Positions 1 through 64,000 of a DNA stretch of 64,000 bases are shown here, one piece after another. The position numbers were made by a program, and so were the translations under genes. The notes under the pieces were generated by a model, which saw only the letters and a list, made by a program, of their open reading frames with translations, had not been told where the DNA came from and did not search any database. Within the stretch, counting starts at the first letter, position 1. Every line of letters begins with the position of its first letter. Source of the stretch: Candidatus Bipolaricaulota bacterium (GTDB taxonomy: Bacteria > Bipolaricaulota > Bipolaricaulia > RBG-16-55-9); assembly GCA_026982655.1 (NCBI GenBank), contig JALSGO010000083.1, forward strand, positions 30 through 64,029, given 5' to 3'.

Positions 1-1
1 G

Positions 2-247
2 ACGTGGGACCTGGAGACGGGCCTGCGCTGGCACCTCTCGCCGCAGTTGGCCCTCTCCCTGCAGGCCCTCTTTCTCTTCGACGTCCTCGACGGCTTCGGC
101 CCCCAGCTGGGGGCCGAGGTGCGCTGGAGCTTTCCCCTAACTTCGACAGGGTCGTGGAGGTTCTTCAACGAGGTAGGGCTGTACGTTCCCCTGAAGGAGC
201 GCTTCGTACAGCCCGTCTACGGGGCAGGGATCTCGCTGCGGTTTTGA
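2..247 (+). CDS. 3' end of an outer-membrane beta-barrel-like protein (5' end cut by window edge)
   Basis: Frame 2 is open from the window edge. Sequence shows an alternating hydrophobic pattern and ends GAGISLRF-stop (terminal aromatic residue as in an OMP beta-signal). The competing frame-1 ORF 4..297 is Pro/Arg/Gly low complexity. Confidence 0.45.
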   Translation, partial: TWDLETGLRWHLSPQLALSLQALFLFDVLDGFGPQLGAEVRWSFPLTSTGSWRFFNEVGLYVPLKERFVQPVYGAGISLRF

Positions 248-424
248 CGACGGAGGGTGGGATCCACCGGGCGATGATCCGGCTCATGTCCTGGTGAGCA
301 GGTAAGCTTTGCAGGTTTGACATGGGAGGATCTGCGAACTCCACAGACCTTCTCGTCGGAGTCTCGAAAGGAGGGGGACTAAAGCTGGGTACGTGCCAGC
401 CGGATGGGGAGAGAACGCCCCGCC

Positions 425-814
425 CTACTCCCGGCGGTGCCGGGATCGTCGGCGCTCCGGAAAGAAAGCTAAAGCAAGCCCGATGCCCACGGCATCGATG
501 AGCACGTCCCGGGGGCTCCCCTCCCGCCCCGGAACGAAGCTTTGGTGGTACTCGTCGAGCGCGGCGTAGAAGAGGGCCAAGGCCGCTGCCGTGATCCGAA
601 CATGTCGCGGTGCCAGCGAGTGAGCGCGGAGCGCCCGTCCCAGGAGCCAGGTAAGAACCGCATATTCGAACACATGCCCGACCTTCCGAAGGACGAGGTC
701 TCCGGCCCGGGGCAGCCCCGATTCCAGGGAGGGCACCGAGGAGAGGGCGAAGATGAGCCCCGCCCAGGCGAACACGGGGAGCCAGTAGCGAAGAAAAAGC
801 CTCGGGCTGTGCAT
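425..814 (-). CDS. VanZ-like family membrane protein
   Basis: Multi-TM protein with a VanZ-like LDEYHQSFVPGR..DVLID motif. Start moved to the internal MHSPRLF Met, because the upstream part of ORF 425..946 is Arg/Ser low complexity. Confidence 0.7.
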   Translation of the reverse strand: MHSPRLFLRYWLPVFAWAGLIFALSSVPSLESGLPRAGDLVLRKVGHVFEYAVLTWLLGRALRAHSLAPRHVRITAAALALFYAALDEYHQSFVPGREGSPRDVLIDAVGIGLALAFFPERRRSRHRRE

Positions 815-897
815 CGTAGTCGGGATGATAGCACAGATGCAGACACAGAGGAAGTTAGGTTGACGGGAGAGAGACGATCCCCTAAGCTCAGAGCGCG

Positions 898-2595
898 ATG
901 AGCTGCGGGGTCGTCGGGGTCCTCCCCCTTGCGAGCGTCGAGGCACGCGAGGCCGTAGGGCTGACCATCGAGCTGCTGGAGAACTGCCGCAACCGCGGCG
1001 AGGACGGCACCGGCTTGCTGTTGTACGGCCAAGGGCTCTTCCCCCGGCTCTTCCACATCGAGAAGTGGTTCGGCTCCGCGTACGAGATCCCGCAACGCCT
1101 CTACGAGCTCAACCTGGAACACCACCCCGAGGCCATCCTGGGGCACACCCGCTACGCCACCCGCGGCGTCATCCAGGAGGAGAACATCCACCCCGTCTGG
1201 GCCGGATTTTCACCTTCCTGCGACGGGAATTCCCGAGACTTTGAGGAAGAAGTCCACCTCTTTCTGGTGATGAACGGCGAGGTCTCGTTCACAGAGCGCT
1301 GGGTTCGCCTCGCAGAGCGAAGGGGCATCAACCTCCACGGGGCCACCACGGACACCGCCGGGTGCGCCGGGTACTTGCTGGCGCTCTACCTCGAGCGTCG
1401 CGATCTGGGGGAGGCGCTCACGGAGTTCTACAAGCAGGCCTTCCCCTTCGGTGGCTTTTCGATTCTGGGCCTGCTCCTCGACGGCCCGCAGGCGTGGTTT
1501 CTCTATCTGAGGGACGGGATGCGCCCGCTCCACCGCGCCCGCTACGAGGGCTACGAGATCTTCGTCTCGGAGACGAAGCCCTTAACGAGCTTAGGGCTCC
1601 TCTATGAGGACATCGCCGCGATCCCGGCGGGGAGCGTGGGCTTTTGCTCCTTAGAGGATCGGGCTTGGGAGCACTTGGACATGACAAAAAGGCTTAAGGG
1701 CCGGGCGTTTCGTGGGGAGTGCTCCTTCGAGTACGCGTATTTTCAAGAGCCCAACTCCGTCATGCACGGGAGGAGCATGGACGAGATCCGGAGGGAGTTC
1801 GGCAAGGCCGCCTGCCGGGAGCATCCGCCCCAAAAACCCGAAACCGACCCGGGGGCTCGGGTGGTGGTGACCCCGGTGCCCAAGTCGGGGATCAGCGCCG
1901 CCTATGGGTACGCGGAGCAGGCGCTGCGCGACGGGTACGACGTCCACCTGGGGGCGGTGGTGCTGCGCCGGGGTGGGAGGGGGAGCGAGACCCGCTCCTT
2001 CCTGGGGGAGGGCCGCCCGGAGATCGTCCGCCGTCTGCGCAAGAAGTTCGAGATCAACGTCCAAGAGGCCAAGGACGCCGTGATCGTCAACGTGGACGAC
2101 TCCATCGTCCGGGGGAACGTCTCGGCCTGGATCACCCAGGGGGAGCGAAGAGCGGGGGCGCGGGAGGTTCGATTTGTCTCGGCCTGGCCGCCCATCCTCG
2201 GCCCCTGCTTTGCGGGGATCGCCATCGACATGGGCGAGCCCTTGGCGCATCTGGTGGCGGAGTTCGAGCCCGAAGAGCTCGCCCAAGACCACACCCCCCT
2301 GGAGGAGGAACTCAAGGAGGGCTTCGAGCACGAGGAGTTCGGCCCCACGCGCTTCGACGAGGTGGGCTACGTGAGCGTCCGGGCCGTCACCGACATCTTG
2401 CGGAAGATCGTCCCCGGGGACTTCTGCACCGGCTGCTTTACGGGGCTGTACAACTACATCAACCCGCTCAACATCCGGGGGAAGCCCTATCGCTACGCGA
2501 GGTGGCTCGACGAGTTCATCGAACAGAACGGCGTGGAGATGCCGAACGCCGAGGCCCCCGAACGAGGAGAACGGGGAGAAGGAGGCGCTTCGTGA
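898..2595 (+). CDS. amidophosphoribosyltransferase-like protein (Ntn class II glutamine amidotransferase + PRTase domain)
   Basis: N-terminal MSCGVVG (Ntn Cys), a PurF-like C.FEYAYFQEPNS segment, the PRTase loop VVVTPVPKSGISAAYGYA and the VNVDDSIVRGN PRPP motif. At 565 aa it is divergent from canonical PurF. Confidence 0.75.
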   Translation: MSCGVVGVLPLASVEAREAVGLTIELLENCRNRGEDGTGLLLYGQGLFPRLFHIEKWFGSAYEIPQRLYELNLEHHPEAILGHTRYATRGVIQEENIHPVWAGFSPSCDGNSRDFEEEVHLFLVMNGEVSFTERWVRLAERRGINLHGATTDTAGCAGYLLALYLERRDLGEALTEFYKQAFPFGGFSILGLLLDGPQAWFLYLRDGMRPLHRARYEGYEIFVSETKPLTSLGLLYEDIAAIPAGSVGFCSLEDRAWEHLDMTKRLKGRAFRGECSFEYAYFQEPNSVMHGRSMDEIRREFGKAACREHPPQKPETDPGARVVVTPVPKSGISAAYGYAEQALRDGYDVHLGAVVLRRGGRGSETRSFLGEGRPEIVRRLRKKFEINVQEAKDAVIVNVDDSIVRGNVSAWITQGERRAGAREVRFVSAWPPILGPCFAGIAIDMGEPLAHLVAEFEPEELAQDHTPLEEELKEGFEHEEFGPTRFDEVGYVSVRAVTDILRKIVPGDFCTGCFTGLYNYINPLNIRGKPYRYARWLDEFIEQNGVEMPNAEAPERGERGEGGAS

Positions 2596-2614
2596 TTCGT
2601 TTCGTGAGATCAAG

Positions 2615-3100
2615 ATGAGGAAGCGGCGGACGTGGGCTTTTGTGTTCGTGCTCTTGCTTGCGATAAGCCTTTTGTCGGGGGAGGTCCGGGCGGTCGTCCG
2701 CGTCGGTGGGGGGGTGGGGTTCGTCGGCGGGGAGGCGGCTCCGGTGGGGCGGGTCGTGCTGGACGTGCTGCCCCTGTGGTTCATCGCCCTCTCGCTGGAC
2801 GTGGAGTACTGGCTCCTCCCCGACCGGGGGGAGCTGCTGCCGTTTTTGACCGCAAGCACGACGCTGATCCTCCAAGCTACCTTGGGAGCCGGTCCCCTTC
2901 TCGCTTTCAGGCTCGCGGATGAGGAGAGGAAGATAGCGCTGCAGGGGGTGGGGCTTAAGGCCGGAATCGGGACGGTGCTCGGGCCCTTAGGACTCTTTGC
3001 CGAAGCGATCGTGCTCCCGGGAGCGGATGCTCCCCTGGCCCCGCCCCTCCGGGTGCGGGGGGAGCTGCGCTTCGCCGTCGGAGCCACGCTGGGGTTCTAG
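2615..3100 (+). CDS. small exported hypothetical protein, beta-barrel-like
   Basis: Signal peptide MRKRRTWAFVFVLLLAISLL, Gly/Val/Leu-rich alternating pattern, C-terminal GATLGF-stop. Confidence 0.55.
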   Translation: MRKRRTWAFVFVLLLAISLLSGEVRAVVRVGGGVGFVGGEAAPVGRVVLDVLPLWFIALSLDVEYWLLPDRGELLPFLTASTTLILQATLGAGPLLAFRLADEERKIALQGVGLKAGIGTVLGPLGLFAEAIVLPGADAPLAPPLRVRGELRFAVGATLGF

Positions 3101-3138
3101 GGGCTGGGAAGGAGGAGGAGAAAGGGAGGGGATCCTCG

Positions 3139-4945
3139 GTGAACAAGTGGATTCTGCTCGTGCTGGCGGCGCTCGTCGTAGCGCTGCTGCTCCTGGGCTT
3201 GGGACGCCCCAAGCCGGAGGCGCCGGAGCAGGTGGCTCCTACCCCTACTCCGGCACCGAGGACGGAGAGGAGGGCGGAGCCCGTCGCGGAGGAGGGCGCG
3301 TTTAGGATGCTCTACGCGGGCTCGCCCGTCGGGGAGGAGCGCTACTCCCTGCGGAGCGTCGAAGGGGAGTGGGAGCTCCGCTCCGAGGTGGACCTCTCGA
3401 TCTTCGGGCAGGAGGCTACGCTTCGGACGAACCTGCAGCTCGCAGCGCCGGACCTCCCCCAGACGTACAGCCTCCAGGCGGACACACCCCAGGAGAGACA
3501 AGAGCTGCGGGTCACCCTCGACTGGACCGCCGGAAAGGCCTCCCTCCAAGCGAAGGCGGGAAGGCGGACGGTTCAACGCGAGCTCTCCGTGGAACGCCCG
3601 CTCTTCGTGATCGACAACAACGTGAGCAGCCACTTCGTCGTGCTCTACCGGGCGCTCCGCGTCCATGACTGGGGTGCCCGCCCGGAGCTGAAGGGGATGG
3701 CGCTCGCCCCACAACCCATGCTGACGGTCCCCCTGCGGGCCGAGCCTCCGCAGTCCGCTTCCGTCGTGAACAGAGCCACGGGGGAGACGGTGGACGTACA
3801 GAGCTTCCGCGTGCAGCTGGGAGACCTTGCGATCACGGTCTATGGGCAGGGGGACACCCTGCTGGTCATCGACAACCCGGCCCAACAGGTGCTCGTCTAC
3901 CGCTCCGACCTCCTGCCGGAGGGCGTAGAGCTCTCCGCTCCCTCGTCGGAGGCGGAAGCGTCCGAATCAGCCCTTCCCCGAGGGGTGCGGGAGGTGGAGC
4001 TCTCGTTCCGGAGCGAGGGGCTCACGCTGGCGGGGACGCTCGCGCTCCCCCAAGGGGAGGGGCCGTTCCCCGCCGTGCTGCTGCTCCCCGGCTCCGGGCC
4101 CGTAGATCGCGATGAGAACGCCCCCGGATTGCCGATCGACTTCTTCCGGGAGGCAGCCCATCGCTTGGCCCGAGAGGGGATCGCGAGCTTCCGCTACGAC
4201 AAGCGCGGCGTGGGGGAGAGCGAGGGCGACCTCTCCCGGGCGGGGATGCGCGATTTGGTAAGAGACGCCCGGGCCGCCCTAGAATTTCTCAGATCCCGGG
4301 AGGAAGTCGACCCCCGCAGGGTCTTCGTGCTGGGCCACAGCGAAGGAGGGGTCTTGGCCCCCCTGCTCGCCTCGGAGGGCGGGGTCGCCGGGGTCATCCT
4401 CGTGGCCGCGCCCGCCCAGCCCCTCGATCGGGTGCTCCTAGAGCAAGCCCGGCGAATCGCCGAAGCGATGGGCCTTCCGCCCGAACAGGTGGAAGCCCAA
4501 GTCCGGCAGACCCGACGGTTCATCGAGCTGGTGAAGTCCACCGAGGGCGATTGGGAGGACCTCCCCCCGGAGGAGCTCCAAGAGCGCTTCCCCTTGGCTC
4601 ACCGAGGAGCTGCTCGAGGCGTATCAGGGCCTCTCTCTGAGGTGGTTCCGCGAGCACTTTCGGCACAACCCCCTGCGGGCCGTGCAGTTCGTGCAGGCCC
4701 CCGTGCTGATCCTCCACGGCGAGAAGGATTTGCAGGTCGCGCCCTACCACGCGGAGCGCCTGGCCGAGGCCCTGCGCGAGGCCGGAAACCCGGACGTCAC
4801 GGTGAAGATCCTCCCCGACCTCAACCACCTCCTGCGCCGCCACCCGGAGGAACCCAGCGTCGCCTATCGGCATCTGGACGAGCCCGTGGACGAGCGCGTC
4901 CTGCGCCTCATCGCCGACTGGGTGAAGGAGCGCCTAGGGGGCTAA
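3139..4945 (+). pseudogene. exported alpha/beta-hydrolase with N-terminal extra domain, interrupted by a +1 frameshift near 4590
   Basis: GTG start after a GGAGG-rich RBS, then an N-terminal anchor. The GHSEGG nucleophile elbow is in frame 1. The conserved C-terminus (PVLILHGEKD...LNHLL) is in frame 2 (ORF 4682..4945), which is open from 4535. Frame 1 becomes Arg/Pro/Gly junk after about 4600. Confidence 0.7.
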
Positions 4946-6844
4946 GTGCTCCGTGAAGAAGCGGACGATCTCGTTATAGCATCGAACTTTGTTGGGGAAC
5001 TTCGTCACGTCGTGCCCCTCGTCCTCGAACACCAAGTATTCGACCTGCTTCCCCTGCCGACGGAGTTCCTCGACCAAGTCGCGCGACTCGGCTTCCACCA
5101 CCCGCGGGTCGTTCTTCCCCTGAATCACCAGTAGGGGGCACGCCAGACGGTGCAAATGCGTCTTGGGCGATCGCTCCACCAAGAAGTCGCGGTCGCGCTC
5201 GGGATCCCCTAGGATCATCCGGAAGTACGTCTGCCACGTCGGGGGGATGCGCTCCAAAAACGTTAAGAGGTTGTACGGCCCGAACATGTCGCAGGCGGCC
5301 TTCCACAATTCGGGGTGGCAGCCTGCGAGCATCAACGTCATATAGCCCCCGTAGGAGCGGCCCATGACGCCCGCACGCTCTAGGTCCAGCCTCTCGTCGT
5401 CCTTGAGGTGCTCGAAGGCGGCTACGTGGTCTAAGCGGTCCTTCCCGCCCCAGTCGCGGTCCACCTGCTTCATGTAGGAGAGCCCATAGCCGGAGCTGCC
5501 CCGGACGTTGGGGACGAAGACCGCAAAGCCCTTCAGCGTGAAGTACTGGATCAAGGGCATGGAGAACCAGGTGAAGTCGGGGCGCTCCTGGCTGTGGGGT
5601 CCCCCGTGGATGTAGAAGATCACGGGCCGTGGGCCTCGATACCCCAGCTGCTCCGAGGGCAGATACAACCGGGCGGAGACCCGCAGCCCGTCGTGGCTCT
5701 CATACGAGGCGTCCTCCCCCGGGGAGAGGAGCTCTTGAGGGATCCCCAGCACCCGCTCGCGGGTGTGCCGCCTCACCTCCCCGTCCTCCACGGTGTAGAT
5801 CTGCGCGGGCGAGGTGGCGGTGGAGAACGTCAGCACGAAGTGCCCGCTCCCCTTGTCGAAGTGCAAAGACTGGAGCACGCCGTCCCGCAGCGGGGCTTGG
5901 AGGCCGCAGATCGGGCGCTCGATGCGCAGTCGAAGGGCCTCTTCGTCGAAGGTCCCCTCGTAGACGTAGGAGCAGCCGTCGATGTTGTAATAAACGAGGT
6001 AGCGGTCGCCGTGGAGGCGCTCCAGGCCGGTAAGCTCCCCGAGGCCTCGGTGGAGGGTCCCCTCCACAGCCACGGGGCGCACGTCCTTGGGGTTCGCCAG
6101 CGGGAAGTACCCCAGGCCGTAGGTATCCTCGAAGAGGGAGGTCACAAAGAGCAGCCCCTCCCGCGTGAAGTGGCAGTCGTGGATCGAGTTTAAGGGGACC
6201 TCCTCGCCCGCTCGTCGTCCCTCTAAAGGCGTGCCGAAGAGGAGCTCCCGCCGTCGGGAGCCCTCCTCCCAGAGGTAGAGCACGTGATCCCCCGCCGTGT
6301 AGGAGTCCCGGAGGATGAGCTTTCGGTGATCCTCGCTTACGCCGTCCACGAGGTTGCCGTAGAGGCTCGTCCCCAGCTCTTCCCGTTTTAGGGTCTCGAG
6401 ATGGCAGCGGAACGTGAGGTGATTCGGGTCGGTGCGCGGGTCGACGGAGAAGTACGCTAGGTTGGCGTCGGGATCGCAGCGGAGGAGCCGGAGCTGTTGG
6501 CCCTCAAATTCTTCCCCGAAGAGCGGCTCGGGGAAGCCCCCCTCCAGGGGGATGACGTACGGCTGATAGTTCTCGTCCCCGTCGCGGTCGATCATCACCA
6601 CGATCTTCCCCAGTCGGGGGAAGACGGAGAAGGGCTTCCCGAACAGGAGGGCCGGGGTGTGCAGCGCCACGTCCCGGGGCAGCAAGGGCTCGGGGACGCT
6701 CCCGCCCTGGTCCATGGCGTACAGACTCAGGCGCCCGGAGAGGTCGCTGACGAAGTAGATGCGCTCCCCCACGAGCTGGGGGCTTACGAAGAGCCGAGTC
6801 GACAATAGGGCTTCTACAGATACAGACGTGCGGAGCGATGTCAT
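4934..6844 (-). CDS. S9 family serine peptidase (prolyl oligopeptidase / acylaminoacyl-peptidase type)
   Basis: N-terminal beta-propeller-like region, GRSYGGYM nucleophile motif, C-terminal LVIQGKNDPRV and EDEGHD. Start set at MTSLRT (ATG 6844), which has a GGGGAGAG RBS. Confidence 0.9.
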   Translation of the reverse strand: MTSLRTSVSVEALLSTRLFVSPQLVGERIYFVSDLSGRLSLYAMDQGGSVPEPLLPRDVALHTPALLFGKPFSVFPRLGKIVVMIDRDGDENYQPYVIPLEGGFPEPLFGEEFEGQQLRLLRCDPDANLAYFSVDPRTDPNHLTFRCHLETLKREELGTSLYGNLVDGVSEDHRKLILRDSYTAGDHVLYLWEEGSRRRELLFGTPLEGRRAGEEVPLNSIHDCHFTREGLLFVTSLFEDTYGLGYFPLANPKDVRPVAVEGTLHRGLGELTGLERLHGDRYLVYYNIDGCSYVYEGTFDEEALRLRIERPICGLQAPLRDGVLQSLHFDKGSGHFVLTFSTATSPAQIYTVEDGEVRRHTRERVLGIPQELLSPGEDASYESHDGLRVSARLYLPSEQLGYRGPRPVIFYIHGGPHSQERPDFTWFSMPLIQYFTLKGFAVFVPNVRGSSGYGLSYMKQVDRDWGGKDRLDHVAAFEHLKDDERLDLERAGVMGRSYGGYMTLMLAGCHPELWKAACDMFGPYNLLTFLERIPPTWQTYFRMILGDPERDRDFLVERSPKTHLHRLACPLLVIQGKNDPRVVEAESRDLVEELRRQGKQVEYLVFEDEGHDVTKFPNKVRCYNEIVRFFTEHLAP

Positions 6845-6930
6845 ATGGGTTCTCTCCCCTTGGATCTCGATTGAGGGTAACGGCATCGTACCCCAAACGG
6901 GGAGGGGGCACAAGGTCCGCCTGCTGGTCG

Positions 6931-7224
6931 TCAGGTTGGCATGACTTCGTAGAGTTGAAACTCGTTGGGACGGCTGAACCACTCCTTCGACGCTCCGCGG
7001 CGATGGCCTTTTTGGAACTCCTCCGAGTTCGTCCAGCGTTCGAAGTCCTCTCTCGATTCCCACCAGGTCATCACCAGGTAGTCCTCTCCGGTGGTGGGGC
7101 GGAGGATCTGGATGCGCACGAACCCCGGCATCGTCTCCACCAGCCGCTCCCGCTCGCGGAACCGCTGCTCGAAGGACTCCCGATACTCCGGTTTCACGAA
7201 GATCCGGTTGACGGCAACGATCAT
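6931..7224 (-). CDS. ABM-domain monooxygenase (IsdG/HmoB-like)
   Basis: About 97 aa with an ABM fold pattern. Asn6, Trp64 and His74 are spaced like the IsdG triad. Start at MIVAVN has a GAGGAGG RBS about 9 nt upstream. Confidence 0.7.
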   Translation of the reverse strand: MIVAVNRIFVKPEYRESFEQRFRERERLVETMPGFVRIQILRPTTGEDYLVMTWWESREDFERWTNSEEFQKGHRRGASKEWFSRPNEFQLYEVMPT

Positions 7225-7259
7225 CTCGTCTACCTCCTCGCTACGGGATCGGATGTGCA

Positions 7260-8384
7260 TCACGTTCTCATTATAGTGCGCGGCGTCTCCGCTCGATAGA
7301 GCGTGTGCGCTCCGGTGGCTGCGAGTGTCTCCACCTGTTGGAAGGACTCCCGGAGCCAGCGGAGGAGGGGGAGCCCCGCGGAGCTTACGACGTAGGCCCT
7401 CCCCCGGGGCTGCAACACCCGGGCTGCCCCCTGGATGAACCGCTGGGCCGTCTCCCGATCCCGCGTCCAGTCGCGATGAGCCGGGGGGTAGGTCAGCACG
7501 ACGTCAAAGCGTTCCCCTGCGATGCCGGAGGTGACGTCGCTATATCGTACCGCCGCCTGGGGCTCGGAGAGCCCGTAGAGCGCGAGGGTGCGCCGGGAGG
7601 CCTCCAAGGCGGCGGCGCTTACGTCCACCAGCACCGCTCGCGCCGCAAAGCGCCGGACTGCGAGGAGCCCCACGATTCCGGACCCGCATCCCAGGTCCAG
7701 CACGCGCTCCCCCGGCCTGAGGTCCATAGATTCTAGCAGCATGCGGGTCCCTGGGTCGAGTCCCTCGGCACCGTAGGCGAAGAGGGCCGGGTGGGTGTAG
7801 CTGTGCCACCTTTGCCCGTAGACCTCGACCTCGTGGAGCCGAAACCCCTCTCCGGGGTCCTCCCTCCGGGAGGAGAGAAGGAGCACGGCGCAGGCAGCTC
7901 GGCAGCCTCCGCCGTACGTCTCCTCCTCCAGATCCCCAAACAGCTCCCGTGTGAAGGCCAGGGCACCGGAGATGCCGCCGCGCTTCGGACCCGCCAGGCA
8001 GAACCGCCCGCCGGGTCGAAGGTACCAAGCGGCCAGCCGGATCAGTCGGCGGGTGAACTCCTTCCCCTTGGGGATGGAAAGACAGACGAGATCGAAGCTT
8101 CCCGGCGTAAGAACCGCGTAGCCGTCGCCGTGGAGGAGTCGGATTCGTCGCCCTGGATCGCGATCGCCCATGAGGCTGTCGCGGGCGAGAGCCCGGCGGA
8201 GGGCTTCAATGGCCCCTCCGTGGTCGTCCGCCAGCACCACGTCCCCGAGAGCTCGGCGGACGAGGAAGCGGGCGAGCTCACCCTTCCCTGCGCCACACCG
8301 CAGGTCGAGAACCCGGCGGGTGGGAGGAGAGAGGCTCAACCGGGCGATGAGCAGGCGGGCTGCGGGATCGCCGGGCTCCCTCAT
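7260..8384 (-). CDS. tandem-domain class I SAM-dependent methyltransferase (RsmC/RlmG-like)
   Basis: Two SAM-binding motifs (VLDLRCGAGKG and VLDLGCGSGIVG) and a YPPAH motif where N-MTases carry NPPFH. The start ATG at 8384 overlaps the upstream stop (ATGA). Confidence 0.75.
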   Translation of the reverse strand: MREPGDPAARLLIARLSLSPPTRRVLDLRCGAGKGELARFLVRRALGDVVLADDHGGAIEALRRALARDSLMGDRDPGRRIRLLHGDGYAVLTPGSFDLVCLSIPKGKEFTRRLIRLAAWYLRPGGRFCLAGPKRGGISGALAFTRELFGDLEEETYGGGCRAACAVLLLSSRREDPGEGFRLHEVEVYGQRWHSYTHPALFAYGAEGLDPGTRMLLESMDLRPGERVLDLGCGSGIVGLLAVRRFAARAVLVDVSAAALEASRRTLALYGLSEPQAAVRYSDVTSGIAGERFDVVLTYPPAHRDWTRDRETAQRFIQGAARVLQPRGRAYVVSSAGLPLLRWLRESFQQVETLAATGAHTLYRAETPRTIMRT

Positions 8385-9175
8385 TCTAGGGGGGCCGGGG
8401 GACTCCAAAACCCCACGAGCCAAACCTCCGATGCTGCGGCACGGAGTCGGATCGGACGGGCTGCGGAGAGCAGGGTCAACCCGCCGGGCTCCACCGTCAC
8501 CTCGGAGCCGAAGCGGTTCGTGCCCAGCCGCAACCCACCCCGCATCACGTAGAGCGCGACATCGCCTTCCGCCGGCCGCAGAGACCCCGTCCCCCGCAGG
8601 CGCAGGAGCCAAACGCTCCCGGTGGGGGACTCGAAGACGGGGGAGCCCTCTATGCTCTCGCCCTCTCCGGCTTCGGCTTCGACGTCGGTACCGGCCTTGA
8701 GCGACCTCAGAGGTTGGGTAAACCGCACGTCAAGAGCGATCCGAAGCGGAAAGAGCCCTCCAGAGATCGGCGGCTCGTCCCGGGTCACCGAGGGGGGAGG
8801 CGTGGAGAAGACGAGCAGGAGGAGAGTCCGATCGCCCGAAGGGCGGATCTCCGCTTGGGTCCCTTGGAAGAGGATGAGCAGCTCCTCCGCGTCCAGGCGG
8901 AGGTCCCCCTGAGGGAAGGTGGCGTGCCCTTGGCCCCGAAGGGCGAGCACGGCCTCGTGGCTGGCGGGGTTCGAGCGCCAGCTCTCCCCCGGCGGGATGC
9001 GCCAGAGGGTAAGGCGCCCCGACGGGTTCTCCCAGAGGACCCAAGGGGAAGGGGAGAGGGGGTCCCGGATCTCCTCCGGCGCGAGCACCCGAGGCCGAGA
9101 GCCCCCGCCGACGAGGAGATTCAGCGCCCACAGCCCCGTAAGCGCAGCGATCAGGAGGGCGAGAACCCAACGCAT
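8381..9175 (-). CDS. hypothetical membrane-anchored/exported protein (possibly cupin-like)
   Basis: N-terminal hydrophobic anchor MRWVLALLIAALTGLWAL and good codon bias. Translationally coupled to the methyltransferase. No motif I can name with certainty. Confidence 0.55.
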   Translation of the reverse strand: MRWVLALLIAALTGLWALNLLVGGGSRPRVLAPEEIRDPLSPSPWVLWENPSGRLTLWRIPPGESWRSNPASHEAVLALRGQGHATFPQGDLRLDAEELLILFQGTQAEIRPSGDRTLLLLVFSTPPPSVTRDEPPISGGLFPLRIALDVRFTQPLRSLKAGTDVEAEAGEGESIEGSPVFESPTGSVWLLRLRGTGSLRPAEGDVALYVMRGGLRLGTNRFGSEVTVEPGGLTLLSAARPIRLRAAASEVWLVGFWSPPAPLE

Positions 9176-9188
9176 GCGGCCCCGTCCT

Positions 9189-9563
9189 TCAGCCCCTCAT
9201 CGTGGGGGGGGGAGCGGGTTGGTCTCGACGGATCTCGTCCAGGGTTTCCACCGCCCTTCGCAAATGGGGGATGACGATGGACCCGCCTACGATCAAGGCA
9301 ACGCCGAACGCTTCGAAGAGCTCCTCGTCGGTTACGCCCTGCTCGGTGCACCGTAAGAGGTGGTACGTGATGCAGTCGTCACAGCGGAGCACCATCGAGG
9401 CTACCAACCCCATAAGCTCCTTCGTGCGGGCGGGCAGGGCCCCGTCCCGATACATCTGGGTGTCCAAGCTGAAGAGCCGGTTGATCGCAAGGTTCCCCTG
9501 GCGAAAGATCCGCTCGTTCATCCGTTCGCGGTACTCCTGGAATGCCTTGAGGCGATCGCCCAT
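9189..9563 (-). CDS. carboxymuconolactone decarboxylase / AhpD-fold protein with CxxC
   Basis: 124 aa, LRCDDCITYHL motif typical of the CMD/AhpD family. The start shares 1 nt with the stop of the upstream esterase gene (TGATG). Confidence 0.8.
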   Translation of the reverse strand: MGDRLKAFQEYRERMNERIFRQGNLAINRLFSLDTQMYRDGALPARTKELMGLVASMVLRCDDCITYHLLRCTEQGVTDEELFEAFGVALIVGGSIVIPHLRRAVETLDEIRRDQPAPPPTMRG

Positions 9564-10510
9564 CAAGGACTTCCCCCTTTCCTCCGCTCCGGTAAAGGAA
9601 GCGTCTTCCTCAAGAACGTCACGACGAGCTGGGTGGCGGGATCCTCCCTCCGGCCCAGGAACGCTACGATCGACCCGTGGTCCCGATCCGGGACCTCGGA
9701 GAGGTCCGCGTCCGCTCCTTGGGCGAGGAGGGCGCGATAGAAGACCTGCGCTTGGTGGCCCAACGTGGGGATATCGTACTGAGCGTACAAGATGAGAAAG
9801 GGAAACGGGGGAGGGTCGCCCTCCCGAGCGTACGTGAGGGGGGAAGCGTCTCGCCGGCGTTCGGGGTCGTTCCCGAAGACCTCGGCAAACCCGGGGACGG
9901 CGTTGAGGTCGTAGACGCCGCTGATGGGGATCACGCCGTCGAGGATCCGGGGGGAGAGCCCCTGCTCGCGGAGGTAGCGGTCGTCGAGGGCCAGCAGCGC
10001 GACGAGATGCCCCCCGGCCGAGTGGCCCATGAGGACGATCCGTTCGGGGTCTCCGCCGTAGTCGGCGATGCGGTTGTAGGTCCAGGCCACGGCGCGGGCG
10101 ACGTCCCGGACGTGCACCGGGTGCTGCACCTCGGGGCTCAGGCGGTAGTTGGGGATCACGGTCACGTACCCCTGGGAGGCGAAGGCATTCCCCAGGTAGC
10201 CATAGGTGCCCTTGTCGCCGCTCGTCCACCCCCCGCCGTGGACGAAGAGGAGCACCGGGGCCGCCTCCGCCCCCCGGAGGCGGTAGAGGTCCAGCGCGTT
10301 GCGCCGGGGATCCGCTCCGAACCCCTCGAAGTAGGGAAGGTCTTGGAGGACCTCTACCGCCGTCTCGGGCGAAAGGGGCTGTGCGTAAGGGATCAGCCCT
10401 CCCAGCAAGAGCAGAACCCAAGCTGCTCCTAGGTCCTGAAGCGTTCGGTGCCCACGCCGATCCCGATCCCGAGAGCGGTGCCGTCTCGGTCGTGCTGGGC
10501 GATCGATCAT
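9563..10510 (-). CDS. alpha/beta hydrolase, HGGG-type esterase (paralogue A)
   Basis: FVHGGGW oxyanion motif and GHSAGGH nucleophile elbow. Start set at MIDRPARP (ATG 10510), with GAGGAGG 6 nt upstream. Confidence 0.85.
   Translation of the reverse strand: MIDRPARPRRHRSRDRDRRGHRTLQDLGAAWVLLLLGGLIPYAQPLSPETAVEVLQDLPYFEGFGADPRRNALDLYRLRGAEAAPVLLFVHGGGWTSGDKGTYGYLGNAFASQGYVTVIPNYRLSPEVQHPVHVRDVARAVAWTYNRIADYGGDPERIVLMGHSAGGHLVALLALDDRYLREQGLSPRILDGVIPISGVYDLNAVPGFAEVFGNDPERRRDASPLTYAREGDPPPFPFLILYAQYDIPTLGHQAQVFYRALLAQGADADLSEVPDRDHGSIVAFLGRREDPATQLVVTFLRKTLPLPERRKGGSP
9908..10274. repeat. 367-bp inverted repeat, copy A (inside esterase paralogue A)
   Basis: The reverse complement matches 20585..20951, with only a 4-nt mismatch patch (10186..10189). 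Translations of all three frames are identical across the tract. Confidence 0.9.
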
Positions 10511-10529
10511 GAGGGACCTCCTCGGGAGG

Positions 10530-11945
10530 TCAAAACTCCTCCCATACAAGGTCGGTCACCACAGGGAGGCCGTTCTCCAAGCGCTTGACCTCCGCGCGCT
10601 GGATGCGAACGCGAACCTCACCCGTCTGCGAGTCCCAGTCCAGAAGCTTGCGGTAGGCGTACGGGAACCCCCGGAAGAGCCGAACCACGAAGGCGATCTT
10701 CTCGCGCAAGACCGTCTTGCCCGTGAGCGATTCGATGCGCTGCGCTCGGCTCACCATCGCGGGGGTGTCTCGGGTGTACGCTTCGAAGGTCGAGGCGAAA
10801 TCTTCGAAGCGATTGACCATGGCGTAGTGGAGGATCCCTGCCCGGCGGGCTCCGGCATCGGCGTCTTGGATGGGATAGCGATCGGAGTCCTCGCCTGAGC
10901 GCCGATGGAGCTGTATCCAGCGCTGCTGCTCCGAGGGGGTGAAGAGGCGATCCTGGAGGACGTGGCCGATCTCGTGATAGGTGGTCTCGGCAAAGGCCTT
11001 GAGGTGCCGGAGGTTGGCGAAGAGCCGTACGGTGCCCACCCCTGTGTACATGCCGGCGATCTCTTCGCTCTCCGGCATGCGGATGAACTGTGCGATCGGG
11101 TTGCGTAAGGGGTCCGGCAGGCTGCGGAGGACGGCCAGCAGGATCGCGCAGTAGGGCTCCGTCAGCGGCTCGGCCCCCTCCCGCTCGCCGATGAAGAGGA
11201 GGAACTCCTCAAAGATCCGGGTGCAGCTCTCCTCCGGCTGGGGAGGAGGGGCGGCAAAGAGGTCCACCGTGTCCCCTTCTCGGACGGCAAGCACCGCGAT
11301 GTCGTACGCTTGGCCCGCGCTGCGGTTGTCCCAACCGCGGGAAGTCGACCGTTCGTCCACATAGATCCCCCAGGAGCGGATCCTCTGCAGGGAGGTTTCC
11401 CAGTTGTAGAAGGCGGCATTTCCCGCGAGGTCCACGTCTTGGGAGTTAAGGACGAAGAACCCTCCTTCCCGGTTCCTCTCCGCCGTGTTGTCGCGGAGAC
11501 GCACCCGCTGTGAGTCGACGACCTGGAAGCCCCGATCGCTGCCCGTGACCCGGCAGGCCTCCACGGTGACGTTCGCAACCCGCTCCAGCAGGATCCCTAC
11601 CTCCCGGGCGTTGAGCACCTCACAGCGGCGTAGGATCACATACGCATCCGTGTCGGAGAGGTGAACCCCCACGGAGGCTTCGGAGGCGTCGATGCGCCAA
11701 CCTTCGATCACGTAGGGATCCCTTTCGGTGCCCGATCCCCGCAGCACGCCGTTTCTCCCCGTGAACTCTTCGTTCCCTCGGATGACGATGGGCGCGTGGG
11801 ACCGGAGAGGGCGCTCCTCCCGAGCTTGGGCCCAGACCGAGGAGCCCAAGTCCTCGGCCGGGAGGGCCAGGATTCCCACTAGCAAAGCTCCCCACAGGAA
11901 CGCCCGGATCGTGGCCATCCCTCGGGGCTTCTCCTCCTGCAGCAT
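10530..11945 (-). CDS. exported right-handed beta-helix repeat protein with C-terminal HExxH (putative metallopeptidase) domain
   Basis: Signal peptide MATIRAFLWGALLVGILALPA and PbH1-like repeats (PYVIEGWRID, ILRRCEVLN, VEACRVTGS, LRDNTAERN). The C-terminal region carries TYHEIGHVL. Start at MLQEEK (ATG 11945) has an AAGGAGGAGGAG RBS. Confidence 0.75.
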   Translation of the reverse strand: MLQEEKPRGMATIRAFLWGALLVGILALPAEDLGSSVWAQAREERPLRSHAPIVIRGNEEFTGRNGVLRGSGTERDPYVIEGWRIDASEASVGVHLSDTDAYVILRRCEVLNAREVGILLERVANVTVEACRVTGSDRGFQVVDSQRVRLRDNTAERNREGGFFVLNSQDVDLAGNAAFYNWETSLQRIRSWGIYVDERSTSRGWDNRSAGQAYDIAVLAVREGDTVDLFAAPPPQPEESCTRIFEEFLLFIGEREGAEPLTEPYCAILLAVLRSLPDPLRNPIAQFIRMPESEEIAGMYTGVGTVRLFANLRHLKAFAETTYHEIGHVLQDRLFTPSEQQRWIQLHRRSGEDSDRYPIQDADAGARRAGILHYAMVNRFEDFASTFEAYTRDTPAMVSRAQRIESLTGKTVLREKIAFVVRLFRGFPYAYRKLLDWDSQTGEVRVRIQRAEVKRLENGLPVVTDLVWEEF

Positions 11946-12153
11946 GCGGTGCTCCTCCTCCTTGCTTGCGTCGCCGGAAGTTGAAACAGGGGCGCTGCGG
12001 TAGATTCTGCCCTCCCAAGGGAGCGCACGCAACCCGTACCCTCCCCCCGGGGGGGCCAGGCTGTCGCGGGCGAGGCAGCCGTCCTTGTCTGCTCGACAAA
12101 GGTCGGGTATACCCAATCATCCGGTGGAACGGGCAAGGAAGGGAGGCGTCTCA

Positions 12154-12585
12154 ATGCTGGCTAAAGTGTTTGGGCAACCCGACGACGTAGCGTTGTTTCT
12201 CGGGCGGGTCATCCTCGGGGTGATCTTCTTTGCCCACGGGTATCAGAAGTTCTTCGACATCGGGGTGGAGAACGTCGCGTCCTTCTTCGCATCGATAGGG
12301 ATTCCGGCCCCCCTGTTCTTTGCCTGGGGGGTCTCGTTGGTGGAGCTCCTGGGCGGAGCGGCGCTGGTGGTGGGGGTCTTTACCCGCTGGGCGGCGTTGG
12401 GCGTTGCGATCATCCTGGTGGTGGCTACCCTCACCGTGAAGTTGCCTGTGGGACTCATCGCGCCCCCGGGGAAGGGAGCCGGCTACGAGCTCGACCTGGC
12501 CCTTTTGGGGCTGGCTTTGATCTTCCTCCTCGTCGGGCCCGGGCGCCTCTCTCTGGAGAAGGGCGTGCTCCGGAGGGAGATGTAG
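12154..12585 (+). CDS. DoxX family membrane protein
   Basis: Four TM helices and a GRVILGVIFFAHGYQKF motif. GGGAGG RBS lies before ATG 12154. Confidence 0.8.
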   Translation: MLAKVFGQPDDVALFLGRVILGVIFFAHGYQKFFDIGVENVASFFASIGIPAPLFFAWGVSLVELLGGAALVVGVFTRWAALGVAIILVVATLTVKLPVGLIAPPGKGAGYELDLALLGLALIFLLVGPGRLSLEKGVLRREM

Positions 12586-12599
12586 CCTCCCTCGGGTCC

Positions 12600-12628
12600 T
12601 TGCCGGACGGAAGGGGCTCCGGTATGCT
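12600..12628 (+). promoter_or_regulatory. putative sigma70-type promoter for rpoD (TTGCCG-17-TATGCT)
   Basis: Hexamers at 12600..12605 and 12623..12628 with a 17-nt spacer, in the doxX-rpoD gap. Confidence 0.35.
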
Positions 12629-12795
12629 GAACGGGGTCGGCTCGAGAGGCCCTGCCCGACTCGGCGGTGCGACGGATGCCAGGCTGGGGAGGGGGGAGGA
12701 GGGGAGCCCTTTCAGCAAGACCGACGTCGATACGGGACCGGGGGAGGATCGGATCGAAGGGGTGGGAGAAGGGGTGGGATAGGAGAGGCAGGATC

Positions 12796-13866
12796 ATGCG
12801 GGAACGGAGATCGGAAGAGATCGAGGAGAGCCGGAGCGAGAGGGAAGCGGCAGCAGAAGCCGGAGCAGGCGCGGAGGAGGCTTTTGTCTCCTCGGGGTCT
12901 GACCTCGCCCCCGACCCCGATCCTGCCCTGGAGGGGAGCTGGGGCCCCTTGGGGGAGTGGGAAGAGGGAGAAGGGGAAGGGGATCGAGCCGAGGAGGGGA
13001 GCGCCCCGCCTGCGGAAGGAGGATCGGGAGGCCGGGAGGATCCGATCCAAACCTACCTCCGGGAGATCGGCCGCATCCCGCTGCTGACGGCGGAGGAGGA
13101 GAAGGAGTTGGCCCGTCGCGCCCGTGCCGGGGACGAGGAAGCCAAGGCGAAGCTCGCCGCGGCCAACCTGCGCCTGGTGGTCTCCATCGCCAAGCGCTAC
13201 ACCGGACTGGGGCTCCCCCTGCTCGATTTGATCCAAGAGGGGAACGTGGGCCTGATGCGGGCCGTAGAGAAGTTTGACCCCGAGCGGGGATACAAGTTCA
13301 GCACCTACGCCACGTGGTGGATTCGTCAGGCCATCACGCGGGCCCTAACGCAGACTGCTCGATCCATCCGCCTCCCGGAGTCCCTCCTGCAGCGGTTGCG
13401 CAAGATCCAGGAAGCCGAGTCGGAGTGGCTCCAGGAGTACGGCGAGCTCCCCACGGACGAGGAGCTGGCGGAAGTGCTGGGGATGCCCGTTGAACAGATC
13501 CAAGAGGCCCGTCAGGCCCCGCAGTACACCCCCTCCCTCGATCAGCCCTTGGACGAAGAGGAGGACGGGGACGAGCTGGAGCAGCTCATCGGCAACGGGA
13601 GCCTCCCCTCCCCGCTGCGCACCGCCTTGAAGGAGCTGCGTCGCGAGGAGCTGCTCAAAGCTTTGGAATCGTTGAGTGAACGGGAGCGCAAGGTCCTCTC
13701 GCTGCGGTACGGTCTGGAGGACGACCAGCCCCGCACCCTCGAGGAGACCGGACGCATCCTGGGGATCAGCCGCGAGCGGGTCCGCCAGATCCAGAACGAA
13801 GCGCTGGAGAAGCTGCGCCAGCCCAAGATCCGCAAACGCTTGGAGAAGTTCCTCGACTTCACGTGA
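12796..13866 (+). CDS. rpoD: primary-like RNA polymerase sigma factor (sigma-70 family, RpoD/SigA)
   Basis: Acidic N-terminus, region 2 ([40 protein letters not shown]), regions 3 and 4 ([18 protein letters not shown]). AGGAGAGG RBS precedes ATG 12796. Confidence 0.92.
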
Positions 13867-13967
13867 GGGGCGACGCTCCGGCCCCAGGCGCGGCGGAAAG
13901 CGAATCCCCTCCCTGGCGCCCTGAGGATGGAGGCCTCGAAATCCCATCCTCTCCTTCCCTGTGTCCG

Positions 13968-13996
13968 TTGCCCCCGGACAGGTGCTCTGCTATACT
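13968..13996 (+). promoter_or_regulatory. putative promoter for ferredoxin gene (TTGCCC-17-TATACT)
   Basis: Hexamers at 13968..13973 and 13991..13996. This would give a leader of about 105 nt. Confidence 0.4.
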
Positions 13997-14107
13997 CCGT
14001 CTAACCGTGTCGTACCGTGACGTGCGTGCTGCACCGAAGGGCGTCGGGCGGAGACCCGGAGTGCAAGACGAAGGAGAAGGAGTAGTAAAGGGAGAAGGAG
14101 GAAGCGT

Positions 14108-14368
14108 ATGGCCTTTGTCATCGCGGAGCCCTGTGTGAACACCAAGTCGGGCGAGTGCCTCCAAGTCTGTCCGGTGGATTGCATCCACCCGCGTCCGGAT
14201 GAGCCCGGATACGACGAGGCCCCCCAGCTGTACATCGACCCACAGACCTGCATCAACTGCGGCGCGTGCGCGTCCGTCTGCCCGGTGGAGGCGATCTTCC
14301 CCGAGGAGGACCTCCCCGAGGAGTGGCGCAAGTACATCGAGATCAACGCGCAGTACTATCAGAAGTGA
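14108..14368 (+). CDS. ferredoxin (7Fe-type, 3Fe-4S + 4Fe-4S)
   Basis: CVNTKSGECLQVCPVDCI and CINCGACASVCPVEAI cluster motifs, with a strong GGAGAAGGAGG RBS. Confidence 0.9.
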   Translation: MAFVIAEPCVNTKSGECLQVCPVDCIHPRPDEPGYDEAPQLYIDPQTCINCGACASVCPVEAIFPEEDLPEEWRKYIEINAQYYQK

Positions 14369-14437
14369 CCCGCACGGAACGGAACGGGTCGTCTCCGCCT
14401 CCTCCAGGCCGTTCGGCGGTCCTGAAGGGCTTTCCTT

Positions 14438-15256
14438 TCAAGGGTCGAGGGCCGGATCCTTGGGAGGGCTCTGCCCCGTTCGGGGGACGAAGAGACGGAT
14501 CAACCCCATCCCGGCCAGGAATCCCCCGATATGGGCGATCCAAGCGACCCCGCCGCCGGCTCCGGATCCGGCCAGGGAAGCGTTCAGGAGCTGGAACAGG
14601 AACCAAAAGCCCAGGAAATACAGAGCCGGAAGCCGGAGGAGGCGCACGAAGTAGAAGAACCACAAGAGGGTGAGGACCCTTCCCCGAGGGTAGAGGACTA
14701 GGTAGGCCCCCAGCACGCCGGAGACGGCTCCCGAGGCACCGATCATCGGCACCGTCGAAGTAGGGTCTGCGGCGATCTGCGCTCCGGCGGCCGCCAATCC
14801 GCTTAGGAGATAGAAGAGAACAAAGCGAACCTTCCCCATCGCGTCTTCCACGTTGTCTGCAAAGACCCAAAGGTACCACATGTTCCCCACCAGATGGAGT
14901 ATGCTTCCGTGAAGAAACATAGAGGTGAATAGAGTCATCCAGAGGGGGAACTCGACGGGCGGGAAGGGCGAACAGCTCCCCAGCACCTCGCAGGGGGAGA
15001 GGCCGTAGGTGTAGAGGAAGAGCATCTCTCGGCTGAGATAAGCACCATGCCCTCCTCCGAGCTCAACCCAAACCCTACGATCGCCCAGGAGAAAGGCCTG
15101 ATAGAGGTAGATGAGGACGTCGATCGCGATGATCGTGACGGTCACCCCGGGGAAGGTGCGGCTGGGCCGGTAATCGCGCAGGGGGAAGAACACCGAGCAT
15201 CGCCTCGCTCTCCGGAAAGTCGGGCCCACTCTACCGCTTGGGGGAAAGCGCTGCAA
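14438..15256 (-). CDS. rhomboid family intramembrane serine protease
   Basis: HGSILHLVGNMWYLW and GASGAVSGVLGAY (catalytic Ser) motifs, with a downstream AHIGGFLAG His motif. The TTG at 15256 is the longest start; a GTG at 15193 with a GAGG RBS is an alternative. Confidence 0.85.
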   Translation of the reverse strand: MQRFPPSGRVGPTFRRARRCSVFFPLRDYRPSRTFPGVTVTIIAIDVLIYLYQAFLLGDRRVWVELGGGHGAYLSREMLFLYTYGLSPCEVLGSCSPFPPVEFPLWMTLFTSMFLHGSILHLVGNMWYLWVFADNVEDAMGKVRFVLFYLLSGLAAAGAQIAADPTSTVPMIGASGAVSGVLGAYLVLYPRGRVLTLLWFFYFVRLLRLPALYFLGFWFLFQLLNASLAGSGAGGGVAWIAHIGGFLAGMGLIRLFVPRTGQSPPKDPALDP

Positions 15257-15267
15257 CTCCGCTCCGT

Positions 15268-15296
15268 TTGAGTTCGCGGAGGCGCGGGCCTACAAT
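15268..15296 (+). promoter_or_regulatory. putative promoter TTGAGT-17-TACAAT for the DUF360-hicBA string
   Basis: Hexamers at 15268..15273 and 15291..15296. ATG 15304 follows the -10 box by 7 nt with no SD, consistent with a leaderless start. Confidence 0.45.
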
Positions 15297-15303
15297 GATA
15301 ACG

Positions 15304-15702
15304 ATGCGCTCCTCAAAGCTTCTTGCGTTCTTCGCGCGCTGGGTGGCCGGGACCCTGGCCATCTACGCCGTGGCTTGGCTTCTGCCGGGCATCGTGGTGG
15401 AGGACTTCGCCGCGGCGATCTGGGCCGGGCTGGCGTTGGGGCTCCTCAACGCTTTCCTACGCCCGCTGTTGATCTTCTTCACCCTCCCGGCCACGATCGT
15501 GACGTTGGGGCTGTTTATCCTGGTGATCAACGCGTTCATCCTCTATTTGGTGGGGGAGCTGGTGGCGGGCGTGGAGATCCGCGGCTTCGGCTCCGCGTTC
15601 CTGGGGGCGCTCCTCATCAGCCTCCTGAGCAGCGTCCTCTACGCCCTCATCGGACCGGAAGAATATCGTGTGCGGGTGGAACTTCGACGGGGACCCCGAT
15701 GA
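15304..15702 (+). CDS. DUF360 / phage-holin-4-2 (YvlD-like) family membrane protein
   Basis: Four TM helices and the NAFLRPLLIFFTLPATIVTLGLF pattern typical of this family. The alternative in-frame ATG at 15295 overlaps the predicted -10 box. Confidence 0.7.
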   Translation: MRSSKLLAFFARWVAGTLAIYAVAWLLPGIVVEDFAAAIWAGLALGLLNAFLRPLLIFFTLPATIVTLGLFILVINAFILYLVGELVAGVEIRGFGSAFLGALLISLLSSVLYALIGPEEYRVRVELRRGPR

Positions 15703-15977
15703 AGAGGAAGACGAGGGTGAAGGTCTTCTCCCTTCGGCGCTATGTCGAGGAAGCGCTGAAAAGGGCTTGCTACGAGGTCGACGAGAACGGCGTGGTGATC
15801 GCCAAGGTGCCGGATGCGTCCGGGTTCTTCGCCCAAGGGGAGACGTTCGAGGAGGCCCGGGAGAACCTGCGCGACGTCATTGAGGGAAACGTCATACTGG
15901 CCTTGCAGTTGGGGCTGGAGATCCCCCAGGTCTCCGGCGTCAAGATCGAAGAGCGCGAGGTTCCTATCGAGTCGTGA
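15699..15977 (+). CDS. hicB: HicB-family antitoxin (short, UPF0150-type, no obvious DNA-binding tail)
   Basis: 92 aa with a GFFAQGETFEEARENLRDVIE pattern. Its ATG overlaps the stop of the DUF360 gene (ATGA). Sits directly upstream of hicA. Confidence 0.75.
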   Translation: MKRKTRVKVFSLRRYVEEALKRACYEVDENGVVIAKVPDASGFFAQGETFEEARENLRDVIEGNVILALQLGLEIPQVSGVKIEEREVPIES

Positions 15978-15984
15978 GGGGCGG

Positions 15985-16209
15985 ATGGCCAAGCTCACCC
16001 CTCTCAAGCCCCGGCAGGTGATTCAAAAGCTGAGGAAGCTCGGCTACGTCGGTCCCTTCCCCGGCGGACGCCATCGCAGAATGGTACACCCGGAGTCGGG
16101 CAAGATCATTCCCATCCCCATGCACAGGGGGAAGGATGTGAGCGTAGGCCTCATCCGCGAGATCCTCCGCGAACTCGGCATCTCGCGTGAGGAGTGGCTG
16201 GACCTATAG
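15985..16209 (+). CDS. hicA: HicA-family mRNA interferase toxin
   Basis: 74 aa with LKPRQVIQKLRKLGY...GGRHRRM...IPIPMHRGKDV, matching the YcfA/HicA pattern including the conserved His. Confidence 0.8.
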   Translation: MAKLTPLKPRQVIQKLRKLGYVGPFPGGRHRRMVHPESGKIIPIPMHRGKDVSVGLIREILRELGISREEWLDL

Positions 16210-16273
16210 CTTCTCCTTCCCTGCTTGCAAGGCGGCTGGCGGACCGGAAGGTCGCAGGCAGGAGGAACTGGAC

Positions 16274-17230
16274 CTATAGCTCCAGCTCCTTCCCCACCCC
16301 CTGCTCCCGGGCCTTCCGGAAGAGGTGTGCCCCTACGGCGACGTCCTCCAGCGCGATCCCCTGGGACTCGAAGAGGGTGATCTCCTCGGCCTGAAGCCTT
16401 CCGGGGACGATCCCCGCCACCACGTCCTTGAGCTCACGGACCTGCTCCCAGCGCAGCACCCCCCGTTCGACCGCGGGGAGGAGGTCCCCGCACTCGACCC
16501 GGGCCTGCTCGAGGTCGTCCACCACCACGCGATTCGCCCGGCGGACGGCCTCGGTGTCCAGCTCGCGCCGGAGCCAGTGGTTCGAGCCCGCCGCCAGCAC
16601 GCACGTCCCCGGGGCGAGCCACTCCCCCCGGAGGACGGGCTCACGGGCCGAGGTGATCGTGATCACGATGTCCGCGCCCTCCACGGCCTCCCGCGCGTCG
16701 TCCACGGGTCGGATCTCCACACCCAGATGTTGGCCCATGCGCTCGGCGAAGGCCCGGCGGCGCTCGGGGGTGCGGCTGTAGACCCGGACGCGCTCGACGG
16801 GGCGGACCCGGCAGACGGCCTCCAACTGGGTCTCCGCTTGGTAGCCCGCGCCCAGAAGGCCCACGACCCAGGAGTCCTCTCGGGCCAAGTATTTGGCGGC
16901 CACCCCGGAGGCCGCGCCCGTGCGCACCTGCCCCAGGCGGTCGGCCTCCATCAAGGCCAAGACCTCCCCGGTCTCCGCGCCGAAGAGCACCACGAGGAAG
17001 CGGGCCCGGTGGCCCGCGACGGTGGAGTAGGACTTAAAGCCCATCACGCGCTCGTCGAGGGCCGCCGCGGGCATCAGGTGCAGAAAGCCGTGGGGCACCC
17101 GCACGCGCATCCGGGGACGGTTCACCGCCCTCCCCTCCCCCCAGCTGCGAAACGCCTCCTCCACGGCTCGGAGGGCGTCGTCCAGGGTGAGCAGCCTCTC
17201 CACATCGGATTCTCGAAGGAAAAGGGCCAT
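16274..17230 (-). CDS. ornithine cyclodeaminase / mu-crystallin family protein
   Basis: Full-length OCD_Mu_crystall pattern: RTGAASGVAAKYLA and the Rossmann motif GLLGAGYQA. Confidence 0.88.
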   Translation of the reverse strand: MALFLRESDVERLLTLDDALRAVEEAFRSWGEGRAVNRPRMRVRVPHGFLHLMPAAALDERVMGFKSYSTVAGHRARFLVVLFGAETGEVLALMEADRLGQVRTGAASGVAAKYLAREDSWVVGLLGAGYQAETQLEAVCRVRPVERVRVYSRTPERRRAFAERMGQHLGVEIRPVDDAREAVEGADIVITITSAREPVLRGEWLAPGTCVLAAGSNHWLRRELDTEAVRRANRVVVDDLEQARVECGDLLPAVERGVLRWEQVRELKDVVAGIVPGRLQAEEITLFESQGIALEDVAVGAHLFRKAREQGVGKELEL

Positions 17231-17261
17231 GCGAGTCCTCCTTTCTCATCCCAAGCCTTAC

Positions 17262-18533
17262 TTACGGTTGCTTCCGTAGCGCGGGGAAGACCCACGCGCC
17301 CACGAGGCCCGAGAGCGCCCCGCCCGCGCCCGCCAGCCCGAAGAGCCACGGCGCCTCCAACGCCTCGCCCAAGGCCCCCGTAGCAAACGACGAGAGGGCC
17401 ATAAACCCCACCACGGTAAGGTTCACCAGCGCGAAGACCCGCCCCAGGCGCTCCGGGGGCACAAGTTCTTGAATGAGCGACGTTCGGGTCACGGTGATGA
17501 GCGGGATGAACAGCCCGTGAAACGCGATCAGCGCCAAGCTCAGCCCGTAGGAGCGCACGTCCCCGCTCAGAAACGCCAGAAAGGGCAAATAGGTCGCCCC
17601 GTCCATCGCGATCCCGAGCAGCAGCAACTTCCCCTTGGGGAGGCGCTTGCCGTAGCGGAGCATCCCCAGCGTCCCCAGGAGCCACCCCGCCGCCAGCGCC
17701 GCCTGGAAGAACGCCAGGTGTCGGGCCTCCAGCTCGAGGGTTTGCTTGACGAAGAGGTTGGCCCCCACCACCGCCGGGCCCATGATGAAGAGGTTATCGA
17801 TGGCCGTGAGCAGCAGCAGCCCCCGCAGCACGGGCGAGCCCCACGCATACCGCAGCCCCTCGACGGCCTCCCGCCACGCCGAGGGCACCTCTCGTCGACG
17901 GCTCCCCAGGGGCGGCTCGTCCACCCGGATGAGCCAGACGCACAGGAACGAGACGAAGAAGGTGAGCCCGTCCAGCACCAGAAGCCGGATCATCGGGAGC
18001 ACCTCGTCCTCGCCCGCGCCTCCTCCGCTTCCCGTCTGCACGCTGAGCAGAACCCCGGCCAAGAGCGTCCCCGTGATCATCGCCAGCTGCGTCGAGGTCT
18101 GGACCCAGGCGTTCGCCTGCACCAGGCGCTCCTTCCCTACTAAAGAGGGGATCAGCGCGTCGCGGGCCGGGTTGAAGAGCGTGGAGAACGTCGAGAGCAG
18201 GAACGCGATCGCTCCCAAGGAGACCCAGCTCAGCCACCCCAGCGCCCAGAGCAGGGGCACCGCAAAGAGCAGAAGCCCCCGGGCGGCGTCGGAGAGGAGC
18301 ATCATCGTCCGGCGGCGGTAGCGGTCCACCAACGATCCGGCCAGGAGCCCGAACAACAAGAAGGGCAGCGTCTCCAAGGTGCTGACCGTCCCGGCCTTGA
18401 GCGCGCCCTGGGCGGGCTCGATCGTGAGGATCAAGAAGAGGACCGTGGCCTGAAACAGGAAATCCCCCGTCTGGGAGATGAACTGCCCGGCCCAAAGCAG
18501 CACCAAATTGCGGCTCTCCCGGAGGGCGATCAT
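17262..18533 (-). CDS. MFS transporter
   Basis: About 12 TM helices and an MFS loop motif GSLVDRYRRR. Confidence 0.85.
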   Translation of the reverse strand: MIALRESRNLVLLWAGQFISQTGDFLFQATVLFLILTIEPAQGALKAGTVSTLETLPFLLFGLLAGSLVDRYRRRTMMLLSDAARGLLLFAVPLLWALGWLSWVSLGAIAFLLSTFSTLFNPARDALIPSLVGKERLVQANAWVQTSTQLAMITGTLLAGVLLSVQTGSGGGAGEDEVLPMIRLLVLDGLTFFVSFLCVWLIRVDEPPLGSRRREVPSAWREAVEGLRYAWGSPVLRGLLLLTAIDNLFIMGPAVVGANLFVKQTLELEARHLAFFQAALAAGWLLGTLGMLRYGKRLPKGKLLLLGIAMDGATYLPFLAFLSGDVRSYGLSLALIAFHGLFIPLITVTRTSLIQELVPPERLGRVFALVNLTVVGFMALSSFATGALGEALEAPWLFGLAGAGGALSGLVGAWVFPALRKQP

Positions 18534-18555
18534 CGATCTAGGATCTAGACGTTAT

Positions 18556-19047
18556 CTAGACGTCCACGCGCTCGGCCTCGTGGGTTTCGGTGTCGTAGAG
18601 CGCGAAGGTGGAAGCCCCGAAGCGACCCATCACTTCCCCGGGGTTGATCAACAACGCGTTCCCCTCGCGCGAGAGGTGGAAGCGATGGTCGTGCCCGTAG
18701 CAGACGACGTCGTACTGCCCGGACTTCGCCAGGGCGCGCCCGATCTCGGGGAAGTGGGTCACCGCAAAGCGCTTCCCCCCTAACGAGAGCTCCGCGAACT
18801 CGCCGTGCAGCTTGACGTGCTCATAGCGCAGGGCCTGCTGCGCGATGCGGAAGGGGTCCCCGTCGTTGTTCCCGAAGACGATGTGGATCTCGCCCGAGAA
18901 GCCCTCGGCCAGCTGCGGAACGACGAAGGGCGCGCACAAGTCGCCGCAGCAGATCAGCGCTTCTGCGCCCCGCTTCCCGATCTCCTTCAGAACCTCCGAG
19001 AGCTTCCAGATGTTATCGTGGATGTCGGAGAGAATGACGATCTTCAC
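18556..19047 (-). CDS. YfcE/MJ0936-family metallophosphoesterase
   Basis: MKIVILSDIHDN, CCGDL, GNND and GHDH motifs. Confidence 0.88.
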   Translation of the reverse strand: MKIVILSDIHDNIWKLSEVLKEIGKRGAEALICCGDLCAPFVVPQLAEGFSGEIHIVFGNNDGDPFRIAQQALRYEHVKLHGEFAELSLGGKRFAVTHFPEIGRALAKSGQYDVVCYGHDHRFHLSREGNALLINPGEVMGRFGASTFALYDTETHEAERVDV

Positions 19048-19062
19048 GCCCTCACCTCCCCT

Positions 19063-19620
19063 TCAGTACTTGTACCCCTTCGCTTCCTCCTCGCTGAACT
19101 CGACGCCCAATCCCAAGGCCACGCGGTTTACGAAGTTGAAGTAGCTCACGATCAAGTTGGCTTGCAGGATCTCCTCGTCGGAGAAGCCGGCTTCCCTGAG
19201 GGTCTGAACGTCCTGCTCCGTCACGGACGAGGGCGATCGGGTGAGTTGGGCCGCGTACTCGACGATCGCCCGATCCTTCGGGGAGAGCTCGACTTGGCGG
19301 TAATCTTCAAGGAGCTTCTGCAGGCGCTCCTCGTCCTTCCAGTAGAAGTTGAGGGCTTCGGCGTGGTGGCGGGTGCAGTAGGCGCAGTCGTTGAGCACGG
19401 AGACGACCGTCGCGATCAGCTCCCGCTGCTCGCGGCGCAGCCCGCCGGGGCGGAACATGAGGGCTACGTAGAGCTCGAGGTGCTGCTGCATCGTCTCGGG
19501 CAGGAGGCTCTGCACCTTGAGGATGTTGGCCACCTTGCCCCGGGCTTCTCGAATTGCCTCGTAGATCCGGGCCAGATCCCCTTGGGCCTCGGGTTCGTCG
19601 ACGACGCGGATCCAGGGCAT
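19063..19620 (-). CDS. AhpD-fold peroxidase-related protein (CxxC)
   Basis: LNDCAYCTRHH motif. Start set at MPWIRVV (ATG 19620), because the upstream part of ORF 19063..19917 is low complexity. Confidence 0.8.
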   Translation of the reverse strand: MPWIRVVDEPEAQGDLARIYEAIREARGKVANILKVQSLLPETMQQHLELYVALMFRPGGLRREQRELIATVVSVLNDCAYCTRHHAEALNFYWKDEERLQKLLEDYRQVELSPKDRAIVEYAAQLTRSPSSVTEQDVQTLREAGFSDEEILQANLIVSYFNFVNRVALGLGVEFSEEEAKGYKY

Positions 19621-19732
19621 CGTATGCACCCCTTCGATGGTACGCCGAGCGGGCAGCACGGGCAAGCGAGCGGCATGGGGAACGAACTTGTCTTTTCGCG
19701 AGCCAGCCGTTAAAGTTTCGCAGGAGGGTGCG

Positions 19733-20518
19733 ATGAGTACGAAGATCTTGTGGATCGTAGCGGCGGCGTTGGCAGTGCTGCTGGGCTTCCTCTGGATCTC
19801 CGGGGGCCGAGGCGGGGTGCAGTCGGCCGAGGAACCCGAGGGGGGGGAGGAGTACCCTCTCGCGGTCGCGGAGCTTGTGAACACGGAAGGGATGTTCGTG
19901 GGGATCGCGATCCTCACCGAGCTTCCCGAGGGCGTGCGGGTTCAGCTCAAGGCCGAGAGGCTCCCGCCGGGGGAGCACGCCCTCCACATCCACGAGACGG
20001 GGCGGTGCGAGCCGCCGGATTTCCGCAGCGCCGGGGGTCACTTCAACCCCTTCGGGAAGCGCCATGGGCTCAACAACCCCGAGGGGCCGCACGCAGGGGA
20101 CCTTCCCAACGTGACCGTGGACGAGGACGGCTCCCTGGATGTAGACCTCGTCGCGGAGGGGGTGACGCTCCGGCCCGGGGCGCAGAACTCGCTCTTCGAC
20201 GGGGACGGCTCGGCCTTGGTGATCCACGCCGGGCCCGACGATCTCAGGAGCGACCCGGCAGGGAACGCGGGGCCGCGGATCGCCTGCGGTGTGATCCAAC
20301 AACCGGAGTCCGGAAGCCACATAGACCTGTCTTCCCGCATGTCCTCCGGTAGAGGACAAGAAAGGAACACCGATGGGTGGAGCAGTAGCAGCAGTGCTCG
20401 GGCGTCGCAGGCACCTGCGGCTGGGGGCGTGGGTGTTCGCCCTCTTGGTCGGGTTGGTTTCTTCCTCGGTCGCGCAGATCTCCCCTCAGTCCCCGTCTTC
20501 GCTCAACATTTCTCTTAA
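19733..20518 (+). CDS. sodC: Cu/Zn superoxide dismutase with an unusually long 3' extension
   Basis: Signal anchor, then HALHIHETGRC, GGHFNP, HAGDLPN and LVIHAGPDD...RIACGVI. AGGAGG RBS precedes ATG 19733. The frame stays open for 74 codons past the conserved ACGVI end. Confidence 0.85.
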   Translation: MSTKILWIVAAALAVLLGFLWISGGRGGVQSAEEPEGGEEYPLAVAELVNTEGMFVGIAILTELPEGVRVQLKAERLPPGEHALHIHETGRCEPPDFRSAGGHFNPFGKRHGLNNPEGPHAGDLPNVTVDEDGSLDVDLVAEGVTLRPGAQNSLFDGDGSALVIHAGPDDLRSDPAGNAGPRIACGVIQQPESGSHIDLSSRMSSGRGQERNTDGWSSSSSARASQAPAAGGVGVRPLGRVGFFLGRADLPSVPVFAQHFS

Positions 20519-21269
20519 CATCCCCTACTTTGCAGGCAAGGACTCCGATCCTCGAAGAAACGCGTTGGACATCTACGCGCAAGCGGGGGCGGAGGCGGCC
20601 CCGGTGCTCCTCTTCGTCCACGGCGGGGGGTGGACGAGCGGCGACAAGGGCACCTATGGCTACCTGGGGCGCTCCTTCGCCTCCCAGGGGTACGTGACCG
20701 TGATCCCCAACTACCGCCTGAGCCCCGAGGTGCAGCACCCGGTGCACGTCCGGGACGTCGCCCGCGCCGTGGCCTGGACCTACAACCGCATCGCCGACTA
20801 CGGCGGAGACCCCGAACGGATCGTCCTCATGGGCCACTCGGCCGGGGGGCATCTCGTCGCGCTGCTGGCCCTCGACGACCGCTACCTCCGCGAGCAGGGG
20901 CTCTCCCCCCGGATCCTCGACGGCGTGATCCCCATCAGCGGCGTCTACGACTTGACCGTGATCCCTGCCTTCACGGAGGTCTTTGGAAACAGCTTGGATC
21001 GCCGTCGTGACGCCTCCCCCCTCTACCACGCCCGGGAAGGGCGCCTCCCGTCCCTCCCCTGGCGAATCCTCTACGCCGAGGAGGACCTGCCCACCCTAGG
21101 GGAGCAAGCGGAAGACTTCTACCAAGCGCTCCGCTCCCGGGGGGCGAGAGCGGAGCTCTTCCGGATCCCAGGCCGGGACCATGAGACGATTATCTCGTTC
21201 CTCGGGCGCAATGCGGACCCGGCTACGCGGCTCGTCCTGGCGTTCCTGAAGGAGCAGATCGGTCCCTGA
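20373..21269 (+). CDS. alpha/beta hydrolase, HGGG-type esterase (paralogue B)
   Basis: Signal peptide, FVHGGGW and GHSAGGH motifs. The central 122 codons are nearly nucleotide-identical to paralogue A. Confidence 0.85.
   Translation: MGGAVAAVLGRRRHLRLGAWVFALLVGLVSSSVAQISPQSPSSLNISLNIPYFAGKDSDPRRNALDIYAQAGAEAAPVLLFVHGGGWTSGDKGTYGYLGRSFASQGYVTVIPNYRLSPEVQHPVHVRDVARAVAWTYNRIADYGGDPERIVLMGHSAGGHLVALLALDDRYLREQGLSPRILDGVIPISGVYDLTVIPAFTEVFGNSLDRRRDASPLYHAREGRLPSLPWRILYAEEDLPTLGEQAEDFYQALRSRGARAELFRIPGRDHETIISFLGRNADPATRLVLAFLKEQIGP
20585..20951. repeat. 367-bp inverted repeat, copy B (inside esterase paralogue B)
   Basis: Reverse complement of 9908..10274. See copy A. Confidence 0.9.
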
Positions 21270-21347
21270 CCTGCGCGGAGGGGAACCCCCTACGAGGGGT
21301 TCGCGACGTCTCCGCAGTCCGATCCGGAAGGCGAGATACGGCTTCGC

Positions 21348-21376
21348 TTGACAACTCCACGCCTCGCCGGTATCCT
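21348..21376 (+). promoter_or_regulatory. sigma70-type promoter of the hrcA operon (TTGACA-17-TATCCT)
   Basis: Consensus -35 at 21348..21353, 17-nt spacer, -10 at 21371..21376, immediately upstream of CIRCE. Confidence 0.6.
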
Positions 21377-21390
21377 TGGTGGCGCCCGTA

Positions 21391-21417
21391 TTAGCAGTCC
21401 TCCAAGGAGAGTGCTAA
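21391..21417 (+). promoter_or_regulatory. CIRCE element (HrcA operator)
   Basis: TTAGCAGTC-N9-GAGTGCTAA against the consensus TTAGCACTC-N9-GAGTGCTAA (one mismatch). Located 4 nt upstream of the hrcA start. Confidence 0.9.
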
Positions 21418-21420
21418 CCC

Positions 21421-22473
21421 GTGGACGACCGGAAGCGCCTAGTGCTCAAAGCCATCGTCGATCACTACATCAAGACCGGACAACCCTTAAGCAGCCAGAC
21501 GCTGCTTAAGGAGTACGGCCTCGACGTCAGTTCCGCCACGATCCGCAACGACATGAAGGCGCTGGAGCGCGAGGGGCTGATCACCAAGGAGTACAGCTCC
21601 GCGGGGCGCGTCCCCACGGAGAAGGGGTTCCGCTTCTTCGTAGATTGGTTGGTAGAGCTCAGCGAGCTGACCCGTCCCGAGGAGCACGCGCTCATGGAGA
21701 GCTATCGCCTCCAGCGCCAGCCCTTGGAAGAACTCCTCAAACAGACGGCGCTCCTTCTGGCGGGTCTCAGCGGCTACGCCGGGTTCGTCCTCTCCCCCCG
21801 GCTGGAGGAGACCCGCCTCGAGTCCATCACGTGGGTGAAGCTCGACGAGGAGAGCGCTCTGGTCGTCATCTTATCGGAGCTGGGGATCGTGGAGCATCGA
21901 ATCCTGCCCACGTCCCTCTCCCAGGAGGAGCTCGAAGAAATTGGAAGATGGCTGAGCGAGCGGCTCCGAGGGCGCACCCTCAGCGAGGTGCGTGAAGAAG
22001 CCCAACGGTACGTGACGGAGGCGGGCGAGGGCTGGCACGACCCCCGCACCCAGAGCGCCTTCCAACTGCTGCGGAGCGCCCTCGAGCGGCGCTTGGAGCG
22101 GAGACTGTACACCGAGGGGCTCTTCAACCTCCTCCAGAAGCTCCTAGAGGAGGAGGTAGGACTCGCGGAAGTGCGGGACATCGTGCGGCTCCTCAGCGAG
22201 TCCGCCCGCTTCGGGGAGTATTTGGAATCCCAGATCGAGGACTCGAAGCTGCAGGTGCGCATCGGCTCCGAGAACTCTTTGCGGGAACTGCGACCGTGCA
22301 GCTTGGTCCTGATGGGCTACGGCTACTCCGGCGTGCTGGGGGTGCTCGGCCCCGTGCGCATGGACTACTCCAAGGCCTGCTCCATCACCCAGTACATCGG
22401 GAACCGCCTGGAGGCGATCCTCACGCTCAGCCGCCGCGCGCCCATGGAGGCCCCGGAGGTGAACCCGTCGTGA
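21421..22473 (+). CDS. hrcA: heat-inducible transcription repressor HrcA
   Basis: N-terminal winged-helix pattern RKRLVLKAIVDHYIKTGQPLSSQTLL...SSATIRNDMKALE. Sits in the conserved hrcA-grpE-dnaK-dnaJ order. Confidence 0.92.
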   Translation: MDDRKRLVLKAIVDHYIKTGQPLSSQTLLKEYGLDVSSATIRNDMKALEREGLITKEYSSAGRVPTEKGFRFFVDWLVELSELTRPEEHALMESYRLQRQPLEELLKQTALLLAGLSGYAGFVLSPRLEETRLESITWVKLDEESALVVILSELGIVEHRILPTSLSQEELEEIGRWLSERLRGRTLSEVREEAQRYVTEAGEGWHDPRTQSAFQLLRSALERRLERRLYTEGLFNLLQKLLEEEVGLAEVRDIVRLLSESARFGEYLESQIEDSKLQVRIGSENSLRELRPCSLVLMGYGYSGVLGVLGPVRMDYSKACSITQYIGNRLEAILTLSRRAPMEAPEVNPS

Positions 22474-23150
22474 GCGACACCGAGAAGGATCAACGCGAAC
22501 GCGAACGCGAGGCCGAGCAGCAGAGGGAGGCTCAGGTCCAGCAGGCGCAAGGGCAGCCCGACGCGGAAGCGCTCCGGAAGGAGCTTCAAGGGCTAAGACA
22601 GCAGTTGGAGGAGCGCGACCGGCAGCTCCAGGAGCTTACGGAGCGCCTCCGGCGCCTGCAGGCAGACTTCGACAACTACAAGAAGCGCGTCGAGCGCGAG
22701 CGGGAGGAGTTCGCCCGCATCGTCGAGGATCGGTTTCTGCTCAAGATCCTCCCGATCTACGACAACCTGGAGCGGGCCTTTCGCTCGTACGACCACAACA
22801 ACGACAAGGACTCGTTCATCGAGGGCATGGAGCGGATCTTCGCCCAGTTCCGCGAGTTCTTGAAGGGCGAGGGGGTCCAGCCCATCGAGGCGTTAGGGAA
22901 ACCGTTCGACCCCTTGCTCCACGAGGCGCTCCTCAGCGTCGAGACCGAGAACGATCCGCCCAACGTGGTGCTCGAGGAGTTCGAGCGGGGGTATCTCAGA
23001 GCGGAGCGGGTGCTGCGCCCCAGCCGCGTCAAGGTGAGCCGCAGGCCCGCCAAAGCCCCGACGCAGGGGACCGACGAGGAAGGCTCCGGATCGGGCGAGA
23101 GCGAAGGCCGGAGCGGGAACGGGAACGGGCAGGCGAAAGAGGAGGGATAG
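22470..23150 (+). CDS. grpE: nucleotide exchange factor GrpE
   Basis: Coiled-coil N-terminus and DFDNYKKRVERE...ILPIYDNLERA motifs. The GTG start overlaps the hrcA stop (GTGA). Confidence 0.9.
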   Translation: MSDTEKDQREREREAEQQREAQVQQAQGQPDAEALRKELQGLRQQLEERDRQLQELTERLRRLQADFDNYKKRVEREREEFARIVEDRFLLKILPIYDNLERAFRSYDHNNDKDSFIEGMERIFAQFREFLKGEGVQPIEALGKPFDPLLHEALLSVETENDPPNVVLEEFERGYLRAERVLRPSRVKVSRRPAKAPTQGTDEEGSGSGESEGRSGNGNGQAKEEG

Positions 23151-23153
23151 GAG

Positions 23154-25043
23154 ATGGCCAAGGAGAAAGTGGTGGGCATCGATTTGGGCACGACGATGTC
23201 GGCCATCGCCATCGTCGAGGGAGGCCGACCGGAGATCATCCCCAACGCCGAGGGCGAGCGAATCACGCCCTCCGTGGTGGCGTTCACCGAGGACGGCGAG
23301 CGCCTGGTGGGTCGGCTGGCGCTGCGCCAGGCGATCACGAACCCCGAGCGCACCGTCATGGAGATCAAGCGTAAGATGGGGACCTCCCATCGTGTGAAGA
23401 TCCAGACGAACGCCTGGACCAAGGAGTTCTCCCCGGAGGAGATCTCCGCAATGATCCTCCAGAAGCTCAAGAAGGACGCGGAGGAGCGCTTGGGGCACCC
23501 CGTCAAGAAGGCCGTGATCACCTGTCCGGCCTACTTCGACAACACCCAGCGCCAGGCGACCAAGGACGCCGGGAAGATCGCCGGTCTGGAGGTGCTGAGG
23601 ATCATCAACGAGCCGACCGCCGCCGCGCTCGCCTACGGGCTCGACAAAGAAAAAGACCAGACGATCCTGGTGTACGACCTGGGAGGGGGGACCTTCGACG
23701 TCTCGATCCTCGAGATCGGGGAGGGCGTCTTCGAGGTCGTGGCCACCGGCGGGGACAACCAGCTCGGCGGCAAGGACTTCGACGAGCGGATCATGGACTG
23801 GCTCATCGAGGAGTTCAAGGAGGAGACGGGCATCGACCTGCGGAACGACGCCGCCGCGATGCAGCGCCTCAAGGAAGCCGCCGAGAACGCCAAGAAGGAG
23901 CTCTCCTCCAAGAAGGAGACGGTCATCCACCTCCCCTACATCACCGCGGACGCCAGCGGCCCCAAGCACCTCGAGAAGAAGCTCACCCGCGCCAAGCTCG
24001 AGAGCTTGATCGGCGACCTCCTCGAGCGCACGATCGACCTGCTGCACCAGACGCTCAAGGAAGCGAAGATGACCGAAAAAGACATCGACCAGATCGTGCT
24101 GGTGGGCGGGTCCACCCGGATCCCCAAGGTGCAGCAGCTCATCGAGGAGGCGATCCCGGGCAAGATCAACAAGGAGATCAACCCCGACGAGGTGGTCGCC
24201 CTGGGCGCGGCGCTCCAGGGGGCCGTCCTCTCCGGGGAGATCGACGAGATCGTGCTCTTAGATGTAACCCCCTTGACGCTCTCCGTCGAGACCCTGGGCG
24301 GGATCGCCACCCCCATCATCGAGAAGAACACCACCATCCCCTGCGAGAAGACGCGGGTCTTCACCACCGCCGAGGACGGGCAGACCACGGTGGACATCCA
24401 CATCGTCCAGGGGGAGCGCAAGCTCGCCAAGGACAACAAGAGCCTAGGGAGGTTTCAGCTCACGGGCATCCCGCCCGCGCCGCGGGGCGTGCCCCAGATC
24501 GAGGTGAAGTTCGCCATCGACGCCGACGGCATCCTCAACGTCACGGCCAAGGACCTGGGGACGGGCAAGTCCGCGAGCATCGTCATCAAGGAGACCTCGC
24601 GCCTGAGCGAGGAGGAGATCGAGCGGATGCGCAAGGAGGCGGAGGAGCACGCGGAGGAGGACCGCCGCCGGGTCGAGGAGATCGAGACCCGCAACCAAGC
24701 CGACCAACTCGTGTACATGACCGAGAAGAGCCTGAGAGAGTACGGCGACAAGGTGAGCGCCGCCACCCGCCAGAGCATCGAGGAGAAGCTCAAGGAGCTG
24801 AAGGAGCTGATCGAGAAGGAAGCGCCCGTCGCCGATCTGCGAAGGGCGATGGAGGAGCTGCGCCAGGCCTCGTTCGAGCTGGGCCAGCAGATCTATCAGC
24901 AACAGCAGCAGGCGGCCACCGCCGCGGCGGGGTCGACGGAGGCGAGCCCCGACGGCTCGGATGCCCAAGCCGAGGAGGCTGCCACGAAGACCGGCGGGTA
25001 CGTGGAAGCCGAGTACGAGAAGGACGACGAGGAGAAGAAGTGA
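23154..25043 (+). CDS. dnaK: molecular chaperone DnaK (Hsp70)
   Basis: [22 protein letters not shown] and [13 protein letters not shown] motifs, with an acidic C-terminus. Confidence 0.97.
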
Positions 25044-25046
25044 GGG

Positions 25047-26156
25047 ATGGCGAAGAAGGACTACTACGAGATCCTCGGGGTCTCGCGCGACGCATCCCCA
25101 GAGGAGATCAAGCGGGCCTACCGCCGCTTGGCCAAGAAGTACCACCCCGACGTGGCCAAGGACGGCGGGAGCGCCGAGAAGTTCAAGGAGATCGCCGAGG
25201 CCTACGAGGTCTTGTCGGACCCGGAGAAGCGGGCCCAATACGATCGCTTCGGCCACGTGGGGCCGGAGCAGGGCTTCGACTTCGACGTGGGCGATTTCCG
25301 CCGGGCGCGCGAGACCTTCGAGGAGTTCTTCGGGTTCGGGAGCTGGGAGGACCTCTTCGACCTCTTCTTCGGGGAGGGCCCGAGCACCCGGACCCGGACC
25401 CGCAGACGCACCCGCGCCCGCCGCGGCGAGGACCTCGAGTACAAGCTGCGCCTGACCCTAGAGGACGCCGCGCAGGGGACGCGGGTGAAGGTGACGGTGC
25501 CCCGCTACGTGGCCTGCGACCGCTGCGGCGGGACGGGCCGTGAGCCCGGCACGGACGCCCGGATCTGCCCCACGTGCAACGGGGCCGGACAGGTCGAGTA
25601 CCGCCGCCGGACGATGCTGGGGAGCTTCGTCAACATCCAGACCTGCGGGCGCTGCGAGGGGACCGGCGAGATCATCGAGGAGCCCTGCACCCGCTGCGAC
25701 GGCAAGGGGAGGGTGTGGGAGCAGAGCCGCATCTCGATTAAAGTCCCGCCGGGGGTGGACACGGGCTCCCGCTTGAAGCTCACGGGCGAGGGGAACGCGG
25801 GACTCTACGGGGGCCCGCCGGGGGACCTCTACATCGTGGTAGAGCTTGCGCCCCACGACGTCTTCACCCGCCAGGGGGACGACCTCTACTGCGAGGTGCC
25901 CATCACCTTCCCGCAGGCCGCCTTGGGGGCCACCATCAAGGTCCCCACGCTCTTCGGGGAGGAGGAGCTGAAGATCCCGCCGGGGACGCAGTCGGGGGAG
26001 ACGTTCGTGCTCCGCGGCAAGGGGATTCCGCACCTTCGGGGCCGCGGACGCGGCGATCAGTACGTCACCGTCAAGGTCCAGACCCCCAAGCGGGTGACCC
26101 GCCGGGTGCGGAAACTCCTCGAGGAGCTGGATCAGGAGCTGCGGGAGCAGCAGTAG
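25047..26156 (+). CDS. dnaJ: co-chaperone DnaJ (Hsp40)
   Basis: J domain with KKYHPD, a G/F region, and four CxxCxGxG zinc motifs. Confidence 0.95.
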
Positions 26157-26193
26157 CGCTACAGGGCGTCGTTTGCATCCCATGTTGCAGATG

Positions 26194-26222
26194 TTGCAGG
26201 ACCTCTTCTGTGACGGCATACT
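26194..26222 (+). promoter_or_regulatory. putative promoter TTGCAG-17-CATACT (the -35 lies in a tandem ATGTTGCAG duplication)
   Basis: Hexamers at 26194..26199 and 26217..26222. ATG 26229 lies 6 nt after the -10 box with no SD. Confidence 0.4.
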
Positions 26223-26228
26223 CCGGGT

Positions 26229-26441
26229 ATGGACGTACGAGACCTGGCCGAAAGCGTGCTGCCCAGCGAGGTCTTCGCCATGGTCACCTTCGACCCGGAG
26301 ACCCAGGAGGTGGGCGTGCAGTACGGCTACGTACTGCTGAGCCTGCCCCGCGAGGACTTCGAAAGCTTCGTCGAGCTGCTCGTCCGGGCGGGAGAGCGGC
26401 TCGAGGGGGCGGAACCGGAAGGCCGAAGGAAGAAGGGATGA
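26229..26441 (+). CDS. hypothetical small acidic protein (70 aa)
   Basis: Good codon bias. Its stop lies 3 nt before the start of the Rad52-like gene. No recognisable motif. Confidence 0.55.
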   Translation: MDVRDLAESVLPSEVFAMVTFDPETQEVGVQYGYVLLSLPREDFESFVELLVRAGERLEGAEPEGRRKKG

Positions 26442-26444
26442 ACG

Positions 26445-27191
26445 ATGGCCACCGCGAAGGAGAAGGGCGATCTGCTCTCCTCGGCTGCGCGGACGAAGGA
26501 ACCCCAAGAGCTAACGAAGGCGCCGAGCAGCCCCCTCACCCTCCGACAGATCGAGGAACTCAAGAAACCCCTCGACCCGAGCCGGGTGCTGCGCCGGGTG
26601 GGCTTCCGCGGCCAGCAGCTCGAGTATCTCCCCGTCCACGACGTCATCGAGACGGCCAACCGCATCTTCGGGTACGGGGGCTGGCAGCGGGAGATCCGGC
26701 GCCTCGAGAAGGTCTACGAGGACGAGACGGACGGCGTCTACAGCGTCGGGTACCTCTGCGAGTATCGAGTGCGGGTGGGGGACGTGGTCCACGAGGACGT
26801 GGGGTTTGGCTCCTCTTCGAATCAACCCGACCCGGCCCAGGCCCACGAGATGGCGGTAAAAGCCGCCGTCTCCGACGCGCTCAAGCGCTGCTTTCGGGCC
26901 TTCGGCGATCAGTTCGGGCTGAGCTTATATCGCAAGCACGAGATTGAGGAGGGCCCCGCAGGCGGGGTGCGCACCGCCACCGACGCCCAAGTGGGCAGGC
27001 TGCGCAAGTCGCTCCGGACCCACGGCCTCCAGGAGGGCGACCTCCTGGAGTACATCAACGCCAAGATGGGGACGGACTACGCCCGCCTCTCGGACCTGCC
27101 CCTCAAGGTCGCCAGCCGCGCGATCGAGCGCTTCACCAAGGAAGGGGAGGCCTTCGCCGCCGAGATCCGCGAGATCGCCCAGGCGAAATAA
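26445..27191 (+). CDS. Rad52/Rad22-family single-strand annealing protein
   Basis: Aligns by eye to the Rad52 N-terminal core: RIFGYGGW (FGYNGW in Rad52), HEDVGFG (HEDVGYG), KAAVSDALKRCFRAFGDQFGLSLY ([24 protein letters not shown]). Confidence 0.8.
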   Translation: MATAKEKGDLLSSAARTKEPQELTKAPSSPLTLRQIEELKKPLDPSRVLRRVGFRGQQLEYLPVHDVIETANRIFGYGGWQREIRRLEKVYEDETDGVYSVGYLCEYRVRVGDVVHEDVGFGSSSNQPDPAQAHEMAVKAAVSDALKRCFRAFGDQFGLSLYRKHEIEEGPAGGVRTATDAQVGRLRKSLRTHGLQEGDLLEYINAKMGTDYARLSDLPLKVASRAIERFTKEGEAFAAEIREIAQAK

Positions 27192-28762
27192 CGAAGACGC
27201 ACCCCCGGATCGAGTGCAAGGAGCAAGAGAAGCGGCCAAAGCGCCGTAGCTGTCGCCCACGCTTCCCCGTCTACGGGGACATAGGCCCAGGGGAGCCGGG
27301 CGAAGAACTCCACCGCATATGTAAGCCCGGAGAGCCACAACCCTTCGAGCCTCCCCACGAGGGCGGCGACCGGAACCGGGACCGGGAAGAGGGCCAGCAC
27401 CAGGAGGAGCACCCCCAGCCAGAGGGCGACGGCCACCATGGGCACGACCACCCCGTTGGCCACCCAAGCCCCCACGTAGAGTCGCTGGAAGTGATAGGCG
27501 ATCACGGGGGCTACCGCCAGCTGCGCCGCCCCGGAGATCACCACCAGGTAGATGCCCTTCTCCAGGACCCAGAGCAGAAAGCGCTTCGGGAGGGGCAGGG
27601 GGCTTCGTGCCCCGCCTCCGCCCTCGCTCCCGCTCCCGCCCCGGAGCCTGCGGAACCGGCGCTGCAGGCGCGGGTGCGCCCACCCGAGCGCGAGCAGGAT
27701 GCCCGCAGTGGCAGCGAAGCTGAGCTGAAAGCTCACGTCGAAGAGCGCGGCGGGCGTCGTCCCCAAGATCACCAGGGCTGCGAGGCTCAACCCCTGGAGG
27801 GGATCGCTCCAGCGCCGCAGGATGAGGCCGCGCTCGGCCAGCACGGAGCCCAGGGCCACGAAGGCCAGCATCAGCGACGCCCGGACCAAGCTCACCTTGA
27901 AGCCCACCAGCGTCAGGTACAGCAGCGTCAGCGGCAGGAGTACCCCATAGGTGGCCGTAGCGGAGAGCCCCGCAGCCCGAAGGAGCCACCAGCCGAGTCC
28001 CAGCAGGATGCTGAGGTGCAGCCCCGAGACGGCGAGGACGTGCATCACCCCCGCGTCGCGAAAGCTCGCCTCCTGTTCGGGGGAGAGATGGGCCCGCTCC
28101 CCGAAGAGAAGCCCTTTGAGCAGTCCCCCTTCCTGCTCCGGGAGATGACGGTCGATGAGGTCGAAAAGCTCCCTTCGGGCTCGATCGCCCCACCGCAGCA
28201 GGGGGTGACCCCCTTCCCGCTCTAGGACCCGCAGCTGCCGCCCGCTCCAGAAGGTTCCCACGCCCCAGACGCCCCGCGTCTCGAGGTACGCGCGGTAGTC
28301 GAAGTCCTCGAACGTCCAGGGGACCTCGAAGTCGGCCTCCAGCTCGACGACGTCGCCGTACGCGACGGCCTTGGAGGCCCCCCGGGGGTGCCGATAGAAG
28401 ATCTGGAGCTGGCCGGGGAGGCCCTCGGGCCGGAGCCGGAAGCTCGTTCGGTCCGGGCGCTCCGTCGGGTAGCTCACGACCGTCCCGCGGACGCGGGCCA
28501 TCCCCTCCAAGAGGGGGTAGAGCCGCTCCACGGGGAGGCGGGTCTCGACGTACCCGAGCGCTCCTACGGCGGCCACGAGCCCGAGGAGCGCGCCGGACCA
28601 TCCCGGATGCCCCCGCAGGTAGAGGGCGGCCGTAAGCCCCAGGAGCCCGACCGCTGTGGCCCACAGAGCCACCGGCGGGACTACGGGCGAGAGCTCGCGG
28701 CCATAGGCGATCCCCAGCGCTCCGGCCAGCCCAAGGTACAGCAGAGGACACCGACGGGCCAT
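27077..28762 (-). CDS. comEC: DNA internalisation competence protein ComEC/Rec2 (no metallo-beta-lactamase domain seen)
   Basis: DUF4131-like N-terminus, then competence-domain motifs FRDAGVMHVLAVSGLHLS and FQLSFAATAGI. Start set at MARRCPLLYL (ATG 28762). No HxHxDH motif in the C-terminus. Confidence 0.85.
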   Translation of the reverse strand: MARRCPLLYLGLAGALGIAYGRELSPVVPPVALWATAVGLLGLTAALYLRGHPGWSGALLGLVAAVGALGYVETRLPVERLYPLLEGMARVRGTVVSYPTERPDRTSFRLRPEGLPGQLQIFYRHPRGASKAVAYGDVVELEADFEVPWTFEDFDYRAYLETRGVWGVGTFWSGRQLRVLEREGGHPLLRWGDRARRELFDLIDRHLPEQEGGLLKGLLFGERAHLSPEQEASFRDAGVMHVLAVSGLHLSILLGLGWWLLRAAGLSATATYGVLLPLTLLYLTLVGFKVSLVRASLMLAFVALGSVLAERGLILRRWSDPLQGLSLAALVILGTTPAALFDVSFQLSFAATAGILLALGWAHPRLQRRFRRLRGGSGSEGGGGARSPLPLPKRFLLWVLEKGIYLVVISGAAQLAVAPVIAYHFQRLYVGAWVANGVVVPMVAVALWLGVLLLVLALFPVPVPVAALVGRLEGLWLSGLTYAVEFFARLPWAYVPVDGEAWATATALWPLLLLLALDPGVRLRYFAWAISRISAAKASPSLVKRSIARLATLRGRSERRA

Positions 28763-28767
28763 CTCCC

Positions 28768-28797
28768 TTGGCCTCCCGGGGAGGACAACGTTATACT
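28768..28797 (+). promoter_or_regulatory. putative promoter TTGGCC-18-TATACT for the ABC importer operon
   Basis: Hexamers at 28768..28773 and 28792..28797 in the divergent comEC/SBP gap. This would give a leader of about 150 nt. Confidence 0.35.
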
Positions 28798-28810
28798 CGT
28801 TCGTGCCCTG

Positions 28811-28849
28811 TGCTACCTGTACCAGCTGTACTATGTACCATCTGTACCA
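28811..28849. repeat. five TGTACCA-like heptamers forming two tandem 16-bp units
   Basis: TGCTACC TGTACCA gc TGTACTA TGTACCA tc TGTACCA. Units 28818..28833 and 28834..28849 match at 14 of 16 positions. The patch is locally AT-rich. Confidence 0.8.
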
Positions 28850-28903
28850 TCCCGGGCCCGGGCGAGCCAACGCCGGTTCGGTGCTTGCGCATACGGTGCA
28901 GGA

Positions 28904-28940
28904 AGCAAGGAGCAAGCAAGCAAGCAAGCAAACAAGCAAG
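28904..28940. repeat. (AGCA)n tetranucleotide microsatellite
   Basis: (AGCA)5 perfect at 28911..28930, with imperfect flanking units. It ends at the AAGGAGGGA RBS of the SBP gene. Confidence 0.85.
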
Positions 28941-28951
28941 GAGGGAGAACG

Positions 28952-30565
28952 ATGGCTACGACCGCAAGGGATGTCGTCGTCCGGTGGGCACAGCGTGGGG
29001 GCCGTGCCCTGATCGTCGTGGGCCTAGGGGTCCTGGGGTTGCTGGGAGCCCTGGGGTGGGAGAGCGGGACGACGGCCGTTGGACAGGGTGCCTCCGAACT
29101 CGTCATCGGCGTGGCCAAGGACCAATATCGTCTCGAAGGGGACGCGGCCGCCTTGGGGGTTTACCCCTTGAACGCGAACATCACCGAGACGCTGGTGCGT
29201 CTCACCCCGGACTTCCAGATCATCCCCTGGCTAGCCACCTCGTGGGAGTACGTCGGGGAAAACACCTGGCGGTTCTCCCTGCGCCGGGGGGTCAAGTTCC
29301 ACAACGGGGACGAGATGGACGCCGAAGCCGTCAAGTGGTCGCTGGCCAAACAGCAGCGCTTCCAGCCCCTCTTCCCCGCGGGCGAGGAGAACATCCGCGT
29401 GGTGGACAAGTACACGATCGAGATCACGACCCGCTGGGACTTCCGCCGGGTGGTGGAGGCGCTCACCCACCCGAGCTACGCGATCTACTCACCCAAGGGC
29501 GACCCGGGGCGCAACCCCATCGGGACGGGGCCGTTCCGCCTGGTGGAGTACCGCCAGAACGAGGTCCTCGTCGTGGAGCGCTTCGCAGACTACTGGAACG
29601 CGGAGGAGGCCCCGCGGGTGGACCGCCTCGTCTTCCGCTTCGTCCCCGACGGTTCGACGCGTATCCTCGCGCTCCAGGCCGGCCAAGTCGACCTGATCGT
29701 GCCGGTCCCGCGCGAGAACGCCGCCGCGCTGGCTCAGCAGCCGGGCATCACCGTCTATCAAGCCCCTGCGAACGCTTACTACGCGCTCTACTTCGCCACC
29801 AAGGACCAAGTCCCACCCTATGATACCCTCACCGACCCTCGGGTGCGCAAGGCCGTCAACTACGCGATCGACCGGGAGACGATCGTCGAGCAGATCTACT
29901 CGGGCTTCGCCGAGGTGGCCAAGACCCTCACGCCGCCCGCCGTGCTCCCCGAAGTCGACGCCGGGGTAGAGGGCTTCTCGTTCTCCCCGGAGCGCGTGGC
30001 CGAGCTGCTCACGGAGGCGGGCTACACCCGCGGAGCCGACGGCTTCTGGGAGAAGGACGGCGAGCCGCTCGCCCTGACGCTGGTGTCGGGCTTCCCGCCC
30101 GCCAGCATCATCAAGCCCCTGCCGGAGGTCCTCCAGGCGATGCTCGAGGACCAGGGCATCCGGGTGCGCCTCGTCGAGTTCGACGACATCGGGGCCTACT
30201 ACGACTACGTCGACACCGGGGAGCTCCACATGGTCATCGAATCGGGCAGCTGGAACATGCCCGACCCCTCGTTCATCCCCTTCGGGCTCTTCTGCTCCTG
30301 CAACACCGAGGGGGAGGCCATCCTCTACCAGCGCTTCTGGATCAACGAGGCGTTCGAGCAAGAGGTCATGCGCATGGTCTCCGCCGAGGACCGGGCCGAG
30401 GTCGTAGAGGCCGCCGTCCGGGCCGCCCAGATCCTGGTCGACGAGTTCACGGGGGTGGGCCCGATCGCCTACATCCCGAACCTGATCGCCGCCCGCGATG
30501 AGGTCCAGGGGGTGGTCGTCCACCCGGCGGCCGTCCACCAGCGCTGGACGGGGATGGGCAAGTAA
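28952..30565 (+). CDS. ABC transporter substrate-binding protein, family 5 (peptide/nickel type)
   Basis: N-terminal anchor and SBP_bac_5-like segments (WRFSLRRGVKFHNGDEMDAEAV, GTGPFRLVEY). Start at ATG 28952 with AAGGAGGGA. Confidence 0.88.
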   Translation: MATTARDVVVRWAQRGGRALIVVGLGVLGLLGALGWESGTTAVGQGASELVIGVAKDQYRLEGDAAALGVYPLNANITETLVRLTPDFQIIPWLATSWEYVGENTWRFSLRRGVKFHNGDEMDAEAVKWSLAKQQRFQPLFPAGEENIRVVDKYTIEITTRWDFRRVVEALTHPSYAIYSPKGDPGRNPIGTGPFRLVEYRQNEVLVVERFADYWNAEEAPRVDRLVFRFVPDGSTRILALQAGQVDLIVPVPRENAAALAQQPGITVYQAPANAYYALYFATKDQVPPYDTLTDPRVRKAVNYAIDRETIVEQIYSGFAEVAKTLTPPAVLPEVDAGVEGFSFSPERVAELLTEAGYTRGADGFWEKDGEPLALTLVSGFPPASIIKPLPEVLQAMLEDQGIRVRLVEFDDIGAYYDYVDTGELHMVIESGSWNMPDPSFIPFGLFCSCNTEGEAILYQRFWINEAFEQEVMRMVSAEDRAEVVEAAVRAAQILVDEFTGVGPIAYIPNLIAARDEVQGVVVHPAAVHQRWTGMGK

Positions 30566-30651
30566 CCCGGGCGGCAAACGCAAAGCGCGCAAGGCTTGCG
30601 TGAGGCTCCGGGGGACGAGGGACAGTCCGGAGGGGCAGGAGGGCGAACGGC

Positions 30652-31584
30652 GTGTTGCGCTATCTCGCCTCGCGTCTGGTGCAGCTGGGGGTCGTCTTGT
30701 TCGCCATCACGGTACTGAGCTTCGCCCTCCTGCACCTGGCCCCCGGCGACCCGGCCCAGATCCTCCTACGCAACCAGGGGGCGCTGCTCACCCAGACGAC
30801 CGTCGAGAAGATGCGGGCGGAGCTGGGGCTGGATCAGCCCCTTCCCGTGCAGTATTGGAGGTGGTTGAGGGGCGCCGTGCGCTTGGATTTCGGGGTCTCT
30901 TTCCGGACGGGGCAACCCGTCGCCGAGCTGCTCCTCGGGCGCTTGGGGGCGACGGTGGAGCTGGCCGCGGCGGCGTTGGTCCTGGCCCTGCTGTGGTCGG
31001 TGCCCTTGGGCATCCTCGCCGCCGTCTATCGGGACACCCTCCTCGACCACGCGAGCCGTCTGCTCGCGCTGGTAGGGGCGTCCATGCCCAGCTTTTGGCT
31101 TGGACTTCTGCTCATCTACGCCTTCGCCGTCCAATTGGGTTGGTTTCCCGTCCTGGGCCGGGGGTCGCTGGCCCACCTGGTGCTCCCTGCGATCACCCTT
31201 GCGTTGAGCTTGGCCCCCGTCTACATGCGCCTGATCCGGGCGAACCTCTGCGATGCGCTGCGGGAAGACTACATCCGGACCGCGCGGGCCAAAGGGGCCT
31301 CCGAGCGGCGGGTGATCCTGCGCCACGGGCTGCGGACGGCCCTCATCCCCGTGGTCACCCTCTTCGGGATGACGCTGGCCCACTTGTTGGGCGGCACCGT
31401 CGTGGTCGAGACGATCTTCGCTTGGCCGGGGATTGGCCAGCTCGCCGTCGAGGCGATCCTGAACCGAGACTTTCCCGTTGTCCAGGCCTTTGTGCTGCTC
31501 CTGTCCCTCGCCTTCGCGCTGGCCAACCTGGCCGTCGACCTCTTCTACGTCTTGCTGGACCCGCGGATCCGAGTGGAGGGATAG
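30652..31584 (+). CDS. ABC transporter permease (DppB/NikB-like)
   Basis: MLRYLASRLVQ N-terminus and EAA-loop region DYIRTARAKGASERRVILRHGLRTA. Confidence 0.9.
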   Translation: MLRYLASRLVQLGVVLFAITVLSFALLHLAPGDPAQILLRNQGALLTQTTVEKMRAELGLDQPLPVQYWRWLRGAVRLDFGVSFRTGQPVAELLLGRLGATVELAAAALVLALLWSVPLGILAAVYRDTLLDHASRLLALVGASMPSFWLGLLLIYAFAVQLGWFPVLGRGSLAHLVLPAITLALSLAPVYMRLIRANLCDALREDYIRTARAKGASERRVILRHGLRTALIPVVTLFGMTLAHLLGGTVVVETIFAWPGIGQLAVEAILNRDFPVVQAFVLLLSLAFALANLAVDLFYVLLDPRIRVEG

Positions 31585-31587
31585 GGC

Positions 31588-32415
31588 GTGTGGAGACGGC
31601 TTCGGAGGGATCGGCTGGCCTGGGTGGGGCTCCTCCTCCTTGGGGGCATCGGCGCCGCGGCCCTGTTCGCCCCGTGGCTGACGGACCGGGATCCCCTCGA
31701 GACCGACTTCCTCCGGCGCTTCGAGCCGCCGAGCCGGGAGCACCCCTTGGGCACCGACCAGCTGGGGAGGGATCTGCTCGCCCGCTTGCTCTACGGCGCC
31801 CGCTACACCCTGGGGGCGGGCTTGGCGGCCTTGGTCCTCATCCTTACGGTGGGCACGGCGGTCGGCTTGGGGGCCGGACTCGTGGGAGGGCGCGTGGACG
31901 CCTTTCTGATGCGGATTGTGGACGTCCTGCTCGCCTTCCCCGGACTGATCTTGGCGTTGGCGATCGTCGGAATGCTGGGGCCCAGCTTGGGCAACGTGCT
32001 GATCGGAATCGCGGCCGTAAGCTGGGCTTCGTACGCTCGGGTGGTGCGGGGGTTGGTGCTCAGCCTGCGGGAACGGGAGTTCGTCGAAGCCGCCCGCGCC
32101 TTGGGCGCCCCTCGCCTCTGGGTGGCGCGACGGCACATCCTGCCCCATGTGCTCCCGACGGTCGTGGTGCTGGCCAGCCTCGATCTGGGCAACCTGCTGT
32201 TGGCCATCTCGGCGCTCTCCTTCCTCGGCGTCGGCGCGCAGGCTCCCACCCCGGAGTGGGGACGCATGCTCAACGACGCGCGGGCCTTCCTCTGGCAGGC
32301 TCCCCACCTGATGCTCTTTCCCGGGTTGGCCCTCTTCTTGGTGGTGCTCGCCTGTAACTTCTTGGGGGACGGGCTGCGCGATCTGCTCGATCCGCACCTT
32401 CGACAAGGGAGCTGA
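31588..32415 (+). CDS. ABC transporter permease (DppC/NikC-like)
   Basis: Typical DppC pattern: PLGTDQLGRDLLARLLYGAR and EFVEAARALGAPR. Confidence 0.9.
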   Translation: MWRRLRRDRLAWVGLLLLGGIGAAALFAPWLTDRDPLETDFLRRFEPPSREHPLGTDQLGRDLLARLLYGARYTLGAGLAALVLILTVGTAVGLGAGLVGGRVDAFLMRIVDVLLAFPGLILALAIVGMLGPSLGNVLIGIAAVSWASYARVVRGLVLSLREREFVEAARALGAPRLWVARRHILPHVLPTVVVLASLDLGNLLLAISALSFLGVGAQAPTPEWGRMLNDARAFLWQAPHLMLFPGLALFLVVLACNFLGDGLRDLLDPHLRQGS

Positions 32416-32439
32416 CGGATGCCGGATCCGTTCCCGCCC

Positions 32440-32468
32440 TTGACAACCCGGGTCGGTCGTGGTATCGT
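32440..32468 (+). promoter_or_regulatory. promoter TTGACA-17-(TGg)TATCGT heading the Rieske-copA-csoR string
   Basis: Consensus -35 at 32440..32445 and a -10 at 32463..32468 preceded by TGG (extended -10). Confidence 0.6.
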
Positions 32469-32480
32469 AGGATCGCCTTT

Positions 32481-32500
32481 CCCACCCCACCGGGGGTGGG
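32481..32500. promoter_or_regulatory. CsoR-type operator 1: CCCACCCC-ACCG-GGGGTGGG
   Basis: Perfect 8-N4-8 palindrome 13 nt downstream of the -10 box. It is one of four copies in the window, and csoR lies in the operon. Confidence 0.7.
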
Positions 32501-32530
32501 AAGAGCCCGAGGAAAGGGGAGGGATCTCTC

Positions 32531-33181
32531 GTGAAAGCGCGGAAGAAACGGCCCGAGGAGGAGCGGTGGGAACTCTCGCCGGAGGCGCGTCGACTGAGCC
32601 GGCGGAAGTTCCTGGCTCGCTTGGGCCTGGGCTCGCTGGTCCTCACGGCGGGAGGAGCGGTCAGCAGCATCGGCGCCTACATCCTGCCGAAGGTGAACTT
32701 TGAGCCCTCTCAAGCGTTTACCGCCGGGCGACCGGAGGACTACAACGTCGGGGACGTGCGGCTGATCGAATCCCAGGCCGTGTTCATCTTCCGCACGCCC
32801 TATGGCTTTCAGGCCGTCTCGGACATCTGCACCCACCTGGGGTGCGCCTATCAGCCGTACGGCCCGCCGGACGACGAGTACCCCCAGGTCCATGCCCATT
32901 GCCCCTGTCACGGGTCGGTCTTCGCGCGGGACGGGCGGGTGTTGCGGGCTCCCGCTCCTCGGCCCGTGCCCTTCTACTACATGACGATCAACCCATCGGG
33001 CTTGCTGGTGGTGGACAAGGGGGTCTACGATCCCACGGACGAGCTGAGCCGCCAGAGCGGCGAGGGGGTAGGGCACAACCTCTATCTCGACCCCGAGACG
33101 GGGCAGATGGTAGAGGGTCCGCTGCCCACCGGCGAGGACCTCCGGTTCGGAGCGATCCGAACCGAGCCCTCTCGAGGCTGA
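32531..33181 (+). CDS. Rieske [2Fe-2S] protein with Tat signal
   Basis: SRRKFLARLG twin-arginine motif, TM anchor, and the CTHLGC...CPCHGS cluster boxes. Confidence 0.88.
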   Translation: MKARKKRPEEERWELSPEARRLSRRKFLARLGLGSLVLTAGGAVSSIGAYILPKVNFEPSQAFTAGRPEDYNVGDVRLIESQAVFIFRTPYGFQAVSDICTHLGCAYQPYGPPDDEYPQVHAHCPCHGSVFARDGRVLRAPAPRPVPFYYMTINPSGLLVVDKGVYDPTDELSRQSGEGVGHNLYLDPETGQMVEGPLPTGEDLRFGAIRTEPSRG

Positions 33182-33268
33182 AGCCCGCGGGTGCGGAACG
33201 GGCGTGGAATAGAGAGAACAAAGAAGGAAGGCAAAGAAAGAATCTCCCAACGATGGAGGTGCTGTTCG

Positions 33269-35848
33269 GTGCAGAGATCGCAGGCACAGGCGAGGACGGC
33301 GACGGAGAAACGGGAGCAAAGCTCCGCGGACACGCGTCTGGAGCTCCCCATCCGCGGGATGACGTGCGCTTCGTGCGTGGCCCGGGTCGAGCGGGCGCTC
33401 CAAGGCGCGCCCGGCGTCCGGGAGGCCCAGGTGAACTTCGCCGCGGAGCGCGCGTCCGTGGTGCTCAACCCGGAGGCGGGCTCCCCGGAAGCGCTGGTGG
33501 AGGCCGTCCGCGAGGCCGGCTATGAGGTCCCCACCGAGGCGCTCACCCTGCGGGTAAAGGGGATGACGTGCGCTTCGTGCGTGGCCCGGGTCGAGCGGGC
33601 GCTTCGCGAGGTCCCGGGAACCTTGAAGGCCGCGGTCAACTTCGCCGCGGAGACGGCCCAGATCGAGTACCTCCCCGGGGTGGCCTCGCCGCAGGACTAC
33701 CTCCAGGCCGTCCGGGACGCGGGCTACGAGGCCCAGCTCGCCGAGGAGGAGCGGGGCGAGGACGCGCTGGAGCGCCAGAGGCGGGAACACGAGGCCCATC
33801 TCAAGAAGCTCCGCCTTAAGATCGCCGTCGGTGCGATCATCAGCGTCCCCGTCTTCTTCGGCAGCTACCCCAAGCTCTTCCCCTGGGTGCCGGAGATCCT
33901 GCAGAACTTCTACGTGCTCTGGGCGCTGACCACCCCGGTGCAGTTCTGGGTCGGCTGGCAGTTCTACAAGGGGACCTGGGCGGCCTTAAAGCACAAGTCC
34001 GCGGACATGAACACGCTGATCGCCGTCGGCACCTCCGCGGCCTACCTCTACAGCGTGCTCCTCATCTTGTTCCCCCGGTTCTTCGAGGCCCAGGGGATCG
34101 CCCGGGAAGTGTACTTTGACACCTCGACGATCATCATCACCCTCATCCTGGTGGGGCGGTATCTCGAGGCCGTGGCCAAGGGACGCACCTCGGAGGCCAT
34201 CCGCAAGCTCATGGGGCTCCAAGCCAAGACGGCCCGCGTGGTCCGCGACGGGCGCGAGATCGAGATCCCCGTCGAGGAGGTCCAGGTCGGCGACATCGTG
34301 GTGGTGCGCCCCGGCGAGAAGGTGCCTGTAGACGGCGTGGTGATCGAGGGCTCCTCCGCGGTGGACGAGTCGATGGTCACGGGCGAGTCGATCCCCGTGG
34401 AGAAGGGCCCCGGCGACGAGGTGATCGGGGCGACGATCAACAAGACGGGGACCTTTACCTTCAAGGCGACCCGAGTGGGCAAGGACACCTTCCTGAGCCA
34501 GATCATCAAGCTGGTCGAGGAGGCCCAGGGCTCGAAGGCCCCCATCCAGCGCCTGGTCGACAAGGTGACGGGCGTCTTCGTCCCGGCGGTGATGCTCATC
34601 GCCTTGGGGACGTTCGTCGTGTGGTACTTCTTCGGGCCGCACCCCGCTTTGACCTATGCGCTGCTCAACGCCGTGTCGGTGCTGATCATTGCCTGCCCCT
34701 GCGCGCTGGGGCTGGCCACTCCGACGTCCATCATGGTGGGGATGGGCAAGGGGGCCGAGCACGGCATCTTGATTCGCAGCAGCGAGGCGCTCGAGCGGGC
34801 GGGCAAGATACAGACCATCGTCTTCGACAAGACGGGGACGCTCACCCGCGGAGAGCCCCAACTGACGGACATCCTCCCCGCGGAGGGCTTCACGGAGGCC
34901 GAGGTGCTCCGACTGGCGGCGGCCGCGGAGCGGCGGAGCGAGCACCCCCTGGGGGAGGCGATCGTCCGAGGCGCCGAGGAGCGGGGGTTGGACTTGGCCG
35001 AGCCGGAGGGCTTCCAGGCGATCCCGGGCCACGGCATCGAGGCCACGGTCGAGGGGCACCGGGTGCTGTTGGGCAACCGGCGGCTCATGGAACGGGAGGG
35101 CGTCGACGTGCGCGCCTTGCAGGCCCAACTGGAGCGACTGGCCGACGAGGGCAAGACCCCCATGATCGTGGCCGTCGACGGCCGGGCAGCCGGGGTGCTG
35201 GCCGTGGCCGACACCCTCAAGGAGGGCTCCCGAGAGGCGATCGAGGCGCTGCACCGGTTGGGCATCGAGGTGGCGATGATCACGGGCGACAACCGGCGCA
35301 CCGCCGAGGCGATCGCCCGCCAGGTGGGGATCGATCGGGTGCTGGCCGAGGTGCTCCCCCAGGACAAGGCCAAGGAGGTCAAGCGCCTCCAGCAGGAGGG
35401 CCGGGTGGTGGCCATGGTGGGCGACGGGATCAACGACGCGCCCGCGCTGGCCCAGGCCGACGTGGGGATCGCCCTGGGGACGGGGACGGACATCGCCATC
35501 GAGACGGCCGAGGTCATCCTGATCTCGGGCGACGTGCGCGGGGTGGTGACCGCCATCGCCCTCTCCCGGGCCACGATCCGCAACATCAAGCAGAACCTCT
35601 TCTGGGCCTTCTTCTACAACACGGCGCTCATCCCTGTGGCCGCCGGGGTGCTCTACCCGTTCACGGGCCTGTTGCTCAACCCCATCCTCGCCGCGGCGGC
35701 GATGGCCACCAGCTCCGTCTCCGTGGTGACGAACGCCCTGAGGCTGCGGCGGTTCCGCCCCCCGGTCGTCCAGGGACCGCCCGGCCCCTCGCGCGGGGAG
35801 CCGCGCCCCGACTCCGTCCCGGTCCCGGCGGCCGGAGCGGGCCGCTAG
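33269..35848 (+). CDS. copA: copper-translocating P1B-type ATPase with two N-terminal HMA domains
   Basis: Two [15 protein letters not shown] motifs, CPC ([12 protein letters not shown]), DKTGTLT and GDGINDAP. Start placed at GTG 33269 (GGAGG 9 nt upstream). The longest ORF begins at GTG 33191 without an RBS. Confidence 0.93.
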
Positions 35849-35923
35849 AGGGCAGAGCGGACGACCGTCGATCGCCCTTGCCCTCGCAACCACAACGAAG
35901 AAGAGAAGAGAGGAGAGGAGAGG

Positions 35924-36238
35924 ATGACCGAAGAACTACTGGTGTTGTTACAGCAGGGGAGCCTGGCGGCCCACCCGGAGGCGAAGCGCCACGCCCAGCG
36001 GCTCGTCCGCACCGTCATCGGCCACACCCAGGGCATCGAGCGGATGATCGAGGAAGAGCGATACTGCATCGACATCTTAAAGCAGATCGCCGCGGTGCAG
36101 GGGCTGCTGACCAAGCTGGCCCACACCGTAAGCGAAGCCCACATGAAACACTGCGTGCGACTGGCCATCGAGGAGGGCCACGGCGAGGAGGCCGTTGAAG
36201 AACTGATGGAGACGCTGAAATACCTGCGGAGCGTATAG
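35924..36238 (+). CDS. csoR: CsoR-family copper-sensing transcriptional repressor
   Basis: 104 aa DUF156 pattern: RLVRTVIGHTQGIERMIEEERYCIDILKQIAAVQGLL...HMKHC, containing the C-H-C Cu(I) ligand set. Confidence 0.88.
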   Translation: MTEELLVLLQQGSLAAHPEAKRHAQRLVRTVIGHTQGIERMIEEERYCIDILKQIAAVQGLLTKLAHTVSEAHMKHCVRLAIEEGHGEEAVEELMETLKYLRSV

Positions 36239-36245
36239 TTCCCCC

Positions 36246-38663
36246 ATGGGGTGGCTGGACGGCCTGCTGCGCCATCGTGGGCTCGTGCTGGGGGCGGCTT
36301 TGCTGCTCACCGTTCCGGCGCTCCTGTCTCTCAGTCGATTGGAGTCCCAGGACACCTACGATGCTTGGTTCCCCCCGGACGACCCGGCGTATCGCTTCTA
36401 TCGGGAGTTCCAGCGGCGGTTTGAGAACGACATGTTCATCGTGGTGGCCTATCGAGACGAGACCCTCTTCACCCGGGAGGGGCTGGCGTTCCTCGCGGAG
36501 CTCACCGCCCGTCTTGCGGAGCTCCCCTACGTGCGGGAGGTGACCAGCCTCACGAACGTCGAGCACGTCCGGGGGGAAGAGCAGGCGCTCATCGTCGAAC
36601 CCCTCGTCCCCGATCCGGAGCGCCTCGATCCCGACGTCGTCCGGCAACGGGCCCTCTCGCGCCCCCTCTACCGCGGGCTGCTGATCTCCGAGGACGGGAC
36701 GACGACCGCGGTCGTCGCCGAACTCGACCGGATCGCCTCCATGGACGAGGAGGCCGCTCTGGTGGGGGCCCTCAAGGACCTCCTGCGCACGCTGGAGGTC
36801 CGAACGGGCAAGTCCTTCTACATCGGGGGCTATCCCGTCCTCGACGTCGAGATCATGCAGGCTTCCGAGCGGGATATCCGGACGTTCATCCCCTTGACCG
36901 TCGGGGCCATCTTCCTCGTATTGTGGGGGGTCTTCCGCCGACCGTCGCTGGCCGCCCTGGCGTTCGTGTCCGTCTCGCTGGCGCTGGCTTGGACCTTCGG
37001 GCTGTACGCCGGCCTGGGTCTTAAGTACAGCATGATGCTGAGCATCCTGCCCACGATCATCCTCGCCATCGGGATTGCGGATGCGGTACACATCTTGGTC
37101 CACTACTACGAGGAGCTCGCCCGGGGGCGGCCGCAGCGGGAGGCCCTCCGTCAGACCCTACGAAAGATGCTCCGCCCCTGTCTGTTCACGACGCTGACGA
37201 CCGGAGCCGGGTTCATCTCGTTCTTGAGCAGCGATATCCCCGTGGTGCGGCTGACGGGGCTCTTTGCCGCGGTGGGCATCGGGCTTGCGTTCGTGCTCAC
37301 GGTGCTCGTGCTGCCCGCAGCCGTCTCGTTTTTCCGCCCGCCGCACGGGACGGCCCGGCGACGGTCTCAGGGCACGTTCGCTCGGGCCTTGGAGGGGCTG
37401 ACCCGAACGACCCTGGCCCACCCGCGCGCCGTGCTCCTGGGGGCCGGGATCGTGCTCGTCTTCGGCCTGTACGGGATCTCCCGCTTGGAAGCCGAGACGC
37501 TGGGCCTGGAGTGGCTGCGCGACGACCACCCCCTCCAGCAGAGCTATCGCTTCATCGAGGAGAACCTCACCGGGCTGTACAACCTCGAGCTCATCGTCGA
37601 GGGCGAACGGGACGCGCTCCGCTCCCCCGAGATGCTCCGCCGGATCGAGGAACTCAGTGCGTTTGCGCTCCAACAGCCGGGCGTGCGCAAGGCGATCTCC
37701 GTGGTCGACTACGTCAAAGAGATCCACCGGGCGCTCCGCGGGGGAGATCCCCGGTACTACACGATCCCGGACACGGCCCGCGACGTCGCGCAGGCGTTGT
37801 TGCTCTACGAGTTCTCCGGGGGACGCGAGCTGCGCGAGATCGTAAGCGGCGACTACAGCGCCGGACGACTCACCCTGCTGCTGGATGCCCTCTCCAGCCG
37901 GGAGTACACCGAGCTCAACCGACGCATCCTCGAGCGCGCCGAGACGTTGGACTTCCCTCGGCCCGTGCAGGCAACCGGTGCAGTGGTCCTGGTCGAGGCG
38001 ATGCTCAAGAAGCTCACCCTCAGCCAGGTCCGGAGCTTGGGGTTGGCTTTGGCCCTGATCACCTTGCTTATGATCGCCCTGTTGCGCTCCTGGAAGTTGG
38101 GGCTGCTCAGCTTGATCCCCAACGGGCTGCCGATCCTGCTGATGTTTGCGACCATGGGCCTGCTCTCCATCCCCCTGGACGCGGCGACGTCCACGGTCGC
38201 GGGGATGGCTTTAGGGATCGCCGTGGACGACACGATCCACTTCTTGACCCGCTTCCGACGCGAACTGAACGTGACGGGCGACTATCGCCGGGCGCTCACG
38301 CAGACGGCCCGGACGGTCGGCCAGGCGATCGTGTTCACGTCCGTGATCCTGCTGGCCGGCTTCAGCGTGCTGTTGCTGGGCAGCTTCAAGGGAACGGTGT
38401 ATATGGGGTTGCTCGTCGGGCTCACGATGCTCTTCGCGCTCGTAGGGGATTTGGTGCTCCTACCCGCGCTGCTCTGGGTCCTCAAGCCCCTCCCTGTGTC
38501 CGCAGCTGCTTCGACCCCGGCTCCGGCTCCGATGGCGGACGATGGCCGATCAGCTTCCGACCAGAGGAGGTTGAGGGAGGTCATGGACGACGCCCCCCGG
38601 GTGCAGGGTACGCTTATGCGTGGCCGGGACGAGGAAACAGGAGCCCGCGAAGCCGGCAGGTGA
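36246..38663 (+). CDS. MMPL/RND-superfamily exporter 1 (HpnN-like architecture)
   Basis: Two 6-TM bundles, each preceded by a large loop, with SSD-like segments (GIADAVHILVHYYEE, GIAVDDTIHFLTRF). Confidence 0.85.
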   Translation: MGWLDGLLRHRGLVLGAALLLTVPALLSLSRLESQDTYDAWFPPDDPAYRFYREFQRRFENDMFIVVAYRDETLFTREGLAFLAELTARLAELPYVREVTSLTNVEHVRGEEQALIVEPLVPDPERLDPDVVRQRALSRPLYRGLLISEDGTTTAVVAELDRIASMDEEAALVGALKDLLRTLEVRTGKSFYIGGYPVLDVEIMQASERDIRTFIPLTVGAIFLVLWGVFRRPSLAALAFVSVSLALAWTFGLYAGLGLKYSMMLSILPTIILAIGIADAVHILVHYYEELARGRPQREALRQTLRKMLRPCLFTTLTTGAGFISFLSSDIPVVRLTGLFAAVGIGLAFVLTVLVLPAAVSFFRPPHGTARRRSQGTFARALEGLTRTTLAHPRAVLLGAGIVLVFGLYGISRLEAETLGLEWLRDDHPLQQSYRFIEENLTGLYNLELIVEGERDALRSPEMLRRIEELSAFALQQPGVRKAISVVDYVKEIHRALRGGDPRYYTIPDTARDVAQALLLYEFSGGRELREIVSGDYSAGRLTLLLDALSSREYTELNRRILERAETLDFPRPVQATGAVVLVEAMLKKLTLSQVRSLGLALALITLLMIALLRSWKLGLLSLIPNGLPILLMFATMGLLSIPLDAATSTVAGMALGIAVDDTIHFLTRFRRELNVTGDYRRALTQTARTVGQAIVFTSVILLAGFSVLLLGSFKGTVYMGLLVGLTMLFALVGDLVLLPALLWVLKPLPVSAAASTPAPAPMADDGRSASDQRRLREVMDDAPRVQGTLMRGRDEETGAREAGR

Positions 38664-38722
38664 GCGGCCTGCTCTGCCGGACGAAGCCATTCGGAAGCGA
38701 GAGGAAGGGAGGAAAGGAACTC

Positions 38723-39373
38723 ATGAACCCGCAGGAACGATGGAACGATGCTCTGACGCCGGAGAAGGAACCGACCGAGGGAGCTCTCTCGACGCCGCCC
38801 CCGGACGGCGCGTCCGAGGGGACCGGAGAGGGGCGGTCCCCTAAGGGGCGAACCGTGGGGATCGCCCTGATCCTCGCCGTGGTCGTGGGGATCGGCATCG
38901 GGTACTCGCTGTATTCCTTGCGGGCCGAGAGGGTGTCCGGGCTGGCGTCCACGGGGAGGGAGGTAGACCGGGGCCTCGGCGGCGGCATGCCGGCGATCGT
39001 GGTGGCCCCGCTGCTTAGGGATCTCGGGGAGGTGAGCGTCCAAGGGGGGACGGTGACCACCTTCTTCACCGTGCGCAATCCCGGGGACGGGGTGCTGGTC
39101 ATCACCGACATGGAGACTTCCTGTATGTGCACGGAGGTCGCTTTGATCGTGGACGGCGTGGAAGGCCCTCGACTCGGGATGCGCGGCCACGGTCCGCGGC
39201 CCGAGTGGTCGGCCCGGCTGAACCCGGGCGAGGAGGCGACCCTTAAGGTCTACTACGACCCCACGGTACACGAGGAGCTACGCGGACCGGTCACCCGCGT
39301 GGTGCGGGTTCACACGAACGTCCCCACCCGTCCCTACGTGGACATCTTGATCGATCTGGTGCAAACGGACTGA
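38723..39373 (+). CDS. DUF1573-domain protein (TM-anchored), copy a
   Basis: N-terminal anchor followed by LGEVSVQGGTVTTFFTVRNPGDGVLVITDMETSCMCT, which matches the DUF1573 SCGCT signature region. Confidence 0.7.
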   Translation: MNPQERWNDALTPEKEPTEGALSTPPPDGASEGTGEGRSPKGRTVGIALILAVVVGIGIGYSLYSLRAERVSGLASTGREVDRGLGGGMPAIVVAPLLRDLGEVSVQGGTVTTFFTVRNPGDGVLVITDMETSCMCTEVALIVDGVEGPRLGMRGHGPRPEWSARLNPGEEATLKVYYDPTVHEELRGPVTRVVRVHTNVPTRPYVDILIDLVQTD

Positions 39374-39424
39374 CTCCCGTGGGCAGACCGAAGGCTACAC
39401 GACAATCGGGGAGGGAATGCCAAG

Positions 39425-40000
39425 GTGATGAACGGGGAATCGAGGGACAAGGACCAAGGTCAGAATACGGAGATGCACGCGATCCGCCGCCGGGCGGCCT
39501 TCTTGAGCCGAGGCGGAGTGAGCCTGCCCCTCCTGATCATCGGGGTCCTCCTGGCCCTGGGGACGACTGCGGGCCTGGGGTATTTGCGTCTGGCGGGCCC
39601 ACCGGCGGCAGGCCCTCCGCGCATCGAGGTCACGCCGGAGCTCATCGAGTTCGGAGAGATCTCCCCCACCGAGAAGGCGGTCGTGGAGTACCGTGTGCGA
39701 AACGCCGGGGGAAGCCCGTTGGAGATCACCCGCGTGAGCACCTCGTGTGGGTGCACCACCGCCGAGGTCGGCAAGACGACGCTCCTCCCCGGCGAGACGA
39801 CTCCGTTGCGCGTCACCTTCGACCCCCAAGCGATGCGGGCCGAAGGGCTCAACGAGGAGGACATCTACCGGATCATCTTCCTAAGGAGCAACGACCCCGA
39901 GCGGCCGGAGGTTACCGTCGAGCTTCGCGGTCGCGTCCTGCCGTCGGACTCGGACTCGAACTCGAACTCGGAGCCGGAGTCTGCCGTCGAGGGGAGGTAA
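39425..40000 (+). CDS. DUF1573-domain protein (TM-anchored), copy b
   Basis: FGEISPTEKAVVEYRVRNAGGSPLEITRVSTSCGCTTA, with a Ser/Asp/Asn-rich tail. GGGGAGGGA RBS. Confidence 0.75.
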   Translation: MMNGESRDKDQGQNTEMHAIRRRAAFLSRGGVSLPLLIIGVLLALGTTAGLGYLRLAGPPAAGPPRIEVTPELIEFGEISPTEKAVVEYRVRNAGGSPLEITRVSTSCGCTTAEVGKTTLLPGETTPLRVTFDPQAMRAEGLNEEDIYRIIFLRSNDPERPEVTVELRGRVLPSDSDSNSNSEPESAVEGR

Positions 40001-40015
40001 CCGAAGCGCTCGGTT

Positions 40016-40040
40016 GGGGCCGGGCACGGGGGACGGCCCC
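40016..40040 (+). terminator. GC hairpin after the DUF1573 pair (GGGGCCG-N11-CGGCCCC), no U-tail
   Basis: 7-bp stem located 16 nt after the stop. It could be an attenuator or terminator. Confidence 0.3.
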
Positions 40041-40045
40041 CTAAT

Positions 40046-40065
40046 CCCACCCCAGGAGGGAAGGG
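40046..40065. promoter_or_regulatory. degenerate CsoR-type site: CCCACCCC-AGGA-GGGAAGGG
   Basis: The left half is perfect and the right half matches 6 of 8, with the same 8-N4-8 spacing. Located 34 nt upstream of copA2. Confidence 0.35.
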
Positions 40066-40098
40066 AAAGGGGAAGCTTCCTGAAGGAAGAAGAAGCCC

Positions 40099-42771
40099 AT
40101 GGCCAAGGTCAAAGACCCCGTCTGCGGGATGGAGATCGACGAGGAAGAGGCCGTCGCCTCCCACGTCTACGAGGGGCAGACGTACTCCTTCTGCTCCAAG
40201 GACTGCGAGAAGGAGTTCGTCGAGAAGCCCGAGTTTTATGTCAAGCCGGAGCCCGCCCGCTCGGCGACCACGGGCGTGGACGTCGAGAGCACGGAGCCGG
40301 TGCACGCCGAGCTCCCCCTGGCGGGCTTGGACTGCACCAGCTGCGTGGTGACCGTCGAGCGCACCCTGCGGGAGGTCCCCGGCGTGGAGAGGGCCCACGT
40401 CAACTTCTCGCTGGGGATCGCGCACGTCACCTACGATCCCAAGGAGGCGAGCGTCGAGGACGCCGTCCAGGCGCTCAAGAAGGCGGGCTACGACGTGGGG
40501 GCCGCCGAGATGCGGGTGCGCATCGAGGGGCTTCGCTGCGCCTCCTGTGTGGGCTTCATCGAGGAGGCCCTGCGGAAGGTCCCCGGCGTCTTGGAGGCCA
40601 CGGTGAGCCCCGGAACGGAGACGGCGGTCATCCGCTACGTCCCCGGGATGGTGAGTTTTCCGGCGATCAAGGAAGCGATCGAATCTACGGGCTACAAAAC
40701 GGTCCACCGCCTGGAGGAGGAGGAGCCGCCCGATCAGGAGGCCGCCGCCCGCGAGCGGGAGTACCGCCTGCTCATGCGCCGCTTCCTCTTCGCCGCCGTC
40801 GTCTCCGTCCCGGTGCTCCTTACGGCCTATCCCGAGTTCGTGCCCTTCTTGAGGGATCTTCCCCGGAGCACGATCCGGCTCATCTGGGCCTTCGACGCGC
40901 TGCTGACGCTGCCCGTGTTGTTGTGGTCGGGTCAGCGCTTCTTCACGGGCGCTTGGGCGGCGTTCAAGCACCACAGCGCGGACATGAACACGCTGATCGC
41001 GCTGGGCACCGGCGCGGCGTGGGCCTATTCGACGGTCGCGATCGCCTTCCCTCAAGTGTTCCCCGAGGGGACGGCGGAGCCCTTCTTCGACGTGGCCGCC
41101 GTGGTCATCGCCTTGGTCGTGTTGGGCCAAGCGCTCGAGGTCCGGGCCAAGGGGCGCACCAGCGCGGCGATCAAAAAGCTTCTCGACTTACAAGCCAAGA
41201 CGGCCCGCGTGGTGCGCGACGGGCAGGAGATGGACATCCCCGTGGAAGAGGTGCTCGTGGGCGACGTGGTGGTGGTCCGCCCCGGCGAGAAGGTGCCTGT
41301 AGACGGCGTGGTGATCGAGGGCTCCTCCGCGGTGGACGAGTCGATGATCACCGGGGAGCCGATCCCCGTGGAAAAAAATCCCGGGGATGAGGTGATCGGC
41401 GGGACGATCAACAAGACGGGGTCCTTCAAGTTCCGGGCGACCAAGGTGGGCAAGGAGACGGCGCTGGCGCAGATCGTCCAGCTCGTACAACAAGCCCAAA
41501 GCACCAAGCCCCCGATCGCCCGGCTGGTGGATGTGGTGAGCGGCTACTTCGTGCCCGCGGTGATGATCATCGCGGTGCTGGCGTTCTTGGTATGGTTTAA
41601 TTTCGGGCCGGAGCCGCGGCTGACCTTCGCCCTGGTGACCGCGGTGACCACGCTGATCATCGCCTGCCCCTGCGCGCTGGGGCTGGCCACCCCCATGAGC
41701 ATCATGGTCGGGGTGGGCAAGGCCGCCGAACACGGGATTCTCATTCGCAACGGCGAGGCCCTCCAAAAGGCCTCGAAGCTGGACACGATCGTGCTCGACA
41801 AGACGGGCACGGTCACCAAGGGGAAGCCCGAGCTGACCGACGTGATCGCCGCTGAGGGCTTTACAGAAGACGAGGTGCTCCGCCTGGCGGCCAGCGCGGA
41901 GCGGGCCAGCGAACACCCCTTGGCCGAGGCGATCGTCCAGGGCGCCCAGGCGCGCGGACTGGAGCTTGCGGACCCCGAGACGTTCAACGCCGTCCCCGGC
42001 CACGGGATCGAAGCCACGCTCGACGGCAAGAGAGTGCTCCTGGGCAACGTAAAACTCATGAAGCGCGAGGGCATCGACGTCGGCGGCCTCCGCGAGGCGG
42101 CGGAGCGCCTCTCCGACGAGGGCAAGACCCCGATGTACATGGCCGTCGACGGCCAAGCCGCGGGGCTGATCGCCGTGGCCGACACGATCAAGGAAGACTC
42201 CGTCGCGGCCATTCGGACGCTCCAGGAGCTGGGGCTGGAGGTCGTCATGCTCACCGGGGACAACCGCCGCACCGCCGAGGCGATCGCCCGCCAGGTCCAC
42301 ATCGACCGGGTCCTGGCCGAAGTGCTCCCGGAGCAGAAGGCGGCAGAGGTGAAGAAGCTGCAGCTCGAGGGCCGCAGGGTCGGCATGGTCGGCGACGGGA
42401 TCAACGACGCGCCCGCCCTGGCCCAGGCCGACGTGGGCTTCGCCATCGGGACGGGGACGGACGTGGCCATTGAAGCTGCGGACATCACGCTCGTGGGCGG
42501 AAGCCTCCGCGGGGTGGTCACCGCCATCGAGATCTCCAAGGCCACCATGCGCAACATCAAGCAAAATCTCGTGGGAGCCTTCATCTACAACACGCTGGGC
42601 ATCCCGGTGGCCGCGGGGGTCTTCTATCCCCTCACGGGGATGCTGCTGAGCCCCCTCATCGCGGGGGCGGCGATGGCGTTTAGCAGCGTGACCGTGGTGA
42701 CGAACGCCAACCGCCTGCGGCGGTTCCGGCCCCGGATCGTCTCCGACTTCGAGGAAGGAGGTACGACATGA
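40099..42771 (+). CDS. heavy-metal (copper) P1B-type ATPase with N-terminal YHS/TRASH domain plus two HMA-like domains
   Basis: [13 protein letters not shown]...[12 protein letters not shown] (YHS), LDCTSC and LRCASC HMA motifs, CPC, DKTGTVT and GDGINDAP. Confidence 0.93.
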
Positions 42772-43142
42772 TCGCGCAAATCGTGGTGAACGTCTTGGGG
42801 CTGCTCGCGATCGTCTGGATCGTCTGGTACTTCTGGATCTACGAGAAGAAGGGCGTCGTGGCCGCGGAGGCGGGCGGCGCTCAAGAAGTTCGCATTCGGG
42901 TCAAGGGGGGCTACGACCCCGACGTCATCGTCGTCCAGGCCGGAAAGCCCGTGAAACTCCACTTCTACCGCGAGGAGGAGGCGTCGTGCAGCGAGACGGT
43001 CGTCTTCCCGGACTTCGCCCAGTCGCTGAAGCTTCCGCCCTTTGAGACCGTCACCCTGGAGCTTCTGCCGGAGAAGCCGGGGGAGTACGAGTTCCACTGC
43101 CAGATGAACATGCTGCGGGGCAAGCTCATCGTGGAGGAGTGA
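42768..43142 (+). CDS. cupredoxin-fold (Cupredoxin_1-like) membrane-anchored protein 1
   Basis: TM anchor and C-terminal [19 protein letters not shown]. The ATG overlaps the copA2 stop (ATGA). Confidence 0.75.
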
Positions 43143-43190
43143 GCCCTACGTGCGATCCACCTCCACAGAGAACGAAAGGATCGAAAGGGC

Positions 43191-44582
43191 ATGGGCGTAG
43201 ACTTGACGTTCCTCGGCGCCGCCGGGACGGTCACGGGCTCCAAGTATTGGCTCTCGGCGGGCGGCAAAAACTATCTCATCGACTGCGGGCTCTTCCAGGG
43301 ACCGGACGAGCTGGAGCAGCTCAACTGGGAACAGCTTCCCATCGCCCCCGCGGAGCTGGACGCCGTGGTGCTGACCCACGGGCACCTCGACCACTCGGGG
43401 TACCTCCCGCGGCTTGCGAAGAGGGGCTACTCCGGGCCGGTCTACGCCTCGGAGGCCACCTGCGCGCTGCTCGAGCTGCTTTTGCCCGACTCGGGATACC
43501 TGCAGGAGGAGCACGCGGGCTACGCCAACCGCAAGGGCTACTCCCGCCACAAGCCCGCGCTTCCGCTGTACACCTACGACCAAGCGCTCGAGTCCCTAAA
43601 GCTCTTACGGCCCGTGAAGCTCGCGGAGCCCTTCGCCGTAGACAAACACCTCACGGTCACGATGCGCCCGGCGGGCCACATCCTGGGCTCCGCGATCGTA
43701 GAGTGCGAGCTTGATAATAAAAAGATCGTCTTCTCCGGGGACCTGGGCCGCTACGATCAGGAAGTGATGAAATCCCCAGCGACGGTGACGCGGGCCGACT
43801 ATCTGCTGGTCGAGTCGACGTACGGCGATCGGGAGCACGGCGAGGACCCCATCGAAGATCAGCTGGCCCCCGTGGTGAACGCCGCTGTCGAGCGCGGCGG
43901 GGCGCTTCTCATCCCGAGCTTCGCCGTGGGCCGCACCCAGCACGTCCTCTACTACCTGCGAAAGCTCCAAGACCAAAAGCGCATCCCCGAGGTGCCCATC
44001 TACGTGGACAGCCCGATGGCCATCGACGCGACGGCGATCTACTGCCGCTTCGGAGATGAGCTCAACCTCAACGTCAACCTGCTGATGGACGACGAAGCCT
44101 GCCCGCTGCGCTGCCGCGACACGCGCTTTACGCGGACGGTCCCCGAGTCGAAGCGGCTCAACGACGCGCCGGGGCCTCTTGTGATCCTCTCCGCGAGCGG
44201 GATGTGCACCGGCGGTCGGATCCTCCACCACCTGAAGCACCGCCTGCCCGACCCCAAGAACACCGTGCTCTTCGTGGGCTACCAGGCCCAAGGCACCCGG
44301 GGCCGCAGGCTCCTCGAGGGAGCCGACGAGATCAGAATTCACGGGATGACCGTCCCGGTGCGGGCGGAGATCGCCCAGATCGACGGCCTCTCCGCCCACG
44401 GAGACGCCCGGGAGCTGATGCGCTGGCTCTCCGGGTTCGAGCGGCCTCCCGAACAGACGTTCCTCGTCCACGGGGAGCCGCACGCCTCCCAAGCGCTGGA
44501 GGAGCGCATTCGGAAGGAGCTGGGCTGGGCGACCCACCGGCCCCGCTACGGCGAGACCGTCTCCTTGGAGGGCAGGGGATGA
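43191..44582 (+). CDS. MBL-fold beta-CASP family hydrolase (RNA-metabolising metallo-beta-lactamase)
   Basis: FLGAAGTVTGSKY, LTHGHLDHSG, and beta-CASP motifs through to SAHGD. Confidence 0.88.
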   Translation: MGVDLTFLGAAGTVTGSKYWLSAGGKNYLIDCGLFQGPDELEQLNWEQLPIAPAELDAVVLTHGHLDHSGYLPRLAKRGYSGPVYASEATCALLELLLPDSGYLQEEHAGYANRKGYSRHKPALPLYTYDQALESLKLLRPVKLAEPFAVDKHLTVTMRPAGHILGSAIVECELDNKKIVFSGDLGRYDQEVMKSPATVTRADYLLVESTYGDREHGEDPIEDQLAPVVNAAVERGGALLIPSFAVGRTQHVLYYLRKLQDQKRIPEVPIYVDSPMAIDATAIYCRFGDELNLNVNLLMDDEACPLRCRDTRFTRTVPESKRLNDAPGPLVILSASGMCTGGRILHHLKHRLPDPKNTVLFVGYQAQGTRGRRLLEGADEIRIHGMTVPVRAEIAQIDGLSAHGDARELMRWLSGFERPPEQTFLVHGEPHASQALEERIRKELGWATHRPRYGETVSLEGRG

Positions 44583-45304
44583 TCCGCTACGCGCTCTTCG
44601 ACTTGGACGACACGCTCTATCCCCCGGCGGCGGGGCTCATGGAGGCCCTCAGCCGCCGCTTTACGCAGTGCATCGCCGAGGAGCTGGGCATCTCCCTCGA
44701 ACAAGCCGAGGCCCTGCGGCGCGAGTACGGCAAGCGCTACGGCTCGACCACGCGGGGGCTCGCCCTGCATCACCACGTGGACATCGGGGGATTTTTGGCC
44801 AAGGTCCACGACCTGCCCATCGAGGAGTATCTGCAGCCCGACCCCGAGCTGGGGTGTTTGTTGGACTGCATCGACGCGCAGAGGTGCATCTTCACCAACG
44901 CGCCGGAGGCCTACGCCCGGCGGGTGTTAGACGTCCTGGGCGTCGCGGATCGCTTCTGTCGGGTCTTCGCGGTCGAGTTCTCGGGTTATAGGGGCAAGCC
45001 CGACCCCCTCGTCTACGAGCGGGTGGTCGCCGAGCTGGGCGCTTCCGACCCGGAGATCGTGATGCTCGACGACGTGCGGGCCAACCTCCTCCCCGCCGCG
45101 CAGAGGGGCTGGACGACCGTCTGGGTCAACGGGCGGGGGAAGCCCGCCGACCCTCAAGACCTCGACGGGATCTCCTATGCGGTGGGCGACCTCTGGGAGG
45201 TGGCCCGCGTCTTCCGCGAGATCGGGCTCCTCGACGAGGCCCACCACGAGGAGTGGAACCGCTGCCTCCTCCGGTGCCCGCTGGGCCGGAGACGGGCTGG
45301 GTGA
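44579..45304 (+). CDS. HAD-superfamily hydrolase (pyrimidine 5'-nucleotidase-like)
   Basis: FDLDDTLY motif I, TNAP motif II and a late LDD motif. The ATG overlaps the upstream stop (ATGA). Confidence 0.8.
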   Translation: MIRYALFDLDDTLYPPAAGLMEALSRRFTQCIAEELGISLEQAEALRREYGKRYGSTTRGLALHHHVDIGGFLAKVHDLPIEEYLQPDPELGCLLDCIDAQRCIFTNAPEAYARRVLDVLGVADRFCRVFAVEFSGYRGKPDPLVYERVVAELGASDPEIVMLDDVRANLLPAAQRGWTTVWVNGRGKPADPQDLDGISYAVGDLWEVARVFREIGLLDEAHHEEWNRCLLRCPLGRRRAG

Positions 45305-45329
45305 CCTTGCTGGACGTCTTCCGGGGGGA

Positions 45330-45374
45330 ACATGACGCAGATCATTGATCCCACCCCACGGGGGGTGGGATAAT
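45330..45374 (+). promoter_or_regulatory. 45-nt promoter/operator module, copy 1: ATGAC-N4-ATCAT, TTGATC(-35), CsoR-type operator 2 (45350..45369) and GATAAT(-10)
   Basis: CCCACCCC-ACGG-GGGGTGGG fills the 18-nt spacer. The module is colinear with 48290..48334. Confidence 0.65.
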
Positions 45375-45405
45375 GGCGGGCGAAAGGCGGGCGAAGGAGG
45401 GACGC

Positions 45406-46491
45406 ATGGAAGCACAGAAGACGGTCATGCAAAGCCGACGGCGACGCCTCTGGGAGGCGCTCGACGAGCGCCTGGGGTTGAGCGCCCTGAGGTACCCCGT
45501 CCCCGCCCACGCCAACACGCTGGGATATATGTTAGGCGGGATCACCCTCTTTGGCTTCCTCATCTTGATCGCCACAGGCATTTATCTTACGCAGTTCTAC
45601 AACCCCGACCCCAGCCAAGCCCACGACAGCGTCGTCTACCTCGTCGAGCAGACGACGTTCGGGGACCTCGTCCGCAGCATCCACTACTGGACGGCCAACT
45701 TGGTGGTCGTCACCGTTCTCCTCCACCTTCTACGGATCTTCTTTGCGGGGGCGTACAAGCGGCCCCGGGAGGCCAACTGGCTGGTCGGCTTGGCGCTTTT
45801 GGCGATCACCATCGGCTTCGTCTTCACCGGCACGGTCCTCAAGTGGGACCAAGAGGCCTACGAGGCGATGCTCCACAACATGGCCTTCTCGGAGCTTCTG
45901 GGCGGGATCGGGAGCTGGTTCTCCCCAAGTTTTACCCTGAGCGTGCCGATGCTCACCCGCCTCTACGCCGTCCACATCGCGGTGCTCCCGGCGCTCTTCC
46001 TCATCTTGATCGCGATTCATCTGATGCTGGTCAAGTACCACGGGATCTCGCCGCTGCCCACCCTGAACGCTCGGGCGGGCACCTGGGGCAAGGAAGGGAC
46101 GGGCCGCTTCTCCGCGCACCTGCGGCGCATGGTGGGCTACGGGCTATGGCTGCTGGCCTTAGCGGGGGTGCTGGCGCTCCTCTGGCCCGCGCCGCTGGGC
46201 TATCCCCCGGTTCCGGGCGCCGAGGTGACGAAGCCCCCGTGGTTGTTCCTGTGGCTCTACGCCTTCGAGAACTGGGTGGGGACCGCCGGGCTGCTCTGGC
46301 CACCGCTTGTGCTCTTCCTGCTGCTGGCGTTGGTGCCCTTCCTCGACCGCAGCCCCTATCTGGCACCCCGAAAGCGACCCGTAACCGTCACGCTCGGCGT
46401 GGTGCTGTTGCTCTTTTTGGTCGGGTTGAGCGTGTACGTGGCCCTCACCCCGCCGGTGAGCCACATCCAAGGGCAAGGGATGGGAGGTTGA
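45406..46491 (+). CDS. cytochrome b (fused N- and C-terminal domains), paralogue 1
   Basis: RSIHYWTANLVVVTVLLHLLRIFF (H-x13-H), YAVHIAVLPALFLILIAIHLM (H-x14-H), and KPPWLFLWLYAFEN at the PEWY position. Start at ATG 45406 (GAAGGAGGG RBS); the upstream ATG 45373 lies inside the -10 box. Confidence 0.88.
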   Translation: MEAQKTVMQSRRRRLWEALDERLGLSALRYPVPAHANTLGYMLGGITLFGFLILIATGIYLTQFYNPDPSQAHDSVVYLVEQTTFGDLVRSIHYWTANLVVVTVLLHLLRIFFAGAYKRPREANWLVGLALLAITIGFVFTGTVLKWDQEAYEAMLHNMAFSELLGGIGSWFSPSFTLSVPMLTRLYAVHIAVLPALFLILIAIHLMLVKYHGISPLPTLNARAGTWGKEGTGRFSAHLRRMVGYGLWLLALAGVLALLWPAPLGYPPVPGAEVTKPPWLFLWLYAFENWVGTAGLLWPPLVLFLLLALVPFLDRSPYLAPRKRPVTVTLGVVLLLFLVGLSVYVALTPPVSHIQGQGMGG

Positions 46492-46495
46492 GACC

Positions 46496-47077
46496 ATGCG
46501 ACCACAGAGCAGTTGGGTTCACGTCGGTTGGATCACAGCGTTGCTGACGGTGGCGGTGGGGATCGGGCTTGCGGTGGGGCTTCCGGGACGGGCCCACGAG
46601 GGCGCGGAGGTGAGCGCCTATCCTACCACCGTGGCCCCGGGGGAGACGCTCTTCGTGGAGGGCGCGGACATCAACCCTAACGGCCCGATCGCCCTCTTCT
46701 TGGAGGGCGTAAAGGGCAAGTTCCGCCTGGGTCAGGTCCGGGGGGACGAGGACGGCGGGTTCAAGACGAGCGTGGCCCTCCCGCCGGATCTCCCGCCGGG
46801 GACCTATTTGTTGGTGGCCGTCGGGGCCAACGGGGAGAAGGCCACCTTCTCGGTGACGGTGGCCGCCGCGGTAAGCTCCCTCACCCAAGAGCCCAGGGAG
46901 CCCACGGACGCGCTCATGGAGCTGGACCGGTCAAGGTCCTCCGAGGAGTGGGCGTTCCTCGCCGTCGTGATCGGGCTGAGCCTGCTCCTGGGGGCGTGGC
47001 TGGCCCGCCCGGAACGGATGGTTGCACCTGCCTCTCCTTCTGCCTCCGCCGCCGAGCCCGACGGGAGCGGGCCTTGA
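46496..47077 (+). CDS. hypothetical exported protein with C-terminal TM anchor; predicted mature N-terminus is His
   Basis: Signal peptide ending LPGRA followed by HEGAEV, a beta-rich Ig-like middle, and the C-terminal helix WAFLAVVIGLSLLLGAWLA. GGGAGG RBS. Confidence 0.6.
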   Translation: MRPQSSWVHVGWITALLTVAVGIGLAVGLPGRAHEGAEVSAYPTTVAPGETLFVEGADINPNGPIALFLEGVKGKFRLGQVRGDEDGGFKTSVALPPDLPPGTYLLVAVGANGEKATFSVTVAAAVSSLTQEPREPTDALMELDRSRSSEEWAFLAVVIGLSLLLGAWLARPERMVAPASPSASAAEPDGSGP

Positions 47078-47103
47078 GCGCAAAGGGGGCCGAGAGGAAG
47101 GAG

Positions 47104-48309
47104 ATGAGCCGACGGGGGTACGAAGGAGTTTCGGTCGTGGGGGCCGGACCGGCGGGGCTTGTGGCGGCCCTCACGCTGGCCCGCGCAGGCGTCCCCGTCA
47201 CCGTCTACGAGAAGGGGCCGACGGTGGGCACCCGCTTCCACGGCGACTTTCAAGGCTTAGAGAACTGGTCCCGCGAGCTCGACGTCTTGGAGGATCTCCG
47301 GACGATGGGGCTTGCGATCAACTTCGCCGTGCAACCGCGCGACTCAGCGGACTTCTACGACGCCTGGGACCGGAAGTACGACATCAGGACCCGAGAGCCC
47401 CTCTTCTATCTGGTGCGCCGCGGGGGTGGGGAGGGGAGCCTCGACCGCGGGCTCTACGCCCAGGCCCGGGAGGCCGGGGTGCGGTTCCGTTTCCACACCA
47501 AGCTCGATCGGGTGGAGGGCCCGGCGATCGTGGCCACCGGCCCGCGCTACGCCGACGGCATCTGCGTGGGCTACCTCTTCGAGACGGACCTAGAAGACCT
47601 TACGGCCTGCATCCTCTCCCAGCGCCTGGCCCCCCGCGGCTACAGCTACCTCCTGGTGGCCGACGGTCGGGCGACGCTGGTGAGCTGCCACTTCGCCGAC
47701 CTCCCCCGCTGGCGGGATCATCTGGAGGCCACCGTCGAGGCCTTCCGAAAGCTTTACCGCTTTGAGATGCGGAACCCCCGCTTCTTCTCCGGCTACGGGA
47801 ACCTCTTCGCCCGGGGGCGCTTCCGCGACGGCCAAAAACTCTACGTGGGCGAGGCCGCCGGGCTCCAGGACGGCCTGTGGGGCTTCGGGATGCGCTTTGC
47901 CCTGCGCTCGGGATATCTGGCGGCCCAGAGCCTGCTCTCCGGCCAAGACTACGACGAGCTGGTCCGAAGGGAGCTTCTGCCGCACCACCGGGCGGGGCTG
48001 GTCAACCGCTTTTTCTGGAACCTCTTGAGCGATCGCATGTTGGCGTTCTTCCTGCGGCGGGCGGCGCGCTGGACCGACCTTCGGGGGCGGCTGCGCGAGC
48101 TCGCCGGGCCCCGTCCCTGGAAGGATCGGCTCTATCCCTTCATCCGGGGAGCCTGCGGCTGGCGGGCCCGCTACCGCGACGAGCGCTGCCTCCGGGAGGG
48201 GTGTCCCTGCATCGGGTGCGCGTGTCGGAGTCCTTCGCGTACGATCTCGAGCCCCTGCGTCTCTTGGGGAGCGGCTCGGTTCCGACTCGACATGACGCAA
48301 GTCATTTGA
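47104..48309 (+). CDS. FAD-dependent oxidoreductase (geranylgeranyl-reductase-like) with Cys-rich C-terminal tail
   Basis: VSVVGAGPAGLVAALTLARAG dinucleotide motif and the tail CLREGCPCIGCAC. GAGAGGAAGGAG RBS. Confidence 0.8.
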   Translation: MSRRGYEGVSVVGAGPAGLVAALTLARAGVPVTVYEKGPTVGTRFHGDFQGLENWSRELDVLEDLRTMGLAINFAVQPRDSADFYDAWDRKYDIRTREPLFYLVRRGGGEGSLDRGLYAQAREAGVRFRFHTKLDRVEGPAIVATGPRYADGICVGYLFETDLEDLTACILSQRLAPRGYSYLLVADGRATLVSCHFADLPRWRDHLEATVEAFRKLYRFEMRNPRFFSGYGNLFARGRFRDGQKLYVGEAAGLQDGLWGFGMRFALRSGYLAAQSLLSGQDYDELVRRELLPHHRAGLVNRFFWNLLSDRMLAFFLRRAARWTDLRGRLRELAGPRPWKDRLYPFIRGACGWRARYRDERCLREGCPCIGCACRSPSRTISSPCVSWGAARFRLDMTQVI

Positions 48310-48334
48310 CCCACCCCCTCTGGGGTGGAATAAT
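48290..48334 (+). promoter_or_regulatory. 45-nt promoter/operator module, copy 2: ATGAC-GCAA-GTCAT, TTGACC(-35), CsoR-type operator 3 (48310..48329) and AATAAT(-10)
   Basis: CCCACCCC-CTCT-GGGGTGGA occupies the -35/-10 spacer region. The -35 overlaps the stop codon of the FAD oxidoreductase gene. Confidence 0.65.
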
Positions 48335-48342
48335 AGAGTGAA

Positions 48343-48669
48343 ATGTCTGCAGAAGCGCGGCGCGGGATCGACAGCAGGTTCCGGGATCTCCTGTCCCTGT
48401 TGCTCATCGGGGTGTTGATCCTGCCGATGGCCGGCCCCTCCGGCCCCTTCACGGAGTCAGGGGCGTGTTCGGGGAACCCGCTTGAGGCGGGATGCGCTGC
48501 GATTCTGCATGTCGCCCGAGGCACGGCCGGTCATTGCCTGCCTTGTGGTGCCGTTGTCCTCCTGAGCTCTCCTCTGCCCTTTGCCTGGGCACTCGTAGGG
48601 GATTGGACTTCCGCCGGACTTGGCAGCCCGTTGGATCCGTCCTTTGTGCCCTGGCGTCCCCCTGCCTGA
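48343..48669 (+). CDS. hypothetical small membrane protein, Cys/His-containing, predicted leaderless
   Basis: The ATG lies 8 nt after the -10 box with no SD. One TM helix (LLSLLLIGVLILPMAG) and motifs CSGNPLEAGC and HCLPCG. Coding status is uncertain. Confidence 0.35.
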   Translation: MSAEARRGIDSRFRDLLSLLLIGVLILPMAGPSGPFTESGACSGNPLEAGCAAILHVARGTAGHCLPCGAVVLLSSPLPFAWALVGDWTSAGLGSPLDPSFVPWRPPA

Positions 48670-48784
48670 CCTCCGCTTCGTTCTTTTGCCCGTGCCCGCG
48701 GTCCTTTGAACGGGCCTTCGTCGGCCTAAGGGATCGTACGTATCTCAACTCCATCTGCAATCTGCACAAGGAGCAGGAGGTCGA

Positions 48785-49270
48785 GTGCCAATGCCTAAGA
48801 AGACGAACAAGGATCGGAAGGTCAAGCAGCAGCGTCTACTCCGGCAGGGGGCGGCCGGGGGCTGGCGGCCCTGGGCCTTTGGGGCCGTCACCCTCGGGGT
48901 GCTAACAGCCGCGTTTGGGCTGCTCTTGCCGAAGTTCTTCGCCGACGGTCCCGCAGCGGACGGGGAGGCCAACGTCATCCTGGTCGAAGCGGACATGGCC
49001 GGGCTCTATCCCAAGGAGATCCGGGTCAAGGCCGGGGAGCCCGTGACCATCCGCCTGCGCAGCTTGGACAACCGGTTCCACCTGGACGGGGGAGGCAAGC
49101 ACCAGTTCGCCATCGACGAGCTGGGGGTCAACATCATCGCTCCGCCGCTCGGCACGGCCGAGGCCACCTTCATCCCTACGGAACCGGGTGAATACGAGTT
49201 CTACTGCGACATCTGCTGCGGCGGGCGGGCCAACCCGACCATGGTAGGGAGGCTGATCGTCGAGCTATGA
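48785..49270 (+). CDS. cupredoxin-fold (Cupredoxin_1-like) membrane-anchored protein 2
   Basis: TM anchor and C-terminal PGEYEFYCDICCGGRANPTMVGRLIV. GGAGCAGGAGG RBS. An alternative ATG lies at 48791. Confidence 0.75.
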   Translation: MPMPKKTNKDRKVKQQRLLRQGAAGGWRPWAFGAVTLGVLTAAFGLLLPKFFADGPAADGEANVILVEADMAGLYPKEIRVKAGEPVTIRLRSLDNRFHLDGGGKHQFAIDELGVNIIAPPLGTAEATFIPTEPGEYEFYCDICCGGRANPTMVGRLIVEL

Positions 49271-50109
49271 GCGCTCTGACCCAGATCTCCGCGCGCAAGG
49301 TGGTGCTGGCCTCGGCGATCGCCCTGGGGGTGATCGCCGCCGCGGTCTTCTTGGGGCTGCGGCACCCCTCCGCCCAGGCCGTCCCGATGAGCCCGCTCCT
49401 CCCGGCGGTGACGCTGGGGACCATCGTGGTGGCCGGGATCGTCGACGGGATCAACCCCTGTGCCTTCACGGTGCTCCTACTGTTCGTTACTGCCCTGCTC
49501 GCGAGCCTGCAAACCCGCAGCGACGTCGGGATCGCCGAGAACGTGGGGGCCACGCGCGCCCGGATCGTGGGGCTCGGCTCCATCTACATCGCAGCCATCT
49601 TCCTCACCTACCTGGCGCTGGGGGCGGGGCTCTTGGTGACGGCAGATCTCTTCGTGCGGGAGCACCTGCCCGCCCGGATCGGGGCGCTGCTCGCCATCTT
49701 CCTCGGGCTGTGGATGCTCAAGGACTACTTCCTGCCCGGGTGGGGCTGGCGGCTGGGGGCCCCCAAGGTCGTGGGGGAGTGGGCCCGGCGCGCGGCCCGG
49801 AAGATGACCGTCCCGGCGCTGGCGCTCGGGGGCTTTCTCATCGGGCTCTGCACCGTGCCCTGCAGCGGGGCGGTCTACCTGGCGGTGCTGGCGCTCCTCT
49901 CGACCCAGCCGACCGCGACGGCCTTCGGGTACCTGGTGCTCTACAACCTGATGTTCATCCTCCCGTTGGTCGGGGTGCTGGCCGTGGCCGCGTCGCGCCC
50001 GGCGCTGAACCGCTTGGCCCGCTGGAACCTCCACCACCGGGAGGGGGTCCGGCTGGCCTTGGGGTCGGGTGTCGTGCTCATGGGGCTGTTCATCCTGTAC
50101 ACCGTCTAG
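49267..50109 (+). CDS. CcdA/DsbD-family thiol:disulfide electron-transfer membrane protein
   Basis: GINPCAF and CTVPCSG Cys motifs in TM helices, as in CcdA/DsbD/ScsB cores. The ATG overlaps the upstream stop (ATGA). Confidence 0.8.
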   Translation: MSALTQISARKVVLASAIALGVIAAAVFLGLRHPSAQAVPMSPLLPAVTLGTIVVAGIVDGINPCAFTVLLLFVTALLASLQTRSDVGIAENVGATRARIVGLGSIYIAAIFLTYLALGAGLLVTADLFVREHLPARIGALLAIFLGLWMLKDYFLPGWGWRLGAPKVVGEWARRAARKMTVPALALGGFLIGLCTVPCSGAVYLAVLALLSTQPTATAFGYLVLYNLMFILPLVGVLAVAASRPALNRLARWNLHHREGVRLALGSGVVLMGLFILYTV

Positions 50110-50159
50110 CTGGGAAACGGAGAACGGATCGAGAACCCAGGAGAAAGGAGGAAGCGGCG

Positions 50160-50480
50160 GTGAACAACCATCATGCGGGAGGCGGCAAGCCCTGCCACGT
50201 CGAGCGGCTGGAGAAAGAGGTGGACATGGAGGCGCTGCGCTCCACCCGGGTCAGCATCCTGGCGGTGACGGGGATGGGGTGTCCCAACTGTGCCCTGCGG
50301 GTGCACAACGCGCTCCTCGCCCTCCCCGGCGTCCATCGGGTGGACGTGGAGCTGGAGGCCGAGCGGGCGATCGTCTACTGGGACCCGACCGCCCTGCAGC
50401 CGGAGAGGCTGATCGAGGCGGTCTCCCAGGCTGCGGCGGGGACCCCTCACGACTACCGGGCGTACTTCGTGAAGCCGTAG
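50160..50480 (+). CDS. HMA-domain metallochaperone-like protein with His-rich N-terminus
   Basis: VTGMGCPNCALRVHNAL (GMxCxxC) and the N-terminal NNHHAGGGKPCH. GTG start 9 nt after AGGAGG. Confidence 0.75.
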   Translation: MNNHHAGGGKPCHVERLEKEVDMEALRSTRVSILAVTGMGCPNCALRVHNALLALPGVHRVDVELEAERAIVYWDPTALQPERLIEAVSQAAAGTPHDYRAYFVKP

Positions 50481-50642
50481 CGGAGCCACAGACGCAGAGC
50501 GGGGCTGCCCGGGGCCCGAGTCACCGTCGTCGCATCGGCTTCCACCTCCGCCCCGGGCAGCTCCCCGCCCTGCCCGCCGACGGCAGGGAGCTCCCACACA
50601 CGGGGAGAGAAGGAGAAAGGGAAGACACAAGGAGGGATTTCC

Positions 50643-51173
50643 ATGGACCTTAGGCTCATCGCCGTTGCGATCGTCTCCTTGGCGCTGGGGTTCCTCTTGG
50701 CCTCCGGCCTGCGCCCGGAGGTCGGGGTGGGGCCTTCGGAGGCGGAGCGGATCTTGGAGCGGCTGCGGCGCGAGATCATCCCGGAGGAGGGCAGCCCCAC
50801 GGGCTACGGGATCGCCTTCAGCGAGGCGGGCTACCAGACCCTGGTGGCCAAGAACCGCACACTCAGCGTCCCGCCCGAGCGGGCGGACGACTTCGAGGGC
50901 CTGGACATGAGCCTGCCCTGCTGTCCCTTCCAGAGCCCGAGCGTCGACGAGGCGAAGAACTGCCCGTGCGAGCACCATCAGGCGCTCTACGGGCTGGCCA
51001 AGTGGCTCCTCCAAGAAGACTATCCCGCAGACCGGGTCCAGGAGGAGGTGGCGCGCTGGAGCCGCTACCTCTTCCCCAAGGAGGCGCTGCGGGCGGAGAT
51101 GGAGCGGCGGGCGAAGCTCGATCCCGCCGTCGAAGCCGCCCTGGAGGAGCTCAAGGCCAAGGGGAAGTGCTAG
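50643..51173 (+). CDS. membrane-anchored Cys/His-rich hypothetical protein (LPCCPF...NCPCEHH)
   Basis: N-terminal TM helix and a clustered Cys/His motif reminiscent of the PCYCGC-motif family (recalled with low certainty). AAGGAGGGA RBS. Confidence 0.6.
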   Translation: MDLRLIAVAIVSLALGFLLASGLRPEVGVGPSEAERILERLRREIIPEEGSPTGYGIAFSEAGYQTLVAKNRTLSVPPERADDFEGLDMSLPCCPFQSPSVDEAKNCPCEHHQALYGLAKWLLQEDYPADRVQEEVARWSRYLFPKEALRAEMERRAKLDPAVEAALEELKAKGKC

Positions 51174-51227
51174 GCCGATTGGAACAGGGACGACCCGACG
51201 AGATCGAGGACGAGGAGGCGAGCGACG

Positions 51228-52541
51228 ATGATGGCATCCACAGCCGAACCGGCGGAAACGGAACCCCGACGGGGCGGGGGCCTGGGGAAGAGCCTTCGGG
51301 AGCGCTGGGCGCTCTGGACCCTGGGGCTGTTCGCCCTGCTGATCGTAGGGCTCTTCTTCTTCTACCGCCCGCCCATGGAGGAGAGCATCACGGGGGACAC
51401 CTTCCACCCCATCCGCGGGCTGATCGGCTTCCCCCACGGCCCGGGGGCCGCCGCGGAACCCTACGACGAGGAGGCCCTCGACCGCTTCGTGGAGGAGACG
51501 ATCGCGGAGACCTACGCCAAGGCGCGCATCGATCAGATCAAGCTCCTCCTCATGGGGCTCCTCATCGGCTTGATCCCGCTGGGCTATTACCGCGGTCGGT
51601 CGGACCGCCTAAAGCGCCTGGGACAGCGGGTCAACAAGATCTGGGACCCCTACACCTTCGGCACCGTCTCGGGGCTCCTTTTGGTGGGGGTGATCATCCC
51701 TACGGGGACGGTCCTCGGCCTCTTCTACAGCGCCGACGCGGAGAAGCTCTACGAGAGCATGGCGGGCATCGTGGGGAACCCCATCCTGAGTTTCCTGCGC
51801 AACCTCCACCTCTGGGCCTCGGAGGCGTTCTTGCTCTTCCTGTTCCTGCACACGGCCCGGATCGTCTCCACGCGGGCCTACTTTGCGGGACGCAAGCTCG
51901 TCTGGGTTCTGGGTGTCGTGCTGCTTGTGATCAGCTGGGCGACCTTCCTGATCGGCACCTTCATCCGGGGGGACCAGGAAGCGTTTGAGGCCTGGGTCCA
52001 CATGATGGCCCTCATCCGCTTCATCCCCCTCGTCGGGGACCCGATCGCCGACTTCTTCTCCGGCCCCTTCGCCGTCATGCGGCTGTACGTCTTCCACATC
52101 GTGATCACCACCATCGCCTTGCTGCTGATTCTGGCACCCCACGTGCTGATGCAGAAGGTGTACGTCCACGTGCAGCGGCGCTGGAGGGCGGCCCTTCGCT
52201 ACACCCTGGGGCTTACGGCCCTGATCGCGGTCCTCAGCCTGCTGGTGCCCGCCCCCTTCCTGGCGGAGCCCTACCACGACCTGGAGATCACCAAGCCACC
52301 GTGGCCCTATTACTTCCTGTACGCCTGGGAGAACATCGGCGGCGCGGTGAGCATGATCTGGTCGCCGCTGCTCATCCTGGTGCCGCTGCTTCTGCTGCCG
52401 TACGCGCTGGAGCAGCTGCCACTCGCCCGCCGGACCGCCCAACGGGTGGGCGACTGGGTCTTCTACGGCGGGGTCCTGATCACCTTAGGGCTGAGCTACT
52501 GGGTGGCCGCCTCGGGAATTGTGGCCCACGTCTTCGAATGA
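51228..52541 (+). CDS. divergent cytochrome b-like protein, paralogue 2, with N-terminal extension of about 130 aa
   Basis: RNLHLWASEAFLLFLFLHTARI (H-x13-H), YVFHIVITTIALLLILAPHVLM (H-x14-H), and KPPWPYYFLYAWEN. Confidence 0.8.
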   Translation: MMASTAEPAETEPRRGGGLGKSLRERWALWTLGLFALLIVGLFFFYRPPMEESITGDTFHPIRGLIGFPHGPGAAAEPYDEEALDRFVEETIAETYAKARIDQIKLLLMGLLIGLIPLGYYRGRSDRLKRLGQRVNKIWDPYTFGTVSGLLLVGVIIPTGTVLGLFYSADAEKLYESMAGIVGNPILSFLRNLHLWASEAFLLFLFLHTARIVSTRAYFAGRKLVWVLGVVLLVISWATFLIGTFIRGDQEAFEAWVHMMALIRFIPLVGDPIADFFSGPFAVMRLYVFHIVITTIALLLILAPHVLMQKVYVHVQRRWRAALRYTLGLTALIAVLSLLVPAPFLAEPYHDLEITKPPWPYYFLYAWENIGGAVSMIWSPLLILVPLLLLPYALEQLPLARRTAQRVGDWVFYGGVLITLGLSYWVAASGIVAHVFE

Positions 52542-52553
52542 GGAGGGCCGGAC

Positions 52554-52582
52554 TTGACAACCCTCCCCGGATGGGGTACAGT
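52554..52582 (+). promoter_or_regulatory. promoter TTGACA-17-TACAGT heading the MMPL2 string
   Basis: Consensus -35 at 52554..52559 and -10 at 52577..52582. Confidence 0.55.
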
Positions 52583-52592
52583 GAGACCATAT

Positions 52593-52612
52593 CCCACCCC
52601 AGGTGGGGTGGA
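52593..52612. promoter_or_regulatory. CsoR-type operator 4: CCCACCCC-AGGT-GGGGTGGA
   Basis: Same 8-N4-8 palindrome, 11 nt downstream of the -10 box and 7 nt upstream of the MMPL2 start region. Confidence 0.65.
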
Positions 52613-52618
52613 TAAGGG

Positions 52619-55573
52619 GTGAAGCGAATGGCCCGAGGGCCGGACTTCCTGATACGTTGGCGCGTGCCGCTGCTGGTCGCCGTCCTGGTGGCCACCGCGC
52701 TCTTGGGCGCGGCGGTCATGGGAGCCAAGCTCAACGCCGACTTCTCCACGTATCTTTCCCAAGACAGCCCGCTCGTCCGGGAGTTCAACCGCGTCGGCGA
52801 GGTCTTCAAGGCCAACTACGTCGGCATGGTCCTCGTCCGGACCGAGGATCTGTTCACCCCCGAGAACCTCAGGCTGCTGGATCGCCTGACCCGAGCGTAT
52901 AAGTCCATCGAGGGCGTCGACTCGGTGACCAGCCTCACCAACGCCGTCGACTTCCGGCGGGCCGACGGCGGCCTGGTTGTGGGAAAACTCCTCGAGGGCA
53001 AGCCCCTCCCGACGGCGCCCGAGGAGCTGGAGAGGTTCAAGCGCTACGTGCTCTCCAAGGAGATGTACGTCGGCGCGTTGGTCAACGCCAAGGGCACCAC
53101 CGCCGTGATCCTGGTGCGCCTGCTTCCCAAGGTGAATCACTTCAAGGTCGCCGGGCAGATCGACCAAGTCACCCAGGAGATCGCGCCCAATGCAGAAAAC
53201 ATCTACTACGGCGGGATGCCCTTCCTCATCTACTCCATGACCGGGCTCATCCTCGACAACCTCTTCTTCCTGGTGCCGCTGATCATCCTGTTGCTCGTGG
53301 GGGTGCTGGAGCTGGGTTTCCGCCGCCTGGGCGGGGTGCTCGCCCCCCTGACCGTGGTGCTGCTCGCCGTGGTCTGGACGATGGGGATCCTGGCGCTCCT
53401 GGGCCGCCCGATCGACCTTCTGACCGGGATCGTCCCCATCATCCTCATCGCGATGGGCTCGGCGGACGGGATCCACTTCATGCGGCGCTTCTACGAGGCG
53501 CGGGCCGCCGGAGCCGAGCGCCGCGAGGCCGTGAAAATCACAATGAGGGAGATGGGCACGCCGATCGTCTTTACGTCCATCACGACCATGATCGGGTTCG
53601 CCTCGCTGGCCATCTCGAACTTCGACATCATCCGGACGTTCGGCTGGGCCACCGCGCTGGGGATCTTCCTGGCGCTGGTCGTCACCCTGATCGTGCTCCC
53701 CGCCGGACTGTCCTTTGGCCGGGAGCGGGCCTCCGTGCCTGCCGAGACGGACAACAGCGGGAGGCCGCGCAGCGTCCGGGGAGGGAGCCGGGCGATGGCC
53801 GCCCTGGGCGGGGGGATCCACCGGCGTCCGGGCGCGATCGCGCTCCTGACGGTGGGGGTGATCGCGCTGGCCGCGGTGGGGATCCCCCGCATCGTGGTGA
53901 ACGTGGACTGGTCGCTCTGTCTGGCACGGGGCAGCAAGCCGTACTTGGCGGAGATGCTGCTGCGCCGGGAGTTCGGCGGCTCCCTGCCCCTGCTCGTGTC
54001 CGTGAAGGGCGACGTCAAGGACCCGGCGACGCTGGAGACGATGCGGGCCGTGGAGCGCCACCTCGACGCGCTGCCCGAGGTGAGCGAGGCCGAGTCGATA
54101 GCGTCGGTGCTGGCGGAGATGAACTGGACGCTCAACGGGCGCTTCGCCGTGCCCACCGAGCGGGCTCAAGTCAACAACTTGTGGTTCCTGCTCCAGGGAC
54201 AAGACGTGCTCGATCAGATGGTCCGCTCGGACAACCAAGAGGCGCTGGTGCAGGCGAAGGTGGCCTCGCTGGGCACGGCGGTGATCAGCCGGGTGGTCGA
54301 GGACGTGAACGCCTTCTTGAGCCGCCTGCCCCAGAAGTTGGTCGTCGTGGACGCCGCCCAAGCGCCCCCGGATGCTCAACAGGCGCTGAGGGAACTCCAA
54401 GCTCAGCAAGTGAAAGAGGCTCTGGCTCAAGACCTGCGGGCCAAAGGCCTTTCGGTTGAACCCGCGGCGCTCGAAGCTGTTGTTGAGGCAGCGCAGAGCT
54501 GGACCCCCGGCGAACCCGACTACGCGGCGCTCGGCGAAGCCATTGAGAAATATTTGCTGAGCCCCGAGTCCGAGGTGCCGTTCGACGACCCTGCACAGGC
54601 CGCGACGATAGCCGAGTCGATCACCACAGCGCTCAGCGAGCGAGGCGGACGGCCATTGAGTGTCTCTGAGTTAGAAGCGTTGCTGCGCCCCCAGGTCGAG
54701 ACGTCCTACCCCGAGGACGTGGCCTGGCTGGCAGAGGCGTTAGTTTATCGCGTCGATGAGTTTTTAGATGCCCGTCGCGTGGAGGCGGCTTACGCGCAGC
54801 TGGCCGCCCAGCTGCCCCCGGAGGCGCGCTCCAACACGGATCTTGCGAAGAAGCTGCGCGGCGACCTTTGGGGGCTGACGACTGCGACGCTGGCGCTCGG
54901 TCCCCAGCAGTACGAGTCCCTGCAGGCCCAATATGGTCTGGACCTCGCGCGGACGGTGACCCTGGCCGCCGAGCCCTCGGGCCTAGCCCCGGTGCTGGAT
55001 CAGATGGAGAAGGAGCTGCTCCCCACCCAGATCGAGAGCACGGCGCTGGCCTTGTTGGCCGTGACGCTCTTGCTGATTTTGGTGTTCCGCTCGCTGCGGG
55101 CGGGGCTTTTGGGGATCGTCCCCGTGGGCCTGACCATTCTGGTCAATTTCGCAGTGTTAGGCTACTTCGGCATCGGCCTGGACTCGTTCACCGCGATGAT
55201 CGCCAGCATCACCATCGGCCTGGGGATCGACTACGCGATCCACTTCACCCACCGCTTCCGGAAGGAGTTCGAGCGCTCCGGCGACGAGCGGACGGCCCTC
55301 ATCACCACGTTGCAGACGACGGGCGTGGCGATCCTCATCAATTCGTTTTCGGTGGGCGCGGGGTTCGCCGTGCTGCTCTTGGCCGGCGGCCAGCACATCC
55401 GGCTCTTGGGAGGCCTTACGGCAATAGCGCTCCTGGTGAGCGCGCTCTTCACCCTGGTCGTGCTCCCGGCGCTCACGCTCTTGTGGAAGCCGCGCTACTT
55501 TCAGACCCCCGTCGTCGTGGAGCCGAAGCTGCGCCCTGAGCCCGAAGCCGAGAGGGGAGTTCAAAGCGCGTGA
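52619..55573 (+). CDS. MMPL/RND-superfamily exporter 2 (984 aa, with a large extra helical insert in the second loop)
   Basis: Two TM bundles with GSADGIHFMRRFYE and GLGIDYAIHFTHRFRKE. GTG 52619 or ATG 52628 is the start. Confidence 0.85.
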   Translation: MKRMARGPDFLIRWRVPLLVAVLVATALLGAAVMGAKLNADFSTYLSQDSPLVREFNRVGEVFKANYVGMVLVRTEDLFTPENLRLLDRLTRAYKSIEGVDSVTSLTNAVDFRRADGGLVVGKLLEGKPLPTAPEELERFKRYVLSKEMYVGALVNAKGTTAVILVRLLPKVNHFKVAGQIDQVTQEIAPNAENIYYGGMPFLIYSMTGLILDNLFFLVPLIILLLVGVLELGFRRLGGVLAPLTVVLLAVVWTMGILALLGRPIDLLTGIVPIILIAMGSADGIHFMRRFYEARAAGAERREAVKITMREMGTPIVFTSITTMIGFASLAISNFDIIRTFGWATALGIFLALVVTLIVLPAGLSFGRERASVPAETDNSGRPRSVRGGSRAMAALGGGIHRRPGAIALLTVGVIALAAVGIPRIVVNVDWSLCLARGSKPYLAEMLLRREFGGSLPLLVSVKGDVKDPATLETMRAVERHLDALPEVSEAESIASVLAEMNWTLNGRFAVPTERAQVNNLWFLLQGQDVLDQMVRSDNQEALVQAKVASLGTAVISRVVEDVNAFLSRLPQKLVVVDAAQAPPDAQQALRELQAQQVKEALAQDLRAKGLSVEPAALEAVVEAAQSWTPGEPDYAALGEAIEKYLLSPESEVPFDDPAQAATIAESITTALSERGGRPLSVSELEALLRPQVETSYPEDVAWLAEALVYRVDEFLDARRVEAAYAQLAAQLPPEARSNTDLAKKLRGDLWGLTTATLALGPQQYESLQAQYGLDLARTVTLAAEPSGLAPVLDQMEKELLPTQIESTALALLAVTLLLILVFRSLRAGLLGIVPVGLTILVNFAVLGYFGIGLDSFTAMIASITIGLGIDYAIHFTHRFRKEFERSGDERTALITTLQTTGVAILINSFSVGAGFAVLLLAGGQHIRLLGGLTAIALLVSALFTLVVLPALTLLWKPRYFQTPVVVEPKLRPEPEAERGVQSA

Positions 55574-55624
55574 GGAATTTCGTCGGGGAGAGAATATCCC
55601 GTACAATAACAGGAGGTTGTTCCC

Positions 55625-56407
55625 ATGAAGCGTAGTGGAAGTAGAACGAGAACGGTGATCCTCGGACTGACGGTGACGTTGCTCCTGGCGGTCGGCGCTT
55701 GGGCGATCACGGGCGACGAGGTGCTGCAGAGGTCTCAAGAGGCGATGCGGCCCGGCCAGGACGCGACGATCACGGAACGGATGACGATCGCCAAGCCCGA
55801 CGGCCAGACGGACGTGCTGGAGCTCAAGATGTACATGAAGGGGGAGAAGACGCTGATCCGCGTCCTCGCCCCGGAGGACTTCGCGGGCATTGGGCTGTTG
55901 ATCCTGCCCCAGGAGGACGGCGGCGAGGAGATCTGGCTCTATCTTCCGGCCTTCCGGGACGTGAAGCAGATCGTGGCCGAATCCTTGAGCGAGGGCTTCG
56001 TCGGCTCGGACTTCGCCTACGAAGATCTCACGGTGCGCTACACCTCCAAGTGGGACGTGACCTCCATGAGCGAGGAGGAAGGGCAATACGTCCTGACGCT
56101 GGCTCCCAAGCCCGAGGCCCAGCTCAGTTACAGCGGGGCGCGCATGTGGGTGGACCAGGAGACGTTCCTGCCCACGCGGGCGGAGTTCGACCGGGAGGGA
56201 GAGCTGCTCAAGGTGCTGACCCTCTCGGAAGTGCAGGACTTCCCCAGCGTCGCGGACCCCGAGACGAGCTACCCCACCCCGACGCGGATCGAGATGGCCA
56301 ACGTGAAGACGGGGAGCCGGACCCTCATCGAGCTTTTGGAGGTCGAGTACGACACCGGGCTCTCGGACGACTTCTTCACCGTACGCAACCTCAAGCGGGG
56401 CGAATAA
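55625..56407 (+). CDS. LolA-like outer-membrane lipoprotein-sorting-type protein 1
   Basis: Signal peptide and motifs IWLYLPAFRDVKQI and GSDFAYEDL, typical of LolA-like partners of MMPL exporters. Confidence 0.7.
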   Translation: MKRSGSRTRTVILGLTVTLLLAVGAWAITGDEVLQRSQEAMRPGQDATITERMTIAKPDGQTDVLELKMYMKGEKTLIRVLAPEDFAGIGLLILPQEDGGEEIWLYLPAFRDVKQIVAESLSEGFVGSDFAYEDLTVRYTSKWDVTSMSEEEGQYVLTLAPKPEAQLSYSGARMWVDQETFLPTRAEFDREGELLKVLTLSEVQDFPSVADPETSYPTPTRIEMANVKTGSRTLIELLEVEYDTGLSDDFFTVRNLKRGE

Positions 56408-56460
56408 GACTGGACTGAGCTAAGATAGCCGTACACAAGCCGTAAAGGGAGAGGAGGGGG

Positions 56461-57798
56461 ATGGGAATGGCGCAAGCGACGGCGACGGCAGATCGCACGG
56501 AAGCCCAAGTGCGAGCGGTTTTAGACCGCCTGCTCGAGGCCATCCGCCCGAGGGAGTTCGCCGTGCGACTCTGGAACGGGGAGGTCATCGAGCCCGACCC
56601 CGGCCATCCGGCCCGCTTTACGCTCGTACTTAACCACCCGGGCGCGCTGGGGCGGATGCTCTGGCCGCCCTCGGACCTCACGATAGGAGAAGCCTACATC
56701 CGGGGGGACTTCGACGTCGAAGGAGATCTCATCGCCGCCTTCTCGCTGCGGGAGCACTTCACCCGCCCGCCGTTCCGCCTTACGGAGATGCTGCGCATGG
56801 TCCGCGTCCTGCGCCGAGCGGCCCGGACGGCCCCTCCCCTCCAGCCCGATCGAGGGCCCGCGCGCCTGCGCGGGGCGCGCCACTCCAAGGAGCGGGATCG
56901 GGCCGCCGTCCGCTACCACTACGACGTGGGCAACGACTTCTACGCCCTGTGGCTCGACCGCAACATGGTCTACTCCTGCGCGTATTTTGAGACGGGCACC
57001 GAAGATATTGACACAGCCCAGGAAGCCAAACTGGACTACATCTGCCGCAAGCTGCGCCTTCAGCCGGGAGAACGGCTGTTGGACATCGGCTGCGGCTGGG
57101 GCGGACTCCTGATGCACGCGGCCCAGCACTACGGCGTCGAGGCCGTCGGCATCACGCTAAGCCCCCCGCAAGCCGAATGGGCCCGGGAGCGCATCCGCGA
57201 GCGGGGGCTCGCCGACCGCTGCCGGGTGGAGGTCGCCGACTATCGCGACTTCGACGAGGGCCCCTTTGACAAGCTGGTGAGCGTCGGGATGTTCGAGCAC
57301 GTGGGCGCGAAGATGCTCCCCGTCTACTTCCAAAAGGCCTGGTCGCTGCTTAAGCCCGGCGGGGTTTTTCTCAATCATGGGATTACGCTGGGCCCGGGCC
57401 CGCGCGACGAGCCGAGCTGGTGGGGACGCACGCTCTTTAAGCAGGGGCTGTTCATCCAGCGATACGTCTTCCCCGACGGCGAGCTGGAGCCGATCCACGA
57501 GTCGCTCCAGGCCGCCGGTGAGGTGGGCTTTGAACTTAGGGATGTGGAGTCGCTGCGCGAGCACTACGCGCTCACCCTGCGCCGCTGGGTCCAGCGCCTG
57601 GAGGCCCGCCACGACGAGGCCGTCCGCGCCGCGGGCGAGGCCGTTTATCGCATCTGGCGACTGTTCATGGCCGGATCGGCGTATCACTTCGAGATCGGGA
57701 GGCTCAACGTCTACCAGGCGCTCTTCGTCAAGCCCGATCGCGGGCGGAGCGGTTTGCCTCTGACCCGAGCCGACTGGTATGCTCGCCCTAGTTCCTAG
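56461..57798 (+). CDS. cfa: cyclopropane-fatty-acyl-phospholipid synthase family methyltransferase
   Basis: HYDVGNDFYALWLDRNMVYSCAYF, LLDIGCGWGGL and VSVGMFEHVG motifs. Confidence 0.9.
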   Translation: MGMAQATATADRTEAQVRAVLDRLLEAIRPREFAVRLWNGEVIEPDPGHPARFTLVLNHPGALGRMLWPPSDLTIGEAYIRGDFDVEGDLIAAFSLREHFTRPPFRLTEMLRMVRVLRRAARTAPPLQPDRGPARLRGARHSKERDRAAVRYHYDVGNDFYALWLDRNMVYSCAYFETGTEDIDTAQEAKLDYICRKLRLQPGERLLDIGCGWGGLLMHAAQHYGVEAVGITLSPPQAEWARERIRERGLADRCRVEVADYRDFDEGPFDKLVSVGMFEHVGAKMLPVYFQKAWSLLKPGGVFLNHGITLGPGPRDEPSWWGRTLFKQGLFIQRYVFPDGELEPIHESLQAAGEVGFELRDVESLREHYALTLRRWVQRLEARHDEAVRAAGEAVYRIWRLFMAGSAYHFEIGRLNVYQALFVKPDRGRSGLPLTRADWYARPSS

Positions 57799-57815
57799 GG
57801 AAAGGGGGTGATACG

Positions 57816-58022
57816 ATGAACGAGTCGTTCACCGATCCCGTCTGCGGGATGACGATCGATAAGAGCCAAGTCGCCGCGACCCTCGAGTACGGAGGGAAAA
57901 CGTACTACTTCTGCTCCCCCGGCTGCAAGGTCGCCTTCGAGCGCGAGCCCGAGAGGTATGCCGAGTCGGAGTCCAAGCCGGAGTCCTCGGAGGGGAGCGC
58001 TCCCGGGTCGTCCTCTCCTTGA
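57816..58022 (+). CDS. stand-alone YHS/TRASH-domain metal-binding protein
   Basis: DPVCGMTIDKSQ...YYFCSPGCKVAFEREPERY, followed by a Ser/Glu/Pro tail. Confidence 0.8.
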   Translation: MNESFTDPVCGMTIDKSQVAATLEYGGKTYYFCSPGCKVAFEREPERYAESESKPESSEGSAPGSSSP

Positions 58023-58060
58023 AGTTCACCCCTTGGATAAACGAGGGAGCGCGAAAGCCT

Positions 58061-58106
58061 CCCGGACCGGCGGGGACCGAGGGACATCCCTCCCCGCCGG
58101 TCCGGG
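58061..58106 (+). other. perfect 16-bp GC-rich stem-loop (CCCGGACCGGCGGGGA-N14-TCCCCGCCGGTCCGGG)
   Basis: Read directly. It lies in the 166-nt gap between the YHS gene and MMPL3. The loop contains its own GGGA-ca-TCCC mini-stem, and there is no U-tail. Confidence 0.85.
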
Positions 58107-58188
58107 GCCGAGGACGGACCCCGCCCTCTCCACAAGATCTCCACAGCTCTTTCACCGGGACTTCACACCCCCTCCCTAAGGTGTCCTC

Positions 58189-60585
58189 ATGTCGACGCGA
58201 TCGCTCAAGGAGGAGAATCCCTCGATCATGTACAAGAAATACGTGGAATGGGTGCTGAACCGCCCCAAACTCGTGCTCGCGCTGATCGCGCTGGTGACCC
58301 TGGGGTTCGCCGCGGGGCTCCCGCGCATCCAGACGGACACCGACCCCGAGAACATGCTCCGTCCCGACGCCCCCATCCGCGTCTACAACGACCAGGTCAA
58401 AGCTTGGTTCGACCTCCAAGACGTGCTCGTCTTAGGGATCGTCAACGACCAAGACCCCAACGGGGTCTTGAACGCCCAAACGCTGGGGAAGATCTACCGC
58501 ATCACCCAAGAGATCCTCAAGATCGAGGGCGTCGTCCGCCGCAACGTCTGGAGTTTTCCGACGACCAACCACATCCGGGTGCGGGGAGGCACCCTCGTCC
58601 AAGAGCGTTTGCTCAAGACCGATCGGCCCACGGATGCCGACATCGCCGCGCTCGCCCAGGCCCTCGACGGAAACCCCCTCTTCGAGCGCATTCTCATCTC
58701 GGACGACCGCACGTTGGCCGCCCTCTACATCCCCGTGGAGGACGACGTGGACGCGAAACCCATCACGGATCGCATTCAGGAGATCGTCCAAGCCGAGGGC
58801 GGGCCGGAGGAGTATTACCTCGGCGGACAGCGCGTCGCCGAGGACGTCTTCGGGGTGCTGATGTTCCAACAGATGCTGCTGCTCTCGCCCTTGGTGGCCC
58901 TCGTCATCTGGGTGGGCTTGTGGCTCATGTTTCGAAGGCTGCGCTTTGCGTTTGTCTTCTCCCCCTTGTTGATCGCCTTGGTCTCGGTGATCTGGACGAT
59001 GGGGCTCATGATCTGGCTCGGGATCCCCGTCCACATCATGAGCTCCATGGCCCCCGTGTTTCTGATGAGCATCGGCGTGGTCGACGGGATCCACATCCTC
59101 AGTGAGTTCGTCGATCAGTACCCTAAGAGCCGCAACCGCCGCCGAGCGATCCTCGACACCCTGGTGGCCCTCAAGCGGCCCCTGCTCTACACCTCGCTGA
59201 CCACCGCCGTCGGCTTTGCGTCTTTGTACTTCACGGACATCCCGCCCGTTAGGGTCTTCGGGGTGTTCGTGGCCTTCGGGATCCTGGCCGCCTGGGTGCT
59301 TACGATCACCATGGTCCCGGCGATCGTGATGGTCCTGCGCGAGCAGGATGCCAAGGAGCTCGCTGCCAAGGAGAACCGCCTGGCCCGCGGGCTCCAAGCC
59401 CTGGGACGCTTCAGCATCCGGCGCCGCCGGGCCGTGCTCGTCGGGGGCCTCCTCGCTTTGGCCGTCGCGGGCTTCGGGCTGACTCAAATTCACATCGACG
59501 ACAGCCCCGTCTGGTGGTTCAAGAAGGGCCAGCCCATCCGCGAGGCCACCGCTTTATTGAACGAGAAGCTGGGAGGGACTTCGCTCCTGTATGTCGTGCT
59601 CGAGGGGGAGAAGGGCACGATGAAAGAACCCGAGGTGCTGCGGTACCTCGAGGAACTCCAGCGGTATCTGGAAGAATCCCCGTTGGTGGGCAAGACGACC
59701 TCGCTGGCCGACGTCGTCAAACGCATCAACGAGGCCTGGAACGACGACGATCCTCGGTATCGCGTGATCCCCGACTCCCGCAGGGCCGTAGCTCAGTTCC
59801 TGCTGCTGTACCTCTCCTCGGGGGACCCCAGCGATCTACAAGACTTCGTGACCCATGGCACGGGCTACGACAAGGCCAACGTCATCGTACAGGTGAAGAG
59901 CCCCGGTTCGGCGGCCATGGAGCGGGTCGTAGCACGGGCGCAAGCCTTCGTAGAGGGGAATCCGCCGCCCCGGGGGGTGCGGGTGAGCTTCGCCGGGCCG
60001 GGGTACTTCAATGCGAAGTGGAACGAGGAGATGTTCCGCGGGATGATGCGCGCCGTGGCCGGGGCCACCCTCGTCGTGTGGTTGCTGCTGTCGCTCAACT
60101 TCCGCTCGATGCGTTGGGGGATCGTGGGGCTGCTCCCCTTAGGGTTTACGATCGTGTTCACCTACGGGATGCTGGCTTTGCTGGGGGTGCCCTTCACCAT
60201 GCCCATCGAGGTGATCTCGGCCCTCTCGCTGGGGATGGCCGTGGACTTCGCCATCCACTTCGTCCAACGCTTCCGCGAGCGCTACGCCGAGACTCAAGAC
60301 GTAGAGGGCTCCTTGAGGTGGACCATGGGCGGGCCCGGCGTGGCCATTTTGCGCAACGCCGTCATCCTGTTTGTGGGCTTTACGGTGCTGATCTTCGCGC
60401 CGCTTACGCCGTATATCACCGTGGGGGTCTTTATCGCGATCATCATGGCCCTAAGCTCGCTGACCACGCTCTTCTTCTTGCCCGCGCTCATACGGCAGTT
60501 TGCCCCCTGGCTGGTGGACCGGCCCGCGCGGGCGGCCGTCCCCGCGGCCGCTGAAGTGGAAGCGGAAGTGGAACCGAAAGCCTAA
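58189..60585 (+). CDS. MMPL/RND-superfamily exporter 3
   Basis: Two TM bundles with GVVDGIHILSEFVDQY and GMAVDFAIHFVQRFRE. Confidence 0.85.
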   Translation: MSTRSLKEENPSIMYKKYVEWVLNRPKLVLALIALVTLGFAAGLPRIQTDTDPENMLRPDAPIRVYNDQVKAWFDLQDVLVLGIVNDQDPNGVLNAQTLGKIYRITQEILKIEGVVRRNVWSFPTTNHIRVRGGTLVQERLLKTDRPTDADIAALAQALDGNPLFERILISDDRTLAALYIPVEDDVDAKPITDRIQEIVQAEGGPEEYYLGGQRVAEDVFGVLMFQQMLLLSPLVALVIWVGLWLMFRRLRFAFVFSPLLIALVSVIWTMGLMIWLGIPVHIMSSMAPVFLMSIGVVDGIHILSEFVDQYPKSRNRRRAILDTLVALKRPLLYTSLTTAVGFASLYFTDIPPVRVFGVFVAFGILAAWVLTITMVPAIVMVLREQDAKELAAKENRLARGLQALGRFSIRRRRAVLVGGLLALAVAGFGLTQIHIDDSPVWWFKKGQPIREATALLNEKLGGTSLLYVVLEGEKGTMKEPEVLRYLEELQRYLEESPLVGKTTSLADVVKRINEAWNDDDPRYRVIPDSRRAVAQFLLLYLSSGDPSDLQDFVTHGTGYDKANVIVQVKSPGSAAMERVVARAQAFVEGNPPPRGVRVSFAGPGYFNAKWNEEMFRGMMRAVAGATLVVWLLLSLNFRSMRWGIVGLLPLGFTIVFTYGMLALLGVPFTMPIEVISALSLGMAVDFAIHFVQRFRERYAETQDVEGSLRWTMGGPGVAILRNAVILFVGFTVLIFAPLTPYITVGVFIAIIMALSSLTTLFFLPALIRQFAPWLVDRPARAAVPAAAEVEAEVEPKA

Positions 60586-60625
60586 TGGAGAGATTTTACA
60601 GAACCCCATAGGAGGTTGACCGACC

Positions 60626-61486
60626 ATGAGGCAGAGCACAAGCAACAGACTCCTCACGACCGGACGGACGTTGGGGCTCCTGGCCCTGGGGCTGCTCCTC
60701 ACGCTGGGGGCCTTCCCCGTGGTCCTCACGCAGGCCCAAGCGCAAGGTCCCTCGGCGGAGGAGATCATGCAACAGGCGAAGGACCGCTGGCAGGGCGAGG
60801 ATTTCACGTCGGCCGTGCGGCTTACGACCGCGGAGCCCGGCGGCGGGGAGACCGTCCTCGACGTCGACTTCAAGGCCAAGCTCATCGAGGAGAGCCGGGA
60901 CTCGGGTGCGTTCCGCTACAAGGTGTTGGCCCGCGTCACGGCCCCGGAGGACGTAGCGGGCTGGGCGGTCCTCATCTGGGAGCAGGAGTTCCCCACCCCG
61001 GACGACATCTGGCTCTACCTGCCGGCGCTCGAGTCCACGAAGAAGATCTCGCTGGAGAACTTCCGTAACCCGCTCTTTGGAAGCGAGTTCGTGTTCGAGG
61101 ACGTCATCGGGCGCGAGCCGGGGCTCGACACCCACGAACTCCTGCGGGAGGAGACCCTCAACGTCGGCGGCGAGGACCGCCCCGTCTGGGTGATTAAGAG
61201 CACGCCTCAGGACCCCGATCTGGCGGGCTTCGCCTACCGCATCACCTACGTGGACCGGGAGACGCTCTTGGAGCTCCGCATGGAGCTCTACAACGACACC
61301 GACGCGTTGATCAAGCTCTACCAAGCCGAGGAGGTGCGAGAGCTGCAGGGCATCCCCACGTGGGTTACGGCGACGGCGGAGAACCTCGAGACGGGTCGAG
61401 TCACCACCTTCGAGTTCCTCGAGCCGGTCTACAACACGGGCGTTCCGGACGAGATCTTCGACCCGGAGCGGTTGGGGCAGCCGTAA
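60626..61486 (+). CDS. LolA-like outer-membrane lipoprotein-sorting-type protein 2
   Basis: Signal peptide and motifs IWLYLPALESTKKI and GSEFVFEDV, paralogous to 55625..56407. Confidence 0.7.
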   Translation: MRQSTSNRLLTTGRTLGLLALGLLLTLGAFPVVLTQAQAQGPSAEEIMQQAKDRWQGEDFTSAVRLTTAEPGGGETVLDVDFKAKLIEESRDSGAFRYKVLARVTAPEDVAGWAVLIWEQEFPTPDDIWLYLPALESTKKISLENFRNPLFGSEFVFEDVIGREPGLDTHELLREETLNVGGEDRPVWVIKSTPQDPDLAGFAYRITYVDRETLLELRMELYNDTDALIKLYQAEEVRELQGIPTWVTATAENLETGRVTTFEFLEPVYNTGVPDEIFDPERLGQP

Positions 61487-61502
61487 CGGCTGCAGGGGCT
61501 TG

Positions 61503-61580
<78 letters not shown>

Positions 61581-61681
61581 GAACCTATGTCGTTACGGAG
61601 GGAAACGTTCATCGCGCTGCGTCCGCAACCGGGGCGCACCGAGACCCTGAGGCACAACTCTGAGGAGGAGGGGATGAGCCC

Positions 61682-63124
61682 ATGAATGAGAAGACGTGGA
61701 TGATCGTGATGGTCGTGCTCGCGCTGGCCCTGGGACTGTGGTGGCTCTCCACACCGAAAGGCCCCCGGATGGAGATGGGGCAGAGAGCGGCCCCTGCGGC
61801 CGAGGAGGCCGTAGCCGGGGCTCAAGGGGGGCTGAACCGCCTGGCGTTCGTCGACCCGAGGACGGGCAGTCGGTTCACGGTCGAGGTCGGCCCGGCCACC
61901 CACGGCGTAGGCGTCCTGCCGGACGGCTCGAAGGCGTACGCCACCAGCTTCGGCGCCGACGAGATCTCCGTAGTCGATTTGGCCCAGAAGAAGACGGTCA
62001 AGACGATCTCCATCGGGGCCAAGTCCCACCATGTCGAGATCAGTCCCGACGGGCGTTGGGCCTACATCACCGCCGCGGACGACACCGTGGCCGTGATCGA
62101 CACCCGCACCGACACCCTGGCCGCGAAGATCGCCGTCCCGCCCGGCCCGATGTACGCCGTCTTCTCGCCCGACGGGCGCTTCGCGTACGTCACCAGCATG
62201 AAGGGCGGCGTGGTGAGCGTCCTCGACGTCGAAGCCCAGCAAGTCGTCCGGGAGATCCCCGTCGGGAAGGGGCCGGATCACGCGGCGCTCACCCCCGACG
62301 GGCGCTTCCTCTACGTCGCAAACCGCAACGACGGGACCGTGAGCGTCATTGACACCCAGCAGGGGAGCGTTATAGCGACGATCCCCGTGGGGAAGGGACC
62401 TCATGGGGTGGCCGTCGTCGAACGCGGTGGGAAACTGCTCGTCTTTGTGGGCAACCGCGGCGAGACGACGATCTCCATCATCGATCCCACGACGAACGCA
62501 GTCCTCGAGACGTTCGATCTGGGGGTAAGCCCCGAGCACCTCACGCCCTCCTTCGACCGCAAGACGCTCTACATCGGGAGCATCCCCGCGAAGCAGCTCT
62601 TCGTCTACGACGTCGAGCGCGGGGAGATCGTGCAGCGCTTCGACGTCGAAGGGGAGATCCACCAGATCGTCGTCGTGCCCCCACGCCAACAGGCCCGCAT
62701 GCCCATGCCGAGGATGCCCATGGAGCCTGAGCAAGAGAAGGGGAAAGAGATGGGCATGCCTATGGAAGTCGAGTACGAGCTCGTCGAGGTCGAGGGCGGC
62801 AGCTACCGAAATATCGACGCCCCCACCCTCTGGGCGATGCTCCAACAGAAGGACTTTCTGCTGATCAACGTCCACATCCCCTACGCGGGCGAGCTGCCCG
62901 AGACGGACTTGTTCATCCCCTTCAACGCCATTGAAGAAAACCTCGACAAGCTCCCGGAAGACAAGGACACGAAGATCGTGGTCTACTGCCGCAGCGGGCC
63001 GATGAGCGCGAAGGCCGCCGCGACGCTGGTGAAGCTGGGCTACACGAACGTCTGGAACTTAGAGCAGGGGATGCGCGAGTGGCAGGCGGCGGGGTTCCCA
63101 CTCTTGACGAACAAGGCGGAGTAG
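61682..63124 (+). CDS. YVTN-type beta-propeller / Met-rich linker / rhodanese fusion protein (membrane-anchored)
   Basis: N-terminal TM helix, then repeated PDG..(A/L)Y(V/I)...(D/G)TVSVID blades. Linker is RMPMPRMPMEPEQEKGKEMGMPME. The C-terminal rhodanese carries the active-site loop VVYCRSGPMS. Confidence 0.8.
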   Translation: MNEKTWMIVMVVLALALGLWWLSTPKGPRMEMGQRAAPAAEEAVAGAQGGLNRLAFVDPRTGSRFTVEVGPATHGVGVLPDGSKAYATSFGADEISVVDLAQKKTVKTISIGAKSHHVEISPDGRWAYITAADDTVAVIDTRTDTLAAKIAVPPGPMYAVFSPDGRFAYVTSMKGGVVSVLDVEAQQVVREIPVGKGPDHAALTPDGRFLYVANRNDGTVSVIDTQQGSVIATIPVGKGPHGVAVVERGGKLLVFVGNRGETTISIIDPTTNAVLETFDLGVSPEHLTPSFDRKTLYIGSIPAKQLFVYDVERGEIVQRFDVEGEIHQIVVVPPRQQARMPMPRMPMEPEQEKGKEMGMPMEVEYELVEVEGGSYRNIDAPTLWAMLQQKDFLLINVHIPYAGELPETDLFIPFNAIEENLDKLPEDKDTKIVVYCRSGPMSAKAAATLVKLGYTNVWNLEQGMREWQAAGFPLLTNKAE

Positions 63125-63131
63125 GTGCCCC

Positions 63132-63886
63132 ATGGTCTTAGACCCATCCGAGCCCAACCCGGCGCAAAAGGCGATGCCCTCGAAGGCCTTCCCCATAGAT
63201 CCGGAAGCGACGGGGGTCACGCGGGCGCGCTACGACCGCGTGGCCCCCGTCTATGACCTCTACGAAGGCCTGATGGAAGGGCTCTTCTTCCGCTCGTGGC
63301 GGCGGCTCGTCTGGGGCGCCGTCCAAGAGCACCTGGAGCACCTGCAGCAAATCGCAGCCGCCACGAGCGCAGCGAAGCCCCGCTTGCTGGAGGTCGGCGT
63401 GGGCACGGGCAAGAACCTGCCCTACTACCCCGGAGGCGTCGAAGCCCTAGCCATCGACCTCAGCGAGAAGATGCTGGAGCGCGCCCGGAAGCGGGCTCTC
63501 AAGCTGGGAAAGCCCGTAGATTTGCTCCCGATGGACGCCCAGGCCCTCGCCTTCCCCGACGAGTCCTTCGACGTCGTGGTGGCCACGTTCGTGTTCTGCT
63601 CTGTGCCCGATCCCGTCCTAGGGCTCCGCGAAGTCAACCGGGTATTGAAGCCCCACGGACAGGTGGTTTTGCTGGAGCACATGCGTCCGCGCTCCGAGCG
63701 CTTGGGGAAACTCTTCGATCTCTTCAATCCCCTCGCCGTGAGGCTGACCGGGGCGAACATCAACCGCCGTACGGTCGAAAACGTCCGCAAGGCGGGCCTC
63801 GAACTTGAGAGCGTAAGGGAGCTCTCGGCCCAAGGAATCGTAAAGCTTATCGTAGCCCGAAGGGGCTCACCCGAAGGAGGTCAGCC

Positions 63887-63890
<4 letters not shown>
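63132..63890 (+). CDS. class I SAM-dependent methyltransferase (Methyltransf_11/UbiE-like)
   Basis: LLEVGVGTGKNL motif I and FDVVVATFVFCSVPD motif. Confidence 0.8.

Positions 63891-64000
<110 letters not shown>

Follow-up and report, generated by a model that had tools for sequence, protein, structure and literature searches.

The 64,000-nucleotide stretch of DNA that we analysed (the window) appears to contain a CsoR-repressed operon in which MMPL2 and LolA-like 1 (pair 1) are joined by cfa and a YHS gene; MMPL2 and LolA-like 1 would form an exporter that acts in copper stress on a lipid-like cargo, and MMPL3 with LolA-like 2 (pair 2) would constitute a separate module. We give this reading as a whole a probability of about one half. 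The initial annotation had proposed copper-driven MMPL/LolA-like export of envelope lipids, distinct from CusCBA-type efflux, for both pairs; this stands for pair 1, pair 2 has to be set apart, and lipid as the cargo is what we infer. The promoter and operator described below, taken with copper linkage in many phyla, make copper control of an MMPL/LolA-like exporter of non-CusCBA type well founded. The relevant features are the following.

32481..32499, + strand: CsoR-type operator 1, downstream of TTGACA-17-TATCGT; precedes Rieske-copA1-csoR-MMPL1
35924..36238, + strand: CsoR, Cu(I)-type repressor (PF02583, 6e-24)
36246..38663, + strand: MMPL1, third, distant HAE3/MMPL paralogue (PF03176, 3.5e-34)
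45350..45368, + strand: CsoR-type operator 2, in a promoter spacer; precedes cytochrome b, an unknown gene and an FAD oxidoreductase
48310..48328, + strand: CsoR-type operator 3, in a promoter spacer; precedes cupredoxin, SfLAP-like, HMA and cytochrome b genes
52554..52582, + strand: sigma-70-like promoter of the putative MMPL2 operon (TTGACA, 17 nt, TACAGT)
52593..52611, + strand: CsoR-type operator 4, CCCACCCCAGGTGGGGTGG (0 mismatches to its own pattern)
52628..55573, + strand: MMPL2, long-form HAE3/MMPL-type RND exporter (Pfam PF03176, 7e-37, for 52619-55573)
54392..54901, + strand: all-helical insert in extracytoplasmic loop 2 of MMPL2, aa 589-758 (alignment A1, AlphaFold2 helices, variant P0004)
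55625..56407, + strand: LolA-like 1, secreted LolA-fold partner of MMPL2 (PF17131, 2.5e-47)
56461..57798, + strand: cfa, CMAS-family SAM-dependent lipid methyltransferase (PF02353 CMAS, 1.6e-95)
57816..58022, + strand: YHS/TRASH protein, small, cytoplasmic, putatively copper-binding (PF04945, 4e-19; cysteine motif visible)
58062..58105, + strand: very stable GC-rich hairpin between YHS and MMPL3, 15-bp arms, no U tract
58126..58180, + strand: conserved element upstream of MMPL3, CTCCACA..TCTCCACA..TTCACA, aligning with the upstream region of locus L095
58189..60585, + strand: MMPL3, short-form HAE3/MMPL exporter (PF03176, 6e-41)
60626..61486, + strand: LolA-like 2, secreted LolA-fold partner of MMPL3 (PF17131, 8e-42; signal peptide visible)
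61682..63124, + strand: membrane-anchored, extracytoplasmic fusion of a beta-propeller (YVTN/YncE type) and a rhodanese (Pfam, NCBIfam)
63132..63890, + strand: SAM-dependent methyltransferase (Pfam, NCBIfam; weak best match to phospholipid N-methyltransferase PmtA)

The eight ORFs in question (the six from MMPL2 to LolA-like 2, csoR and MMPL1) are real at these coordinates on the + strand, their status as genes being backed by high GC3, and the order first read after operator 4, from MMPL2 to LolA-like 2, is borne out by ORF coordinates and Pfam domains. The 984-residue MMPL2 originally reported does exist as an ORF opening with GTG at 52619, but the likelier start is ATG 52628 (981 residues), which has the ribosome-binding site AAGGGG 8 nt upstream and is the start used by gene callers on two other contigs. 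LolA-like 1 has a Sec signal peptide and lacks the cysteine of a lipobox. The cfa product, which scores 392 bits against NCBIfam CfaB (cut-off 650), is probably a cyclopropane-fatty-acyl-phospholipid synthase. Downstream of pair 2, the methyltransferase gene starts 8 nt past the propeller-rhodanese gene, the rhodanese part of which has an active-site cysteine (C436). A Met-rich linker in this fusion (nt 62696-62767, RMPMPRMPMEPEQEKGKEMGMPME), with 7 Met per 24 residues, is the sole such stretch within the island; it is missing from the orthologue in locus L009. MMPL1, which does start 8 nt past the csoR stop codon as first noted, lies within the copA1-csoR operon and is followed by two DUF1573 proteins and no LolA-like gene. 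The same arrangement occurs in L175 (65% identity), and copper genes are absent nearby in L176 (50% identity).

Three promoter-like sites occur within 45-64 kb of the window and all three coincide with CsoR-type operators. Operator 4 begins 10 nt past the -10 hexamer, and its core is nearly identical to the Mycobacterium tuberculosis cso operator, GTAGCCCACCCCCAGTGGGGTGGGATAC (PMC10601412). The window holds four strong copies and one weak copy of this palindrome compared with 0.09 expected from shuffles (0 of 100 shuffles attained the observed number), and each strong copy is sited at a promoter; the copper island around them encodes two CopA ATPases, cupredoxins and an HMA protein. The four operators are presumably bound by CsoR, which is encoded between copA1 and MMPL1 and has a C48/H73/C77 triad with the spacing of C36/H61/C65 in M. 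tuberculosis. In L009, where MMPL2 is 80% identical, TTGACA-17-TAGACT and an operator precede MMPL2, and a separate second promoter with a CsoR-type operator precedes YHS-cfa. This locus encodes MMPL2, LolA-like 1, csoR, YHS, propeller-rhodanese and then the methyltransferase; MMPL3 and LolA-like 2 were not found there. The claim of a copper operator ahead of pair 1, cfa and YHS is thus upheld by a promoter and CsoR-type operator directly upstream, in a layout kept in L009, and we infer from this arrangement that the MMPL2 operon is induced by copper.

MMPL2 is a member of a long-form HAE3/MMPL subfamily that is represented in at least nine phyla. A LolA-like 1 orthologue follows the MMPL2-type gene at 18 of 20 loci, and P0033 and P0072 are fused MMPL + LolA-like proteins. 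Copper genes flank 11 of the 20 loci, compared with 0/60 other HAE3 loci (p = 1.6e-8) and 5/80 MMPL3-type loci (p = 3e-6), values that ignore phylogenetic non-independence and draw on control loci that are mostly archaeal or from another collection. Independent copper-linked examples are found in Firmicutes, Ignavibacteria, Chlorobiota and Deferribacteres, and further ones in Spirochaetota, Gemmatimonadota and cultured Fodinibius. The lack of an outer-membrane partner, as first described, holds within the window, where the scanned genes yielded neither a membrane-fusion domain nor a TolC-like one; orthologous cassettes outside Bipolaricaulia, in contrast, almost always include a DUF1302-like outer-membrane barrel. 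Judged by these neighbourhoods, the ancestral MMPL2 system is a trans-envelope exporter, with which efflux and lipid delivery are equally compatible. Genes for lipid modification turn up repeatedly in the vicinity of the cassette (cfa, PEMT/ICMT, patatin and a PmtA-like methyltransferase), but cfa itself, at 4/20 MMPL2-type and 0/80 MMPL3-type loci, is a lineage-specific companion and no conserved component. Propeller or rhodanese genes are found near MMPL2-type and MMPL3-type cassettes alike.

The best NCBIfam match of MMPL2 is TIGR00921 (HAE3), under cut-off. TIGR00914 (CusA/CzcA) is not among its matches at E <= 0.001; with a cut-off of 701 bits, this model reaches only ~24 on MMPL1 and MMPL3. 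The Asp/His residues of TM4 and TM10 are invariant. AlphaFold2 (mean pLDDT 87, pTM 0.81) models residues ~581-770 as confident helices, and alignment A1 gives MMPL2 ~170-180 residues more than MMPL1 and MMPL3, in agreement with the helical insert proposed earlier for the second extracytoplasmic loop; its suggested range, 54430-54950, is close to the bounds (nt 54392-54901) of a natural deletion in P0004, a close relative that lacks exactly aa 589-758 and has no LolA-like neighbour. The insert is common to the whole MMPL2 subfamily and is therefore no peculiarity of this protein. The LolA-like partner may dock on it, an idea that has a single natural variant as its basis and is at odds both with MMPL3, which has a LolA-like partner and no such insert, and with Vulcanibacillus, which carries the insert with no LolA-like neighbour. 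Met, His and Cys are absent from the insert, and LolA-like 1 orthologues have no conserved Cys or His, which argues against direct metal handling by either.

This composition bears on the possibility, in our view rather unlikely, that the MMPL2/LolA-like cassette, with or without the barrel, is a copper-removal system analogous in function to CusCBA, which would clear the membrane or periplasm of Cu(I) or a hydrophobic copper complex (such as a Cu-thiolate, Cu-sulfide or Cu-lipid adduct) by expelling it to the exterior. Clusters rich in Met or His, like those of CusA, CusF and CopC, are likewise absent, CusA is not among the top PDB matches of MMPL2, and the LolA fold suits hydrophobic ligands. 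In the MMPL2 subfamily, however, several residues close to where TM7, TM8 and TM12 reach the periplasm are invariant (C431, M443, M472, M793/E794 and Q922/H923), and the linkage to genes for CopA, YHS, cupredoxin and CsoR is specific to this subfamily and extends over many phyla, with YHS directly 5' of the pump gene in L011, L013 and L014. The three-part trans-envelope architecture with a barrel in most phyla also favours removal, as do the one characterised analogue, AmeABCD, which is an efflux and tolerance system (PMC6394551), and the copper sensitivity of M. bovis upon loss of MmpS6/MmpL6 (PMC9048740). Some of these observations weigh on the lipid-export reading that we prefer: the barrel and AmeABCD would be explained at least equally well if a toxic species were expelled, and so tight a linkage is as expected of a copper-handling component. 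In addition, no lipid-biosynthesis pathway is conserved alongside the cassette, and cfa is near so few of the loci. A lipid-like component of the envelope is our best guess at the cargo, the other candidate being a hydrophobic species loaded with copper.

MMPL3 with LolA-like 2 is part of a subfamily separate from that of MMPL2. A LolA-like gene follows MMPL3 in 63/80 orthologous loci, and all members share a TM4 motif rich in Met and His, HIMSSMxPVFLM, which is invariant (alignment A3). The subfamily usually sits with ArsR-type regulators and sulfur-transfer genes (DsrE, DsrE2, TusA and an SQR-like flavoprotein); copper genes do not belong to this usual setting (5/80 loci). Sulfur genes are found at 37/80 MMPL3-type compared with 2/20 MMPL2-type loci, and ArsR genes at 39/80 compared with 0/20. 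The stem-loop originally noted between YHS and MMPL3 was recovered: nt 58040-58125 fold with -59.2 kcal/mol (z = -5.3), which none of 200 shuffles equalled. The YHS-MMPL3 gap is 166 nt, and the conserved element at 58126-58180, shared with L095, may be MMPL3's own regulatory region. The MMPL3 orthologue of L095 is 90% identical; its locus differs in what lies upstream and has no copper gene within 10 kb. Hairpin, gap and conserved element together leave copper control of pair 2 unproven. The idea that the two pairs are paralogous duplicates within one programme was rejected, as MMPL1, MMPL2 and MMPL3 are only 28-29% identical to one another (alignment A1).

It is improbable, for these reasons, that the whole set of eight genes, MMPL2 through methyltransferase, is transcribed as one copper-induced unit with both pairs in a single cfa-centred envelope-lipid programme, as had been proposed. 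The genes do lie on the same strand, a canonical U-tract terminator was not found, the propeller-rhodanese 3' of pair 2 has its Cu(I)-like linker in this genome, and Gemmatimonadota L019/L089 also has an MMPL3-type cassette and cfa adjoining an MMPL2-type cassette. Against this stand the low identity of the pairs, their opposite copper, sulfur and ArsR neighbourhoods, the hairpin, the gap and the MMPL3-specific element (kept in L095, where copper genes are not nearby), and the retention in L009 of pair 1, csoR, YHS, propeller-rhodanese and methyltransferase without pair 2.

Mycobactins are exported by MmpL4/5-MmpS4/5, and by likeness to that system MMPL2 and LolA-like 1 might export a chalkophore-like metallophore, a metabolite that binds copper. 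The siderophore exporters MmpL5 and MmpL4 are the best structural and sequence matches and, like MMPL2, carry an insert in periplasmic domain 2, and an HAE3-type pump of Haloferax has been proposed as a siderophore exporter (PMC11349517). We nevertheless consider this most unlikely, given an identity of only 13-15% to MmpL4/MmpL5 and that NRPS, PKS, RiPP or isonitrile genes were not seen beside the cassette in ~25 loci inspected. Chance juxtaposition of an ordinary envelope-maintenance exporter within a copper island is equally hard to credit: the window is a metagenome contig and MMPL2-type loci L015, L019, L033, L034 and L090 have no copper genes, but the dedicated promoter and operator are kept in L009 and copper linkage recurs in many phyla, in strong contrast to two control sets.

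In the operon reading that we favour, nt 52554-58105 would be a single CsoR-repressed unit. A rise in cytoplasmic Cu(I) would release CsoR from the operator just past the -10 hexamer, allowing transcription of MMPL2, LolA-like 1, cfa and YHS. MMPL2, as a predicted proton-driven RND exporter of HAE3/MMPL type, would take a hydrophobic or amphiphilic cargo out of the cytoplasmic membrane and hand it to LolA-like 1, probably docked on the 170-residue helical insert, for passage through the periplasm to the outer (toga) membrane; exit via the barrel would be the route in other phyla. In parallel, Cfa would methylenate unsaturated acyl chains. MMPL3, LolA-like 2, propeller-rhodanese and methyltransferase would make up the second module; its subfamily, distinct from that of pair 1, is as a rule associated with the handling of reactive sulfur. 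These genes, which here adjoin the copper operon, may use their own promoter with or without read-through. If the cargo is lipid-like, copper would trigger envelope remodelling and protection that complement CopA-type efflux.

This pump-carrier pair accompanies genes for copper defence across many unrelated bacteria, which points to a component of that defence not described before, the MMPL2-type cassette subfamily probably being a copper-stress module in many phyla. In fold and sequence MMPL2 is nearest to the lipid and siderophore exporters MmpL4, MmpL5, HpnN and MmpL3 (its best fold matches), and not to CusA. MMPL2 with LolA-like 1 would represent a barrel-less Bipolaricaulia version of the cassette of pump, LolA-like carrier and DUF1302-like barrel, an AmeABCD-like exporter architecture that is already known, though poorly understood.

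The stretch is metagenome-derived, has a GC content of 66.6% and contains on the + strand all the open reading frames named in the initial annotation, with the GC3 signature of genes. Pfam agrees with each of the assignments originally made (MMPL2, LolA-like 1, CMAS/cfa, YHS, MMPL3, LolA-like 2, CsoR and MMPL1), and MMPL1 does start 8 nt past csoR. MMPL2 is present as an open reading frame, but its length of 984 aa requires correction, as the ATG at 52628 is the likelier start (981 aa): it is preceded by an AAGGGG ribosome-binding site and is the start chosen by gene callers on two other contigs with an identical locus. Two genes beyond LolA-like 2, recognised by both Pfam and NCBIfam, extend the cluster, so that the genes considered here are as follows.

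35924-36238, + strand, csoR
36246-38663, + strand, MMPL1
52628-55573, + strand, MMPL2
55625-56407, + strand, LolA-like 1
56461-57798, + strand, cfa
57816-58022, + strand, YHS protein
58189-60585, + strand, MMPL3
60626-61486, + strand, LolA-like 2
61682-63124, + strand, beta-propeller/rhodanese fusion
63132-63890, + strand, SAM-dependent methyltransferase

Four strong copies of a CsoR-type palindrome, CCCACCCC-N3-GGGGTGG, are found at 32481, 45350, 48310 and 52593 (operators 1 to 4), against 0.09 matches expected from shuffled sequence, and a weak copy is located at 40046. The operators head a copper island of ~31 kb that encodes two CopA ATPases, of which one has a YHS domain, along with two cupredoxins and an HMA protein, as well as a Rieske protein, two cytochromes b and an FAD oxidoreductase. 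When 45-64 kb was scanned with a promoter consensus, only three sigma-70-like promoters emerged, each of them at a CsoR-type operator. The palindrome occupies the spacer between the -35 and -10 hexamers in operators 2 and 3 and starts 10-15 nt past the -10 hexamer in operators 1 and 4; GC-rich pseudo-palindromic operators thus overlap promoters of copper genes, as is characteristic of CsoR. The csoR gene sits between a CopA-type ATPase gene and MMPL1, and its product (PF02583) contains C48, H73 and C77, which are 25 and 4 residues apart, exactly as are the Cu(I) ligands C36, H61 and C65 of the M. tuberculosis protein. Operator 4 (with flanks, ATATCCCACCCCAGGTGGGGTGGATAAG) is located at the MMPL2 promoter and is near-identical to the M. 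tuberculosis CsoR operator, GTAGCCCACCCCCAGTGGGGTGGGATAC (PMC10601412). The location of MMPL2 behind a copper operator is therefore upheld, and it is retained in a related locus, L009, in which an MMPL2 ortholog with 80% identity is preceded by TTGACA-17-TAGACT and then ATATCCCACCCCACCTGGGATGGG. A second promoter and operator precede YHS-cfa in L009, where the gene order is MMPL2, LolA-like 1, csoR, YHS, propeller-rhodanese and methyltransferase, and MMPL3 and LolA-like 2 are absent. Since both MMPL2 and YHS-cfa have a promoter and operator in front in L009, copper control of the pump and of cfa appears to be conserved despite the different gene order. Taken together, the operators at promoters, the spacing of the Cu(I) ligands in CsoR and the surrounding copper island provide good support for the predicted copper control of the unit starting at 52554.

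All fetched loci were scanned for operators with a fuzzy regular expression, which is too crude for a census and gave meaningful matches in L009 only, where they were then read by eye. In the Bipolaricaulia locus L005 no operator was found directly upstream of the MMPL2 gene, which comes after genes for a beta-CASP RNase and a HAD hydrolase. In the window these two genes come after copA2-cupredoxin. A degenerate CsoR-like box at 52560-52578 (ACCCTCCCCGGATGGGGTA), within the spacer of the MMPL2 promoter, is not claimed as an operator because it is absent from L009. Between 32481 and 52541 CsoR-type operators also head the units for respiratory-type redox proteins, namely the Rieske protein, the two cytochromes b, the two cupredoxins and the FAD oxidoreductase. 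This arrangement of redox units, together with the beta-CASP and HAD genes, is found again in part in L005, L009, L027 and L175. Directly upstream of operators 2 and 3 (45330-45346 and 48290-48306), and overlapping the -35 region, there is a shared motif, ACATGACGCA(GA/AG)TCATT, present in two copies against 0.02 expected, which may be a binding site for another regulator.

The three MMPL proteins share only 28-29% pairwise identity. All match PF03176 in two stretches each (127.5, 140.9 and 118.7 bits for MMPL2, MMPL3 and MMPL1, against a cut-off of 20.5), and PF12349 and PF02460 are also matched, in keeping with two MMPL halves that each contain a sterol-sensing-type transmembrane bundle. Their best NCBIfam match is TIGR00921 (HAE3), at 265.8, 247.7 and 248.6 bits (cut-off 351.9), and they are accordingly HAE3-like proteins that fall outside the curated model. 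Scores with the HpnN models TIGR03480 (106-139 bits, cut-off 752) and NF052374 (49-92 bits, cut-off 1100) are far lower, and TIGR00914 (CusA/CzcA) yields 24-25 bits for MMPL1 and MMPL3 (cut-off 701) and does not appear among the matches of MMPL2. The proton-relay positions D280/H283 (TM4) and D868/H872 (TM10) are invariant in the three paralogs and in 24 subfamily members. The nearest named relatives of MMPL2 and MMPL3 are found in Candidatus Bipolaricaulia MAGs, and MMPL2-type proteins occur in FCB-group bacteria, Calditrichota, Balneolales, Gemmatimonadota, Firmicutes and others. These long forms have 950-990 aa at 40-48% identity, so the extra length of MMPL2 is a trait of its subfamily.

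An AlphaFold2 model of MMPL2 built on 24 members (pLDDT 87, pTM 0.81) predicts twelve transmembrane helices, with TM1 and TM7 each followed by a large extracytoplasmic loop. The helical insert originally proposed for the second of these loops is supported by the model, in which residues ~581-770 are predicted to form a set of helices. The fold matches those of MmpL3, MmpL4, MmpL5 and HpnN with target-normalised TM-scores of 0.6-0.76; the siderophore/drug exporters MmpL5 and MmpL4 are the best matches, followed by HpnN and MmpL3. A fold search and a profile search of PDB sequences returned the same order, and CusA was not among the top PDB matches in either. The sole cysteine of MMPL2, C431, is invariant in the subfamily, and the conserved soft ligands (C431, M443, M472, M793 and H923) are scattered, constituting a candidate metal site.

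Both LolA-like proteins possess an N-terminal hydrophobic signal peptide and no cysteine, and match PF17131 with 161.4 and 143.4 bits (cut-off 30; 2.5e-47 for LolA-like 1). They do not qualify as genuine LolA or LolB, since the only match is a weak one to LolA3 (19 bits, cut-off 83) and the partner gene encodes an RND pump rather than an ABC transporter. The nearest solved structures are uncharacterised proteins of the LolA superfamily (3bk5, 9tp6, 4z48 and 3buu). A natural variant bears on the relationship between the insert and this partner. The Bipolaricaulia protein P0004 (L005, 8873-11332) is 72-82% identical to MMPL2 where aligned, lacks exactly residues 589-758, and is encoded in a locus without a LolA-like gene, in which genes for a DOMON protein and a cytochrome b come after the pump instead. 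This one variant hints that the insert may serve the LolA-like partner, but there are counter-examples: MMPL3 pairs with a LolA-like protein without such an insert, and Vulcanibacillus has the insert with no LolA-like neighbour.

To place the cassette in context, 80 loci from species-representative genomes were fetched with a subfamily alignment and searched with all island proteins; 20 of these are true MMPL2-type loci. A LolA-like 1 ortholog is present in 18 of the 20 and lies directly downstream of the pump in the match maps. Outside the Bipolaricaulia the pump and LolA-like genes are followed, in most of the orthologous loci, by a third gene, which encodes a DUF1302-like barrel of 410-460 aa. 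No such barrel was detected by tblastn across the whole window (best E = 0.49). Single-chain fusions of pump and LolA-like domain are found in both subfamilies (P0033 and P0072 of the MMPL2 type; P0159, P0197 and P0214 of the MMPL3 type). The order of the domains is opposite in the two: MMPL2-type fusions end with the LolA-like domain, and MMPL3-type fusions begin with it. The genes in the flanks differ markedly between the subfamilies.

Gene classes in the flanks of MMPL2-type, MMPL3-type and other HAE3 loci (tblastn with the proteins of the window, which undercounts small or divergent genes; p values ignore shared ancestry, and control loci differ in taxonomy and source collection)
Copper genes (CopA, YHS, cupredoxin, CsoR, HMA): MMPL2-type 11/20; other HAE3 0/60 (p = 1.6e-8); MMPL3-type 5/80 (p = 3e-6)
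Sulfur-transfer genes: MMPL2-type 2/20; MMPL3-type 37/80 (p = 0.004)
ArsR-type regulator: MMPL2-type 0/20; MMPL3-type 39/80 (p = 1.5e-5)

Despite these limits of the census, the contrast between copper and sulfur neighbourhoods is large, and it is seen from either side. Of the nine MMPL2-type loci that lack copper genes, four are contigs of < 5 kb. Among loci inspected by hand, a Firmicutes MAG has CopA followed further along by MMPL, LolA-like, a barrel-like gene and CsoR; L003 has MMPL, LolA-like, DUF1302, CopA, cupredoxin and YHS; and the cultured Fodinibius sp. AD559 has rhodanese, YHS, CopA, propeller, AraC, MMPL, LolA-like and DUF1302. Cultured Balneolales that carry the cassette beside copA include Fodinibius, Aliifodinibius and Gracilimonas.

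The suggestion that both MMPL/LolA-like pairs form one programme is not sustained, as pair 2 (MMPL3 and LolA-like 2) is a different module with only 28-29% identity between the pumps, a different neighbourhood and separating elements. YHS and MMPL3 are 166 nt apart, with a hairpin of -59.2 kcal/mol (z = -5.3, no U tract) in between, and a 55-nt element upstream of MMPL3 aligns with the region upstream of a 90%-identical ortholog in L095, a locus whose upstream genes differ and in which copper genes are absent within 10 kb. Read-through may or may not make pair 2 copper-induced. MMPL3-type genes are far commoner than those of the MMPL2 type, and the 80 metagenome loci include a LolA-like gene in 63 cases, a barrel in 53, an ArsR-type regulator in 39 (usually directly upstream) and sulfur-transfer genes in 37, assigned by NCBIfam to DsrE2, TusC/DsrF-like and type III SQR-like families. 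In loci L093-L174 (e.g. L094, 4840-14561), MMPL3, LolA-like and barrel genes lie behind ArsR/BigR-like regulators with DsrE, DsrE2, TusC-like, TusA and SQR-like genes. The frequency of ArsR-type and sulfur-transfer neighbours suggests that the MMPL3 subfamily may handle or export reactive or elemental sulfur. A search across the window for ArsR, DsrE, TusA, SQR-like and YgaP genes found none, the rhodanese domain being the only exception.

Two features may loosely connect the pair 2 module to copper. Of the 24 residues in the linker of the propeller-rhodanese protein (62696-62767; RMPMPRMPMEPEQEKGKEMGMPME), 7 are Met. The linker is similar to periplasmic Cu(I)-binding motifs and is the sole such motif in the island; it is absent from the 57%-identical ortholog in L009. 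The MMPL3 subfamily also has an invariant Met/His-rich motif in TM4 (H282, M284, M287, M293, D299 and H302; aa ~279-302, nt ~59023-59094), absent from MMPL2 and MMPL1, which could be relevant to soft-metal or sulfur chemistry. Between LolA-like 2 and the propeller-rhodanese gene there is a run of 39 consecutive G (61504-61542), a position at which L095 (about 13322-13543) has a gene for a YgaP-like membrane protein of 68 aa; the run may be an artefact of two-colour-chemistry sequencing or of assembly in place of a YgaP-like gene.

MMPL1 belongs to the copA1-csoR operon and has no LolA-like gene. The arrangement is also found in L175 (65% identical) and is not seen at 50% identity, so the copper link of MMPL1 looks lineage-specific. 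Two tandem DUF1573 (Ig-like) proteins are encoded downstream (38660-40000, and 10863-11848 in L175) and may serve MMPL1 as an alternative extracytoplasmic partner. In the cfa product the CMAS domain (PF02353) is covered over the whole model length (1.6e-95, 320 bits, cut-off 27), and both equivalog cut-offs are missed (CfaB NF040703, 392 against 650; Cfa PRK11705, 250 against 400). We infer that cyclopropanation is its probable activity, with the qualification that the family also includes enzymes that form methyl branches. The gene lies beside MMPL2-type cassettes in 4 of 20 loci and beside MMPL3-type cassettes in 0 of 80, with the exception of one Gemmatimonadota genome that has both cassettes and cfa together. 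Other lipid-modifying genes recur near the cassette, encoding PEMT/ICMT, patatin and a PmtA-like methyltransferase.

For pair 1 the analysis shows the switch and the layout of the operon, the family and fold of the pump, its LolA-like partner (plus a barrel elsewhere) and its copper neighbourhood. In the mechanism that we propose, Cu(I) would release CsoR from the operator, and the proton-driven pump would draw a hydrophobic or amphiphilic cargo out of the inner membrane and pass it, possibly through the helical insert, to the LolA-fold carrier. The carrier would bring the cargo to the outer membrane or toga, the barrel would provide the exit in other phyla, and Cfa would alter acyl chains in parallel. 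We favour a lipid-like cargo on the basis of family precedents, the accompanying lipid-modifying genes and the lack of soft-metal ligands in insert and carrier: a search for copper ligands found no Met, His or Cys in the MMPL2 insert, and LolA-like 1 orthologs conserve no Cys or His. The initial proposal of copper-triggered lipid export unlike CusCBA-type efflux stands as far as the latter is concerned, given the lack of resemblance to CusA/CzcA and of a membrane-fusion or TolC-like partner (the genes scanned across the window encode no HlyD or OEP domain), while the lipid cargo is something we infer.

The same ligand-poor insert and carrier are evidence against a strong rival, that the cassette expels copper species. 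In favour of copper efflux, the association with copper genes is tight and subfamily-specific, the ancestral architecture crosses the envelope, and AmeABCD, the only characterised analogue, is an efflux/tolerance system (PMC6394551). A broader reading, which we regard as improbable, is that HAE3/LolA-like/DUF1302-barrel cassettes are unrecognised trans-envelope exporters of hydrophobic thiophilic inorganic species. The MMPL2 type would then export copper in the form of neutral Cu(I)-sulfide, Cu(I)-thiolate or lipid-bound complexes, replacing CusCBA in many anaerobic and sediment lineages, and the MMPL3 type would expel membrane-made sulfane sulfur (polysulfanes or S8), the periplasmic propeller-rhodanese with its Met-rich Cu(I)-type linker coupling the two adjacent cassettes. 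A monoderm host, in which delivery to the outer membrane would be impossible, is rejected, as a diderm envelope with a toga-like outer membrane is reported for the Bipolaricaulota.

In textbooks, bacterial copper defence comprises CopA-type ATPases, multicopper oxidases, CusCBA and chaperones. If our interpretation is correct, a copper-controlled RND and LolA-like (plus barrel) cassette in at least nine phyla would be a new envelope-level component of this defence, and would give a first regulatory and physiological handle on the large and almost uncharacterised HAE3/LolA-like exporter families. The cultured Balneolales carriers make the cassette finding directly testable. The link of the MMPL3 subfamily to SQR, DsrE and TusA provides a candidate answer to the exit route of hydrophobic sulfur species.

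Among known systems, HpnN is a hopanoid transporter that moves membrane lipid towards the outer membrane and belongs to the same RND subgroup as MMPL2 (fold match 5khn, E = 1.6e-19), but MMPL2 scores far under the cut-offs of both HpnN models and no hopanoid genes were seen. HpnN also functions without a dedicated periplasmic or outer-membrane partner (PMC6394551). MmpL4/MmpL5 with MmpS4/MmpS5 are the top matches by both fold and profile (9mvz_D, 1e-26; MmpL4, 1.5e-24) and share with MMPL2 a helical insert in periplasmic domain 2 and a small extracytoplasmic partner, which they require. However, identity is only 13-15%, the partner of MMPL2 has the LolA rather than the MmpS fold, its insert is predicted as several short helices rather than one long coiled coil, and the AcpM or siderophore context is absent. 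CusCFBA is likewise a copper-induced RND-based envelope system complementing CopA (a property predicted from sequence here), but it represents another RND family, and the MMPL2 system lacks a membrane-fusion protein, TolC-like factor and CusF, with no methionine cluster evident in its sequence. The M. tuberculosis cso operon (csoR-ctpV) resembles the window in its repressor family, Cys-His-Cys triad, near-identical palindromic operator and P-type ATPase under the same control; no MMPL/LolA-like exporter or cfa was found in known CsoR regulons in the literature searched.

The architecture of the cassettes corresponds to that of AmeABCD from Castellaniella defragrans, in which an HAE3-type RND pump is combined with a LolA-superfamily protein in the periplasm, a beta-propeller protein and a barrel of the DUF1302 type in the outer membrane (PMC6394551), and to that of co-fit DUF1302/DUF1329/beta-propeller/COG1033 clusters in Shewanella and Pseudomonas, for which 'export of a cell wall component' has been proposed (preprint 10.1101/072470). 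An HAE3 pump with a LolA-superfamily periplasmic protein is present in the window, the orthologous cassettes have a DUF1302-like barrel, and a propeller gene is found in the window and in L091. In contrast to these systems, the LolA-like partner is a PF17131 protein of ~260-290 aa rather than a 450-aa DUF1329 protein, and the propeller (61682-63124) is of the YVTN/YncE/lactonase type and rhodanese-fused rather than COG4447/BNR. The window has no barrel, regulation is predicted to be by CsoR and copper in place of monoterpenes, and MMPL2 carries a 170-aa helical insert. The HAE3 pump/LolA/propeller/DUF1302 architecture is known, if poorly understood, and the split into copper-linked and sulfur-linked subfamilies is, as far as could be found, undescribed. 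In the full-text literature searched, no account of a member under CsoR or copper control turned up. The Haloferax HAE3 'siderophore exporter', considered as a precedent, is only a distant analogy. M. bovis without MmpS6/MmpL6 (TbD1 locus) is sensitised to copper under hypoxia (PMC9048740), and although this system belongs to an actinobacterial MmpL clade, has an MmpS partner and is not reported to be operated by CsoR, it is the nearest precedent for a copper-linked MMPL exporter.

Follow-up and report, generated by a model that had tools for sequence, protein, structure and literature searches.

The window analyzed here, a 64,000-nt stretch of DNA from a Candidatus Bipolaricaulota bacterium, carries a 480-aa ORF (ATG start, TAG stop; ORF list and sequence) that joins in one chain an N-terminal transmembrane helix, a YVTN-type beta-propeller, a Met-rich linker and a rhodanese domain (Table 1). 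This architecture, proposed by a previous sequence-only reading of the same DNA, was confirmed by domain models and by an AF2 model (mean pLDDT 89.7), and the identical protein is present in public collections (P0001). Genes for a CFA synthase, a YHS protein, an MMPL/HAE3 RND transporter and a LolA-like protein lie upstream of the fusion gene, the last two placed directly before it in the order MMPL-LolA-like-fusion both in the window and at loci L001, L002 and L010. Downstream, a methyltransferase gene starts 8 nt past the fusion stop, and the GTG start of the next gene overlaps the methyltransferase stop. The methyltransferase had been claimed as a coupled partner, in agreement with the 8-nt gap and with the orthologue that abuts the rhodanese gene at eight loci (L001, L002, L009, L010, L013, L051, L061 and L068). 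The “(EH)n protein” said to be coupled further downstream does overlap the methyltransferase stop, but it is probably not a separate small protein: judged by synteny, it would be the His-rich N terminus of a CopB-type ATPase, of which the window contains this part before the contig ends. Its (EH)n stretch is encoded by a (CGAGCA)10 repeat, and the syntenic gene at L002, which starts MSAHKREHEHEHEH..., has an EHEHEH N terminus and a CPH motif (ACPHALGLA).

Table 1. Coordinates of the fusion gene, its parts and the adjoining genes in the window
Feature	Position	Strand	Basis or remark
CFA synthase	56461-57798		Pfam, NCBIfam
Upstream YHS protein	57816-58022	+	Pfam, NCBIfam
Upstream MMPL/HAE3 RND transporter	58189-60585	+	Pfam, NCBIfam
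Upstream LolA-like protein	60626-61486	+	Pfam, NCBIfam
Fusion gene (TM anchor / seven-His YVTN propeller / Met-rich linker / rhodanese)	61682..63124	+	ORF list, domains, AF2
Predicted N-terminal signal-anchor helix, residues 3-23	61688..61750	+	AF2; conserved MNxK plus hydrophobic stretch in orthologues
Seven-bladed YVTN beta-propeller, residues 43-335	61808..62686	+	TIGR02276, Pfam, DSSP strands, 1L0Q
His74 codon, blade 1, T-H-G	61901..61903	+	Invariant in A1 and A3; on NosZ V-H-G CuZ-ligand position
His116-His117 codons, blade 2, S-H-H doublet	62027..62032	+	Invariant
His200 codon, blade 4, P-D-H	62279..62281	+	Invariant; on S. meliloti NosZ P-L-H CuZ-ligand position
His241 codon, blade 5, P-H-G	62402..62404	+	Invariant; P-H-G also in NosZ ligand motif SPHGINTAPDG
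His286 codon, blade 6, P-E-H	62537..62539	+	Invariant
His327 codon, blade 7, I-H-Q	62660..62662	+	Invariant
Met-rich interdomain linker, predicted disordered, residues 339-362, RMPMPRMPMEPEQEKGKEMGMPME	62696..62767	+	Met count, pLDDT; lineage-specific
Single-domain rhodanese, residues ~366-476, NVH...CRSGxMS subfamily	62777..63109	+	PF00581, solved-rhodanese alignments
His398 codon, motif INVH (usual DVR replaced)	62873..62875	+	Invariant in A1 and stand-alone subfamily members
Active-site loop Cys436-Arg-Ser-Gly-Pro-Met441-Ser442	62987..63007	+	C436 and M441 invariant
Class I SAM-dependent methyltransferase, 252 aa, cytoplasmic, PmtA/UbiE-like	63132..63890	+	Methyltransf_11; abuts the fusion gene
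5′ end of predicted P1B-type (CopB-like) ATPase gene, (EH)n His-rich N terminus	63887..64000	+	Runs off window and contig

The N-terminal helix is predicted to be a signal anchor, since its h-region is 19 residues long and no AxA site was found nearby. Distant fusion homologues and stand-alone rhodaneses carry LAAC lipobox lipoprotein signals instead of the anchor, which further supports the extracytoplasmic location assigned in the sequence-only reading. These signals support a membrane-anchored protein facing the outside of the cytoplasmic membrane. The AF2 pTM of 0.67 suggests that the arrangement of propeller and rhodanese is undefined; in the model, the innermost strand of blade 7 leads the chain out of the propeller at its far end, and a short linker may therefore place the rhodanese on the side away from the His ring.

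The fusion had been described as unusual, and an architecture search bears this out: the same architecture occurs in 23 clusters among the best 120 matches from a collection of 5.8 billion proteins, and only five of the 80 top-ranking loci drawn from 185,579 species genomes encode it. It is rare and recurs across phyla. The top of a profile search was occupied mostly by giant multi-propeller YVTN proteins, so that family size is only roughly bounded; single-stretch full-length matches formed five 50%-identity clusters among the matches listed (P0011, P0024, P0280, P0015 and P0060). Scanning metagenome contigs gave no further full-length fusions among the matches listed and only enlarged the sets of stand-alone rhodaneses and generic propellers. 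Public sources hold no functional name for the fusion, only “YVTN family beta-propeller protein” and “cytochrome D1 domain-containing protein,” and literature searches on YVTN/copper/rhodanese, periplasmic rhodanese and copper, DUF302 and copper, and propeller and copper resistance found nothing relevant.

The propeller matched the TIGR02276 repeat model with 140.5 bits (cut-off 27.85; five repeats detected). The AF2 model has seven blades, with 1L0Q as the top structural match, and its DSSP pattern closes blade 7 with the C-terminal strand 329-332 and the N-terminal strands 43-68. The propeller contains exactly seven His, all of them invariant among 26 sequences with a mean column identity of 41%; with 32 invariant columns out of 293, the chance of finding 7/7 His invariant is P = 1e-7 (hypergeometric). 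There is one per blade, with none in blade 3 and an HH doublet in blade 2 (His116-His117) that is comparable to the doublet H129/H130 of the CuZ site (PMC8179356). The hub His stand at PxG positions equivalent, within the blade, to those of the NosZ CuZ ligands, and the match is column-exact for H74 and H200; the ligand list was taken from the same paper (PMC8179356), and hhalign was used only for this within-blade equivalence. Relatives fused to a rhodanese or to DsbG retain the seven-His signature, as do propeller-only proteins and those with Ig/Cys-rich tails; the archaeal fusion L011 has a variant of it, in which PEH replaces PDH in blade 4. Generic YVTN proteins lack the signature and have only two to three of the seven positions. 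Several relatives retain the propeller without the rhodanese: a DsbG-like C terminus takes its place in P0016, which is encoded within a MerR-CopA-DUF302-CopZ operon, Cys/His-rich modules do so in other orthologues, and P0015 and P0017-P0019, which lack the rhodanese, lie in the same kind of copper islands. Given such rhodanese-free orthologues in these islands, sulfur transfer cannot be essential to what the propeller does. Pfam searches of the alternative C-terminal modules, and of recurrent unknown neighbors of seven-His propellers, found no families.

The C-terminal domain scored 50.6 bits against PF00581 (cut-off 22.2) over residues 398-470, within an alpha/beta fold spanning 366-475 in the AF2 model. 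It had been described as a complete rhodanese with a catalytic-loop Cys, and indeed Cys436, in VVYCRSGPMS (residues 433-442), aligns with the catalytic Cys of 6MXV, 3TP9, HP1203 and Sud; PspE, GlpE and YgaP were also among the rhodanese matches. The stretch C436-RSGPM-S442 falls without gaps on the CxxGxxS/A loops of the same four proteins and forms a six-residue loop. Phosphatase- and arsenate-reductase-type rhodaneses have loops of seven residues and sulfurtransferases have loops of six, and by this measure the short loop of the fusion is of the sulfurtransferase type. The subfamily is marked by NVH rather than DVR, by an invariant Met at loop position +5 and by an invariant GE(L/I)PxTD. Position +5 is Arg in 6MXV, 3TP9, HP1203 and Sud, and we take it to be Arg in YgaP, Gln in PspE and Ser in GlpE; replacement of the usual Arg by Met could weaken anion binding. 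At least 774 clusters belong to this NVH...CRSGxMS subfamily, mostly stand-alone proteins, with lipoprotein signals on stand-alone members. The domain thus shares with PspE (periplasmic), GlpE, YgaP (membrane-bound) and the 6MXV protein the rhodanese fold and a catalytic Cys in a short C-X4/5-S loop, but differs from them in that its subfamily is tied to copper islands and in that it is here joined to a propeller. At L001 and L002, a YgaP-like_TM gene adjoins the fusion gene; in the window, this gene seems to be missing, and an apparent poly-G run lies at 61504-61542.

The Met-rich linker, placed at about 62699-62770 by the sequence-only reading, lies 3 nt away from that position. It contains 7 Met in 24 residues, compared with 2.1-2.2% Met in the remaining protein and in 11 neighboring genes (binomial P = 5e-7 per window of residues, about 3e-4 corrected for all such windows), and pLDDT values below 50 at 337-348 and 358-361 predict disorder. 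The Met enrichment is real, as had been claimed, but the linker is not conserved: it occurs only in P0001-P0006 (at least 70% identity) and is absent from P0007-P0014, i.e., from 8 of 14 orthologous fusions. This lack of conservation counts in part against the sequence-only reading, for which the linker was the key evidence, and is softened by non-homologous Met/His-rich inserts at another position in archaeal and Anaerolineae-type fusions, such that Met-rich segments are found at differing positions in three fusion lineages. Segments rich in MxM/MxxM are established Cu(I) binders. The linker resembles those of CueO, PcoA/CopA and CusF-type proteins in being MxM/MxxM-rich, flexible, extracytoplasmic and set in a copper-resistance context, and differs from them in joining two domains and in a position and presence that vary across the family. 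Judged by conservation, it is the seven-His signature together with the rhodanese subfamily that forms the conserved element of the family, and not the Met-rich linker.

We then compared gene neighborhoods, counting unique anchor proteins with at least one copper marker (P1B ATPase, YHS, CsoR-like or multicopper oxidase) within 10 kb. A marker was present at all 7 strict-signature seven-His fusion loci and at all 5 loci of seven-His propellers without rhodanese (12/12 together), at 29/59 loci of the stand-alone rhodanese subfamily and at only 2/95 generic YVTN loci (Fisher P = 3.7e-14 and 8.7e-13). The seven-His propeller and the rhodanese subfamily are each independently tied to copper genes, and the link to copper drawn in the sequence-only reading is strongly backed, through features that it had missed. 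The window itself contains two CopA genes, one CsoR, one cupredoxin and one YHS gene. The Cu(I) fingerprint C...H-x3-C is present in the CsoR of the window (35924-36238), in those of L005, L090 and L092 and in most rhodanese-linked copies, the exceptions being the CsoR-like proteins of L010, L141, L144a and L153. We considered whether the CsoR-like neighbors could be CstR persulfide sensors, and rejected this for most copies, in which the Cu(I)-ligand His is present. The neighborhood evidence fits copper, silver or other soft metals alike.

The closest propeller relatives by sequence and structure are generic YVTN propellers (archaeal S-layer 1L0Q, YncE, hydrazine synthase beta); at the x-position of PxG, 1L0Q has M, Q, L, K, S, A and Y, and thus no seven-His signature. 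NosZ has seven His ligands at its propeller hub. Its HH doublet is in blade 1 rather than blade 2, and the fusion differs from it in lacking the CuA cupredoxin domain, in being membrane-anchored and fused to a rhodanese, and in residing in copper-resistance islands. Domain models detected neither the CuA motif Cx2FCx3Hx2M nor a cupredoxin match in the fusion protein; the motif was found in the S. meliloti control. Specific homology to NosZ is not supported: the hhalign probability to S. meliloti NosZ is 15%, with the register shifted by one blade, and the NosZ models score below cut-off, with 19.5 bits versus 625 for Sec-type NosZ (TIGR04246). Membership in L-NosZ (clade III, lactonase-type) was rejected on a score of 103.7 bits against a cut-off of 700 (NF052460); this model gives a similar generic score to unrelated YVTN proteins, including the propeller-plus-cupredoxin proteins P0061, P0069 and P0112. 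The propeller of thiocyanate dehydrogenase (TcDH) has seven blades, and its central tunnel contains three copper ions in a trinuclear site (PMC9456337). It is a soluble periplasmic enzyme of thiocyanate oxidizers with a cytochrome partner, in contrast to the rhodanese fusion and copper efflux context found here. The two halves of the fusion weakly match the NCBIfam families TIGR03866 (propeller; 137 bits versus 287) and TIGR03865 (CXXCW rhodanese-like; 27 versus 128), which are named for an association with PQQ-dependent catabolism, both below cut-off. These two families are encoded by adjacent genes; no PQQ dehydrogenase or ABC transporter genes were found at the fusion locus. AztD, a zinc metallochaperone with a periplasmic beta-propeller, is also a weak match (30 bits versus 400), and differs by its metal and by having neither the seven-His ring nor the rhodanese.

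Based on these data, we propose that the fusion is a membrane-anchored, extracytoplasmic copper-homeostasis protein that joins two modules of copper-efflux islands, a reading to which we assign a probability of roughly one half. The natural fusion of the two families suggests that propeller and rhodanese act together (Rosetta-stone argument). In this model, the seven His, at the starts of the innermost strands, would ring the central channel and most likely bind copper, probably more than one ion, and Cys436 would provide thiol or persulfide chemistry for copper that the propeller holds or is about to receive, acting as a sulfane-sulfur donor or else as a thiolate ligand or reductant. In the lineage of the window, Cu(I) could be captured by two flexible arms, one being the Met-rich linker and the other a shorter segment with Met residues that follows the anchor helix. 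The fusion would be co-transcribed with the methyltransferase and the CopB-type ATPase, and the latter would export the copper that the fusion then handles. The data show the architecture, its conservation, the signals for location and the gene context; that a metal is bound, which metal it is, that sulfur is transferred and in which direction the flow runs are elements that we infer. The coupling of copper binding to sulfane-sulfur chemistry, put forward in the sequence-only reading, is likewise a proposal, and orthologues can do without the rhodanese or carry another module in its place.

Despite the many studies of copper-resistance islands, our literature searches found no description of a beta-propeller or an extracytoplasmic rhodanese as one of their components. 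The present analysis defines two uncharacterised families linked to such islands, the seven-His propeller and the NVH...CRSGxMS lipoprotein-type rhodanese. If the hub binds copper, NosZ and thiocyanate dehydrogenase would be joined by a third kind of propeller that binds copper through several histidines. Should the rhodanese feed sulfur to the hub, this would bear on the source of sulfide in Cu-S clusters such as CuZ, as well as on the neutralization of periplasmic Cu(I) in anaerobes, which, to our knowledge, cannot use oxygen-dependent multicopper oxidases.

A more specific possibility, which we consider unlikely, is that the propeller holds a copper-sulfide cluster, with the seven-His hub carrying a CuZ-like [Cu4S] or a TcDH-like trinuclear center and the persulfide of the rhodanese giving sulfide in cis; the protein would then either act as a copper sink, trapping Cu(I) in a Cu-S cluster without oxygen, or catalyze a redox reaction as a new Cu-S enzyme, with the cupredoxins encoded nearby as its partners. 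The number and pattern of putative ligands, i.e., seven His with an HH doublet and one empty blade, are CuZ-like (PMC8179356), as are their positions within the blades, and the fused domain is of a sulfur-donor type. Moreover, cupredoxin genes are found one to two genes away at L005, L090, L091, L092 and L093, and a PsrABC-like Mo/FeS/NrfD oxidoreductase of sulfur type adjoins at L091 and L092. Against such a cluster stand the lack of specific NosZ homology, the different blade of the doublet and the rhodanese-free orthologues, which retain 7/7 His; furthermore, the annotated neighborhoods showed no nosDFYL-like genes, and the context is one of detoxification islands rather than respiration. 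A scaffold analogous to CuZ but of separate evolutionary origin, taking sulfur from its own rhodanese and Cu(I) from the Met-rich arms, seems improbable. If it did exist, anaerobes could immobilize the Cu(I) they export as a Cu-S cluster within a protein, independently of oxygen, or would possess a new Cu-S redox enzyme, and sulfide acquisition by biological Cu-S clusters could be studied in a single, self-contained protein.

The swap of a DsbG-like thioredoxin fold for the rhodanese in P0016 raises another possibility, that of an envelope thiol-repair or redox protein for copper stress, in which the C-terminal domain, with its rhodanese Cys here and a DsbG-type CxxC in P0016, would reduce or protect copper-damaged (for example sulfenylated or mis-oxidized) Cys of secreted proteins while the propeller acts as a platform for substrates or partners, its His sensing copper or being structural. 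Genes for DsbD_TM/DsbD_2, DsbA-like and TlpA/AhpC-type thioredoxin proteins recur near L001, L005, L091 and L092, and the idea is favored by E. coli, where the periplasmic rhodanese PspE and DsbC/DsbG have known roles in copper tolerance and in the thiol redox balance of the periplasm. We nevertheless find it doubtful, because it leaves unexplained the seven invariant His at metal-ligand positions, the Met-rich arms and the propeller-only orthologues in the same islands, and because turnover of a single-Cys rhodanese needs an external reductant.

Given that MMPL and LolA-like genes are each present at 5/7 strict-signature fusion loci, in the conserved order described above, the fusion might instead be an accessory periplasmic subunit of this RND transporter and its LolA-like partner, remodeling lipids or the envelope together with the CFA synthase of the window and the PmtA-like methyltransferase, without touching metal. 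Phospholipid N-methyltransferases are the best characterized relatives of the methyltransferase, and the fusion weakly matches a propeller that stabilizes the MmpL3/TtfA complex (42 bits). This match is far below the cut-off of 600; among rhodanese-free seven-His propeller loci, MMPL genes are found at 1/5 and P1B ATPases at 5/5; the stand-alone rhodanese subfamily accompanies CopA, CsoR and YHS rather than MMPL; and the hub His are left unexplained, all of which gives this reading little chance of being right.

We regard as very improbable that the fusion is an enzyme for sulfur compounds (thiocyanate, thiosulfate or polysulfide) apart from copper detoxification, with a copper cofactor accounting for the nearby copper genes, a reading favored by rhodanese chemistry, which yields thiocyanate from thiosulfate and cyanide. 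TcDH offers a precedent for a copper propeller of this kind (PMC9456337), and DUF302, which is linked to sox clusters (PMC5037610), flanks the rhodanese-methyltransferase pair, but at most loci the annotated neighborhoods showed neither sox, sqr or cyanase genes nor others of dissimilatory sulfur metabolism, the context is that of copper regulators and exporters (CsoR or MerR, CopA, CopZ, multicopper oxidase), and the family is membrane-anchored beside efflux pumps.

The copper-homeostasis model that we prefer does not extend to the methyltransferase and the MMPL/LolA-like genes. An ArsM-like activity was considered for the methyltransferase and dropped, given scores that fall well short of the cut-off and the presence of only one Cys, where ArsM enzymes depend on several that are conserved. 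The protein scored 90.8 bits against the PmtA model NF045882, under the cut-off of 390, and its best solved relative is 8YS9 (79 bits), so that its sequence establishes membership in the class I SAM-methyltransferases only.

The sequence-only reading had described an open reading frame joining a YVTN propeller, a Met-rich linker and a complete rhodanese with a catalytic-loop Cys, and all of these were found. The gene encodes 480 aa (ORF listing, translation); its propeller half is of the YVTN/lactonase type, with 140.5 bits on TIGR02276 against a cut-off of 27.85, and its C terminus scores 50.6 bits on the rhodanese model PF00581, for which the cut-off is 22.2 (NCBIfam, Pfam). In the AlphaFold2 model (44-sequence alignment; mean pLDDT 89.7, pTM 0.67), the propeller has seven four-stranded blades, blade 7 being closed by the last propeller strand together with the first three strands. 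The printed alignments place Cys436 on the catalytic Cys of the solved rhodaneses 6MXV, 3TP9, HP1203 and Sud, within a loop as short as is typical of sulfurtransferases; PspE, GlpE and YgaP are likewise among the rhodanese matches. Among the best 120 of 4,296 homologues, P0002-P0014 share the full architecture with the fusion protein (P0001) at 49-82% identity, and a second set, about 35% identical (P0021, P0022, P0029, P0033, P0035, P0045, P0048, P0051, P0055), likewise pairs this rhodanese with a YVTN propeller. The fusion had also been called unusual, which a species-level survey (one genome for each of 185,579 species) bears out: full-length fusions account for 5 of the 80 best loci, namely those of a Candidatus Bipolaricaulota genome (78% identity), an unclassified bacterium, a Methanosarcinales archaeon, Caldilineales and Spirochaetes. 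No functional name for it appeared in the public sources looked up. The propeller-rhodanese fusion is rare, recurs across phyla and is without an assigned function.

Features of the window and of the fusion protein (segments marked predicted are from the AlphaFold2 model)
Feature	Position (nt)	Residues	Remark
Rieske protein	end ~33181
CopA	33191-35848
CsoR	35924-36238		Cu(I) fingerprint
MMPL/HAE3 RND transporter	36246-38663
YHS-HMA CopA	40099-42771
Cupredoxin	end ~43142
Beta-CASP hydrolase	43191-44582		metallo-beta-lactamase fold, RNase J/CPSF-like
MMPL/HAE3 RND transporter	52619-55573
LolA-like	55625-56407		TP_0789-like/DUF1329
CFA synthase	56461-57798
YHS	57816-58022
MMPL/HAE3 RND transporter	58189-60585
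LolA-like	60626-61486		TP_0789-like/DUF1329
Poly-G run	61504-61542
Fusion	61682-63124		+ strand
N-terminal helix		3-23	predicted
Disordered segment		27-38	predicted
Propeller		43-332	predicted
Disordered segment		~337-361	predicted
Met-rich linker	62696-62767	339-362
Rhodanese, alpha/beta		366-475	predicted
His398	62873-62875	398
Active-site stretch VVYCRSGPMS		433-442
Cys436	62987-62989	436	catalytic
Met441	63002-63004	441
Methyltransferase	63132-63890
Gene opening with (EH)n	63887 onward
(CGAGCA)10	63940-64000

The fusion propeller contains exactly seven His (H74, H116, H117, H200, H241, H286 and H327), all of them invariant in 26 sequences with a mean column identity of 41%; with 32 of 293 propeller columns invariant, the hypergeometric P for this is 1e-7. 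They form the blade signature xHG / xHH / PxY / PDH / PHG / xEH / xHQ, and sit at the P-x-G motif opening the first strand of each His-bearing repeat. This signature is retained in rhodanese-fused, propeller-only and DsbG-fused proteins and in an Ig-like-tailed sister clade, with a variant PEH in blade 4 of the archaeal fusion at locus L011, while generic YVTN and propeller+cupredoxin proteins hold only 2-3 of the seven. Judging from strand order, the His-bearing strand would be the innermost of its blade, and we conclude that the seven His occupy putative hub positions competent for metal ligation.

The C-terminal module on the 7-His propeller varies: it is a rhodanese in the fusion and, in P0016 (within a MerR-CopA-DUF302-CopZ operon), a thioredoxin fold of the DsbG-like CxxC kind. 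Other proteins have an Ig-like domain that carries a conserved SSHHR motif and is sometimes extended by a PCCAF...CACEHH tail, and P0019, whose CsoR-CopA-cupredoxin-CHRD island shares synteny with the island of the fused P0013, has no such module. Given that thiol-redox genes (DsbD_TM/DsbD_2, DsbA-like, TlpA/AhpC-like) also recur near 7-His loci, the partner domain, with the propeller as the constant part, looks like an interchangeable module providing a thiol or metal ligands. In the sister clade (P0023-P0037; loci L091, L092 and L093), the Ig-like domain (LRFKITLDTHAGDL...SESSHHR) is followed in some members by the Cys/His-rich tail (LDLSLPCCAFKNP...NCACEHHQ), absent in others, and neither matched Pfam. 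Gene order at these three loci is fixed (CopA, YHS, unknown, cupredoxin, unknown, propeller), and a PsrABC-like Mo/FeS/NrfD oxidoreductase then follows in L091 and L092.

An invariant pattern, INVH398...GE(L/I)PxTD...VYC436RSGxM441S, sets the rhodanese apart as a member of a distinct subfamily, which comprises at least 774 clusters at E <= 1e-10, almost all stand-alone and 140-160 aa long. Lipobox signals in those stand-alone members that were examined mark them as predicted secreted lipoproteins. Throughout the subfamily, His398 is invariant, with NVH in place of DVR, as is Met441 at loop position +5 beside the catalytic Cys; this Cys/His/Met set could be a Cu(I) site in its own right. Some members (P0176, P0192, P0229; L016 290-889) are joined to DUF1573, a HYDIN/VesB-like Ig domain, and DUF1573 genes also border the 7-His propeller islands L001, L090 and L093.

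The Met-rich linker (RMPMPRMPMEPEQEKGKEMGMPME) is real, with coordinates corrected by 3 nt: 7 of its 24 residues are Met, versus 2.1-2.2% in the remaining protein and eleven neighbouring genes (binomial P ~5e-7 per window, ~3e-4 corrected for all windows). Its conservation did not hold up, since the orthologue alignment limits it to P0001-P0006, P0007-P0014 having a short Met-free domain connection. Anaerolineae-type fusions have a Met/Asp/His-rich insert elsewhere, past blade 1 (e.g. ...MEGEEMGNMGQGMGDMDMEMS...), as does the archaeal fusion (MGPSEMMMEPGHDDGNQMDMKMKPG), and none of the rhodanese-less 7-His propellers inspected has a Met-rich segment. The Met-rich element is therefore an accessory, recurrent but lineage-specific, and the core of the family is the 7-His propeller plus the distinct rhodanese subfamily.

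The window is a copper island. On loci from five sources, we took each unique anchor protein and counted the copper markers lying no more than 10 kb away: genes for P1B ATPases, YHS proteins, CsoR-like regulators and multicopper oxidases. At least one marker accompanies all strict 7-His fusions (7/7) and all 7-His propellers without rhodanese (5/5, each with a P1B ATPase), versus 2 of 95 generic YVTN propellers (7-His loci against generic, Fisher P 3.7e-14). Stand-alone subfamily rhodaneses have one in 29 of 59 cases despite short contigs (P 8.7e-13 against generic propellers), and other fusions in 2 of 4; the latter include the archaeal fusion on account of its PEH, no copper marker being seen on its short contig. 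Propeller and rhodanese are therefore each independently copper-linked, and the fusion joins both. Almost all CsoR-like neighbours have the C...H-x3-C Cu(I) fingerprint, and for these the CstR pattern was rejected. Three CsoR-family regulators by stand-alone rhodaneses (L141 2986-3264, L144 11790-12080, L153 3270-3545) have His for the second Cys (C-H-H), a pattern similar to that of RcnR/InrS Ni/Co sensors, so that the link to copper may not extend to all subfamily members. The window's island also holds three MMPL/HAE3 transporters, two LolA-like proteins and a CFA synthase; the MMPL-LolA-like pair recurs in the copper islands L001, L002, L005, L010 and L090, and the beta-CASP gene is likewise kept beside CsoR and CopA in the distant island L005 (2728-4122).

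All our functional statements on the fusion draw on sequence, predicted structure and gene context. On that basis, the model with the best support is a copper-handling protein that is tethered to the membrane and works outside the cytoplasm. Copper exported by neighbouring P1B ATPases would be bound at the multi-His hub, where the thiol/persulfide domain would act on it; in the window's lineage, Met-rich arms may capture Cu(I). A more specific and more novel version, a hub-bound Cu-S cluster built with rhodanese-derived sulfur and resembling CuZ, the copper-sulfide cluster of nitrous-oxide reductase (NosZ), fits the ligand pattern and the fusion of a sulfur-donor domain to the propeller, but it is unlikely, as orthologues without rhodanese retain all seven His and true homology to NosZ is lacking. 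In P. stutzeri NosZ, CuZ is ligated by H129, H130, H178, H326, H382, H433 and H494 (PMC8179356). In S. meliloti NosZ (pSymA, L094:7970-9889), the motifs DLHHP, TVHGL, SPHGINTAPDG, GPLHTAYDG, HNHT and EPHD were taken as counterparts, by eye against that list rather than via alignment to P. stutzeri NosZ; they are YVTN-like repeats with His at x and G of PxG, as in the 7-His propeller. Both proteins distribute seven His over six blades, with a single HH doublet and no His in the third blade, although the doublet is in blade 1 in NosZ and in blade 2 in the 7-His family. Profile comparison gave no specific homology (probability 15%, register shifted one blade); repeat columns coincide in that alignment, with H74 matched to the His of V-H-G and H200 to that of P-L-H. 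Thiol repair under copper stress is just as doubtful a role. Improbable are an accessory role for the MMPL/LolA-like exporter and, by a shade more, a sulfur-compound enzyme. As for the putative copper-handling protein, its constituent domains are already known, and it groups with periplasmic copper-homeostasis proteins and multi-His copper propellers; the 7-His propeller family, the copper-linked rhodanese subfamily and the fusion of both are new, to judge from the searchable literature. A separate family of 410-475 aa (P0061, P0069, P0078, P0087, P0112, P0116) resembles NosZ in architecture, given its C-terminal cupredoxin and five propeller blades with His at PxG (PHG/PHG/PHN/PRA/PHx/PHW/PRK); P0061, P0069 and P0112 reach just 96-136 bits on the model of L-NosZ, the lactonase-type clade III enzyme, against a cut-off of 700.

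The two downstream genes had been proposed to be coupled to the fusion. The methyltransferase, a cytoplasmic class I SAM enzyme, has PmtA-type phospholipid N-methyltransferases as nearest characterised relatives (NF045882, 90.8 against a cut-off of 390; 8YS9, 79 bits). Its pairing with a rhodanese gene is real: an orthologue (E 1e-45 to 1e-129) abuts a rhodanese-bearing gene in the window and at eight other loci, a fusion in L001, L002, L009, L010 and L013 and a stand-alone rhodanese, with a DUF302 gene ahead of the pair, in L051, L061 and L068. These last triads, with a secreted NVH...CRSGxMS rhodanese, lie in Anaerolineaceae/Chloroflexota MAGs (L051 3642-5231, L061 9338-11028, L068 9422-10984); DUF302 also occurs behind CopA in L089 and within the L005 island. 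What had been read as an (EH)n protein does start directly downstream, overlapping the methyltransferase end, and its syntenic counterpart in L002, which opens MSAHKREHEHEHEH, is a 732-aa P-type ATPase whose CPH motif makes it CopB-like. The (EH)n tract is encoded by a perfect hexanucleotide repeat, and the public contig of 64,034 nt stops ~34 nt past the window end, probably because the assembly failed within the repeat; the window's putative CopB-like ATPase gene is therefore truncated.

A perfect poly-G run of 39 nt lies between the LolA-like gene and the fusion. It may be a sequencing/assembly artefact, dark cycles being read as G in two-colour Illumina chemistry, or a genuine deletion. 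At this spot the syntenic L002 has ~590 bp extra, which code for a YgaP-like_TM (DUF2892) protein and an ORF of 86 aa; behind the run, the window still has remnants of the YgaP-like_TM gene.
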